From Dipteris shenzhenensis (taxonomy: Eukaryota), in assembly GCA_047967505.1 (NCBI GenBank), contig CM106538.1: DNA of 64,000 nt, one strand, 5' to 3'. The notes beneath the pieces were generated by a model. It saw only the letters and a list, made by a program, of their open reading frames with translations. It ran no database searches and was not told the DNA's origin. The first letter of the stretch is position 1; each line of letters begins with the position of its first letter. Positions 1-64,000 of this stretch are shown here, in pieces. Both the position numbers and the translations under genes were made by a program.

Positions 1-116
1 ACACACGGTTTTATACGGCTGTACCAAATCGTGAGATAACTATACTGCACCAACAAATAAATGAATATTAGCTTAAAGAGACTAATATTTATGTAATTGT
101 TGCTACTATAGCTTGC

Positions 117-569
117 TTGCGAAGGACTCTCACAAAGGAGATGGCTATAGATTTTGTTCCAGGGATGGATGTGATTTTATGTAGCAAAAGAGAAGTAGTT
201 GCATTTGCTACAATCCATGATAGTGATCCCAATTCAGTTTGCCACTTTCGAAGACTTGGCGAAGATAAGGTGGCAGTTACTGTATCAAAGATTCTTAGTG
301 CACATGTTGAGCTAAAGTATAAATGTGGAGATATGGAAACACTTGGAGATGTTATGCCCTACAATACATCCAACAAATCATTTATAGCATGGGACAAAGA
401 TGAGACTTATGCACTAGACATTATCAAGAATACAAAGTGCACCACCTTGGATTTTACTATAGGGGACATTTCACAAATGAGATCATTTGCAAATAAGAAT
501 GTAGCAGTTTTTCAAACAAGTACTTATCAAATGGGGATGCCACTTTGCACACAAGTTAATACTGCCTAG
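117..569 (+). pseudogene. En/Spm Tnp1-like (Transposase_23-type) domain remnant of an outer CACTA-like element
   Basis: Translation VVAFATIHDSDPNSVCHFRRLGEDKVAVTV...TLGD...FIAWD resembles the VA.GT....P......LG.....V......T.GD.....IAW pattern of Tnp1-type domains; recognised by eye only. Confidence 0.45.
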
Positions 570-1525
570 GTTGAGGAATGTGCAAAGTCTTGTGTCCATT
601 GGATATGCTTTGCATAGTCAATCTCACATTATACACCATTTTGTTCCTAGTGTTATGCACAATCATCATAAAATACGTTTGGAGGTGTGTTATCCGAACA
701 AGTACTTATGGGATGGGTGCACCACTTTGTATGCAAGTCAATACAACCTAGCTTGAGGCATGTACAAAGTTTTGTGCCCATCGGAGAAATGTAGATGCGA
801 TAATATTAGAAAATTCTCGGTATGTGTATATGTGTGTGTGTGTGGCAAACAATTTTGATACAACAAAGTAAACACCTAGTGCACAAATTATGCACTTCAT
901 ACCTTCAGTAAATAAGCTTGTTGATGAGGATAAATACACCCTTGAATAAAATCACAGTTGTTGTATGACCACTATAGGATCGCTTTGACACCTGTGATTT
1001 TGCCCACATGTAAGTTTGCAAATAGTATAAAAAATCATATAATAATATATTAATAGTTTGCAAATGTGTATAGCAAGTGAGTAATGGGAAGTGGAAGTGG
1101 GAGTGAGGAGCGAGGAGTGGAATGGGAGAGGGAAGTAATAGTAGTGTATGATAATAAGTATAAAAAATAGTATAATAATATATTAATAGTTTTCAGATGG
1201 CAAGTGAGTAATGGGAAGTGGAAGTGAGAGTGGGGAGGGAAGAATGGAATGGGAGAGGGGAAGGTAATAGGGGAGTAGGATAATAAGGGAGTGAAATGAG
1301 TGAGGGGAGTTAATAGGGGATGAAAAAGAGGAGGGTGAGATGGGGAAATATGGGATTTTAGGAAAGGGGAGGAGTATGGGACGTGGTGGAAATGTGGGAT
1401 GGGAGTGGTGGCAATGGGGGAGGAAGAAGCACTACTACACACGCATCCTATTGTGACGTTTACGTACCGATGATTAGCGCCCGCTTAGCGTTAATCGTCG
1501 GTATAAAAATCGGGTGTCGTAAATC

Positions 1526-1642
1526 GTCGCTATATAGCGACTTTTACTAAGCGTCGCTATATAGCGACGTTAGTAAAAGTCGCTATATAGCGACTTTTAA
1601 AGGTCGCTATATAGCGACACTGAGACAATATATTATAGCGAC
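1526..1642. repeat. Left subterminal array of the 16-bp palindrome GTCGCTATATAGCGAC
   Basis: Copies at 1526, 1553, 1579 and 1603, plus a half site at about 1634. Confidence 0.95.
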
Positions 1643-1980
1643 ATTTTACAGAGAGGTTTTTTCTTTTTTTTAGCCTTAAAATTTATTTTCTTCCAATGAC
1701 AAAATTTTTTAAATTTTCATACATGTTTGAGCTCATAGAGAATTAAAAAATGAGAGCATGTACATCAAGCCTTTGAAGCTCATATATTCATGTCCAAGTT
1801 TGAGATGAGAAAAATCAAATTAAATAAGAGCATTTACATCAACTGTTTCATCTTGAGCCAAGTCTAAGGCGCCAAGCAAGTCTATCTCCAACTCTATACC
1901 GAGTTGATCTCCTATATCATCATCGTACTCTAGCATCGTACGTTCACCTAAAAGTATTTGATCATCTTCTTCAATTAAGC

Positions 1981-4900
1981 TTAAGTGTGGTGATTGATCT
2001 TGACGATTGTTGTCTTCCTCGTCAATATCGTGATCTCCATCCTCCTCCCGTGCGATGTCATTATATGCGCATCTTCCTCTTGCCTCATATGGTGATCTAC
2101 ATCTTCTTCGCTAGATTCATCAATTGGATCCGGCATTGGTAGTGGCATCTCCATATCCACATCTCGATCTTCAAAAATCTGCTTACTTCGTGGTGCAACT
2201 TGGATCATGTACCACCATCTTGGATCAGAACGATCCGGATGAAAAACCACCTATATTGAAGATGAAAAATCACGTGCCAAATGTCGTCAATTTTATATAT
2301 ATCAATGGACTTAAAAAACGAAAGCTTCGACTAATTAAATCATTAGTATGCACCTGCTCACAGTGCTCGGGAAGAACAAAAGTATCACTTTCATCGGTCC
2401 AATGTTTGGTGGAGTCTATTGCAAAGAGACCGCTACCATCTTTTCTCACAGTCGCATGGGGACCGTTGTAAGTAGTTCTAAACCATTTTACATCAAGAAT
2501 GAAAATAGTAAATCGTCTGAAATCAATTTCATAGATGTCGCGTATGGTTCCACAATAATCCAACTATGAGGAGAGAAGATTGGTATCCGAAGCACTTGCT
2601 CGGCTATCTTGTGTGAAGTTAGCCATGACTCCACAATCATACGTGACTCTCTTTGAATCGATGCGTTCTACGTGAAAATGTCGTCCATATGACCATAATG
2701 CACTGTACTTTTTGTACTGTAGAAGAGCATCATTAAAACAATGAAGATGCACCTATTTTATAGCATATATTGCCACAAATAATTACTTAATTACATCAAG
2801 AGATAAGAAACTTACATGCACCATACATCCAGATGATAACTCCCGCTCGCGCTCGTTTATTGTCTCTCCATCACGTTCGGCTTTACGTATAGCTAGTTGT
2901 AGCCAATCAAGTGACATGTGAGTAGGGAGAAGAGCCAGATCTCGTGGATATGGTTGTGATCGCCTGTACATTACTCTGAATCTCGTCCTTGCATTTATTC
3001 TTTCTGCTTTGGCCACTTCATATCTCTCAATCCACTTCTGCATCTCAGGGCTATTGAGGATACAAAACTTATTGAATTTCTCCATTTGCTCTTCGCTCAT
3101 CTTTCTTTCAATCCCTTTTCCTTGGGGGACCTCGCCAATGATGCGATCATCATCCTTGTTGTGCCAAGCTTGCGGCATATCAGGATCCGTGGATGCAAGA
3201 AACTCTGTGATATATACTAATGACTCTTGCACAAGCCATCCCTCTGCCATGCTTGCTTCTGGTCTTGCTCTTTGTCTTACAAACCCCTTTAAAGTTTTCA
3301 TAAACCGCTCGAGAAAAAACATCCATCGATTATGAACGGTACCTGCTATAGCCACCTCATCAACTATGTGTACAAGCAAGTGGACTTGAGTTGTCATAAT
3401 GCTTGAGGGAAAGTGCTTCTCAAGCAAGCATACGGCTTCGATGGATTCCACCCTAGCCTTCTCGATGCTCGATATAGAGATCTCTTTTTGAGATATCCAC
3501 CTATTTCACATGTCCATGCATATGTAAGATATTTGAGATATCCACCTATTTCACATGTCCATGAAGAAAATACATAATGCGAATTGATAGTAAGCATACC
3601 TCACAATACCACAGATCTTGAATATAGCATTTCTAACATCTTCTTGTAAGCACCCTTTTATTGTAATTGGAAGGATGAACTATCAAAGCAACAATGAAAT
3701 CATGTCAACAATATAACATAATAATAATTACGCTAATGCATCACTATTATCGGTACACTAATTCTACTTAGAATACCTGTAAGACCTTGTGCCAATCATG
3801 GGACTTGAGGCCACTAAGCTTATTGTCCTTTGAAAATGCTCCTTTCAAGCAACGCATGTACCCTGTCGGTGTTTGAAAAGAGGCAATGTCTGCCTTGATC
3901 GCTGCCTCCTCCCTCGTAGAGAGGATCCACGTTGCTTTCGGGAGGACAACTTTTCCTGAAGCATGCACTTGGGGCCACAAACAAGACATCCTATTCATAG
4001 CACGCAAGTCTTCTCGCACTCCTCTCGAGTCCTTGGAACCAACCAAGTGTGCCCAAATGGTAGCCCCCACATTCTTAAAGATATGCATGGGATCCAAGAG
4101 ATGATTGATTTGTAACTGACCCCAATAAGGAAGCTCGTGAAAGATCGATAGCCTCTTCATACCAGGAGGAGGTTCCTCTCCATTCTCCCTCCAAGCTTGA
4201 ATCTAATCACTTGCTTTCAAATATGATGGTGGTGGATCAAGCTGACCTCCACATGCGAGATGGTCGAACGGAAGGTATCGAGCATGACCTTCATAAACAT
4301 TTTTTCTCATGTGTTTGGAGTAGCGTGCAAGCGATTTCAGAGCGGGTCCACAAACAAGACAAGCATGGTACCCACTTGTAACAAGTCCTACACGCGTGCA
4401 TGAATATGTTAGTACAAGACATGCGTGCAAAAGAGAGTAAAAAAAGCATAATCCCTCATTGTACATGTAAAGACATAACCACGTACCTGCGCACTCTCCA
4501 TATCCTGGGTAGTCATGCATGGTCCACATCAAGATACCCCTGACTAAAATATCATTGGTATGCCTAGGAGCTCTGGAAATATCAAAGACCTGCACTCCTC
4601 TCCATAATATCTGTAACTCCTCTATCAAAGGTGCCATGTACACGTCCATATTTTTTGCCTTGTACTTTCCTGGCACAAGTAGTGCAAGCATGAGGTGTCC
4701 CTTTTTTATTGTTAGCCATGGTGGGATATTGTAATTCACCACGACTATGGGCCATGTCGACGAAGATGTCAAGCGTAACCCGAAAGGATTCACGCCGTCC
4801 ATGGCTAGCCCAAGATGTAAGTTGCGTGGCTCTCTTGCAAAGTCTGGCCACTGATTATCTATGTGCTTCCAAGCCGCACAATCTGTGGGAATCCTCAATG

Positions 4901-5885
4901 TGTGATCAGTGGACCGATGAGATGCATGCCATGTCATCAACTCCGCTATGGATTTGCATCGAAACATGTGTTGTATTCTTGCAATGATGGGAAAGTGTCT
5001 TAAGACCTTTACCGGTATCCTCTCACCCTGCAAGTCATCTCTATATCATTGTTCCCCACACTTTGGACAACTAGCCAAATCTCCATGCTCACGAAGAAAG
5101 AGAATACAATCATTACGGCAAGCATGGATGGTATCATAATCCATACCCACCATTGTTAGCATCTTTTTCGCTTCATCTCTTGATGCGGGCATGGTATTTG
5201 GTGCAGGCAACATCTTTTGGAGCAACCTATGACAAAGACACTATCCAAATGATGATTCTCAAAACAAACAATATCCAAATAATGAGTCAATCAAATTAAT
5301 GCAAGGGCTAACCTCATTAAGGCCGAGACACTTGTATCCGACCACCCATACTGTACTTGTAGATTCAAGATTGAGAGACAAGCACGTAGTTTAGACATCC
5401 TGGCACCCTCGTACAATTGTGTTGATTGCAACTCTCGCATTTTCACCTCAGACTCTGACATCACATGTGCGTGGGATGTAGTGCCCCTAAAAATGGAATC
5501 CATCATGTCGACCATACCCTCATCGTCATCCGGGAGACTATAGTCTTGTTGAAAGTGAGAAGGTATATGTGTACCCTCGTCACCCTCGTCATCCTGTCAT
5601 AAGCTCATTCGTGTAAATAGAAGATCTTCTAATTCCGGGTATACAATAAGATTGCGAACTTAAATAGCTTTGACTTACCGATGATCCATCAACATGTGCA
5701 ACACCAACGGGGGGTACTGGTTCCGGCTCCTCCCCATACATCCGCAAGTGGCGCATGATAATACGACGTTGATGTCGTACTTCTCGCTTGCCATGAGTGC
5801 AATGACAATATAACCTCTCTGTAAGCCACTTCGTGCTCCCGGGCGTTGGCGCATCATCGGATGAGCTTCCACTCGTCCCTTCCAT
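1981..5885 (-). pseudogene. tnpD: CACTA TnpD/Tnp2-type transposase, multi-exon, with premature stops
   Basis: Fragments in the expected order: LYEGARMSKL...YGWSD; LRHFPII...DCAAWKHID..WPDFAREPRNLHLGLAMDGVNPF..STWP (Transposase_21-like); SIFHELPYW...LDPMHIFKNV; LSGLKSHDWH; FPSSIMTTQVHLLVH...WMFFLER (DUF4218-like); YCGTIRDIYEIDF...KWF (DUF4216-like). Confidence 0.92.
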
Positions 5886-6122
5886 CTACACTTGTAAAAC
5901 CAAAACATAAGCATGAAGAGGAGATGTACACAATTATGAGCATAGCATGTTTAATTTGAGCTTCTCTTGAGGCTATATAAAAAGAATGACATCGCTATAT
6001 AGTAAGGATTGAAACAAAAAATCCTATATAGTAAGGCTATGTAGTAAGAGGAGATATTGACAATTATAGGCATAGCATGTTTGAGCTTCACAAGAGGCCA
6101 CACCAAAAAATAAACAGTAAGC

Positions 6123-6188
6123 GTCGCTATATAGCGACGCTCTGTTCCGTCGCTATATAGCGACGAATAAGCGTCGCTATATAGCGAC
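6123..6188. promoter_or_regulatory. Internal cluster of three GTCGCTATATAGCGAC palindromes between the divergent CACTA genes
   Basis: Copies at 6123, 6149 and 6173, identical to the subterminal motif. The regulatory role is inferred. Confidence 0.6.
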
Positions 6189-7079
6189 GCTGTGGGTTAA
6201 AACCCGAAACGCCGAAACGCGCGGCGTTTTGCTCAAAGCTTTCCTAATCTCTCAAGTAAGCAACCCAAAATCTCCTCCCACCTATTTTCACTGACCTCCC
6301 ATCTATTCCAAGCAACCTCCTACTCTATTTCCCACTCCTCACCCTTCTCCTACCTCTTGTACACCCTCTCTCTCCTTTTTCCCTCTTTGGTTTCCAGAAA
6401 GAAAGTTCTTCAAAAGGTGAGTTTCTTTCAACAATGTAGGTTGTTTGTTTGTTAGCTTTGGTTTTGTGAGTGTTTCTACTTGTATTGCTAAAGTTTTAAA
6501 CTAGTTTTCATGCTTGATTAGAAAGGATTCAAACAAAAAACGAAATTTCAAGAAAGAAAGAAAGAAACTCACCTCTTCTTCCTGTATTTCTCTTCCTTCT
6601 CTTCCTTCTCTTCTCCTCAATCTCCTCCTTTCCTTGTCTCCTCAATCTTCTCTTTCCTTATCTCCTTTCAAAAAGTTGCTTTTGTGATCTCCTCTTTCCA
6701 CTAACATCTTATTTGAAAAAATGGGTTGTTTTCTCTCTTTTGTAGGGCCAGTCCACTACACCGAGCGGGACATACTCTCTCTTTTGTGGGCCCAATCCAC
6801 TACACCGAGCGGGACATACTTTTACAGGTAAGTGCTTCCTCTTCTTTCCATTTAAGCTTTTTGTTATTTGCATTGGCCTGCAGCTAGCGCCTTAAGCGCT
6901 AGCTGCAGTGATGGGCGTAGGAACCCTCTCTTCCCCCTTCTCTTTTTCTCATTTTTCCCCCTTCTCTTTTTTCCCTCTTCTCTTATTCTCTCTTTCCCCC
7001 TTCTCTCTTTCCCCCTCTCTCTTTTCCCTTCTCTCTTTCCTTTCCCCCCTATTCTCTATTTCCTTTCCCTCTTATTCTC

Positions 7080-10000
7080 TTATGCTTATGCTTCTCTCAT
7101 TCCCCCTTCTCTATTTCCCCCTTCTCTCATTCGCATAAGCTCTTTTTCCGCATGAGCATAAGCTCCTTCTCTCTTTCCGCATGAGCATGAGCTTATGCGT
7201 AAGTTTCCGCATAACCTTATGCGGAAATAGAGAATGAGAGAAGCTTATGCTTCTCTCATTCTCTTTTTCCGCATAAGCTCCTTCTCTCTTTCCGCATAAG
7301 CTCATGCGCTTTTTCCGCATGAGCATAAGCATGAGCTTATGCTTATGCTTATGCATAAGCATAAGCACAAGCTCATGCTTATGCTCATGCATGAGCATGA
7401 GCTTATGCGCAAGTTTCCGCATAAGCTTATGCGGAAATAGAGAATGAGAGAAGCTTATGCTTCTCTCATTCTCTTTTTCCGCATAAGCTCCTTCTCTTTT
7501 TCCGCATGACCATAAGCATGAGCTTATGCGCAAGTTTCCGCATAAGCTTATGCGGAAATAGAGAATGAGAGAAGCTTATGCTTCTCTCATTCTCTTTTTC
7601 CGCATAAGCTCCTTCTCTCTTTCCGCATAAGCTCATGCGCTTTTTCCGCATGAGCTTATGCTTATGCTTATGCGTAAGCATAAGCATAAGCTCATGCTTA
7701 TGCTCATGCATGAGCATGAGCTTATGCGCAAGTAGCTTATGCGGAAGTTTCCGCATAAGCTCCTTCTCTCTTTCCGCATAAGCTCATGCGCTTTTTCCGC
7801 ATGAGCATAAGCATGAGCTTATGCTTATGCTTATGCATAAGCATAAGCATAAGCTCATGCTTATGCTCATGTATGAGCATGAGCTTATGCGCAAGTTTCC
7901 GCATAAGCTCCTTCTCTTTTTCCGCATGAGCATAAGCATGAGCTTATGCTTATGCTCATGCATGAGCATGAGCTTATGCGTAAGTTTCCGCATAAGCTTA
8001 TGCGGAAATAGAGAATGAGAGAAGCTTATGCTTCTCTCATTCTCTTTTTCCGCATAAGCTCCTTCTCTTTTTCCGCATGAGCATAAGCATGAGCTTATGC
8101 TTATGCTTATGAATAAGCATAAGCATAAGCTCATGCTTATGCTCATGCATGAGCATGAGCTTATGCGTAAGTTTCCGCATAAGCTTATGCGGAAATAGAG
8201 AATGAGTTCTCTTTTTCCGCATAAGCTCCTTCTCTCTTTCCACATAAGTTTCCGCATGAGCTTATGCATAAGTTTCCGCATAAGCTTATGCGGAAATAGA
8301 GAATGAGAGAAGCTTATGCTTCTCTCATTCTCTTTTTCCGCATAAGCTCCTTCTCTCTTTCCGCATAAGCTCCTTCTCTATTTCCGCATCCGCATAAGCA
8401 TGAGCTTATGCTTATGCTTATGCATAAGCATAAGCATAAGCTCATGCTTATGCTCATGCATGAGCATGAGCTTATGCGTAAGTTTCCGCATAAGCTCCTT
8501 CTCTCTTTCCGCATAAGCTCCTTCTCTATTTCCGCATCCGCATAAGCATGAGCTTATGCTTATGCTTATGCTTAAGCATAAGCAGAAGCATAAGCTCATG
8601 CTTATGCTCATGCATGAGCATGAGCTTATGCGCAAGTTTCCGCATAAGCTTATGCGGAAATAGAGAATGAGAGAAGCTTATGCTTCTCTCATTCTCTTTT
8701 TCCGCATAAGCTCCTTCTCTCTTTCCGCATAAGCTCATGCGGCTTTTCCGCATGAGCATAAGCATGAGCTTATGCTTATGCTTATGCATAAGCATAAGCA
8801 TAAGCTCATGCTTATGCTCATGCATGAGCATGAGCTTATGCTTATGCTTATGCATAAGCATAAGCATAAGCTCATGCTTATGCTCATGCATGAGCATGAG
8901 CTTATGCGCAAGTTTCCGCATAAGCTTATGCGGAAATAGAGAATGAGAGAAGCTTATGCTTCTCTCATTCTCTTTTTCCGCATAAGCTCCTTCTCTTTTT
9001 CCGCATGAGCATAAGCATGAGCTTATGCTTATGCTTATGCTTATGCATAAGCATAAGCATAAGCATAAGCATAAGCTCATGCTTATGCTCATGCATGAGC
9101 ATGAGCTTATGCATAAGTTTCCGCATAAGCTTATGCGGAAATAGAGAATGAGAGAAGCTTATGCTTCTCTCATTCTCTTTTTCCGCATAAGCTCCTTCTC
9201 TCTTTCCACATAAGCTCATGCGCTTTTTCCGCATGAGCTTATGCGTAAGTTTCCGCATAAGCTTATGCGGAAATAGAGAATGAGAGAAGCTTATGCTTCT
9301 CTCATTCTCTTTTTCCGCATAAGCTCCTTCTCTCTTTTCGCATAAGCTCCTTCTCTATTTTCGCATCCGCATAAGCATGAGCTTATGCTTATGCTTATGC
9401 ATAAGCATAAGCATAAGCATAAGCATAAGCTCATGCTTATGCTCATGCATGAGCATGAGCTTATGCGTAAGTTTCCGCATAAGCTTATGCAGAAATAGAG
9501 AATGAGAGAAGCCTATGCTTCTCTCATTCTCTTTTTCCGCATAAGCTCCTTCTCTCTTTCCGCATAAGCTCATGCGCTTTTTCCGCATGAGCATAAGCAT
9601 GAGCTTATGCTTATGCTTATGCATAAGCATAAGCATAAGCTCATGCTTATGCTCATGCTTATGCTTATGCTTATGCTCATGCTTATGCTCATGCTTATGC
9701 TTGTCTCATTCTCTTTTTCCACATAAGCTCCTTCTCTCTTTCCGCATAAGCTCCTTCTCTATTTCCACATCCACATAAGCATGAGCATAAGCATAAGCTC
9801 ATGCTTATGCTCATGCATGAGCATGAGCTTATGCGTAAGTTTCCGCATAAGCTTATGCAGAAATAGAGAATGAGAGAAGCTTATGCTTCTCTCATTCTCT
9901 TTTTCCGCATAAGCTCCTTCTCTCTTTCCGCATAAGTTCATGCGCTTTTTCCGCATGAGCATAAGCATGAGCTTATGCTTATGCTTATGCATAAGCATAA

Positions 10001-11720
10001 GCATAAGCTCATGCTTATGCTCATGCATGAGCATGAGCTTATGCGTAAGTTTCTGCATAAGCTTATGCGGAAATAGAGAATGAGAGAAGCTTATGCTTCT
10101 CTCATTCTCTTTTTCCGCATAAGCTCCTTCTCTCTTTCCGCATAAGCTCCTTCTCTATTTCCGCATCCGCATAAGCATGAGCTTATGCTTATGCTTATGG
10201 TTAAGCATAAGCTCATGCTTATGCTCATGCATGAGCATGAGCTTATGCGCAAGTTTCCGCATAAGCTTATGCGGAAATAGAGAATGAGAGAAGCTTATGC
10301 TTCTGTCATTCTTTTTTTCCGCATAAGCTCCTTCTCTCTTTCCGCATAAGCTCCTCTATTTCCGCATCCGCATAAGCATGAGCTTATGCTTATGCTTATG
10401 CATAAGCATAAGCATAAGCTCATGCTTATGCTCATGCATGAGCATGAGCTTATGCGTAAGTTTCCGCATAAGCTTATGCGGAAATAGAGAATGAGAGAAG
10501 CTTATGCTTCTCTCATTCTCTTTTTCCGCATAAGCTCCTTCTCTATTTCCGCATGAGCATAAGCTCCTTCTCTCTTTCCGCATGAGCTCCTTCTCTCTTT
10601 CCGCATAAGCTCCTTCTCTCTTTCCGCATAAGCTCCTTCTCTATTTCCGCATGAGCATAAGCATGAGCTTATGCTTATGCTTATGCGCAAGTTTCCGCAT
10701 AAGCTCCTTCTCCATATCCGCATGAGCATAAGCATGAGCATGAGCATAAGCATGAGCTTATGCTTATGCTTATGCTTAACCATAAGCATAAGCATAAGCT
10801 CATGCTTATGCTCATGCATGAGCATGAGCTTATGCGTAAGTTTCCGCTTATGCGTGAGCATATGCGGAAATAGAGAATGAGAGAAGCTTATGCTTCTCTC
10901 ATTCTCTATTTCTGCATATGCCGAAACATGAGCATAAGCTTATGCTCACCCATGAGCATAAGCATAAGCTCATGCGGAAAAATAGAAGGAGCTTATGCGG
11001 AAATAGAGAATGAGTTTCCGCATAAGCTCTTTCTCTTTTTCCGCATAAGCTCTTTCTCTTTCTCTTTTGCGTGAGCATATGCGGAAATAGAGAATGAGAG
11101 AAGCTTATGCTTCTCTCCTTCTCTATTTCCGCATATGCGGAAACATGAGCATAAGCTCATGCTCACCCATGAGCATAAGCATAAGCTCATGCGGAAAAAG
11201 AGAAGGAGCTTATGCGGAAATAGTTCATGAGTTTCCGCATAAGCTCTTTCTCTTTTTCCGCATAAGCTCTTTCTCTTTCTCTTTTGCGTGAGCATATGCG
11301 GAAATAGAGAATGAGAGAAGCTTATGCTTCTCTCCTTCTCTATTTCCGCATATGCGGAAACATGAGCATAAGCTCATGCTCACCCATGAGCATAAGCATA
11401 AGCTCATGCGGAAAAAGAGAAGGAGCTTATGCGGAAATAGAGAATGAGAGAAGCTTATGCTTCTCTCCTTCTCTTTTTTTGCATAAGCTCCTTCTCTTTT
11501 TCCGCATGAGCATAAGCATGCGGAAACTCATTCTCTATTTTATGCATAAGCTCCTTCTCTATTTCCGATGCCTATGCTTAAGCATAAGCTCATGCTTATG
11601 CTCATGCATGTGCATGAGCTTATGCTTAAGTTTCCGCATAAGCTCATGCTTATGCGTGAGCTTATGCGGAAATAGAGAATGAGAGAAGCATAAGCTCATT
11701 CTCTATTTCTGCATAAGCTC
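7080..11720. repeat. Palindromic satellite built from GCATAA/GCTTAT/GCATGA/GCTCAT hexamers and short hairpin modules
   Basis: Recurrent TTCCGCATAAGCTTATGCGGAA (perfect palindrome) and AGAGAATGAGAGAAGC-TTAT-GCTTCTCTCATTCTCT. A 217-bp higher-order unit occurs three times (10877, 11094, 11311). CT-rich flanks on both sides. Confidence 0.95.
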
Positions 11721-12009
11721 ATTCTCTATTTCCCACTCTATTTCCCCCTTCTCTCATTTCCCCCTTCTCTCCTTCTCTATTTTCCCTCATCTCTTTCCCC
11801 TTCTCTATTTCCCCCTTCTCTCATTCTCTATTTCCTCATTCTCATTCTTTTCTTTCCTTTACATCTTCTTTCCCTCTTCTTTCCCTCTTTCCCTCTTCTT
11901 TCCCTCTTCTTTCCTTTCCCTCTTCTTTCTTCTTGCCTATGCCTATGCCTATGAGAATGCTCATGTTTGTTTTTTGTTTTCTGTTTTCGTGTTTGTGTCT
12001 ATGTTAGAC

Positions 12010-13600
12010 ATGGGATCACGTCGCTCATCGGACGAGTACAGACAGCCTCGCAGGAGGAGAGCTCACGATCTATATGCTCCAGAGGACTTTGATTCCTCTC
12101 AGGCGACTACCCCGAGGACTACCCCTGGTCCGACTCCTCTCGGTCCTAGCACTGTGACTACCCCTGGTCCGACCCCTCTTCCACGTAGCACTGCGACTAC
12201 CCCTCAGGGGACTCCTTTGCTAGCCATGCATGGCTTTGTTGGGACTCCCGACGAGTTTGTAGCGCAGATGAGCGATGAGGAGGCAGCGAGATTCTTCTCT
12301 CTGCTCTCTCAAAGGACCTCTGCAATTCCTTCCCCTACACCGACGGGTGGACGTACTGCCCAGCCATCCCCTCGCGCCCCTTCGACTGCGGGATCATCAC
12401 CTGCGCATGCCTCCCGCAAGGGAAGGAAGAGTAGGATGGGCGGCTCATGTTGTGCTGACTCAGGAGATGTAGACGAGTCAGCACACTCACGCTCCTTTAG
12501 GTCTCCACTTGGTCCGGAGACACAGTATCAGTCAGGTCCCTTTCCCTCTCCTACTCCCATAGATACTCCTCGATCCGGAAGCGGTCGCGCAGCTTCCACT
12601 CCTTCAGACTCTGCTACCGTCAGTCCCCCTTACTCATCAGGGGATCTCTCCTATCAAATCACATCTGCCGGAGAGATCATAGAAGACAAAAAGGGCAAAG
12701 CAGTGATGGCCGCCATGAGGCGGTTGATGAGTCATCACTTCAAGAGCGGCATAAATATTGATTGGCGGTATCAAGATGCCCAAAAGAAGCAGGCGGTGAT
12801 CGATGAGTTAAAATAAAGATATCCTAATCCGCCAAATGTGGAGTTTAATAACAATTATATGCTCGAGCACATGGGTTTGGTCCTAAAGCATCGCAGATCA
12901 ACCATGCGTACTTCCATTACAAAGGGGTTGGCTAAACCCAGCTGGGCAGACAAAGCTGATTGGAAGTACTTCAAGAAGCAACATAGGGACCATCCTGAAA
13001 TGTTCGAGGGTCAGAGGAGGGCTGCGAAGAGACGGCTGGACGTCGTAGGTACTTTGCACTTTGGTGCAGGCCGACGGTATGCGTTCAAGGCAACCGTGGT
13101 AAGTTTACTTCTTTCCATTTAATGTATTGTTCTATTTGTTTTACTTACATATTACATGCACTTTAGCTAACTCTAACTCTCGTAAATTGGATCCACAGCA
13201 AGCTGCGATGGGTCGTCTTCCTACAGATGCAGAGACGCGGCGCGCATTTTGGATAGGAACCAAGCCGTGGTTCATTGAGCAAGAGGCAATGGGAGCGACA
13301 GTCGATTGGGCTGAGGTGGCTGCTCGCACGGTATAAGTTTACTCCTACTTGTAATCTCACTTTTTAATTTAAGTTCCAATCTAATTTTCGATTTATATGG
13401 TTCACTCTTAGGGTCAAAGCTCAAGCGTCCCATCATCAGAGACGAGCGATCAACAGGGGCAAGGATCGGATGTAGGTGTCGAGGACGAGGGAGAAGACGC
13501 AGGTGTCGGGGATGAGGGAGAAGATGCAGCTGCCGAGGACCAGGGAACAGCCCAACAAGACGATTCGGATTCGGATTCGGATTCGGATTAGTAGTGGTAG
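12010..13600 (+). pseudogene. CACTA ORF2, TnpA/Ptta (Transposase_24)-like, in-frame stop at 12814-12816
   Basis: ATG at 12010 after a TTAG acceptor. P/S/T-rich N-terminus, then WRYQDAQKK...MGLVLKHRR...PSWADKADWKYF...QRRAAKRR...LHFGAGRRYA, the Ptta-like pattern. GTAAGT donor near 13099; 3' boundary approximate. Confidence 0.65.
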
Positions 13601-13868
13601 TAGCATTTTGTATATCCGCTCGTTAGAGCAATTTTGTATCGCCCTTTCACAGGGTAATTTTGTTACAAACACAGTTGTATATGTATATGCATTTCTTCCT
13701 CATCGTTCACAAGAACAATTTTGTATCACCCTGCAAGCAAGGGAAATTTTGTTATAAAAAACTTTCTTTTGTAATTACAAAAAAAAAAAAAGGATTAGTG
13801 GGGCTAAACAGGGCCAAAAGGAAGCCCTGTTTAGCCCCACTAACCCTTTTTTTTTACTTCTGTTAATC

Positions 13869-14012
13869 GTCGCTATATAGCGACGTTTACCAGTGTCGCT
13901 ATATAGCGACGATTAACAGAGTCGCTATATAGCGACGTTTGCATCGTCGCTATATAGCGACGTTTTCATCGTCGCTATATAGCGACGATTAACAGCGTCA
14001 CTATATAGCGAC
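13869..14012. repeat. Right subterminal array of GTCGCTATATAGCGAC
   Basis: Copies at 13869, 13895, 13921, 13946, 13971 and a one-mismatch copy at 13997. Confidence 0.95.
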
Positions 14013-14504
14013 GGTTTATAGCAACGCTCCTTTTTCGACGATTTTAAAGACTTTTATAGCGACCTTTGCGCCCGTGAAAAAAAAAATTTTAATGTAAAAA
14101 GCGTCGGTATTTCCATCGGAAAATGGCCTATGCCTTGTAGTGAAGAAATGGATGGGGGGAGGGCTAATGGAAGATTGGGATGAGGGATGGGGAGTAATGG
14201 GAGCCAATGGGAGAGGGGATAAATGAAAAGCCAATAGGAGAGAGGGGAGGAATGGAAAGCCAATAGGAGAGGAGGAAAACCTAATTTTTCTTATATATAG
14301 TCTTCCTTCTTCATTCATTCTCCCCTCATTTCATTCATTGAAGCAAGAAAGCAAGGACGATCAAGAAAGAAAGGAAGGAAGAGCAAGAAAGCAAGAAAGA
14401 GCAAACTTACAAACTTTTTCCAGGTACTTGCAATTTGTTTTGATTAATTCTTTATCTAGATTTTTTTTTTAAATTTTGAAGAGAGAGGAACTAGAGAGAG
14501 AAAG

Positions 14505-15220
14505 GTGGCGGCCACGGCCGCCAGCAGGGGGAAGGGGGCGGGGGGGAAGGGGGGGTGGGGGTTGGCGGCTGTGGCCGCTAGACCCCCTGGAGGGGGGGAA
14601 GGGGGGATGGGGGAGGGGGTGGGAGGGGGGCGAGGGGCAGGCAGGGGGGGGAGGGGGGCGGGGGGGGAGGGGGGGCTGGGGGCCGCGGCCGCCAGACCCC
14701 TTGGAGGGGGGGAAGGGGGGATGGGGGGGTTGAGGGGAAAAGGGGTGGGAGGGGGGCGGGGGGCTGGCGGGGGGGGGGAAGGGGGAGGGGGGGCGGCAGT
14801 CCCATGGAGGGAGGGAAGGGGGGAGGGGGGGTGGCACCCCCCTTCAGGGGGGCGGGGGGCGGGGGGATGGGGGGTGGAGGGGGAAGGGGGAAGGGGGGCT
14901 GGAGGGAAGGGGGGGGCAAGAGGGAGGGGGGGTAGAGGGGGGGGAGGGGTTCCGGAGATGGAGGGAGGGGAGGGGAGGGGAGGGCGGGGTTGAGGGAGGG
15001 AGGGAGGGAGGGAGGGGGGGAGGGGAGCAGAAGGAGAGAGAGGAGAGAGAGAGGGAGAGGAGAGGATGGAGCCAAAGGAGAGAGAGGGGAGAGGAGGGAG
15101 GGGAGTGAGAGAGAGAGTGAGGGGAGGGAGAGAGAAAGAGAGAGAGAGAGAGTGAGGGGGGAAGGTATGGGAGAGAGAGAGAGAGTGAGGGAGAGAGAAA
15201 CAAGGGAGTAGAGGGAGAGA
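14505..15220 (+). repeat. Extremely G-rich tract grading into a GA microsatellite
   Basis: Dozens of G3-G9 runs; the module GCCGC.AGACCCC.TGGAGGGGGGGAAGGGGGGATGGGGG occurs twice (about 14575 and 14688). Confidence 0.9.
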
Positions 15221-15229
15221 GGTCGAATT

Positions 15230-15700
15230 CTTACAAGAGCGACAAATAAGATTTGACTTAGGAAAAGAATGAAAGGGACTTACTAGAAGAAAGTATCAAG
15301 AAGAATGTTGAACAGAAATTTGAATTCTTACAACTAAGAGTAGAACTATCACGAGCAAGAGCAATACATAAGATTCTTGCTCAAATAAGATTTGACTTAC
15401 TATCACGAGCAAGAGCGACAAATAAGATTCTTGCTCAAATAAGATTACTATCACAAGCAAGAGTGACAAATAAGATTTGACTTACTATCACGAGCAAGAG
15501 CGACAAATAAGATTTGACTTACGAGAAGAATGAAAGGGATGTGACAAATAAGATTTGACTTACGAGAAGAATGAAAGGGACTTACGAGAAGAAAGTATCA
15601 AGAAGAATGTTGAACATAAATTTGAATTCAAAAGGAACGTATGAGAAGAAAGTATGAGAAGAATGTTGAACACAAATTTGAATTCAAATTTATAATGAAT
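15230..15700. repeat. Degenerate tandem repeat (ACAAATAAGATTTGACTTAC / TATCACGAGCAAGAGCG modules)
   Basis: Several direct copies are visible. Confidence 0.8.
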
Positions 15701-15947
15701 TCAAATTTCCCTCTCTTTTTTGAAAATTCAAATTTATGTGTAGGAGGAGTGGGCTAGTTTTTCTTATATATACTCTTCTTTCCATTCATTCATTCTCACT
15801 CTATCCTCATTTCATTGAAGCAACCAAGAGCTGAAGAGAAAGGATAAGCGGAGCCTTACTTTTTTCACTTTTTCCAGGTACTTGCATTCTTTTTCATTCG
15901 TCTTGTAATTCTTCTTCTTTACTTACAATTCTTTTTCAATTAGTTTT

Positions 15948-18141
15948 TGTTGGAATACTGAAAGGAAAGAGTAGAGTGGACACAAACTCAGAATACTTGC
16001 TTATAGAATGAAGAAGAAAGAGGTCCTTAAGTAGGCACCTCATACAAGGTCACTGACATCACTGATGACCTCAAAGCTCCACAATCATCTCCTCAATCTG
16101 CTCCTAGATTCACTCAATCATCCTATGTGGCTTTTCCACCACCTAACTGTGCTTGTGGGCACCTAACTGTGCCTCTAGCACTCACACATAGAAACATAAG
16201 GTGTGCCTGAGGCATACACCTTGAGATATCCCAACAAACCCCCCCTCAAGGAAATGCCTCAGGCTATGTCATGGATACATCTAGTCTCATAGTTTCTCAT
16301 GCCATCTCATGGTGGTCAAGGATTAATCTATGGCTAGGTTCTCATGCTAGCAAGGGTTCCCTTGGGTGTAAGGTAAACAGAAAGGGATACAAACAGACCT
16401 TCCAATGGTTATCTCCCCTACATGTACATGCACACAATGTCTGCAGGAGGTACCATGGAACAAAACATACACATGGCCTACATCATAAGGTGACCAGAGG
16501 TGTTCACAAAACACAACACACAATAATTTATTTTCATTCATTTTGGAGGACTATCCAGGCTGAGTACCTTGACATAAAAGGAGTGATCTGGAGCATACAT
16601 AGAGATAATTTAAAATGCATAATCTTCATGGGATGCCTCATCTTGTGGAGGCAAAATATCCATGTCAAGGCAAGGTCTTACCACATGGGCAGTGTCTAGT
16701 GCCTTATAAGATGGTACTATGATAGAACAAGTGGATCTGAAAGTCATATCCTTCAAGAGAACAATTATCTTGTCATCTCCATAGTTGTGTAGAGAAGCAT
16801 ATCTTAGGTGTCTGACCTTCATCTTTTTCTTGTACTTGGAGTCAAATAAAAATGCCATGATGGTGTAGATCTCTGTATTTGCTTCCTTTTTGGCAACCAT
16901 TGTTTTGGCAATCTTCAATAAGGAAGTCAGGTTGGCATTTTCATCCTTTGTAGCATAACAAGACATTGCTTTATGTTTTGGCTTTTCACATATTTGGCAT
17001 AAGCAAGCCATGAGAGGCTCTAACCCAAGTATTGGGTAGTGTCTTCTCTCTTACAAGGCAAAAAGAACTGAAATACTTCCAAAGTATAGCCACTTGTTGT
17101 AGCAAATAGTAGTTACTAGTTTTCAAACAATGATGCTACTTTTTATATGCTTCATAGAAGTGGATGAAATAACCACTTTCCAATCACAACCAGGTCTAGC
17201 AAGTCAAAACAAAACTGAAGCAACACTTGTAGTGAAGTTATTAAAAACTTCAAAAGACCAGAAATGCTAGAGTAGCATTTTATGTAGCATCATTTTCAAA
17301 AGCATGTAAAAACTGTCAAAACTAGAGAGCTGAACTTGGAGGGCTCATAGCACACTCTTCAAAGCAAAAGAAAGGGGGATTTCTAAGGCAAAAGAGAGCT
17401 GGTATACCACAGTAGATCCTCTGGGAAGAAGAGGCGAAAATATGCGTCAGGTTGCCTTCACCTTCATGAACAAAGTCGACTGGTTTTTCTCTGTTTTCTC
17501 CTTCAATATGCAGCCATTGCTGCTCAGATTTCAGCACAAGGTAGCTCTAGGTATGGACTAACTCCCCCTGAAAGAAATTAGAGAAAGTCGAGGTAGGCGC
17601 AGAGAACTTCGACGACTTTCGTACAATGGCGACCAGCAGCGCGGGTATTTTGTCAATTCCTTCCAGCCCGAAGTTCGCCCTAACAAGAGGGATCTACAGC
17701 AGAAAGGGTGTGAGAAATGGTTGAGGATTGAAGGAGAACAAGCTCAAGCAAAATTTTTGGAGAAGAGGGAGAGATGGTGAAGAAGAAGAAGAAGAAGAAG
17801 ATGATGATGTGGCAGAAATGGGCTCAAGGGGGATGAAATGGCTCTGATACCATGTTGGAATACTGAAAGGAAAGAGTAGAGTGGACACAAACTCAGAATA
17901 CTTGCTTATAGAATGAAGAAGAAAGAGGTCCTTAAGTAGGCAACTCATACAAGGTCACTGACATCACTGATGACCTCAAAGCTCCACAATCATCTCCTCA
18001 ATCTGCTCCTAGATTCACTCAATCATCCTATGTGGCTTTTCCACCACCTAACTGTGCTTGTGGGCACCTAACTGTGCCTCTAGCACTCACACATAGAAAC
18101 ATAAGGTGTGCCTGAGGCATACACCTTGAGATATCCCAACA
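15948..18141 (-). mobile_element. Non-autonomous LTR retroelement (2.2 kb) with a gag remnant and no pol
   Basis: 289-bp near-identical TG...CA LTRs (15948-16236, 17853-18141). tRNA-iMet PBS (revcomp GCTCTGATACCA, 17841-17852). PPT (revcomp AACCCCCCCTC from 16237). Flanks GTTTT/GTTTC (4 of 5 match). Confidence 0.9.
16610..17011 (-). pseudogene. gag: gag C-terminal remnant with CCHC zinc knuckle
   Basis: CQICEKPKHKAMSC fits CX2CX4HX4C, in the element's sense orientation. Confidence 0.65.
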
Positions 18142-18653
18142 GTTTCTTCTTAAAGTTTTTGAGTTCTATTTCTTAAAATTCGTCTTGTGTTTTCTAAAGT
18201 AACTGTGTAATAGACAAGAAATGAAACTACAGTTCCACAAAGACTTTTTAGTTCTCTAATGTAAAGTTGTAATAGACAAGAGAGACAAAGATGACATATT
18301 CGACAAGAGAGACAAAGATGACATCTTCTAGACTGAGCTAATGGAAGGTGTTTTTTAACATCATATGGCTTTGAGTTATATGATCTACTTCTTGTACAAA
18401 TGTGTCATGCTTTTTTTTAAATGTACTCTAGTTTTTTTTCTAATTTGATTTTTTAAAATCTTACTTTTTGTCTCTTTTAACAACATGAAGTCCTCTTTTT
18501 TTAATGTACTGTAGTTTTAGTAACATGTCACATCATTTTTTCTAATTTGCTTTTTTAAAATCTTACTTTTTGACTCAAAGTTTTATATTATAAGAGTCTC
18601 TTTTTTTGAAATGCTTTATCCAAAATTATCTCACAAAATAAATTTGGACAGTG

Positions 18654-19711
18654 CACTAGTCCAAAATTAATGAAATAGGTGTTATGCAAGCTACAATGAC
18701 ATGAACATCAAATCAAATGACTAAGTGTCAAAGCTTGGACAATTACATTTAATAATGTTAAGTACAACAACATCAAAAGTCAAATAAACGACCAAATGTT
18801 GAAGCCAAAACTATCATACAACACTGATAACCTACAACGACACTGAAAGCCAAATAAATGACCATGTGTCGAAGTTTAAACATTTATTTTATGAAATAAG
18901 CTACGACAACACTGAAAGTCGAATAAATGACCTAGTGTCGAATCGTACTTATTTTATAAATTATATATATAAGGAACAACACCAAAAGTTGAATAAACAA
19001 TAAAGTGTTGAATTTTATTACTCTTCTTAGGTTGAGAGATGACACATACAGTCGAATGATATGACCAAGTGTCGAGCTAGTTTCAAAACAATGAGAAGGA
19101 GTCCTTGTAACAACATCAAAGGTTGAATATTATAACCAAATGTTGAAATGTAGACTTACTTACTTAACCTCACATATAATCAAGTAATACGATCCAATGC
19201 AAAAAGATAAGCACCATGCAAATGCATGGCCGAAGTAATTGACTCAAATATTACATTACAAATCAGATGATCGACGTATTATGTCAAAACGCTAAATACG
19301 ACACTATGTCGATATCTAATAGTCATGTAATATCAAGAATAAAGAAGTTATGACATTGACATACTATATGAAAAGATGACACTACATCGAACATACGTGA
19401 AGAAGAAATGCCCCCCCAAAAAAAGCTTATCAACTTATCGAAAATTTGCCAACAGATGGGTTATTGAGCAGAGAAAGAAAAGCTATCATACCTTTATTTC
19501 AATTATAGTTTTGATTTTGGATTGCTAACCAAGCACGAACAGAGAGTCTCCTTGGTGACCTGCACAAATCCAAGGGACAATTAATAGAAATCCTCTTAGT
19601 AGAAGGCAAGCTATAAACTCCAGTTGAGTCGTTCCCAAAACTACCTTTTCGAGACACAGTGCCTTATGAACAAACTTATTAGAGAGCTTATGTAAGGTAA
19701 AGGGGAAGGAG
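18654..19711 (+). mobile_element. Probable CACTA-type terminus with subterminal repeats (segment B', inverted copy of 36403-37355)
   Basis: CACTAGTCCAAAA at 18654, followed by many ACGACAC/GTGTCGA-type short repeats. 18764-19711 is the reverse complement of 36403-37355. Confidence 0.55.
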
Positions 19712-21117
19712 AAAGCGTAAGGGAGGGAAGAAAGGAGGGCAGAGGGGGGGGGATAAAGAGATGGAAGAAGGCAGCATAGGGCTTGCCCTTCTCTTTGTTG
19801 AGCCTAGTCTACAGATTTTTGAGGATGGGTGGTTCAATGCTTGCAACTCTCAAGAGTGCCATTCTATCCTGAGTCAGAGGCAAAAATTTGAACATCAAAA
19901 GGCCAAGCCCCGCATGGAACTCAATAACGATCTCATGAGCTTTGAATAGGCTAGAGCAACGGGGAGGATGATGCCAATGTACAAGCATCAGGACTAGCTT
20001 TGCAGCAGTAGAGATTTGTATACAATTTTCGATTATCGACAGAAGCAAAGAGTTAGCGCAGGCCATAGGAAGTCCTTCCCAGTGTGTTCGGCAAGAAATA
20101 TTTCTACAACTAAACTCTCATGTTCTTTCCTGCTGTCTCTTTTTTGTCTACAGTATGCCTAGCACAGATGCTTTGGTCTTATGAAACAAGCATCAAAGTC
20201 AGAGTTATCAGAAGGATTAGAATAGGCCAATGATGGAAAAACTTTATTGGAGCTGCGCATAGTAGTGCCTCACTTGGCTCATCCTAGGGGGTTTCAGAAT
20301 GGAATGAGGAGGAATGAGATTGTATCCATCTAGCACCCTTCCACCGCCATCACGCCTGAATCAGAGAGAAGCTAGAAGCCCGTCACGCCCATGTTGAGGA
20401 GATCAACATATTGGTGCCAAGAATGACCCCCCTATCTACAAAAAAAAAAAAAGCATCAAAGGTGGAATCCGTGAGCTCGAGGATGGCCTAGGAAAGAACT
20501 TCATCGCGATCCGTAGCTATAGGGAATGGGGATGCGATCAAGAGTAGAAGAAACAATGAAATCCCTCGCCGAGTATTGCTACAAAAATTTGCCATAGCTC
20601 CTTTTCGTCTGGTCAGGTTCTTGGTTAGAAGTCCCTCTTTCATCCATAGTCGGACAGAAAAAGCGAATAGGAAAGTACTGTGATCTCCCACCTGAAAATC
20701 GAGAACCTGCTCAATGCTCAGCTTCCTTCATCCCCACAGAGGCCAATTACTATTGATTGGACTGAGAGCTCGAGATCTACTGCTATGGCTAAGGTGTCAA
20801 GGCCCCTTTTTGTGAAGATAGTGGGAGAGAGGGAAGGAGTCTCACTTGCGGCTTTCTCACATGCACAATGGGGTAATACACACAAAGGTGGAGGCTGAAA
20901 ACAGTTTTCCTCTTCTTAGTTGTGAAAGCCAAAAAAACTCTAGTACAAAGAAATAGAAGAACCCTATATGTGGCTCTCAAACCAAACTAACTAAGGTGGC
21001 ATACTAACTGAGCCACAAACTAGAGTAGACAAGGGTAGCTATCATCCAGCTATTATTCGTGGGCGGTGTACCAACCGCATCTCCAGCTAACAAGTCGGTG
21101 ACATAAATACACAACGG

Positions 21118-23027
21118 TCACCCTGGCATATCGTGAGTGGAGCTCGATATCTCAACACTCCCCCTCGAGCTCAATCCCAATTCCTGCACACCAAGCAGGT
21201 CTCTGAACTTGCGCAGCTTCTCTGTGCCCAATGCTTTCGTGAATATGTCAGCTACCTGATCCTCTGTGCTGACATAAACTAGATCAATAAGACCTAGTAA
21301 AACCTTCTCCCACACATAGTGATAATGCACCTCAATGTGCTTTGTTCTAGCATGAAAGACTGGGTTTTTTGCCAAGTGTATGCTGCTCATGTTGTCACAA
21401 TAAATGACAACTGGCCCATCTGTAGACTGATGCATATCATAGAGTAGCTTATGCAACCAAGCTACCTCACATGCAGCCATTGCTGCACCCCTGTACTTAG
21501 CCTCTGTGCTCAACAAGGCAACTGTAGGCTGTTTCTTGCTGCTCCAAGTGACTGCAGCACTCCCAAAAGAGAACACATATCCACTGGTAGATCGTCTATC
21601 AGAAATACTACCAGCCCAATCAGCATCGGTGTATCCATGCAACTGTATCTGAACCCCAGCCTCATAAAATAGTCCATACTGCAATGTGGACTTCACATAC
21701 CTGAGTATGTGTCTAGCCGCATCCAAATGCGGTTTCCTTGGAGCCTGCATAAACTGACTTACCAACCCAACAGCATAGCTCAAATCTGGCCTGGTAATAG
21801 TCATGTAAATCAAACTTCCTACTATGCGTCTGTACATAGTAGGGTCTTCCAGAAGCTCACCTGCATCTGCGCTCAGCTTCACATTCTGCTCCAAAGGAAT
21901 TGAAATAGGCTTACAGCCTGTCATCCCATATTTGGATAGCATGTCCAATCCATACTGCCTCTGCAAGAGCTGTATCCCACTTGGTGATCTAATCACCTCA
22001 ATGCCCAAGAAATAACGCAGCTCTCCCAAATCCTTCATCTCAAACTTCTGCCTCAATAGCATTTTCACATGAAGGATATCTTCATCACTATCACCTGTGA
22101 TGATCAAATCATCGACATAAATGACAAGCAGCATAATCCCTTTCTCTGTTTTTCTCACATAGACTGAGAAATCTGCCTTGGAAATCTGAAAGCCAATAGT
22201 GACAAGATACTGTCCTATCTTGTCAGACCATGCTCTAGGTGCTTGCTTCAAGCCATACAGGGCTTTCTTCAACCTGCAAACAAACTCAGGATGAATAGCA
22301 TGAACATAACCTGCTGGCTGCTCCATAAAGACCTCTTCTTGCAAATCACCATGCAAGAAGGCATTCTTTACATCCATCTAATGTAAAGACCATCCCTTTG
22401 ATGCAGCCATAGCAATGGCTCCTGTTGTGGTTGCCATCCTTGCAACCAGGCTGAAAGTTTCTTCATAATCAATGCCATATGTCTATGCATACCCCTTGAC
22501 AACTAATCTTGCCTTGTATCTATTCACAGAACCATCTGCATTGTGCTTGATCTTATAAACCCACTTACAGCCAATTGCATTCTTGCCTTTAGGCAAAGGC
22601 ACCAATTCCCATGTAGCATTAGCATCCAAGGCATCCATGGCTTTCTCCCATTTTTCATTTCCCATGGCTTGCTCAAAAGAAGTGGGTTCTGGTTCCTATA
22701 TCACTTTGACCATATAGGCATAGTGAATGGCAAATCCATCATATTTCAGCCTATCCACAGGATACCTAACCTTGGTAGACCTGCGCAAAATAGGCTCACT
22801 TTTAGGTGCTCTCAAAACATCCTTGGTCTTCCTTACTCCAGGTGTAACAACAGAAGGAATACCCAACTCATCATCAATGCTCTGCTCTGAGCCACTGGAT
22901 TGACCATCCACATAAGAGTGACCTGTATTCACATTAAACATGGGCTGATCTACCTTCTCTTTTCCTTTTCGTGATACCTGCATACCACTCTCTGCATTGC
23001 TTTGAGGAGATTCTCCTGATCTCAATC
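21118..23027 (-). pseudogene. pol: Copia-1 pol 3' part (reverse transcriptase and RNase H)
   Basis: [56 protein letters not shown]; stops present. Confidence 0.95.
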
Positions 23028-23454
23028 CTCAGGGGGGTCACTCGTCATATGTAACCCTATCATGTGAGTTCAACAGATGGGTTTTTATTAATTCAATTAC
23101 TTACATATTTATATATACATAAGGAAGTAATTTAATACCCAAAGGTTAATATACAGAAGGGTGTTTTATATTGAAAATTATACGAGAACAACAAACGAAA
23201 CACTTTCAGCGAAGAAATTGTAACCCGAAATCACTAATGAAAAAATAGCTTGAACCACCGAAGCCACCTTTACCCCCAGTCTTCTGCTCCGTAGCAATTC
23301 AGGTCACGGACGCGTGGGGCAGAAGGCTCGTAGTACCTGCCTATCTAGAAGCTTGCAACATGTGACATGGATATTTGCGTAGAGTGGCTTATGTCATGGG
23401 ACATTTTGAAATGCTATTACTGGCATTTTCCTTTTGAAATGAGTAAGCGCTCCT

Positions 23455-23715
23455 ATTGCATTTTCTTAAGTTCTAGAGAATTCTAAAAACCTTTTCTCTT
23501 TATTGCTCTTTTTGGCCTTTGCATTAGGATGAGGTTAGGATACTATGCTTTCTTGAATTCTAGAGAATTCTAAAAATCTTTTCTCTCTTTATTGCTCTTT
23601 TTGGCCTTTGCATTAGGATGAGATTATGATGCTATGATTTTCTCTCTTTATTACTCTTTTTTGGCCTTTTCATTAGGATGAGATTAGGATGCTATGAGGA
23701 TGCTATGCTTTCTTG
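23455..23715. repeat. Short degenerate tandem repeat in the left arm of P-1
   Basis: TTCTCT..TTATT.CTCTTTTTGGCCTTT.CATTAGGATGAG occurs three times; TTCTAGAGAATTCTAAAAA twice. Confidence 0.75.
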
Positions 23716-25783
23716 CATACATTGATCTCTAATCTTGATGAACACCATTAATTTTGAATTTATTTTTTGAAATTTTTTTATCCCGTCACTCTCTTTTTTT
23801 TTCTTTCTATCCACAGAGGGATTGCATTGAATCAATGGTGGAGGACTATTTTTGAAGTTGATGCCTCTTATACTTGATTTTCTTTGGTTCTACTCAGTCT
23901 ATTTAGCACTCCCTTTGTAAAGATCCTTCACGCTCTCAAACAATTGATCTATTATTTAAAAAAGAATAAATAATGGAGAGCCACTTCTATAATTAAATCC
24001 ATCGGATAAAACCTGTGAGAGTAAAGAAGTAAGGTATTTATTTTAAGATAGCCCTATTCAAAAGGATTCTCCCACTTGGGAAAATATAGTATCCATATAG
24101 CAACAAGGGATCAAAGCAAAAGGAAAAATTTTCATTGAGTGAGAATCCCATTATGCTTGAGGGTTTCTCACGCACTTGTGCCTAGAGTTGTAGATTAGCA
24201 AGTACCATGAGCATCATTACCAGTGACAGTTTGAACTAGAATATGGTAAACATGATCAATTCAAAGTAAATGAAAGAATAAAACTATTTCTAGGTTAGGA
24301 GAACATAAGCCCTTGTGTCTGATACATTGAGAGCTAAAGAAGGCTCTTATATATGGTATCTTCAAAGATTAAAGAAGACCCTTTCTAGCTTCTTAGACCA
24401 TATCTTTTCTCGAGGTATTATATACGCTACACAATGCCTAGAAATGGCATCTTGTTGTTTGCGGCATATGCTACACTCATGCTACACAATGCCTAAAAAT
24501 GCCTAGAAATGGCATCTTGTTTTTTGCGGCATCTAGTGGTGCATTAGTTATTAGAAGGACAATGCTAAAATCTCCCTGAGTTGTCATGGATGTGGTTGTA
24601 CATAGGTGTTAGCATGGCGTTGGAGGATAGGTCCCAAATGCACTTATATTGTACTCATACATGCAATGATGAAGCAATAAGCTATGTGCATATATAATTT
24701 ATATTATTGTCATGTATTAGATGCTGATTTTGTGATGAAGGGATGTAGAAGACCGGAAGATGTGGCTACTCGATTAATTTCTTTGTTGCAATCTATTATG
24801 AGTTGCATTCTTCTTGGCAACTTATTTTTCATTACTTTCGGTCTACATCTTCTTGACATAGGTGGAGTGTATCAGAGTGTGGTATGACATTAAGGCTGTT
24901 TTTTTTTGTGACTAATACCTTTCCAAGAGCGTCTCATGGTACAAGTTATAGAACATATAGATGACTAGAATTCATAACATGGCATGAAGAGAAATCTTTG
25001 TTTCCGGATTGCAAAGTTCTAGAAATTTGTTTAATGGGCCTAATTGTAGTTTTGCATTGTTTTGCATAGTGTATCTCGAACATAATGAGTACCGTTTTGT
25101 GAGCATTTTGTTGAGAATTTGTAACTCTTGTAATCTAGATGATATGAGAGTGATTCAAGCACCTATATTTTTCATTTTCTAAGTAAAAAATTCACATGCA
25201 TAAAACCAATTCACATTAAATTTCACAAATTGGCATTAAGGTATTGGCACTTTTGCTTAACAGAAGATGACATAAGCTATTTTGATTAACATAATGTACA
25301 GTTTTAATGAAACCTAGCATAATCTAACAAGAAGTAGCTAACCTAATGTACACAGGGTTGAGGGGGGCACAAGGAAACCTATTGAACCACCTGACAAAAT
25401 ATGAAGAGGGGAGAGGAGAAGAGTGGAGATGAGGAGAGAGGGCACAGCTAGGGAGCACACCACAAATGACTAACTGTACACTAGAATTAGTTGAAAAAAT
25501 AGAATATATACAAACCCTTTTAGGGTTAGGGTTAGGGGATCTAACCCTTTCCTTTATAGCACTCTATAAGGTTAGTGCTATGCACATATGATCACGTGAT
25601 GGTGCTATGCACACATGATCACATGATGTTGAGTGTGAACTCTCAACACCTTCCCTCAAGATCAACATCATGAAGTAGGCCTTCCCTCAAGATGATGATT
25701 CTGGGGAATCGAAGAAGGACTGAGCATTACATTCCATCACACCCCTTTAATGGGAATGTCCTTCCTCTGCATCAAACCAAGAG

Positions 25784-28700
25784 CTAGTCGGTGTTTCTCG
25801 AATAGCTCTTTACCGAGTGGTTTGGTAAAGATGTCTGCAACATTTTCTTTGCTATCACAATCTGCAGTGTGATGTCACCAAGTAACACTCTTTCTCTGAT
25901 GAAGTGCTCTCTGACATCAATGTGCTTTGTTCTGGAGTGATATAAGGGATTTTTGGCCAATGCTTGAGCCGATTGATTATCACAGTATATTGTTGTTGGC
26001 TTTGACTCATCAAAGTAATCTGTTTCTGGCAATAGTCTTCTGAGCCATATAGCCTCACATGCACCTGTAGTGAGTGCTCTATATTCTGCTTCAGTTGAAG
26101 ACAAAGAAATAGTTGGTTGTTTGTTTGACAACCATGATATAGCACCGTGACCAAGGAAAAATGCATATCACTGTGTCGATCTCCTAGTCTCATGATCTCC
26201 AGCATAGTCACTGTCACAGTATCCATGCAACCGTGGATGACTTCCTCTGTATTCTATCCCAAACTGTCTTGTACCTCTGATGTATCTCAAGACTCTTTTG
26301 GCTGCATTCCAGTGAGACTGTTTTGGATTTGCCATAGACTGTGCTAGTGAGCTTACTGCATAACAAATATCTGGCCGTGTGATTGTCAGATATATGAGAG
26401 ATCCAATGAGTTGCCTATAGTATCTATCATTGATTGTAGGCTTTTCTGAATCATTAGTAAGTTTCAAACTCTGTTCCATGGGAGTGGCTGCAATCTTGCA
26501 ATCTGCCATATGAAACTTCTTTAGGAGACTGTCAACATACTTGAGCTGACTCATGAATGTGCTATCTGAATCTCTCCAGAACTCAATTCCAGGACAATAG
26601 TGCATAAGTCCAAGATCTTTCATGTCCAACTCTGCAAATAAGTCTTGTTTTAGTTTTTTGATGAAGCTATCCTTGCTTCCTGTCACAATCAGATCATCTA
26701 CGTACAAAAGTGCAATAGTAATATCTTCCCCTTGAACTTTGTAGTAGAGAGTATGATCTGCATTGGACTTCATGTATCCCAGATTAGCAAAATACTTGTC
26801 AATTCTGCTGTACCAACTTCTGGGTGCTTGTTTTAAGCCATAGAGACTTTTCCTGAGATGGCAAACCTTGTTCTCTTTTCCTGGTTCAACATAACCGGCT
26901 GGTTGTTGCATGTAGACTTCCTCGTCTAGATAACCATTGAGAAATGCATTCTTGACATCGAGCTAATACACATTCCATTTACTGAGTGTCGCTAGTGATA
27001 TCAAGAACCGTATGGAATCCATCTTTGCGACTGGAGCATAAGTCTCATCATAATCTTGGCCATATTGTTGTGCAAATCCTTTTGCAACTAATCTGGATTT
27101 GTATCTCTGAATACTACCATCTGGATTGTACTTCACTTTGTATACCCATTTGTTGGCTATGGCCTTTTTTCCTGGTGGAAGGTCGCATAATTCCCAAGTG
27201 TTATTTTTATACAAAGCATCCATTTCTTCATTCATAGCAGTTTGCCATTCTGGCTTGTCTACTGTGTCTTCGAAGTACACTGGCTCTTCCGTAGCCATGA
27301 TGGTAGTCATAAGAGCATAGTTGGTGGTTTCCACCTGAATTGCTTTGCCTTTCTGAGCATATGTCAATCTAGCTGGTGGTCTGCTTTCCCTAGTAGACCG
27401 TCTGAGCTGCTGTGGCGCTGCTTGGGGTGTTGCTGGCAATTCTTGCTCTTCTTCATCAATTTGTTTTGTAGGTGACTGTGAAGTCGATGCTTCTATCTCC
27501 TGTGTAGGTGAGGTTTTCCATTCTGATTCCTCATCGAAGATTACATCTCTGGAGATAATGACTTTGCGGTTGATGGGATCATACAATTTGTATGCTTTGC
27601 TTTCTTCACTGTAGCCAACCATGATGCATTTGCGTGACTTCGCATCCAATTTCCTGCGATGATCATCATGTATGTGGGCATATGCTATGCAACCAAATAT
27701 GCGGAGATGCCCAATGCATGGCTTGTGTCCAGTGAATGCTTCATAAGGAGTCATACCTTGTATCGGATCGGTAGGAAGCCGATTAAGCAAGTAGTTAGCT
27801 GTAGCTATTGCTTCTACCCAATACTGATTCGGAAGATGCTTTTCACTAAGCATTGCTCTAGCACTGTCTGCTAAAGTCCCATTCTTCCTTTCAGCTCTTG
27901 CATTTTGCTGAGGAGTATCTGCACATGTGAATTGTCTTCGAATGCCGTGATTTTTGCAAAAGTTCATGAATGCTGAAGACATGTATTCACCTCCTCTGTC
28001 TGATCTCATGACCTTGATCTTTCTGCCTGTTTGGTTTTCTACCATGGCTTTGAATTCTTGAAATCTGGTAAACACTTCAGATTTCTCTTTCAGAAAGTAG
28101 ACCCAACAATATCTGCTGTAGTCATCGATGAAGGTCAAGTAATAAAGTAAACCATTGATGCTGCGGGTCTGGGCATAACCCCATACATCTGTATGAATCA
28201 AATCAAGAATACCTCATGCACGAGAGGTACTTCTGACAAAGTTGGTTCGCTTTTGTTTGCCGAAGCAGCATGCTTCACAAACTTTTCCAAGAAACTGTAG
28301 CTTTGGAATCCCAATTGCCATATTTTGATTCCTGAGGTCTAACAAGTACTTGAAGTTGACATGACCAAATCTCTTGTGCCATTTTGCAGATAGTGGCATC
28401 TGTTGCATTTGAGCTAACATGGCATGCTTATCTGGTACTGCAGCTAGCATCCTGTATAAGCGTCCTTCCTTGACACCTTTTGCTACTAGCTAACCTCTTT
28501 TGGATTTGTCTCTGATAGTGCATTCATCACCGTCGAAGATGACTTTGTAGTTGTGTTCCGTCATTTGACCTACTGACAAAAGGTTCTTGCTGAGCTTCGG
28601 AACATAGAGCACATCTTTGACTAATCCTTTTGTACCAGTGAAATTGTTCATAGGGATAACACCTGTCCCTTGAACCGGATTCGGTGTATTGTCTGCTGTG

Positions 28701-29988
28701 TAGATGACATTATTTTGACCTTCTAATGGCTTCATTTCTGTGAACCATTCCTGATGATTTGTCATATGAGATGATGCACCGCTGTCGATGTACCAAGGAT
28801 CCTGTTCCACTTGGTCGACTTGATAACTAAAATCCTCTTTGGGATTGAAATCAGTGTCTAGGTGCATTTGTATCACTCTGATGCAATTCCTCACTTGCAA
28901 GAAACATATTGCCATGTTCATTTGCAAAATGACTGTGACTAGAATGTCCACCACGATGATTTCCTCTTCCTCGGGAATTCCCTGGGGGATTGACCGCCTT
29001 GGTCATACTGCTTCTTGCGGCAATCTCTTTCATAGTGTCCAAACTTGTGACAATAGTTGCATTGAATGTTTGACACATTGGTGGATGCATTCCCTCGTCC
29101 TTGGAATCTTCCTCGGTTGGAATGATTTCCTCTTTGCTGATTTTGGTGTTGCTGAGGATGATGCTGATGCTGATGCTGATTTTGACTTTGTTGATGATGA
29201 CCACTTTTCTGATATGATTTACCTCTGTTTCTACCTTTGCCTCTGCTTCTGTCTGAAGCTGTGAATGCCTGATCATTAGAATGACCTTTACATGCTTGAA
29301 TGGCCTGAGTCTTGAGTTCTTCACCAAGTAGAACTGACTGAAGTTCTTCCAGTGTTGGAATTTGCCGTTGGATGGCAATACTCTGGACTAGATTCTCATA
29401 TCCTTCTCCTAGTCCATTCAGGATTACTTGAACCATTTCTGCGGGATTCATAGTCTCTCCTGCTGCTGCAAGTTGATTGTTGTAGTCTTTGATGCGGAGT
29501 ACATAAGCATGACCAGTTTCACTGCTGTTGCGGAAACTCTGGTTGACCTGGTTTCTCAGGGTGAGAATCCTAGATGTGTTCTTGGACTCGTAGAGAGCTA
29601 CGAACATATCCCATGCTTCTTTTGATGTCTTGACTGTGTTGAGCTGTCCTAGCATGACATCTTGCACATTCTGCTTGATCAGGTGATAGGCATACTTGTC
29701 TTTCTTATCCCATTCTGCTTGAGCTCGGGCAATGGCAGGATCTGCTACTTGTGCGGAAACTATTTGTGTAGATGTAGATCCCGATGTAGATCCCGTTGCT
29801 GGTGTTGTGACAACAGATGGAGTAGAGCTACTGGTGGCTGGATCGGCCAATGGTCTAGGTATGGATCCATCGACATACTCCCATTTGTCCTGAAGCACAA
29901 GAATGGTCTCCATTCGGTATTTCCATGTACCGTAATTGGAGTTGTCTAACTTAGCAGATACCTCCAGATTGAGGTTGCTAGTCGACAT
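25784..29988 (-). pseudogene. gag-pol: Copia-2 gag-pol polyprotein with stops and frameshifts
   Basis: KLDNSNYGTWKYRME (gag start), CNYCHKFGHYERDC (knuckle), WYIDSGASSHM (protease), WHKRFGH..CEAC, HTDVWG..RSDRGGEY..ERKN (integrase), YVDD (RT), RTKHID (RNase H). Confidence 0.95.
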
Positions 29989-30764
29989 GGTGCAAACAAT
30001 GTACTCAAAAAGTGTCCTGGAAAACTCTGTATGAATCAACTGCAAATACACTGAAGATGCCAAGTGAAATCTCTGTACCATCGGTGAACATAGAACTGCA
30101 GTAAATAAGATCTGACCTGTGTTACAAGGCTTGTGGCAATGATGCCGAGAATAGCCAAGAGGCTTTACAAGGCTGAAAAAATGATGTGCACGATGCCGTG
30201 AGATAGCCAAATAGGCTTTACAATGGTGGCATGTGTGTGTGAAATCAAGTGCTATCTGCCCACTGAATCAATTTGCAATGCCTCTGAACTCTAAAGTTTG
30301 CTCACTGAACTGATGAACGTAAGGTTTCCGGTAATGTAATGATGTGAAATCGGATGTGAGCGTATGGACCGAGTAGGTACTAGTCGGGAATTTCGGGCAT
30401 GGCTTAGATTGGCAACTTGGGGAATTCAAAGCGTCCCCTCTATGGCGATCTAGTCTACTCTGATCTAGATCTAAACCAACCATCGATCGATGAAAGAGCA
30501 GCAAATAATTCCTTTTCCTTTGTTCTTTTTAAGTGCTGGGTCAGATGCGTCGATGTAGAGGCAAATGTGCGTGAAGGAAGTGGTTTTGTCGGCGAGGCTC
30601 AAATGTGAGTGTAACTTGCGCCAAAATGTGCGCGTGATGTAACGAGCACGTAGAGCACAAAAAATCGAGCGACTTTCCTTTTTGGAGCACCCTCAAATTC
30701 TTCCTGGATCAAGAGATATGACTTGATCTAAGTGGAGGGGCAAAAGGAGTGCAAATGGTGCTCA

Positions 30765-31235
30765 ATGATGATGTGTCACTGTGAGTCACATGCAGTGATG
30801 ATGTGGCACTGTGCTTAGCAAGAGGTGTGCCAGTGAAGCTCTGTGCTGAGGTGGCAGGAGTGTGCACATGCAGTGTGTGCACAGTGTGCCTGGCAGGGGA
30901 CTGTGCCTGCAGGGGTCAGTGATGACTGGACTGCTCAGGTGGCAGTGCTGAGGTGGCACAGATGATGTCAGCAGGGTGACATGGCACTGATGACATGGCA
31001 TTGATGACGTGGCCTGATGATGTGGCCTGATGACATGGCACTGATGACATGGCACTGATGACATGGCATGATGATGTGGCACAGATGATGTGGCCTGATG
31101 ACGTGGCACAGAATGAGCTGGCAGGGTGATGTGGCAGTCTCACGGGACTGCTGATGTGTCAGATAAGGATTGCCACGTGTCAGGATAATGTGATGATGTG
31201 GCACGTGGGTAGGATAAGGTTGCCACGTGGCACAA
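30765..31235. repeat. Tandem 13-14 bp repeats (GATGACATGGCACT / GATGA.GTGGC) in the Copia-2 5' leader
   Basis: Direct repeats visible; they include GACGTGGC, GCCACGTGTC and GCCACGTGGC variants. Confidence 0.8.
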
Positions 31236-34200
31236 ATTTGGCCAACCAAACCCAACCCAAGTAAACTTTACTATACCAACCTAGCAAGGTTACTTTAATC
31301 TAACCGTAGGTATATTTGATCCGCCACGTGTCACAAGGAGTGAGACCGGAATCTTATGAAGATTTCGTTGAGGCCACCGTTAGAATCGTGCGTTGCTGTG
31401 CTTGAGTTGTTTGCTGCTGGTTGCCAAGGTCGATCGAGGTCGACGTAGTCCCGTGGTCGTCATTGTAGTCCCGTGTGATATAGAGGCATGCAGCTTTGTA
31501 GATGGTTGGTCGGCCAGTGAGCTACGCTGCCTCTGATAGAGGTCACAGTCGAGGCTGGAAGACGGCTTGTAGAAGAGTTATCGATTGGGAGACAGCTTGT
31601 AGGTTTGGGAGGCCCGTATGACGGTCGAGGAAGAACAATCCAAGATTGCAATGGGGCCGGAGACCGGATCTCCTACTCAAGCTCCATTGCTTGATCCATC
31701 GTCTCGTGCGCTGCCTGCCACACCTTACATGACAATTGAAGAACGCAATAGGGAAGGAAGTCGTCGGCGAGTAGGAGGCAGCCGTTGCACTGTAGAGCCC
31801 TTCTTAGATTGCGGATGGAGTCGCTGTTGTAGAAGCTTGCCTAGCGTCGCCTTTGTTGCAGTTGGCTATGGAGCATGCGCGTTGCCTTGCTTGTGTGCTT
31901 GCGAGGAGTAGAGTCCATCGGTGGAGCAACTGCGTTACGTGCTTGGCCATTGGCTGGTTGGAGCTAGCTCGTGGAGGAAGGCTATGGTCAACGCCACAGA
32001 CCTCTCAACATGGCCGATCTTGCCAAGCTCAACAATGGAGCTATCGGATCCGGTGGCACGGCTGCATGCAGGCTGCACTGAATAGAGCCTCTCTGTGGAG
32101 GTCCGATTGGAGGTAGTACTATAGTCGTGGACGTCCATTGAAGGAGGCGACTCAATGCTTGTGATTGTTTGTGGAGTAGGAGCTTTGGATGCTTTCTTGC
32201 TTGCGAAGTATGCTAAAGAGGTCACGGGCATTCATTGGAGGCTGTTGGGAGCTTTGCAAGGCTCGTTGTCGGCCGTTTCTTAGCTACAGATCTTACTCCT
32301 CTCTCTTACACTCCCTAAAAGCTCTTAAAGATAGATTTCCTCTTGGAAATCTCTGGAACTTTCCCTCTCTCGCAAGAAGCTCTCAAAGAACTCACTAAGT
32401 CTCTCAACAAATCTATTGCAAAACAAAGAAGAATCTCAATGAACGGAAATTTCTATCATCAACGGAATGAAAGAATGCTCACTCAACGGAAGTTTCTCTC
32501 ACGGAAGAGAAAACTCGATCTCAATCTCTATCTCACTCTCACAAGGTGGATGGCACCTCAACGGAAGGCAAAACCATGCTCTGATACCATGACAAAATAT
32601 GAAGAGGGGAGAGGAGAAGAGTGGAGATGAGGAGAGAGGGCACAGCTAGGGAGCACACCACAAATGACTAACTGTACACTAGAATTAGTTGAAAAAATAG
32701 AATATATACAAACCCTTTTAGGGTTAGGGTTAGGGGATCTAACCCTTTCCTTTATAGCACTCTCTAAGGTTAGTGCTATGCACATATGATCACATGATGG
32801 TGCTATGCACACATGATCACATGATGTTGAGCGTGAACTCTCAACACCACCTCCCTTTCACCATAGCTAGGAATCTTGGCTCAACCTTGGTGGACGGCAG
32901 GGCAATCACATGGCTAGGTGAGTTGAAGCAATGGACGAGCAGAGGTCAGTGTAGGGGGGAGAGCAAATGCTCGCCAAGAGGGCTATTATTGCCATGAGGC
33001 AAGGGGAGACACAAGGCGTTGCTAGCAGGGCTGGAAGAGAGTGGGACAAAGAAGGCCAAGGGGCATCCACCATGGTTATATGCCTATGAAAGGGAAAAAT
33101 AATTTTCACAAATATTTGGTGTGCGTGGAAACTATGGAAAATATGCATTGGTCCACATGTACTTTTGGCCATTAATCAGCTATTGCCTTGTTAAGATTTT
33201 TAATTCTTGACATTGATTCCACCCATTACAAGCTATGGATCTTATGGGGTGGAATCTACATTTGCTAAATGCCTATATCTCCATCCTCTTCCGTCTATCA
33301 TCTATACACCAATGATAATGCGACTCTTGTGTTCATAACCTATCTACCATCATCGATCACAAAGTTTCATTTCTTTGGCTAGGGCCCTGTCTCACCCTGC
33401 CCTACTCCTCCCCCTCCTCCTCTTTTGTAGTGTGCCTCTAGCATAGAGCAATGATAGGAAACTTGATCTGCTCTTGGCCTAGAGGGGTAGCCATTGTTGC
33501 AAGGCTCAATGTCGCCTCATATTGGAGCCTTGGTGCCTCCATGATGAGCATCACAGCTGTGTCTACTAGCTCCAATCATTAGTCATGCCTTCTAATCGAA
33601 CACCATTGTAACACATAAAATTAAGCATACTAACCAAAACATCCTAAATGACATGCCAAAATCCCTTGTAAAATTCAACAATGAAGCCATCTTGTTTTAG
33701 AACATTCTCACAAGTCCTCTCCCATTCACTGTCAACCATAGGGGAAGAATTGTCGATGATGCAATCGCAAAATCAATCCAACCATGATGTCTAGGTTGTG
33801 CAATATTGTGAGAATATTCTTGAATATGGAGTAAAATGGTATATGAATAACACCGTTGCAAGTTCTCTACAAGCTATGAAGGTGCAATCTTATCTTGATC
33901 TTATCTTGATCTTGCCAAATCTTGCTAAATCTTGCTGCCAAAATTTAATGGCCCTTAATGGGCCGCCGCTTTTGAAATCCCCTCCTAACCTTAATCCATC
34001 TTCCTCGCCATCTCCTTCTCCCCCATCCTCCACGATCCTCTCTTGCTAAAGCAAGACTCTCTCCACCTCTTCCTCTTCAAACGCTGATGTGGATCTGTCA
34101 AAGGCTTCCCCTTCCTTGAGCATGCAATGCTTTACATCTATAAGCCAGGCGAGGCACTGCTGCATGTTTTTCCAATAAAGGTTTTCCATCATTGGCCTAT

Positions 34201-35586
34201 TCTAATTGCTTTTGATAACCCTAACTTTGATGCTTGTCTCATCTGCACTAGGCAAACCATAAACGGAAAAGAGACAGCAGGATAGAACATGAGATAAGGG
34301 CTGATCAACTAGAACTTGAAGACGATGAGGGAGGAGAAGACGACACCAATGTACAAGCTGCTTTGCATTCGTAATCGACCATTCATCCACTTTTCCACCG
34401 TTTAGCACGAACGTGAACAAGCGATCAGAACAAGCAAGCAGACCGGCAAGCCATTCATCCAGGTACTCGCTCTCTTCGATCCTCTCATTTGGTGCTTTCA
34501 TCAGGACTTTATAGATTATGGGCCATTCTCTGGCGCCCTTAATTCCTCCTCACTTTGGCAACTTCACTACCCTGCACGCTCTGGATCTCTGTTGTGTGAA
34601 GTTTTGCGTGAGTTCATGCTTGTTTTCTGGCATCGCTATAGGCAGTAACAACAGCAATATGTTGCAATAGGCATGTGCTTGTAATTGGGATATCTGATTC
34701 AAATGTTTGCGATGAATTACAGAGCTCATGCGAGTTACTCTCAGTCCCCTTGTCACGTAGGCACATCACTTGCCTGGCTTTTCATAGGAAGTTCTAAGTT
34801 ATTACAAAGTTTGCTATGAAGAACTCTAGGTTGCCGAGACACTAGCATGGCAACCTTTCTCTAGGTCATTCTTGCTTTGCGCTTGCTAACATAACATCAA
34901 AATATGGTAGCATTGAAGAGCTGTAGGATAACGTGGTTACTACCATCCCTTTACGGTTTATTGGAGACTTGATATTAGACCACTCTGCTCACGATGTAAT
35001 TTTTGTGGGCACCCTTCCCTTTAGAAGGTTCTGTTCTTCATGCTCCCAGCTTGGCTTCGGTTGTTCTCTCTTCGCTTGCCTGACTCTTGCTGACTCCTTG
35101 TCTGGTTGAGCCACTCTCAGGGCCTGAGGATAATCTCCATCGTATTCTGTTCGTCATTTGCTCAAGGTGCTAAGAAGCCGTTGAGCTAGAAGTGGGGATT
35201 GTCAAGCTCATGGGACCCTCTCCTCTCGAATGTTGAACTCGTGAACACCAAACTCTGAATCCCGTTCAAGCCCTTCCTTTAGCATGCCCTTGTTTACCAT
35301 GCCCTCCCTGTCAGACGTCAGAGAATTCAAAATGTTTGACAAAGCAATATGTAACTGTTAAAAGAAGAACGTAAGAATAAAACCAACGACAATCTTGCTA
35401 GTATCCAGCCCATTAAAAGTTAGTGAAGGTTGATGATTTGTGACCCACGATACAAATGAGTGACAGAGAGCAGAAAGGGGCATACATGAACGGGGAAGAT
35501 CTAGCGCATTTTGTAACAACCACTGACTCTCCGGAAGCTTTGAAGACAATACCATCATTGTAGTAAAATAACACTTGACTGTATTG

Positions 35587-35833
35587 CTCAGGGGGGTCAC
35601 TCATCATATGTAACCCTATCACGTGAGTTCAACAGAAGGATTTTTTTAATTTCTAAAATTTACAGAAATAAATATACATAAGGGACTATTTTAAATAGTT
35701 TTGGAAAAAATTTACACATTTGTATAGAAAAGGGGTACATTCTATTAACAAAATTTTTTACAGATAAGGGACTTTAAATATAGGCCTTAAACGCACGTGA
35801 TATAGAGGGTTTATACATAGTGACCCCCCCGAG
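35587..35833 (+). mobile_element. 247-bp MITE of the P-like family, nested inside P-1
   Basis: CTCAGGGGGGTCACT...TATCACGTG at the left end and CACGTGATA...AGTGACCCCCCCGAG at the right; exact 8-bp TSD CTGTATTG (35579-35586, 35834-35841); AT-rich interior. Confidence 0.93.
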
Positions 35834-36402
35834 CTGTATTGTCATCGAAAAATGCAATGCAAGGAGACTTGTAATATTTTGAGCTCATGAAATAAATACC
35901 AAAAATTACGAATAGTTGAAAATAAAGTAGATTGTATTTGATGGTCGGACCTTCTCCAGCTTCAGCTTCGGATGTTGTCCAACTTCAGCTTCAGTGACAC
36001 TAGGATGATCTTTGCATTGCCTAGCACAACTTTTACTTCTTTCTCCTGTGTGGTAGGCTGCGACCACCATTTGTGCGCTTGAAATCCCTATGTAGTGAAA
36101 GTAAATCTCTCCAACAGTGGGGCGAGAGATAATTTTGGAAGAGGCATTAGGTTTTGGTGACTCTCTCCAACTACGATTACGATGACTAGTGCAGTGAGTG
36201 CATCTGCTGTTACCTCCAGTAGTGAATCCATTTTGGGAGGGACAACAGGATTTGATAATGTCTCCGACAATGGTGAGAGAGAATTTTGCAATTTGCCAGT
36301 ACTTCAAGACCAGTGTGGTGACCACGACAACAATAGGCACTTCGTTGGTATCCATGCAACTTGGGTTGCTCATCCATAGCTTAGGATTCCTCATTTACCT
36401 TA

Positions 36403-37355
36403 CTCCTTCCCCTTTACCTTACATAAGCTCTCTAATAAGTTTGTTCATAAAGCACTGCATCTCGAAAAGGCAGTTTTGGGAATGACTCAACTGGAGGTTA
36501 TAGCTTGCCTTCTACTGAGAGGAATTCTATTAATTGTCCCTTGGATTTGTGCAGGTCACCAAGGAGACTCTCTATTCGCTTTGTGCCTGGTTAGCAATCC
36601 AAAATCAAAACTATAATTGAAATAAAGGTATGATAGCTTTTCTTTCTCTACTCAATAACCCATTCGTTGGCAAATTTTCGATAAGTTGATAAGCTTTTTT
36701 GGGGGGGGGGTTTCTTCTTCACGTATGTTCGATGTAGTGTCATCTTTTCATATAGTATGTCAATGTCATAACTTCTTTATTCTTGATATTACATGACTAT
36801 TAGATATCGACGTAGTGTCGTATATAGCCTTTCGACATAATACGTCGATCATCTGATTTGTAATGTAATATTTGAGTCAATTACTTGGGCCATGCATTTG
36901 CATGGTGCTTATCTTTCCGCATTGGATCGTATTACTCGATTATATGTGCGGTTAAGTAAGTAAGTCTGCATTTTGACATTTGGTTATAATATTCAACCTT
37001 TGATGTCGTTACAAGGACTCCTTCTCATTGTTTTGAAACTAGCTCGACACTTGGTCGTATCATTCGACTGTATGTGTCGTCTCTCAACCTTAGAAGAGTA
37101 ATAGAATTCAACACTTTGTCATTTATTCGACTTTTGGTGTTGTTTCTTAGATATATAATTTATAAAATAAGTAGGCTTCAACACTAGGTCGTTTATTCGG
37201 CTTTCAGTGTTGTCGTAGCTTATTTCATAAAACAAATGTTTAAACTTCGACACATGGTCATTTATTTGGCTTTCAGTGTCGTTGTAGGTTATCAGTGTTG
37301 TATGATAGTTTCGTCTTCAACACTTGGTCATTTATTTGACTTTTGATGTTGTTGT
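36403..37355 (-). repeat. Segment B: inverted copy of 18764-19711
   Basis: Continuous reverse-complement similarity over about 950 bp. Confidence 0.9.
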
Positions 37356-37797
37356 CCTCTTTGGAAATATTTTGTGTAGAATATAGGGGACCATCGCATA
37401 AATGCTAGTGTGTAGAGGTTGTAAACTTTCCAATAAATATACATCTGAGATTCATGCTCATACATCTAAGGTAACAATGCTAGAGCCAATGATATTTGTG
37501 TCTTTCATTAATGCCTATCCATGGGGTCTTTGAAAGCTGCTTATGTATAAGGATTCTAAGTTGAATCTTATCTTTAATCAATTGTGGGTCATCAACCATT
37601 GGATATTATTTGAAATACTCTTCCAATGTTGATTATCTAGTGTCTAACACACACTTCTCCACACACTCAAATGGTAGGCCCATGTAAGCATGATGCAAAT
37701 TTCATAAGAATGGAGTTCGTTGTGTTCTTTATTGTAATTAACTTTGTGTTCATTGATTATTTAAAATATGAATATATTTTAGATTCTCTCTCAATAC

Positions 37798-39357
37798 TTG
37801 GTTTTTTCATGCATGTTTTGCCAGAAATCCTTTTGTGAAAAGATGCAAGCAGAGCAAAGGAAAAATTGGCTCAAAGTCATTAGGCGGCATCTTTGTATAG
37901 GGATAAGTAAGATGAGCAAGGAGCAAATAACAGACATAACTAGCAATGCAATACGGATAGAGTGTTTCTACAATGAGGTCATAGCCAACACAATGGGAGA
38001 GACGTTGCCCAAGAGTGAAATGAATGAAGGTGGAGTACGTCACATGATCAATAGCATCATAGGAAATATGAAGAAATGTGCAAAAGACTTGCGAGATGAC
38101 GTGCCTCCTAATATTGACATGGAAAAATTAGGTTTTTGGGATTTGAAGTGGAAAGAGGAGAAGGGTAGAAGCAAGAGGGCAAAAGACATAGATTCACATT
38201 TCACTATTTCGAAGAGAGTGCGATATGAGCAATCAAAACATTCATGTGATCCAACTTCTGAGGCATGGTTAGCTATTGACGGTAGTGGCGGGGATGCTTC
38301 TCACAAAGCACATTCATTTAGAAATGGTGATTGTTCAATTGTGTTAGGTATCCCCCATGAGGCTATAGAGGAGGGTGAGAATCTTGGTGCTGGCTCATTT
38401 GGAGTATGCTTTAAAGTCACTTTTAATGGCATCTCTTTCTTTCCTCGAAGTATTACTTATGCGGCAAAGCGCTACAAAGGGAACATGTCTCACACCTTAA
38501 AGTCATTTGACAAAGAATATGGAATGCAAATCTTACATCCAGGTATTGTCAGATGCATAGGATTTACTAGAAGCGTGCCTTGGATCAACATTTTTCCATA
38601 CTTCAATGGAGGGAGTATTTGAGACATGATGATGCAGCTACCCTTTGAGAAAGGGACTTTCAGAAAGCAAGTGTTATGCTTGAAAGGCAATGGAGTCACT
38701 AGGAGAGAACCAGATCCAATACTAAGTGATGTACAGCTTACGAGATTAAAGGCATTTGTGGAAGCTACCCCAGACATCATACATGCATTGGTTGATGCAT
38801 TAGCAGCTGTACACCAAGAAGGCATTATACATTGTGATCTACACCCTTTCAATGTCATGCTAGATTTTACCAACAATCATAGTCCACGGGTTGGCATCAT
38901 TGATTGGGGATTGCTACTTCGATACAGTGAATCAAGAGAAGCTGTTAATTTTGTGAAGCGTACTCCAGATATGGATGATGTGACTTATAAGATCAAGAAG
39001 AGTACAGCAATAAGACAAAATCGAATTCGGCCTTGGCAAGCTCCAGAAATAATCGACCCTGAGAACACCAATGCTTACAGTAAAGAATCAGATGTGTTTG
39101 CCATGGGATACATGATTAAAGAGGTTATTAATTTTTATAAGGAGTGTAAGGAATACTACTTCAAAGAGGATTACAAAAAACAGTCAGCATGGAGTGGCAA
39201 GTTGCAGCAAATTTATTTCAATGCAACTAACCATATGTTTGTGGAAAAACAAAATAGAATGACACTGGCCGAGATGAATAATCGACTAGCAAGATTTAAC
39301 ACTCAACCCCATGCATGTTTGCGGCCTGCAGTTGAGATGATGCCTCAGTTTTATTAA
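37798..39357 (+). pseudogene. Eukaryotic-type protein kinase with N-terminal extension; single in-frame stop at 38620-38622
   Basis: LGAGSFG (Gly loop), YAAK (VAIK lysine), FDKE (alphaC), HPGIVRCIG, HCDLHPFNVML (catalytic loop), IIDWG (DFG equivalent), WQAPE, SDVFAMG. The two ORFs are in the same frame. Confidence 0.9.
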
Positions 39358-39851
39358 TCCGATTTTATTATAAAGCTACTCTTGGACAATTATGTTTATA
39401 AACTATAATGTTACTCTTTCAATGCATTTTGAATACTAGTATATGCATCTATACTATTTGAGTTTAATAAAGTACTATAATATATATATTTTTTAAATTC
39501 TCAAATTTTTATCTTCGTGCTGTAACTTCTTGCATTTTGAATACTAGTATATGTGTTTATAGTATTTGAATTTAATAAAGTGTAAAGTGTCTTAGAATGT
39601 ATTTTTATTTTTTTTCAAAATTTTATATTTGTGTATTAGAACTATGTATTAATTTGGGAAGAGTTTGTGTTTATTATGGTTAAACTCAAACCCATGAGTC
39701 ATGCATACAAATTTTTATTATAATGATTAAATTTAAACTCACCAGTTATGCACAAATTGGAAATCTAAATTTTGCAGGTCATGCACACACAGGTGGAGGG
39801 GGGTTGTAATTAAGGTTCTCATTTTATTTTGAAGTACATCGGTCTCCTATC

Positions 39852-42800
39852 ATGGCATCTTTTTTTAGGATTCAAGTGATTGACTATGATAGTAAGGAGG
39901 AATTAGGTGTTGTTAGGGTGACAAGAGACACAGGTCATCCCACATTCTCTCATGTTTGTGAACAAATTGAAGGTGATGAGCTTCTATTGGAACCCTTTGA
40001 GTTTGTTCAGGACGAATATATAATAACCAAACGGCAAGAGGAACGATGGACAATCAATGATCAACTCTTAGTGCACATCAAGAGAAGTCTATGCCGCATA
40101 GAGGAAACTCCTTATCCATGCAAAAGACATTGCACTCAACTAGCTAATGACATAAATCTTGATGCCCAAGTGCACATGTCTTCAAAGCTTTCTAGTAGAT
40201 TACTAAGCCCAACTATTCTTGAATGTTGGCAACGTGAATCTGATAGAGTTAGATCAAAGCTAAAGGAAATGGTAGTGTCAAGGGATGATAAGTTTGAGTT
40301 GCATTCTGAGGACTTCAATGGGGTGCCCCATGTGCGAATTTGGTGTCATGAGTGTAATGAACTTTATGGTAAAGGATTGATAGAAGGCAAGCATGCAACA
40401 TACAATTGCTTCTCTAACTTCATGAGATTTCACATATTGGAAAGTAAAAAGCATGAGCTCAAGTATATGGTTGCTCGAGGACTACGAAAAGAAGATATGC
40501 CCAAAGTAGTGCATCAACCGACAAAGGATGACAAAAGAGAGATAGAAGATGCGATAGAGAAGATGAAATCTTTTATGTCCACAAATGAAGGTATTATTTG
40601 TTCCTTTATTCCTCAATCAGTATTTGCCATCTTCTTACATTAAGTCTCTTACTCATCTCCTATCGTTTCAATAGGTTGGGATTTTGAGGTTGTTGAAGCT
40701 ACAATACATGATTTTAAGGACAAAAGCTTGGTGAAGGTGCGATGCAAATATGATGATGCATGGTTGCGTTTATGTCCTCCAAGATCAGATTTGTACACGG
40801 TTCTCAATGAACACACAAAGTCAAACTCTCATATCAAGTCGCTCATGAGAAAAGATGAAAATCCAAAGGTAGCACTCACTGGCTTGCGAGGGCGTCCTCG
40901 AAAGGATAAGGATCATGATCCAAAGCAAAGATCTCTTAGCAACTTTTTGGTTTCAACAAAAACTAGAAGCCCAAGTACGAGTGCTTTCTCTGTTGATTCA
41001 AGTTTTAATAGAGAAAATGAATCTTCTTTTGTAAATTTTGACTTGCTATGTTGGGGCCTTTGGAGCCATGAGGTCAAAGTAGGTAACAAGTATGTCAAGG
41101 TAAAGCCTTTCTTAGATGATCAATGTGGTGGGAAGTATTGGTTTATAGAGCGTCATGTTAAGGCGACATTAAATAATGGATGTACTGATATTCATGTGGA
41201 TGGATGCTTTCGTCACATAAGTTGTATACGCATTTCACAAGATGGGCAACCATTTAAAGACTTTACATGCCACCATTGCAAGGGGATAGTTAAACTTGCT
41301 GACTTTAGAATGAGATTGTATAGAGAAGAGAAGGTTGAGAATAAGAGAGGAGATAGGGGTACCGGTTGTGGCAGAAGGCTAGATTATCTTACAAAGAGTG
41401 AGCTTAGAAATGCAACTCTTTTTGCTAAAAGACGAGTAAGAGACCTTTCTAAGCAACTATGGTGGACAAAGTCTCAGGTTGCCATTGTTTCAGTAAGAGT
41501 CCGCACTTTAAGAGAAGCTAGCATAGAGTCTCTCAATCGAAAGGATGTAAAACGATTTTGCAACAACATAATCGAAGCCCATAGATTGGAAAAGTTTGGT
41601 GGTAAAGTTGCCTTATGGGACTCTCTACAAGATGTTGCCACAAACATAATCAAGTCAAGTGCTGGACAAAGATATAGTGAGAACACAAAGGCAATATTTG
41701 AGGTTGCAAGGATGTGGGGAGGTCTAAGGTTACATGACTTCTTGAGTTCCAACCTCAATGGACCTTCTTTATCAATGACAAAGCGAGGGCAAAGACTTGC
41801 TACCTACTCAGTTTGTACCTGGTATACATGGATATCTTTTTGATGCAATCACTGAAATTTATGAAAAAGAAAAAGAAAAGCATGGAATCATGTCAAGGAT
41901 TCCCTTCATCATAGTGGAAGATGAAACTGCAATAAAGAAGCGGATAAGGTAACCTCCTTTTTCTCTAAATTATTTTCATAATCTAAATCTTGTTTTTGAA
42001 TGCAAGAGGATTGAATATATGATCTTACAGACTTGTGCTTATTATTGCTTGTAGGTGGAATCCAAAGGATGACATGCTTGTGGGTTTTGATGGATATAAA
42101 GTAGATGATCATGAGTGCATGACCACATGCATGATCAAAGTGGGAGAAGGACAAAAAGGATATGATCAGATTATTGATGCATTTCAAAATTGTGTCATTG
42201 GTGGACGTGCAAGAGTTTTTCTTGCCAATCCATTGCATGATGCACTCCCACGCTTGGTTCTTGCACTTCATTGCACTTGCGGCCGATTTGATGCAAGTTT
42301 TGTCCGCAAGCAATGGGATGCTATTTTAAACTTATGGAATGAGAAGCTAAAGACCACGGTTGGTCCAATTATTGGACATGCATCTAATGGTGATAGTCGA
42401 TGAAGAACATTGATGATCTCCGATTATCTAGATAAAAGAGGTAGTAGATCTGGGATAAAATGGGATGGATGGCCTCTCTCAGCAAAAGTTTTGGAAAATC
42501 AAGTTTTTGGGCTACATGATCAAGATTTTGTACATAATGGAAAAAAGTTAGTCAATGTTCTTGACAAGCCTAAGCGTCAATTGGCTATTGGCAATGTTTG
42601 GATCACCTTAAATCATGTCATTATTGTGTATGATGCTTTTTCTATCGACAAGCATATGCTAAGGGAGGGAGATATTAGGCGAGATGACCGCCAAAATTGG
42701 GCTGGAGCTCAAAGAATATGCAGTAAACAAGTGCAATGGTGCTTGGGAGAATTGGCAAACAATGGAATTCATAGAAAAGAGAGGAGCATGCTAGGAACAC

Positions 42801-44098
42801 AAGCTTATCTTGAAATTGCTGGGGATTACATTGACATCTTCTTATCTCCACATTTGAATCTTGTGGATCGAGTCTATCTTGCGGGAAAAGTCTCTTTTTT
42901 CTTTCAAATTTGGAGGTCTTGGATTGTTCATCATGCCAACTATACGTTGAATAGAAACTTCATAACTAAGGAAGCTTTCTTAGATGTGCAACTCTCATGC
43001 CATTTTGTGGTCCTACTGATCAAGTACTTTAGAGAATTTTGTCTAGGCCTATGGTGTCCTTTACATCTTACAGGTTCAGATGCAGTTGAAATCTTCTTCA
43101 GCAAGATTGGAAGCATGGTGGGACAAGAACGCGCTTATGACTTGATGGATATGCTACATAGTGCAGGTAGTATGAATAGGGAACATGTATGGAGAGAATT
43201 GAATCTCAAACAGAACATGCGAGAAGCTAATCTAGGGGACTATGAGTGTGTGTCAACTGATGATAAAATCATTGAAGCATTGAAGAAGGGACTAAAAAGT
43301 GCTCAAGAAAGGTGTGAAAGTTTGCATATGAAGCCAAAGGGTGAGAATATGAAGTGGTGGATGGAACCTTGGTCAAATGGATTCGCAGATGCATATTCAC
43401 AAGAATCTGATTCTGAAGAAGAAGACGAATGTCAAGCAGATCATGTGTCAGAAATAGATGATAATGACAACGATGCCTCCATAAGTGAAATCAGACATGT
43501 GGTGGATTCTCTCCTAGATGAACAAGAAGCAGTGAGCCCAGTTGTTACCATTGATGGTAAAACTCTCTTCAAGTCCACATTGGTAAGCCAACTTAATGGA
43601 AATCCCACACTCTCTAAAGATAGACTCACAAGGGTTTGCCAAGGAGTATACTACTCTAAGGAAGATATACCTCTTGCTACATCAAATGAGAACCTATTTG
43701 GAATAGGTTCCGATTGTGCCGTATTCTTTCATGAAGAACACAAAACAAGGAAAAGCAAAAGGAAATGCAATCCAAGATCTTTGCAAAAAAAGAAAACATA
43801 AGCTATATGGTACCTTGGACGAGTTCAAAAAATGAGGAGAAAGGTTGGTGGGGGGTATGTGGAATATAAAAGAGGGTTCAACCTTTCAAATAGACCTTTT
43901 GGAGTAGAAGTCCAGCTTGGGTGGTATCAAAAGGCAAAAGGTTCAAGATGCTTCACATATGACCTTACAGACCTTGACATGATAAATATTGAGAGTGTAA
44001 TTGCATTGGCAAACCTCACCTATGAGTGTAATAGCAATAAGTATACTTTAGATGAGAATGATTGGAATGTATTCAATGACTTTGTAAAGGGGCATTAA
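39852..44098 (+). pseudogene. P-element-like DDE transposase, three coding exons, roughly 1350-1400 aa when repaired
   Basis: Frame-preserving GT-AG introns 40591-40674 and 41949-42054. Motifs IIVEDETAIKK (D1), GHAS[N/D]GD (D2), DQDFVHNGKK (DxxH), DRQNW, TGSDAVEIFFSKIG (E). 4-bp duplication at about 41801-41808; stops at 42401 and 43799. Confidence 0.82.
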
Positions 44099-44586
44099 AC
44101 GCACTTGGTAGGGGCTTCTTTGTTATCTTTCTAATATGATAAAAGCTTTATTACGATTATTACTATGCGCTGAGTTTAGTTTGATTTCTCTTGATGGATT
44201 TTAAATTATTTTTTTGCAGGACCTTGAATCACAGAAGTGGATGATTTGCAACCGCCTGGGTACTTTTGTTTATATGAATGCCATCAAGCAAGTTTAAAAA
44301 TGCTATTTTGGCATCGGGTACAACAAGATGTTGTGTGAATGTAGCCTCTATGGTTTTAATACCATGGTTTGATATGACTTAGTGGATGTTTGTATTTAGC
44401 AAGAAGTAAATATTATATATCGTCATTGAATGCTTTGTAAAATTGGCTAATCTATCATCCCTTCTCCTAGCTAAAACACCACAGAGGGGATACTAGGAAA
44501 TACTACAAATAGGTTACATAGGGATTTAGAAAAGAACCCTTGCACGCACGTGATATAGACATATTACACTAAGTGACCCCCTCGAG

Positions 44587-46066
44587 TCTCAATCTGCCTG
44601 TCCATGGCAAAGTATGTGAACCAGTGCTAGAGGACACTCCAGGTCCACTAATATTTTGTGATTGCTGCTGTGAATTCTGTGTAGCATTACCATTTTGTGC
44701 ATCTACATCAATCATCACATTTACTGGTTTATACCAGCTGCTCATCTCATAAAAAACATCTCTACTTACTGTAAACTTACGTGTAGAAGGGTTATAGCAT
44801 CTATACCCTTTTTGTTGCAGAGAATAACCAATAAAGATGCACTTCTCAGCTTTTGGATCCAACTTGGACCTCAACTCATCTGGCACATGGACATAGGCAA
44901 TGCAATCAAAAATTTTCAAATGAGAAATATCTGGTTTCCTACCAGTATACATCTCCTCTGGCATCATGCCATGTATTGTTGCAGTGGGAGTCCTGTTCAT
45001 TATATAAACTACTGTAGCAACTGCTTCAGCCCAATAATAATCTGGTAGATCTTTTTCATTTAGCATAGCCCGAGATACCTCTCCAATATGCCTATTTTTC
45101 CTTTCTGCAATTCCATTTTGCTGTGGGGTATGACTGCATGAATATTGCTGCTTTATACCATGCTCCTGCAAGAACCTTGCAAACTCATTTGAGAGGTACT
45201 CTCCCCCTCCATCTGACCTTAGGCATTTTATTTGTAGGCTTGTTTCTTTTTCAACCATAGCTTTAAAAGCTTTGAAGTGCCCAAACACTTCACTTTTCTT
45301 TTTCATAAAATACACCCAAAGTTTTCTGCTGAAGTCATCAATAAATGTAACAAAATAGTGACAGCCACCAATAGATGCAGCTTTAGTAGTCCACACATCA
45401 GAGTGGATTAATTCCAATGACTTTTTACTCTCTTGAACATGCCTAGGAAAAGGTTTCCTTGCCTGTTTCCCAAATTGACAGGCTTCACAAACCTTGTGCA
45501 TTTCTGCAACCTTGAATTTAGGCAATCCTGCAACAATATTTTGGGCTTGCATTGATTTAAGTCACTGTATATTAACATGACCAATGTGTTTGTGCCAGAT
45601 ATCAATATCTGCAACTACACCGTGCAAACATTGCTGCACTCAATTCAGGCATGTCCGCATCTAACGTAAACATCTTGCCCGTCTTCTTTCCTTTTGCTAT
45701 CAAGCGACCATTATTTTTCATATCCTCACCAAAGCATCCATGAGGATTAAATCTGACCTGCAAGCCCTGCTCAACCATCTGACCAACAGAAACCAGGTTC
45801 TTGGTGATGTTCGGGACATGAAATACATCAGACAAGTATTTCTTTTTCCCATCCTGCATAGACAAAGGAATTTTGCCAATCTGCACAATAGGATGTGCAG
45901 TATCATCACTAGTCTCCACAAATCCTGGTTTTTCCATTTTCCTTGCATCCTGCATCCATTCAGCATGACCTATCATGTGGTTTGACGCACCTGAGTCAAC
46001 ACACCACACATCATTGCTTTCTTCTGCACTTGTCACAGAATTTGTCATATGCTGCACCATAAACAA
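44587..46066 (-). pseudogene. pol: Copia-1 protease and integrase
   Basis: WCVDSGASNHM; CEACQFGKQ; HSDVW; RSDGGGEY; TPQQNGIAERKNR; SKLDPKA. Confidence 0.95.
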
Positions 46067-46977
46067 ATGCTCATTTCTTTTCCATTCATAATGTCATTCT
46101 GCTTTTTGTAGCAGTCTTTAGCCATATGCCCCATTTTACCACAGTAGTAGCATTCAACATTGTTGTTTGCATTTTGGCCTCTCTGCCATCCACCATGACC
46201 TCTTTGGCTCCCCCTGCCTCTAGAGTTACCACGTCCTCCTGCATAGGACTGGTTTTCTTGCATTTGCTGCATATTTTGATTTCTACCACGGCCTCCAGAT
46301 CGGCCTCCTCTACCTCTGCCTCTACCCCTTCCAGCATTTGAGTAGAAGACAGTTTCTTTTGAGGTTCCTCCTGAAGAAGATGCACCACCATTTCTCTGCT
46401 CTTCAGAAATTAGAAGAGCAATCAACTCCTCAAAATCAGGAAATTTTTCACGAACGGCAATGGATGTCCGGAACTGTGCATAATCCTTTCCTAGACCATT
46501 CAAGGTCACAGAAACTAAATCATCATCATCCACTGGCGACCCAATGGAAGCAAGTGCATCCGCAATTTTCTTCACCTTCATGTGGTAGTCATTGATGCTC
46601 ATATTTTCTCTCTGCACATTGTGCAACTCCTGCTTGAGCTGCATTTTCCTGGCCTGCGTATTTGTGCTGTACATTTTAGCCAAAGTATACCATGCCACCT
46701 TTGGCATACTTGCATCCTGAATATGCACAATCATTGAATCTGAAATACTGATAGACAACCAGTACATAACTTTTCTGGCTCTCTCATGCCATCCTTTAAA
46801 TGCCTGCATTTCCTGTTGATTGGGAACATTAGGAAGAACTGGTTCTTCTTCATTTCCTGTAATGAACTCCCAGTAGCCTTTTCCCATCAAGAAATTTGTC
46901 ATTCTAAACTTCCATGCCTGGAAGTTGTTCTTGTAAAGCTTTTCAGTGACAATCTGTGAAAGGGAATCAGATGCCAT
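46045..46977 (-). pseudogene. gag: Copia-1 gag
   Basis: KL.KNNFQAWKFRM..FLMGKGYW N-terminus, UBN2-like core, RGG-rich linker, CYYCGKMGHMAKDC knuckle; frameshift near the 3' end. Confidence 0.93.
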
Positions 46978-47929
46978 TATAGAACACTACAAAATATTCT
47001 ATCACTGCAAAAACACAGCTTTTGCCTCACACGGGCAGATCTGCAAAACTGACGAAGGTGGTATTTTACCACACAGTCACTTCCTAGTGACGATTTTGCA
47101 TCAACAGGCAACAAGCATGAATCTGCAACTCCCAAAATCTCTGCACACAGGCATATGATGCAATTTCTGCGGCAACTTTTCACCGACTAGCCGAGCAGTG
47201 GTCGCACAGCAAAAGCAGGGCCTTTTTCTGAGTGCCTGTGGAGAACTTCCGCCTCCAAAACGGGCCCCAAAATGACCTCGAATCCAAAAAATAAAGTCAC
47301 CGAGGGCTTCGCCTTTTCCCGCAGCATATAATGCCCTCTTGCCACACCGCGAAGGGTGTCTCAATCTGAGACAGTGCACTCTTGCACTTCCGGCTGTGCT
47401 ACCTGCAGAGATTTGCTCCCAAACTCGAAATAGGAAAGCAACACTGGTCCTCTTACCAGGACACTGCGAACTTGGTTTGCTTTCTTGAGCTCCTTACCAC
47501 GAACAAGGCTCTGATGCCATGTGAAGATAGTGGGAGAGAGGGAAGGAGTCTCACTTGCGGCTTTCTCACATGCACAATGGGGGAATACACACAAAGGTGG
47601 AGGCTGAAAACAGTTTTCCTCTTCTTAGTTGTGAAAGCCAAAAAAAACTCTAGTACAAAGAAATAGAAGAACCCTATATGTGGGTCTCAAACCAAACTCA
47701 ACTAACTAAGGTGGCATACTAACTGAGCCACAAACTAGAGTAGATAAGGATAGCTGTCATCCAGCTATTATTCGTGGGCGGTGTACCAACTGCATCTCCA
47801 GCTAACAAGTCGGTGACATAAATACACAACGGTCACCCTGGCATATCGCAAGTGGAGCTCGATATCTCAACACTTTTACTATGCTCTAATCAAGGAGAAG
47901 CTCAAATTGAGGAGAAGCCTAAATCAAGG

Positions 47930-49579
47930 GATGTAAAGTGTTGCATGCTCAAGGAATCCAGAAAAGGGGAAGCCTTTGATAGATCCACATCAGCGTTCGA
48001 AGAGGAAGAAGTGGAGAGGGTGTTGATTTAGCAAGAGGGGATCGTGGAGGATGGGGAAGAAGGAGATGGCAAGGAAGATGGAAGAGGATTAGGAGGGGAT
48101 CTCAAAAGCGGCAGCCCATTAAAGGGCCATTAAATTTTGGCAGCAAGATTTAGCAAGATTTAGCAAGATTAAGATAAGATTGCATGAGCGATCACCTTCA
48201 TAGCTTGTAGAGAGCTTGTAAGCATGTTATTCATATATCATTTTATTCCATATTTCAAGAATATTCTCACAATATTGCACAACCTAGACATCATGGTTGG
48301 ATTGATTTTGCCATTGCATCCTCGACAATTCTTCCCCTATGGTTGATAGTGAATGGGAGAGGACTTGTGAGAACGTTCTAAAACAAGATGGCCTCATGGT
48401 TGAATTTTATAAGGGATTTTGGCATGTCATTTAGGATGTCTTGGTTAGTATGCTTAATTTTATCTGTTACAATGGTGTTCTATTACAAGGCATGACTAAT
48501 GATTTGAGTTAGTAGACAGAGCTGTGATGCCCATCAAGGAGGCATCAAGGCTCCAACTGAGGCAACAATGAGCCTTACAACAGTGGCTACCTCTCTAGCC
48601 AAGAGCAGATCAAGTTCCCTCTCATTGCTCTATGCTAGCACGAGACACACTACAAAAGAGGAGGAAAGGGAGGAGCGAGTAGGGCAGGGTGAGACAAAGG
48701 TCTCTTGTAGAGCAATGGATGCTAGGGCCTAGCCAAAGAAATGAAACTTCATGACTGATGATGCCAAATAGATTCTGAACACAAGAGTCGCATTGTCATT
48801 GGTGTAGAGACAATAGAGAGAAGAGGATGGAGATGTAGGCATTTAGCAAATATAGATTTCACCCATTAAGATTCATAGCTTGTAATGGGTGGAATCTATG
48901 TCAAGAATTAAAAATCTTGACAAGGCAATAGCAGATTGATGGCCAAAAGTACAGTGGACCAATGCATATTTTCCATAGTTTCCATGCACACTAAATATTT
49001 GTGAGAATTATTTTTCCCTTTCATAGGCATATAACCATGGTGGATGCCCCTTGGCCTCCTTTTCCCCACTCTCTCCTAGTCCTTCTAGCAACACCTTGTG
49101 CCTCCCCTTACCTCATGGAAATAGTAGCCCTCCTCGTGAGCATTTTCTCTTTTCCCTACACTGACCTGTGCTCATCCATTGCTTCAACTCACCTAGCCAT
49201 GTGGTTGCCCTACTATCCACCAAGATTCCTAGCTATGGTGAAAGGGAGGTGGCTCAACGGGTTTCCTTGTGCCCCCCTCAACCCTGTGTACATTAGGTTA
49301 GCTACTTAGACTTGTTAAATTATGCTAGGTTTCATTATTACTATACATTGTTTTAATCAGAATAGCTTATGTTAGCTTCTGTTAAGCAGAAGTGCCAATA
49401 CCTTAATGCCAATTTATGAAATTTAATGTGGATTGGTTTTATGCATGTGAATTTTCTACTTAGAAAATGAAAAATATATGTGCTTGAATCACTCTCATAT
49501 CAGCTACATTACAAGAGTTACAAATTCTCAACAAAACGCTCACAAAATGGTGCTTATTATGTCCGAGATACACTATGCA
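47930..49579 (-). repeat. Segment A': inverted copy of 25063-25391 joined to 32852-34138 (Copia-2 empty site)
   Basis: Reverse-complement similarity throughout, with a single CCACC where P-1 has CCACC-Copia-2-CCACC. Confidence 0.9.
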
Positions 49580-51198
49580 CCATGATGTCCTTCCCCCATG
49601 CATCCATCAAGATGCCTCCTATCTGAGTGATGTCATAGAATATCGTACCATCACCCGGAGGCACGTCTAAATCATCTGAATCATCATCGTCCCTCCCACC
49701 ACCCCTCCCAAAGCACTGTGCCATGCATCCCCCACCGCTCTCCCTGCTACTATGCCTGCTATCATGTCGTGTTGAGCTAGTACACTAGCCACTCATAGTT
49801 GGAGATTGCACGGGACTACGTGGACCAGTCGTAGCTGGAGAATGGATGCACAGGAGTACGCCGACGGCTCTGCGAGACAGAAGGACCTCCTGATGGCATG
49901 GGGGAAGGGGCATAAGACGGCATGGCGGAAGGGGCATAAGATATTAGTGTTGAACCATTACACCTAGATGACACGTTCCTACCTCTTAATCCTTGGTTCC
50001 TTACATAGGTCGCGCATGGACCATGCTTTTGTTACATGACTACTGATTAGTTGCTCGAGATCTTGTAAAAGCTTGTTTTACTAGACAAGTAGCTTGGCCA
50101 TGGTAGTCTTAGGTAGCTACCATAACTCATGCAAGAATCAACATGTTGTGCTATCACTTAGCACTCTCCTCCACAAAATTATTGAAGTCTTGGATGGCCT
50201 TGTCATAGATAGAGATAATCGGTTAGATGGGCTCCAAAATGTCCTTGTCCATGGAGGGTGGAGTAAACACGTCATCTCCTCTCGGACCCCAGTTATTTCC
50301 GATAAACCTTGTAGTGGATTGGTATCTCCTCCCTACTTGGAACATGCCACAAAACTTCTGTTGTACTTAGAGCATGTCACAAACTTTCGTTGCAGCTATG
50401 GTAATCGCAAGACCTTCATATGACAAAATGGGCTCGGCATCTACAATCTGCTTGGTCTGCACCTTATTATCTACGAACTCAACCAAAACTCAGATCTGCA
50501 TTATTATATCAAACTGCAGTCCATTTGTACTACCCCCTTGGTATGGGTCTCCTTACTAGAATGTAAGAATAATAGTGTTTGGGCCATGATTCCTTCTGGT
50601 CCCTTCGCCTGTGAAATCCCTCCCTTGGTCAAAGAACATGGGTTCAAGGTTCCTGCTTCCTCTTTTGAGTGAACTATTGGTGGCCACCCGTCAAACCATC
50701 GGCTCCATCATGATTTGGCAGTTGTCTGTGAGGTAGTTTACCAGGGTGTTTATTGGGCACTTGAAGGAGGTGGATGAGTTGCTAGAGTTGTTGGTACCTC
50801 TCCAGTTGTGCAAGAGTTGTGCATTCTCCTCCTATAGTTTTTCCCCTTCTGTAACTTCTAGCTCAAGTTTGCATCTCTTGCTCTAGCACCTCAATCAAAT
50901 TATATTGCTTATGTAGTTTATTAGGAGGTTGTTTCTTTGTACTAACCCCTCCGCAAATTGTGTATATATTGCAGCTTGATATCGTGGGCAGATTCCCTAC
51001 TCCTGTCGAGACAGCCTACCACTGCCACCATCATAGAGGAGATACATGGAAGCACTTCTATCATGACGGGTTGATTACTGAGGAGCAGTATATCCAGGCT
51101 ACTGGAGCGGCCCCCGAGGTATTTGAAAGTAATTAAATAATGTCAATATTATAAGTAAAGATTTGATTTTTCATACATTGATATATGTTGTCCCTTCT

Positions 51199-51323
51199 AT
51201 ATATTTGTGGAAAAACAAAATAGAATGACATTGGCCGAGATGAATAATCGACTAGCAAGATTTAACACTCAATCCCATGCCTGTTTGTGGCCTGCAGTTG
51301 AGATGATGCCTCAGTTTTATTAA
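51199..51323 (+). pseudogene. 3' tail of the kinase gene in P-2
   Basis: FVEKQNRMTLAEMNNRLARFNTQSHACLWPAVEMMPQFY* matches the end of the 38626-39357 ORF. Confidence 0.88.
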
Positions 51324-51818
51324 TTCGATTTTATTATAAAGCTACTCTTGGACAATTATGTTTATAAACTATAATGTTACTCTTTCAATGCATTTTGAAT
51401 AATAGTATATGCATCTATACTATTTCAATTTAATAAAGTATTATAAAATATATTTTTAAAAAAATCTCAAATTTTTATCTTCGTGCTGTAACTTCTTGCA
51501 TTTTGCATGCTAGTATATGTGTTTATAGTATTTGAATTTAATAAAGTGTGAAGTGTCTTAGAATGTATTTTTATTTTTTTTCAAAATTTTATATTTGTGT
51601 ATTAGAATTGTGTATTAATTTGGGAAGAGTTTGTGTTTATTATGGTTAAACTCAAACCCATGAGTCATGCATACAAACTTTTATTATAATGATTAAATTT
51701 AAACTCACCAATCATGCACAAATTGGCATTCTAAATTTTGCAGGTCATGCACACACAGGTGGAGGGGGGGTTATAATTAAGGTTCTCATTTTATTTTAAA
51801 GTACATCGGTCTCCTATC

Positions 51819-54800
51819 ATGGCATCTTTTTTCAGGATTCAAGTGATTGACTATGATAATAAGGAAGAATTAGGTGTTGTTAGGGTGACAAGAGACACAG
51901 GTCATCCCACATTCTCTCATGTTCGTGAACAAATTGAAGGTGATAAGCTTCTATTGGAACCCTTTGAATTTGTTGAGGATGAATATACAATAACCAAACG
52001 GCAAGAGGAACGATGGACAATCAGTGATCAACTCTTAGTGCACATCAAGAGAAGTCTATGCCGCATAGAGGAAACTCCTTATCCATGTAAAAGACATTGC
52101 ACTCAACTACCTGATAACATAAATCTTGATGCCCAAGTGCACATGTCTTCAAAGCTTTCTAGTAGATTACTGAGCCCAAGTATTCTTGAACTTTGGCAAC
52201 GTGAATCTGATAGAGTTAGATCAAAGCTAAAGGAAATGGTAGTGTCAAGGGATGACAAGTTTGAGTTGCATTCTGAGGACTTCAATGGGGTGCCCCATGT
52301 GGGAATTTGATGTCACGAGTGTAATGAACTTTATGGTAAAGGATTTATAGAAGGCAAGCATGCAGCATACTATTGCTTCTCTAACTTCATGAGATTTCAC
52401 ATATTAGAAAGTAAAAAGCATGAGCTCAAGTATATGGTTGCTCGAGGACTACGAAAATAAGATATGCCCAAAGTAGTGCATCAACCGACAAAGGATGACA
52501 AAAGAGAGATAGAAGATGCAATAGAGAAGATGAAATCTTTTATGTCGACAAATGAAGGTATTATTTGTTCCTTTGTTCCTCAATTAGTATTTGCCATCTT
52601 CTTACATTAATTCTCTTACTCATCTCCTATAGTTTCAATAGGTTGGGATTTTGAGGTTGTTGAAGATACAATACATGATTTTAAGGACAAAAGCTTGGTG
52701 AAGGTGCAATGCAAATATGATGATGCATGGTTGCGTTTATGTCCTCCAAGATCAGATTTGTACATGGTTCTCAATGAACACACAAAGTCAAACTCTCATA
52801 TCAAGTCGCTCATGAGAAAAGATGAAAATCCAAAGGTAGCACTCACTGGCTTGCAAGGGCATCCTCGAAAGGATAAGGAGCATGATCCAAAGCAAAGATC
52901 TCTTAGCAACTTTTTGGTTTCAACAAAAACTAGAACCCAAGTACGAGTGCTTTCTCTGTTGATTCAAGTTTTAATAGAGAAAATTAATCTTCTTTTGTAA
53001 ATTTTGACTTGCTATGTTGGGGCCTTTCGAGCCATGAGGTCAAAGTAGGTAACAAGTATGTCAAGATAAAGCCTTTCTTAGATGATCAATGTGGTGGGAA
53101 GTATTGGTTTATAGAGCGTCATGTTAAGGCGACATCAAATAATGGATGTACTGATATTCATGTGGATGGATGCTTTCATCACATAAGTTGTATGTGCATT
53201 TCAAAAGATGGGCAACCATTTAAAGGATTTACATGCCACCATTGCAAGGGGATAGTTAAACTTGCTGACTTTAGAATGAGATTGTATAGAGAAGAGAAGG
53301 TTGAGAATAAGAGAGGAGATAAGGGTATCGGTTGTGGAGGAAGGCTAGATTATCTTACAAAGAGTGAGCTTAGAAATGCAACTCTTTTTGCTAAAAGTCG
53401 AGTAAGAGACCTTTCTAAGCAACTATGGTGGACAAAGTCTCAGGTTGCCATTGTTTCAGTAAGAGTCTGCACTTTAAGAGAAGCTAGCATACAGTCTCTC
53501 AATCAAAAGGATGTAAAACGATTTTGTAACAATATAATCGAAGCCCATAGATTGGAAAAGTTGGTGGTAAAGTTTCCTTATGGGACTTTCTACAAGATGT
53601 TGCCACAAACATAATCAAGTCAAGTGTTGGACAAAGATATAGTGAGAACACAAAGGCAATATTTGAGGTTGCAAGGATGTGGGGAGGTCTAAGGTTACAT
53701 GACTTCTTGAGTTCCAACCTCAATGGACCTTCTTTATCAATGACAAAGCGAGGGCAAAGACTTGCTACTCAGTTTGTACCTGGTATACATGGATATCTTT
53801 TTGATGCAATCACTGAAATTTATGAAAAACAAAAAGAAAAGTGTGGAATCATGTCAAGGATTCCCTTCATCATAGTGGAAGATGAAACTGCAATAAAGAA
53901 GCAGATAAGGTAACCTCCTTTTTCTCTAAATTATTTTCATAATCTAAATCTTGTTTTTGAATGCAAGAGGATTGCATATGATCTTACATACTTGTGCTTA
54001 TTATTGCTTGTAGGTGGAATCCAAAGGATGACATGCTTGTGGGTTTTGATGGATATAAAGTAGATGATCATGAGTGCATGACTACATGCATGATCAAAGT
54101 GGGAGAAGGACAAAAAGGATATGATCAGATTATTGATGCATTTCAAAATTGTGTCATTGGTGGACATGCAAGAGTTTTTCTTGCCAATCCATTGCATGAT
54201 GCACTCCCACGCTTGGTTCTTGCACTTCATTGCACTTGCGGCCAATTTGATGCAAGGTTTGTCTGCAAGCAATGGGATGCTATTTTAAACTTATGGAATG
54301 AGAAGCTAAAGACCGCGGTTGGTCCAATTATTGGACATGCATCTGATGGTGATAGTCGGCAAAGAACATTGATGATCTCCAAGTATCTAGATAAAAGAGG
54401 TAGTAGATTTGGGATAAAATGGGATGGATGGCCTCTCTCAGCAAAAGTTTTAGAAAATCAAGTTTTTGGGCTACATGATCAAGATTTTGTACATAATGGA
54501 AAAAAGTTAGTCAATGTCCTTGACAAGTCTAAGCATCAATTGGCTATTGGCAATGTCTGGATCACCTTAAATCATGTCATTATTGTGTATGATGCTTTTT
54601 CTATCGACAAGCATATGCTAAGGGAGGGAGACATTAGGCGAGATGACCGCCAAAATTGGGATGGATCTCAAAGAATATGCAGTAGACAAGTGCAATGGTG
54701 CTTGGGAGAATTGGCAAACAATGGAATTCATAGAAAAGAGAGGAGCATGCTAGGAACACAAGCTTATCTTGAAATTGCTGGAGACTACATTGACATCTTC

Positions 54801-55942
54801 TTATCTCCACATTTGAATCTTGTGGATTGAGTCTATCTTGCAGGCAAAGTATCTTTTTTCTTTCAAATTTGGAGGTCTTGGATTGTTCATCATGCCAACT
54901 ATATGTTGAATATAAACTTCATAACTAAGGAAGCTTTCTTAGATGTGCAACGCTCATGCCATTTTGTGGTCCTACTAATCAAGTACTTTAGAGAATTTTG
55001 TCCAGGCCTAAGGTGTCCTTTACATCTTATAGGTTTAGATGTAGTTGAAATCTTCTTCAGCAAGATTGGAAGCATGGTGGGACAATAACACACTTATGAC
55101 TTGATGGATATGCTACATAGTGCAGGTAGTATGAATAGGCTTGCACACTTTGAATGCAAAGAGGATAGTCCTCTATTTACAAGGGCACATAAGAAGCAAG
55201 AACATGTCTAGAGAGAATTGAATCTCAAAGAGAACATGCGAGAAGCTAATCTAGGGGACTATGAGTGTGTGTCAACTGATGATAAAATCATCAAAGCATT
55301 GAAGAAGGGACTAAAAAGTGCTCAAGAAAAGTGTGAAAGTTTGCATATGAAGCCAAAGGGTGAGAATATGAAGTGGTGGATGGAACCTTGGTCAAATGGA
55401 TTTACAGATGCATATTCACAAGAATCTGATTCTGAAGAAGAAGACCAATGTCAAGCAGATCATGTGTCAAAAATAGATGATAATGACAACGATGCCTCCA
55501 TAAGTAAAATTAGACATGTGGTGGATTCTCTCCTAGATGAACAAGAAGTAGTGAGCCCAGTTGTTACCATTGATGGTAAAACTCTCTTCAAGTCCACATT
55601 GGTAAGCCAACTTAATGGAAATCTTTGCAAAAAAAGAAAACACAAGCTATATGGTACCTTGGACGAGTTCAAAAAATGAGGAGAAAGATTGGTGGGGGGT
55701 ATGTGGAATATGAAAGAGGATTCAACCTTTCAGATAGACCTTTTGGGGTAGAAGTCCAGCTTGGGTGGTATCAAAAGGAAAAAGGTTCAAGATGCTTCAC
55801 ATATGACCTTGCAGACCTTAACATGATAAATATTGAGAGTGTAATTGCATTGGCAAACCTCACCTATGAGTGTAATAGCAATAAGTATACTTTAGATGAG
55901 AATGATTGGAATGTAGTCAATGACTTTGTAAACAGGCATTAA
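51819..55942 (+). pseudogene. P-like transposase, copy 2, multiple stops and frameshifts
   Basis: Near-identical fragments to 39852-44098; retains GHASDGDSR and the LATQFVPG...VEDETAIKK reading. Confidence 0.85.
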
Positions 55943-57161
55943 ACGCACTTGGTAGGGGCTTCTTTGTAATCTTTCTAATATGATAAAAGCTTTATTACGA
56001 TTATTACTATGCACCGAGTTTAGTTTGATTTGTCTTGATGGATTTTTTAAATTATTTTTTTGCAGGACCTTGAATCACAGAAGTGGATGATTTGCAACCG
56101 CATGGGTACTTTTGTTTATATATATGCCATAAAGCAAGTTTGAAAATGCTATTTTGGCATCGTGTACAACAAGATGCTGTATGAATGTAGCCTCTATGGT
56201 TTTAATACCATGGTTTGATATGACTTAGTAAGGGTTTTCATGGAAGAAAAAAAGTGGAAAGGTCTTCTATAAATGTGACAAAGAAGAATGATATTTCCAT
56301 CTTTTGCTTCTCTAACAATCAAGACATGGAAAAAGTGGCAAGGCCAATGGTGAATGTGGCCGAAAGCATGGTGTTTTAGTTTTTCTTCTCTACTCCTTCT
56401 CTAACAATAAAGACATGGAAGAAATTACTAAGTCTCAGATATACATTGTTTAAACAAGTTTCCAATCTTTCACATAAGAAAGCTCTAGATGTTTGTATTT
56501 GGCAAGAAATAAATATTATATATCATCATTGAATGCTTTGTAAAATTGGCTAATCTATCATCCCTTCTCCTAGCTAAAACACCCATACATATGGTTTTGT
56601 AGAAAATTGAAAGATATAAAGCATTTATAAAAGCTCCCAATCTTTCATGTAGTATTTTTATAAAGGTTGTTTCTTGAGCTCTTTATGTGTTTCAAGTGAC
56701 TTTGCACAATTCTTTGCTCTTGGTGTATGGCACACATGATTTGTCTTGTTTGATATTTGTTCCTCTTAATTTTTGCACATATGTCTTTATTCTTTGTTTC
56801 TCTTGCCTTATGGCATCATCAAGACACAAACCAATCTTAAACTTATGCATTGCCCATTATTGCAGTCGGTACCTCAATTTTTTGTGTGTAGATTCAAATA
56901 ATGTAGGTGATGTAATGATCTTGCATTCTAAATATGTCATCCTACCTAAAGGGACTCCAAAAGTAGTAGTGTACGACTCACATAAGGAATTTTAAAATTC
57001 CTCTAGGAAAATAAATATACTTACAGAAGGGGATTTATAAATTTTCCCAAAATTTACTGAGGGGATACTAGGAAATACTACAAATAGGTTACATAGGGAT
57101 TTAGAAAAGAACCCTTGAACGCACGTGATATAGACATCTTACACTAAGTGACCCCCCCGAG

Positions 57162-57842
57162 CATCCATATATGTGTGTGTTTGAGTATTATACATAACTA
57201 GGGTTAAGGTACAGTGTCCTTTAACCCCCACAACCTCCCACTTAAAGGCCAATGCACCTTTAAGGGAGAACAACCCATGGACATACTATCCAATGCCCAT
57301 CAATACATGACAATACTCAAATCACTGACTAGGTAGACTCTTCGTTAGCATATCCATAGGATTATCTATATGAAGCTTGACAAGCTCTATGCGCTTGTCC
57401 ACAAGTACCTCCCTGATGAAATGGTACCTGAACTCAATGTATTTTGTCTTTTCATGGAAGACCAGATTCCATGCTAGCTGAATAGCACTCATGGAATCAA
57501 TATGCAATGTTGGTACACCTGTATGAATCCCCAAATCTCCCACTAGCCGATCAAGCTATATAGCCTCCTTGCAGCCCTCTATGGAACAACATACTCGGCT
57601 TTTGTGGTAGACAAAGAAACACACTTCTGTATGTGAGACATTCACAACACTGCACCACCTACAAAGGTGAACGCATAACCAGAAGTGGATCTCCTACCAT
57701 CCACATGCCATGCATAGTCTGAATCTATGTACCCAAGTACACGCATCTCTCCTCTGCCAAAGTAGATACACATCTCCTTGGTACCATTCATGTACCTCCC
57801 AATTCTTATTTCCTAGATTAGCCATATACCGACTAACAACTT
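57162..57842 (-). mobile_element. Old Copia 3' fragment (partial LTR, PPT, RNase H and RT end)
   Basis: ORF 57322-57543 DSMSAIQLA..VFHEKTKYIEFRYHFIRE..DMLTKSLP; PPT revcomp ACCTCCCACTT at about 57233. Confidence 0.75.
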
Positions 57843-58376
57843 TGACAAAATATGAAGAGGGGAGAGGAGAAGAGTGGAGATGAGGAGAGAGGGCACAGCT
57901 AGAGAGCACACCACAAATTACTAACTATACACTAGATTTAGTTGAAAATGTAGAATATATACAAACCCATTTAGGTTTAGGGTTAGGGCATCTAACCCTT
58001 TCCTTTATAGCACTCTATTGGGTTAGTGCTATGCACATATGACCACATGATGGTGCTATGCACATATGATCACATGATGTTGAGCGTGGTCTCTCAACAC
58101 CTTCCTTCAAGATCAACATCATGAAGTAGGCCTTCCCTCAAGGTGATGATTAAGGGGAATCAAAGAAGTACTAAGCATTACATTCCATCACACCCCTTTA
58201 ATGGGAATGTTCTTCCTCTGCGTCACTAGTCTGTTTCTTGAAAATATCTTTATCGAGTGGTTTTGTAAAGATGTCTACAACATTCTCTTTGCTATCACAA
58301 TGCTGCAATGTGATGTCACCAAGTTAGACTCTTTCTCTAATGAAGTGCTATCTGACATCAACGTGCTTTGTCCTAG
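57843..58376 (-). mobile_element. Truncated Copia-2-family copy: 3' LTR (57843-58099), PPT and decayed RNase H end
   Basis: Diverged match to 25392-25936. Confidence 0.88.
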
Positions 58377-58411
58377 AATCTGAAATACTGATAGATAGCC
58401 ACTACATAACT

Positions 58412-61318
58412 TGTTGAGATATCGAGCTCCACTCGCGATATGCCAGGGTGACTGTTATGGATTTATGTCACCGACTTGTTAGCTGGAGATGCGGTTGGTA
58501 TATCGCCCACGAATAATAGCTGGATGACAGCTATCCTTATCTACTCTAGTTTGTGGCTCAGTTAGTATGCCACCTTAGTTAGTTGAGTTTGGTTTAAGAC
58601 CCACATATAGGGTTCTTCTATTTCTTTGTATTTGAGTTCTTTTGGCTTACACAACTAAGAAGAGGAAAACTGTTTTCAGCCTCCACCTTTGTGTGTATTC
58701 CCCCATTGTGCATGTGAGAAAGCTGCAAGTGAGACTCCTTCCCTCTCTCCCACAATCTTCACATGGTATCAGAGCCTTGTTCGTGGTAAGGAGCTCAAGA
58801 AAGCAAGCCAAGTTCGTGGTGTTCTGGTAAGAGGACCAGTGTTGCTTTCCTATTTCGAGTCATGTTAATATACAGCGACTTAAATCAATGCAAGCCCAAA
58901 ATATTGTTGCAGGATTGCCAAAATTCAAGGTTGTAGAAATGCACAAGATTTGTGAAGCCTGTCAATTTGGGAAACAGGCAAGGAAACCTTTTCCTAGGCA
59001 TGTTCAGAAGAGTAAAAAGCCATTGGAATTAATCCACTCTGATGTGTGGACTACAAAAGCTGCATCTATTGGAGGCTGTCACTATTTTGTCACATTTATT
59101 GATGACTTCAGCAGAAAACTATGGGTGTATTTTATGAAAAAGAAAAGTGAAGTGTTTGGGCACTTCAAAGCTTTCAAAGCTATGGTTAAAAAAGAAACAG
59201 GCCTGCAAATAAAATGCCTAAGGTCAGATGGAGGGGGAGAGTACCTCTCAAATGAGTTTGCAAGGTTCTTGCAGGAGCATGGTATAAAGCAGCAATATTC
59301 ATGCAGTCATACCCCATAGCAAAATGGAATTGCAGAAAGAAAAAACAGGCATATTGGAGAGGTATCTCGGGCTATGCTAAATGAAAAAGATCTACCAGAT
59401 TATTATTGGGCTGAAGCAGTTGCTACAGTAGTCTATATAATGAACATGACTCCCACTGCAGCAATACATGGCATGATGCCAGAGGAGATGTATACTGGTA
59501 GGAAATCAGATATTTCTCATTTGAAGATTTTTGGTTGCATTGCCTATGTCCATGTGCCAGATGAGTTGAGGTCCAAGTTGGATCCAAAAGCTGAGAAGTG
59601 CGTCTTTATTGGTTATTCTCTGCAGCAGAAAGGGTATAGATGCTATAACCCTTCTACACGTAAGTTCACAGTGAGCAGAGATGTTGTTTTTGATGAGATG
59701 AGCAGCTGGTATAAACCAATAAATGTGATGATTGATGTAGATGCACAAAATGGTAATGCTGCACAGAATGCACAAATAGCAGCAATCACAAAATATCAGT
59801 GGACCTGGAGTGTCCTCTACCAGTGGTTCACATACTTCACCATGGACAGGCAGATTGAGATCAGGAGAATCCCCTCAAAGCAATGCAGAGAGTGGTACAC
59901 GCAGGTATCACGAAAAGGAAAAGAGAAGGTAGATCAGCCCATGTATGATGTGAATGCAGGTCACTCTTGTGTAGATGGTGAATCCAGTGGCTCAGAATAG
60001 AGCAGTGATGATGAGTTGGGTATTCCTTCTATTGTTACACCTGGAGTAAGGAAGACCAGGGATGTTTTGAGAGCACCTGGAAGTGAGCCTATTTTGCGCA
60101 GGTCTACCAGGGTTAGGTATCCTGTGGATAGGCTGAAATATGATGGATTTACAGCCATTCACTATGCCTATATGGTCAAAGTGATACAGGAACCAGAGCC
60201 CACTTCTTTTGAGCAAGCCATGGGAAATGAAAAATGGGAGAAAGCCATGGATGAAGAAATGGATGCCTTGGATGCTAATGCTACATGGGAATTGGTGCCT
60301 TTGCCTAAAGGCAAGAATGCAATTGGCTGTAAGTGGGTTTATAAGATCAAGCACAATGCAGATGGTTCTGTGAATAGATACAAGGCAAGATTAGTCATCA
60401 AGGGGTATGCACAGACATATGGCATTGATTATGAAGAAACTTTCAGCCCGGTTGCAAGGATGGCAACCGTAAGAGCAGTCATTGCTATGGCTGCATCAAA
60501 GGGATGGTCTTTACATCAGATGGATGTAAAGAATGCCTTCTTGCATGGTGATTTGCAAGAAGAGGTCTTTATGGAGCAGCCAGCAGGTTATGTTCATGCT
60601 ACTCATCCTGAGTTTGCAGGTTGAAGAAAGCCTTGTATGGCTTGAAGCAAGCACCTAGAGCATTGTCTAACAAGATAGGACAGTATCTTGTCACTATTGG
60701 CTTTCAGATTTCCAAGGCAGATTTCTCACTCTATGTGAGAAAAACAGAGAAAGGGATTATGCTGCTGGTCATTTATGTTGATGATTTGATCATCACAAGT
60801 GATAGTTATGAAGATATCCTTCATGTGAAAATGCTATTGAGGCAGAAGTTTGAGATGAAGGATTTGGGAGAGCTGCGTTATTTCTTGGGCATTGAGGTGA
60901 TTAGATCACCAAGTGGGATACAGCTCTTGCAGAGGCAGTATGGATTGGACATGCTGTCCAAATATGGGATGACAGGCTGTAAGCCTATTTCAGTTCCTTT
61001 GGAGCAGAATGTGAAGCTGAGCACAGATGCAGGTGAGCTTCTGGAGGACCCTACTATGTACAGACGCATAGTAGGAAGTTTGATTTACATGACTATTACC
61101 AGGCCAAATTTGAGCTATGCTGTTGGGTTGGTAAGTCAGTTTATGCAGGAAACCGCATTTGGATGCGGCTAGACGCATACTCAGGTATGTGAAGTCCACA
61201 TTGCAGTATGAGCTATTTTATGAGGCTGGGGTTCAGATATAGTTGCATGGATACACTGATGCTGATTGGGCTGGTAGTATTTCTGATAGACGATCTACCA
61301 GTGGATATGTGTTCTCTT
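58412..61318 (+). mobile_element. Copia-3 (Copia-1 family): 5' LTR, PBS, gag and protease deleted, interrupted by Copia-4
   Basis: LTR 58412-58763 is the reverse complement of the Copia-1 LTR; PBS TGGTATCAGAGC 58764-58775; leader fused to the pre-integrase region at 58860/58861. Confidence 0.92.
58888..61318 (+). pseudogene. pol: Copia-3 integrase and RT, disrupted
   Basis: Four ORF fragments nearly identical to Copia-1 pol. Confidence 0.93.
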
Positions 61319-64000
61319 TGTAAAGAATAAGGGAGAGAGATAGGAGACTCAAGTTCAGCTTTCTTCACAACACACAAAAGAGAGAGGACACAAGGTTGGA
61401 GGGTGAAGCCTTTCTTCACTTTTGCACACGACAACAATACAATAGAAGAGGGAAATACCCTATATGTCAAACCCTAGAATACGTGGTTCATATGTGAACC
61501 CAAACCAAAAACATACGTGGTAGTCTAACTACACCACGAGTACAACTAACATAGGCGGTGACATAAATGATAGTCATCCAGGAGATATATCGGGGGTAGA
61601 GCTTGATATCTCAACACTCCCCCTCAAGCTCAAATCCATCTCACGTACACCAAGCAAGCTCCTAAATCTGCGAAGCTTCTCGGTACCCAATGCCTTCGTA
61701 AAAATATCAGCCACCTGCTCCTCAGTGCTGACATAGACAAGATCAATCTCACCAGCTAGAACCTTCTCTCTCACAAAGTGATAATGCACCTCAATGTGCT
61801 TTGTTCTAGCATGATAAACTGGGTTATTAGCAAGCATGATGCTGCTAATGTTGTCACAATGAATGACAACTGCTGCATGAATTGACTGTCCCATATCTAC
61901 AAGTAGCTTCCGTAACCAAGCTACCTCACATGCAGCCATTGCTGCACCCCTGTACTCAGCCTCTGTGCTCGACAAGGCAACTGTTGGCTGCTTCTTGCTG
62001 CTCCAACTGATGGCACCACTCCCAAGGGAAAACATAAAACCACTAGTAGATCTCCTGTCTGAGACACTACCAGCCCAGTCAGCATCTGTGTATCCATGTA
62101 CCTGTAATGCACACCCAGCTTCATAAAACAGTCCATAATGCAATGTGGACTTCACATACCGCAGTATGCGCCTAGCCGCATCCAAATGTGGCTTCCTCGG
62201 TGCCTGCATAAACTGACTCACCAGCCCCACAGCATAGCTCAAATCTGGTCTGGTTATAGTCATGTAAATCAAGCTACCTACTATCCGCCTGTACATAGTA
62301 ATATCTTCAAGAAGCTCACCTGTCTCTGCATTGAGCTTCACATTCTGCTCCAATGGAACAGAAATAGGCTTACAGCCTGTCATCCCATATTTGGACAGCA
62401 TGTCCAAACCGTATTGCCTTTGCAACAGCCATATCCCACTCGGGGATCTAATAACCTCAATGCCCAAGAAGTAACGCAGCTCTCCCAAATCCTTCATCTC
62501 AAGTTTCTGCTTCAATAGCAGCTTCACTTCATTAATGTCTTCATCACTATCACCTGTAATAATCAAGTCATCAACATAGATGACTATAAGCACAATCCCT
62601 CTGTTTGTCCTTTTCACATAAAGTGAAAAATCTGAATTGGAAATCTGAAATCCAATTGTGACAAGATATTGCCCTATCTTGTCTGACCATGCCCTCGGCG
62701 CCTGTTTTAAGCCATACAAGGCTTTGCGCAACCTGCATACAAAATCGGGGTGTGAATTATCCTCATAACCTTCTGGCTGCATCATATAAACCTCTTCTTG
62801 CAAATCACCATGCAAGAAGGCATTTTTCACATCCATCTGATGCAAAGACCATCCCTTTGCAGCAGCCATAGCAATTACTGCTCTCACGGTTGCCATCCTT
62901 GCAACTGGGCTGAAAGTTTCCTCATAGTCAATTCCATATGTCTGCGCAAAACCTTTGGCAACCAATCTTGCCTTGTACCTGCTAACAGACCCATCAGCAT
63001 TGTGCTTTACTTTGTAAACCCACTTGCAGCTAATAGCCTTCTTATCATGAGGCAAAGGCATCAAATCCCAAGTGTGGTTTGCATCCAAGGCAGCCATCTC
63101 TTCATCCATAGCTGCTTCCCAATTTTTATGCCCTACTGCATCCTCAAAACATGTGGGCTCTGGCTCCTCTAGAACCTTGACCATATAAGCATAGTGATGT
63201 GCTGTATACCCATCATATCTCAGCCTGTCAACTGGATACTTAATACGAGTGGACCTCCGTACAACTGGATCAGTTGCAGGAGTCTTTAAATCATGCCTGC
63301 TTTTCCTTGCACCAGGTGTAACAACAGAAGGAATCCCAAGTTCCTCATCAAGGCTCATTTCAGAGCCACTTGACTCTCCATCAACATGAGAGCTACCAGC
63401 AGACACATCAAACACTGGAGCATGGTCTACTTTTTCTTTTCCCTTATGTGATACCTGCACAACACTATCAGGGCTGCCATGTGACGATTCACTAGATCTC
63501 AATCTCCCTGTCCATGCATTAGATCCACTAGTAGAGGACTCTCTAGGTCCACTCAAGGCTTGAGATTGCTGCTCTGCATTTATTGCAGCATTCCCATTTC
63601 CTGCATCTGCATCTCCTACCATAACAGTTGGTGCATACCAGCTGCTCATTTCATCAAAAACAACATCTCTGCTCACTTGCGTTTTGCGGGTGGAAGGGTT
63701 ATAACAGCGATACCCTTTCTGGTGCTGAGCATATCCAATAAAGATGCATTTTTCTGCCTTTGGATCCAGCTTTGTTCTCTTCTCATCAGGAACATGAACA
63801 TAAGCTATGCAACCAAATACCTTCAAGTGAGAAATATCTGGTTTTTGGCCTGTATACATTTCTTCAGGCGTCATGCCATGGACAGCTGCAATGGGGGTTC
63901 TGTTCTCATAATATAAACAGCAGTTGCTACTGCTTCAGCCCAAAAATAATCAGGCATGTTTTTCTCATTTAGGATCGCCCGTCCTACTTCTGCAATATGC
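61319..64000 (-). mobile_element. Copia-4 (relative of Copia-1): 3' LTR 61319-61616, continues beyond the window
   Basis: TG...CA LTR breaks the Copia-3 RT/RH sequence after CTCTT (predicted TSD, 61314-61318); PPT revcomp CTCCCCCTC from 61617. Confidence 0.9.
61574..63874 (-). CDS. pol: Copia-4 pol (integrase C-terminus, RT, RNase H), 766-aa open frame; 2-bp frameshift just upstream at about 63907
   Basis: RTKLDPKA, CKWVYK, YVDD, DADWAG, RTKHIEVHYHFVRE, ADIFTK. Confidence 0.93.
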   Translation of the reverse strand: MTPEEMYTGQKPDISHLKVFGCIAYVHVPDEKRTKLDPKAEKCIFIGYAQHQKGYRCYNPSTRKTQVSRDVVFDEMSSWYAPTVMVGDADAGNGNAAINAEQQSQALSGPRESSTSGSNAWTGRLRSSESSHGSPDSVVQVSHKGKEKVDHAPVFDVSAGSSHVDGESSGSEMSLDEELGIPSVVTPGARKSRHDLKTPATDPVVRRSTRIKYPVDRLRYDGYTAHHYAYMVKVLEEPEPTCFEDAVGHKNWEAAMDEEMAALDANHTWDLMPLPHDKKAISCKWVYKVKHNADGSVSRYKARLVAKGFAQTYGIDYEETFSPVARMATVRAVIAMAAAKGWSLHQMDVKNAFLHGDLQEEVYMMQPEGYEDNSHPDFVCRLRKALYGLKQAPRAWSDKIGQYLVTIGFQISNSDFSLYVKRTNRGIVLIVIYVDDLIITGDSDEDINEVKLLLKQKLEMKDLGELRYFLGIEVIRSPSGIWLLQRQYGLDMLSKYGMTGCKPISVPLEQNVKLNAETGELLEDITMYRRIVGSLIYMTITRPDLSYAVGLVSQFMQAPRKPHLDAARRILRYVKSTLHYGLFYEAGCALQVHGYTDADWAGSVSDRRSTSGFMFSLGSGAISWSSKKQPTVALSSTEAEYRGAAMAACEVAWLRKLLVDMGQSIHAAVVIHCDNISSIMLANNPVYHARTKHIEVHYHFVREKVLAGEIDLVYVSTEEQVADIFTKALGTEKLRRFRSLLGVREMDLSLRGSVEISSSTPDISPG

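Follow-up and report, generated by a model that had tools for sequence, protein, structure and literature searches.

Several DNA transposons of plants carry a second gene beside that of the transposase, namely ORF1 in PIF/Harbinger, TnpA in CACTA, mudrB in MuDR and VANC in VANDAL21. These accessory genes are thought to aid transposition or to counter silencing, and to our knowledge none of their proteins is a protein kinase. Pack-MULEs and Helitrons also capture host sequence, and what they capture is usually fragmentary or chimeric and traceable to a closely related parent gene. In the Drosophila P element, the terminal repeats are 31 nt long. According to PMC7776569, THAP domains are restricted to animals. 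Within the sources that our literature search reached, no account of a P-like element from a fern or moss came up.

Here, we describe a transposon in a 64,000-nucleotide stretch of DNA from Dipteris shenzhenensis (contig CM106538.1 of assembly GCA_047967505.1; hereafter the window). It resembles the Drosophila P element and the P/THAP9 superfamily in its 8-bp target duplication, its short inverted termini and its miniature derivatives, and the fold predicted for its transposase best matches Drosophila P transposase structures (6p5a and 6pe2). Unlike Drosophila P, the element has a second gene, which encodes a protein kinase; its transposase family has a protein of ~1,400-1,530 aa without a Pfam P/THAP match, and its termini measure 15 nt rather than 31 nt. 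As in the two-gene plant transposons, a transposase and a separate second gene lie within one pair of termini, and the second gene may have an accessory role here as well. As in Pack-MULE and Helitron captures, a host-like coding sequence resides within a DNA transposon, but the kinase in the window is full length, has a conserved start and stop, and lacks a close parent. We consider, with a probability of roughly 0.6, that the kinase is the true second gene of a lineage-restricted two-gene P-like cut-and-paste transposon. This lineage is probably one of ferns.

The more complete of two insertions in the window (copy 1) spans positions 23028 to 44586 on the plus strand, a length of 21,559 bp including nested insertions, and is bounded by inverted termini and an 8-bp target-site duplication. 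The left duplication, TCTCAATC (23020-23027), is repeated exactly at 44587-44594. At the left junction, TCTCAATC is followed by the 15-nt terminal inverted repeat CTCAGGGGGGTCACT (23028-23042, plus strand); at the right junction, AGTGACCCCCTCGAG precedes TCTCAATC, and the right terminal repeat (44572-44586, minus strand) reads CTCGAGGGGGTCACT on the minus strand. The terminus pattern of the element family, written CTCRRGGGGGTCACT, has five matches in the window (at 23028, 44572-44586, 57147-57161, 35587 and 35819-35833) against 0.23 expected, and at least five matches were seen in 0 of 100 shuffles. Self-comparison of the window showed that copy 1 interrupts a copia-like retroelement at 23027 | 44587. 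The two flanks rejoin into continuous copia-like sequence, with the matching points in an intact copy at 59853 and 59860 (59853-59860).

Within these ends, copy 1 runs from its left end through a long non-coding arm, poor in coding capacity, to the kinase, a 494-nt spacer, the transposase and the right end. The kinase therefore sits inside the termini and the target duplication of copy 1, and these element ends, which enclose the kinase, are newly defined by the present analysis. Nested insertions lie upstream of the kinase. A MITE of 247 bp (35587-35833, plus strand) has the same termini as copy 1 and is flanked by its own 8-bp duplication, CTGTATTG (35579-35586 and 35834-35841). Because this nested MITE has its own duplication, the element family must have been mobile and have generated 8-bp duplications. 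Another insertion, a copia-type LTR retrotransposon on the minus strand (25389-32848), is not part of the element proper. It is bounded by 263-bp direct repeats (25389-25650 and 32586-32848) that are 98.5% identical and, as read by eye, contains integrase and reverse-transcriptase-like ORFs on the minus strand.

The MITE had by far the top summed contig depth in the public runs compared, depth not being a measure of copy number. In run X4, the summed depth was 13,423 in the bin at 35500-35806 and 60-217 over the transposase, values that likewise do not equal copy number. A 1.6-kb segment of the left arm, itself interrupted by the LTR element (25063-25392 and 32847-34113), recurs in inverted orientation at 47964-49579 with 88-92% identity, ~1.6 kb upstream of the second, 5'-cut copy of the element. 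This repeat could be native transposon sequence that was rearranged in the second copy, or it could belong to another repeat family. Directly upstream of the kinase lies a 0.97-kb repeat (36389-37355) with an inverted match at 18764-19726 (94% identical).

The remainder of the window is also rich in repeats. A large satellite-like array at 7100-11700 is built of palindromic units of the GCATAAGC/GCTTATGC type with many overlapping repeat families, and includes 86 copies of a 76-nt unit. The copia-like family has at least three copies, at 20811-23027 plus 44587-47872 (the one split by the P-like element), 58412-61319 and 62024-64000, and one of these copies lies inverted downstream of the second copy of the P-like element. 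A 289-bp direct repeat (15948-16236 and 17853-18141; 99.7% identity) has its two members 1.9 kb apart, and these may be the LTRs of a small young element.

The kinase gene is a pseudogene of 504 codons on the plus strand, extending from an ATG at 37843 to a TAA at 39355-39357. It is intron-free, and its sole in-frame stop is a TGA at 38620-38622, within a conserved NGGS(L/I)xD stretch; the longer frame from 37783 to 39357 is likewise open save for this codon. The initial annotation had described an intron-free kinase with one stop, and the ORF bears this out. That annotation had the gene run from 37798 to 39357, of which the end stands and the start does not, the coding start being at 37843. 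From the kinase stop to the transposase ATG (39852) we measured 494 nt, in agreement with the ~0.5 kb first estimated. Of the 494 aligned bases of this AT-rich spacer (39358-39851, plus strand), 23 are different in copy 2.

For the protein comparisons, the stop codon in the 504-codon window kinase (P0001) was read as X. The Pfam Pkinase model (PF00069) matched residues 176-447 with 68 bits (cut-off 31.7; E 1.1e-18), and the N-terminal part before this domain had no Pfam match. The motifs comprise GAGSFG, K209, E225, HCDLHPFN at residues 330-337, DWG at 354-356 and PWQAPE. The motif set first read from the letters, including HCDLHPFN and DWG, is present. The alignment to relatives requires no intron, and the start methionine lines up with those of P0004 and P0005. 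An AlphaFold2 model of the kinase (pLDDT 84.2) has a two-lobed kinase fold; at least 500 PDB entries matched it at E<=0.001, and the 50 listed were all kinases. In the same model, residues 1-110 are predicted with confidence to be helical (pLDDT block means 76-96), and residues 111-164 form a low-confidence segment.

The transposase gene lies downstream on the same strand. Exon 1 (39852-41948) contains a TAA at 40641-40643 and, near 41803, a 4-bp insertion that is absent from copy 2 and from other copies. A 106-nt GT-AG intron (41949-42054) follows, across which the frame is restored in both copies. Its removal joins ...DETAIKK(R/Q)IR to WNPKDD, a point at which the relatives (A2 consensus) are uninterrupted. 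Two stops, TGA (42401-42403) and TAA (43799-43801), interrupt exon 2 (42055-44098). In total, the gene has ~1,378 codons with three stops and one 4-bp frameshift. Damage per codon is similar in the two genes, given one stop in 504 codons of the kinase and three stops plus one frameshift in ~1,378 codons of the transposase.

The proteins of the window's own transposase (P0006 and P0007) have 46 near-length relatives and six longer ones (1,307-1,530 aa), among which those with species names come from Adiantum nelumboides (<=71% identity), Riccia fluitans and Porites evermanni. The family thus has a patchy spread over a fern, a liverwort (R. fluitans) and a coral (P. evermanni), and is unrecognised by Pfam. 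Neither the P-transposase Pfam models (PF21787-9, PF12017) nor a THAP domain matched the window ORFs or seven relatives; with E up to 10, the same proteins returned unrelated families only (E 0.03-0.17). The transposase has Cys/His-rich stretches and no THAP. PDB sequence searches with the transposase, either as a single sequence or as a profile, gave 0 matches. An Atlas search gave a P-transposase lead with scores of 0.76-0.81, under the 0.9 mark. At the sequence level, the transposase is not a member of the Pfam P families.

Structural prediction pointed to a P-like affiliation. We modeled the relative P0009 (52-55% identical to the window protein) using AlphaFold2 with an alignment of 24 of the 52 matches, and obtained a mean pLDDT of 69.6 with a core of ~85-97. 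The best Foldseek matches were the Drosophila P element transposase structures 6p5a and 6pe2 (E 2.8e-10, TM 0.66 over the target, 517 columns), which were far ahead of RAG1, Hermes and Transib. Acidic motifs conserved in the A2 consensus (AEDET, SDGDS and GSDxxEIFFSKIG) may, on a by-eye reading, hold the catalytic residues. The predicted P-transposase fold and the 8-bp duplication together support a P-like transposon.

A second copy at 51199-57161 (plus strand) comprises the kinase tail, the spacer, the transposase and the right end, and is 95-97% identical to 39233-44586. Its 5' side is cut off and its decay is greater than that of copy 1. Of the kinase, the final 125 nt remain, and tblastn recovers residues 464-504 alone. 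Both copies in the window are dead. The right terminus of copy 2 is at 57147-57161, and the flank beyond it differs from that of copy 1; copy 2 is therefore a separate insertion and not a segmental duplicate. Since the two separate insertions share one junction, the order kinase tail, spacer, transposase must already have existed in their source element. This upholds the claim that the linkage predates both copies, which are 95-97% identical over these three parts. Between the copies, the kinase tail and spacer have diverged to the same extent as the transposase, and no repeat boundary between kinase and transposase was found within the window.

Comparison of copies 1 and 2 yielded a dN/dS of 0.47-0.73 for the transposase. 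The initial annotation had proposed such a test for the kinase; it could be carried out on the tail, where the value of 0.35 rests on only 5 differences and is uninformative either way. These values fit a mixture of pre-insertion selection and later decay.

A word-indexed search identified four full-length relatives of the kinase (P0002-P0005; 414-505 aa; 34-42% identity), one of which is a hypothetical protein from Adiantum nelumboides. At 90% clustering, P0003 stands for 19 sequences and P0004 for 13. Alignment of the five sequences (the window kinase and these four) revealed invariant G182, G184, G187, K209, E225, D332, H334 and N337, an invariant D354-W355-G356, and invariant P397, W398, A400 and E402 of a PW.A.E motif. 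Set against HRDLKxxN, the catalytic loop is atypically worded: D332 and N337 are kept, the arginine position holds C, T or N, and the lysine is H334 in all five. A wider alignment of 22 sequences, consisting of P0001-P0005 and 17 of the 150 matches listed, showed at least 90% conservation of K209, H330, D332, N337, D354, W355 and E402, and G356 was invariant. Outside the close family, identity to the window kinase falls to 16-27%, and the wider group shares WNGGS, HPG(I/V), H.D...N and DWG. Evidence for past selection on the kinase comes from its start, its stop and its full set of catalytic residues, which persist among relatives that are 34-42% identical.

When 1.84 billion representatives were searched with a profile, 3,846 matches were obtained at E<=0.001, of which 133 reached E<=1e-10 and 31 reached E<=1e-30; the strong matches were mainly short pieces. 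Going by the cluster sizes and these fragmentary matches, the kinase family looks multi-copy and decaying. No close host parent turned up among the same 1.84 billion representatives, the nearest non-family proteins being 16-27% identical. Searches of viral contigs and genome contigs gave no relatives of the kinase, and an Atlas search returned generic kinases only. The kinase had been judged unlike a captured fragment, and this assessment agrees with its full length, its aligned start and stop, and its nearest non-family relatives at <=27% identity. One protein, P0080 (2,846 aa), was considered as a kinase-transposase fusion and rejected, as it consists of four tandem kinase repeats and has no transposase part. 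The four repeats are akin to the window family and are separated by long Ser-rich linkers.

The nearest solved kinases by profile were B-Raf (1.7e-10) and KSR2 (~6e-8), and by fold LIMK1, IRAK4, FGFR2, RET and LCK (~1e-10, 17-20% identity). Unlike TKL kinases (B-Raf/KSR, LIMK1, IRAK4) and receptor tyrosine kinases, the window family has a histidine in place of the lysine of the catalytic loop, no arginine before the aspartate, DWG, an extended insert between hinge and helix E, and a predicted helical N-terminus (1-110). The phrase H.DLHP.N is reminiscent of the consensus of the APH/choline-kinase-like family. The catalytic-loop region (residues 305-357) also matched Pfam APH, with a weaker score (3e-07). 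In contrast to APH/choline-kinase-like proteins, however, the domain as a whole is matched best as Pkinase and has a PW.APE activation-segment motif and the later protein-kinase subdomains. These features mark the kinase as a divergent protein kinase of the TKL/TK-like type that retains every catalytic residue, has DWG and lacks the RD arginine.

We then considered the kinase-transposase linkage in other genomes. The 636-aa protein P0149 contains a transposase N-terminus (residues 9-292; 25% identical to P0007, E 3e-12), a transposase C-terminal part (365-498; 39% to P0006, E 1e-19) and the kinase N-terminal domain (494-625; 33% to the window kinase, E 1.4e-15 and, by profile, 1.1e-13). The transposase parts come before the kinase part, the opposite of the order in the window, and P0149 may be a gene model spanning two neighbouring copies. 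In P0149, nonetheless, parts of both families occur next to each other in a distant genome. This protein was the only one of the 150 kinase matches listed to have a transposase part, and a kinase part was present in none of the 54 proteins of the transposase set (52 matches plus P0006 and P0007).

Neither tblastn with E up to 10 nor a family HMM run over 1,821 six-frame ORFs with E<=1 detected a kinase relative at any of 70 metagenome loci with related transposases. At least 3 kb of sequence lay upstream of the projected transposase start at 17 of the 70 loci by hand count, and the transposases of these 17 are 31-48% identical to P0009. The four loci nearest to the window transposase (L001-L004, 99% identical to P0009) are uninformative in this respect: L001, L002 and L004 have just 1.2-1.8 kb of upstream sequence, and at L003 a retroelement-like ORF on the opposite strand occupies the expected 5' region. 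The 17 loci had 12 upstream ORFs of at least 140 aa, and nine were scanned, three from L039 being left out because their coordinates were the same as those of L017. No family was common to the nine ORFs scanned at these kinase-less loci; one locus had a peroxidase. With 0 of 70 loci having it, the kinase is no standard constituent of the transposase family, and it belongs at most to a transposase sub-lineage. The description of the kinase as persistent cargo of the transposon thus applies to the sub-lineage and fails for the family as a whole.

Public runs contained pieces at 85-100% identity to the kinase and the transposase in four runs from four studies. Among the 32 pieces listed (1865 more exist), those of X1, X2 and X3 cover both genes, and coverage of the kinase by X4 appears in depth bins only. 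No contig bridging the kinase-transposase spacer occurred among the pieces listed for the four runs, and no RNA run was listed among the public runs matching the window. Contigs of X3, a run labelled as RNA by guess only, connect 36625 with 42053 and with 44218; the joints have GT..AG ends and just 27 letters on the short side, for which reason they were given no weight. These joints skip the kinase and half of the transposase, and 42053 is the acceptor of the transposase intron. Splicing, a deletion derivative or an artefact of repeated sequence may each account for them.

Three other accounts of the kinase have to be weighed against a true second gene. In one, a sub-lineage of the transposon took up a full-length, intron-free host kinase, possibly a retro-copied one, and carried it as neutral cargo, so that the conserved motifs would be those of the host kinase family and would say nothing of a role in the element. 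The lack of introns and the absence of the kinase from all 70 related transposase loci both favor passive capture. A weak hint in the same direction comes from run X4 (organism C), where summed contig depth was 0-19 over the kinase and 60-217 over the transposase, although depth cannot rank genes, and neither this difference nor the uncovered bins were counted as evidence. Against capture, a search of 1.84 billion representatives brought up no close host parent, the nearest non-family proteins being just 16-27% identical, and the relatives of the kinase are themselves multi-copy or fragmentary. P0149, moreover, ties both families together in a lineage that is 25-39% identical, and the start, stop and all catalytic residues are retained at 34-42% identity. 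On balance, we regard neutral capture, the main rival, as unlikely, if still deserving of real weight.

The kinase could instead be part of another nested mobile element, or an unrelated neighbour gene. The region upstream of it does contain further nested repeats (the LTR element, the MITE and the 0.97-kb repeat at 36389-37355), but the window has no repeat boundary between kinase and transposase, the kinase tail and spacer diverge from copy 2 equally with the transposase, and a single terminus pair with an exact 8-bp duplication encloses the kinase. We find an origin in a different element very improbable. We attach equally little credence to the idea that the kinase is of a host defence or signalling family beside which these transposons repeatedly insert, the linkage being a matter of target preference. 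The gene order in P0149, opposite to that in the window, speaks for such a preference; against it, the kinase lies within the termini rather than beside them, and the same junction recurs at a second site of insertion.

If it is a true element gene, the kinase would be catalytically competent in active elements. The constitutively active CK2 alpha likewise carries DWG, and kinases of the non-RD type are often independent of activation-loop phosphorylation. Because the window family has no arginine before the catalytic aspartate and has DWG for DFG, as in CK2 alpha, we infer that its kinase probably needs no activation and would be always on. Such a kinase might serve as an accessory factor that phosphorylates the transposase or the transposase complex. 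Alternatively, it might phosphorylate host silencing or DNA-damage proteins. We give these two options roughly equal weight.

Beall, Mahoney and Rio reportedly found in 2002 that the activity of P transposase is modulated by phosphorylation. The initial annotation had invoked such modulation as known; we were unable to confirm it, as "phosphoryl" occurs 0 times in the P element review PMC7776569 and our literature search, within the sources it reached, gave no source. The same search, similarly limited, brought up no protein kinase carried by a transposon, and the word "kinase" occurs 0 times in two reviews (PMC6431247 and PMC9033089).

Collectively, this work defines a P-fold transposase family that is unseen by Pfam or the PDB at the sequence level. 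A bolder proposal, which we hold as tentative and rather doubtful, is that an old fern P-like lineage requires its own constitutively active kinase as an obligate second gene. If this were true, the element would control its transposase, or shut off host silencing or damage signalling, via phosphorylation, and it would represent the first DNA transposon of eukaryotes that depends on a kinase. The accessory genes of DNA transposons reveal how mobile elements handle their hosts, and an element-borne kinase would link a transposon directly to cell signalling and so add a new type of accessory function.
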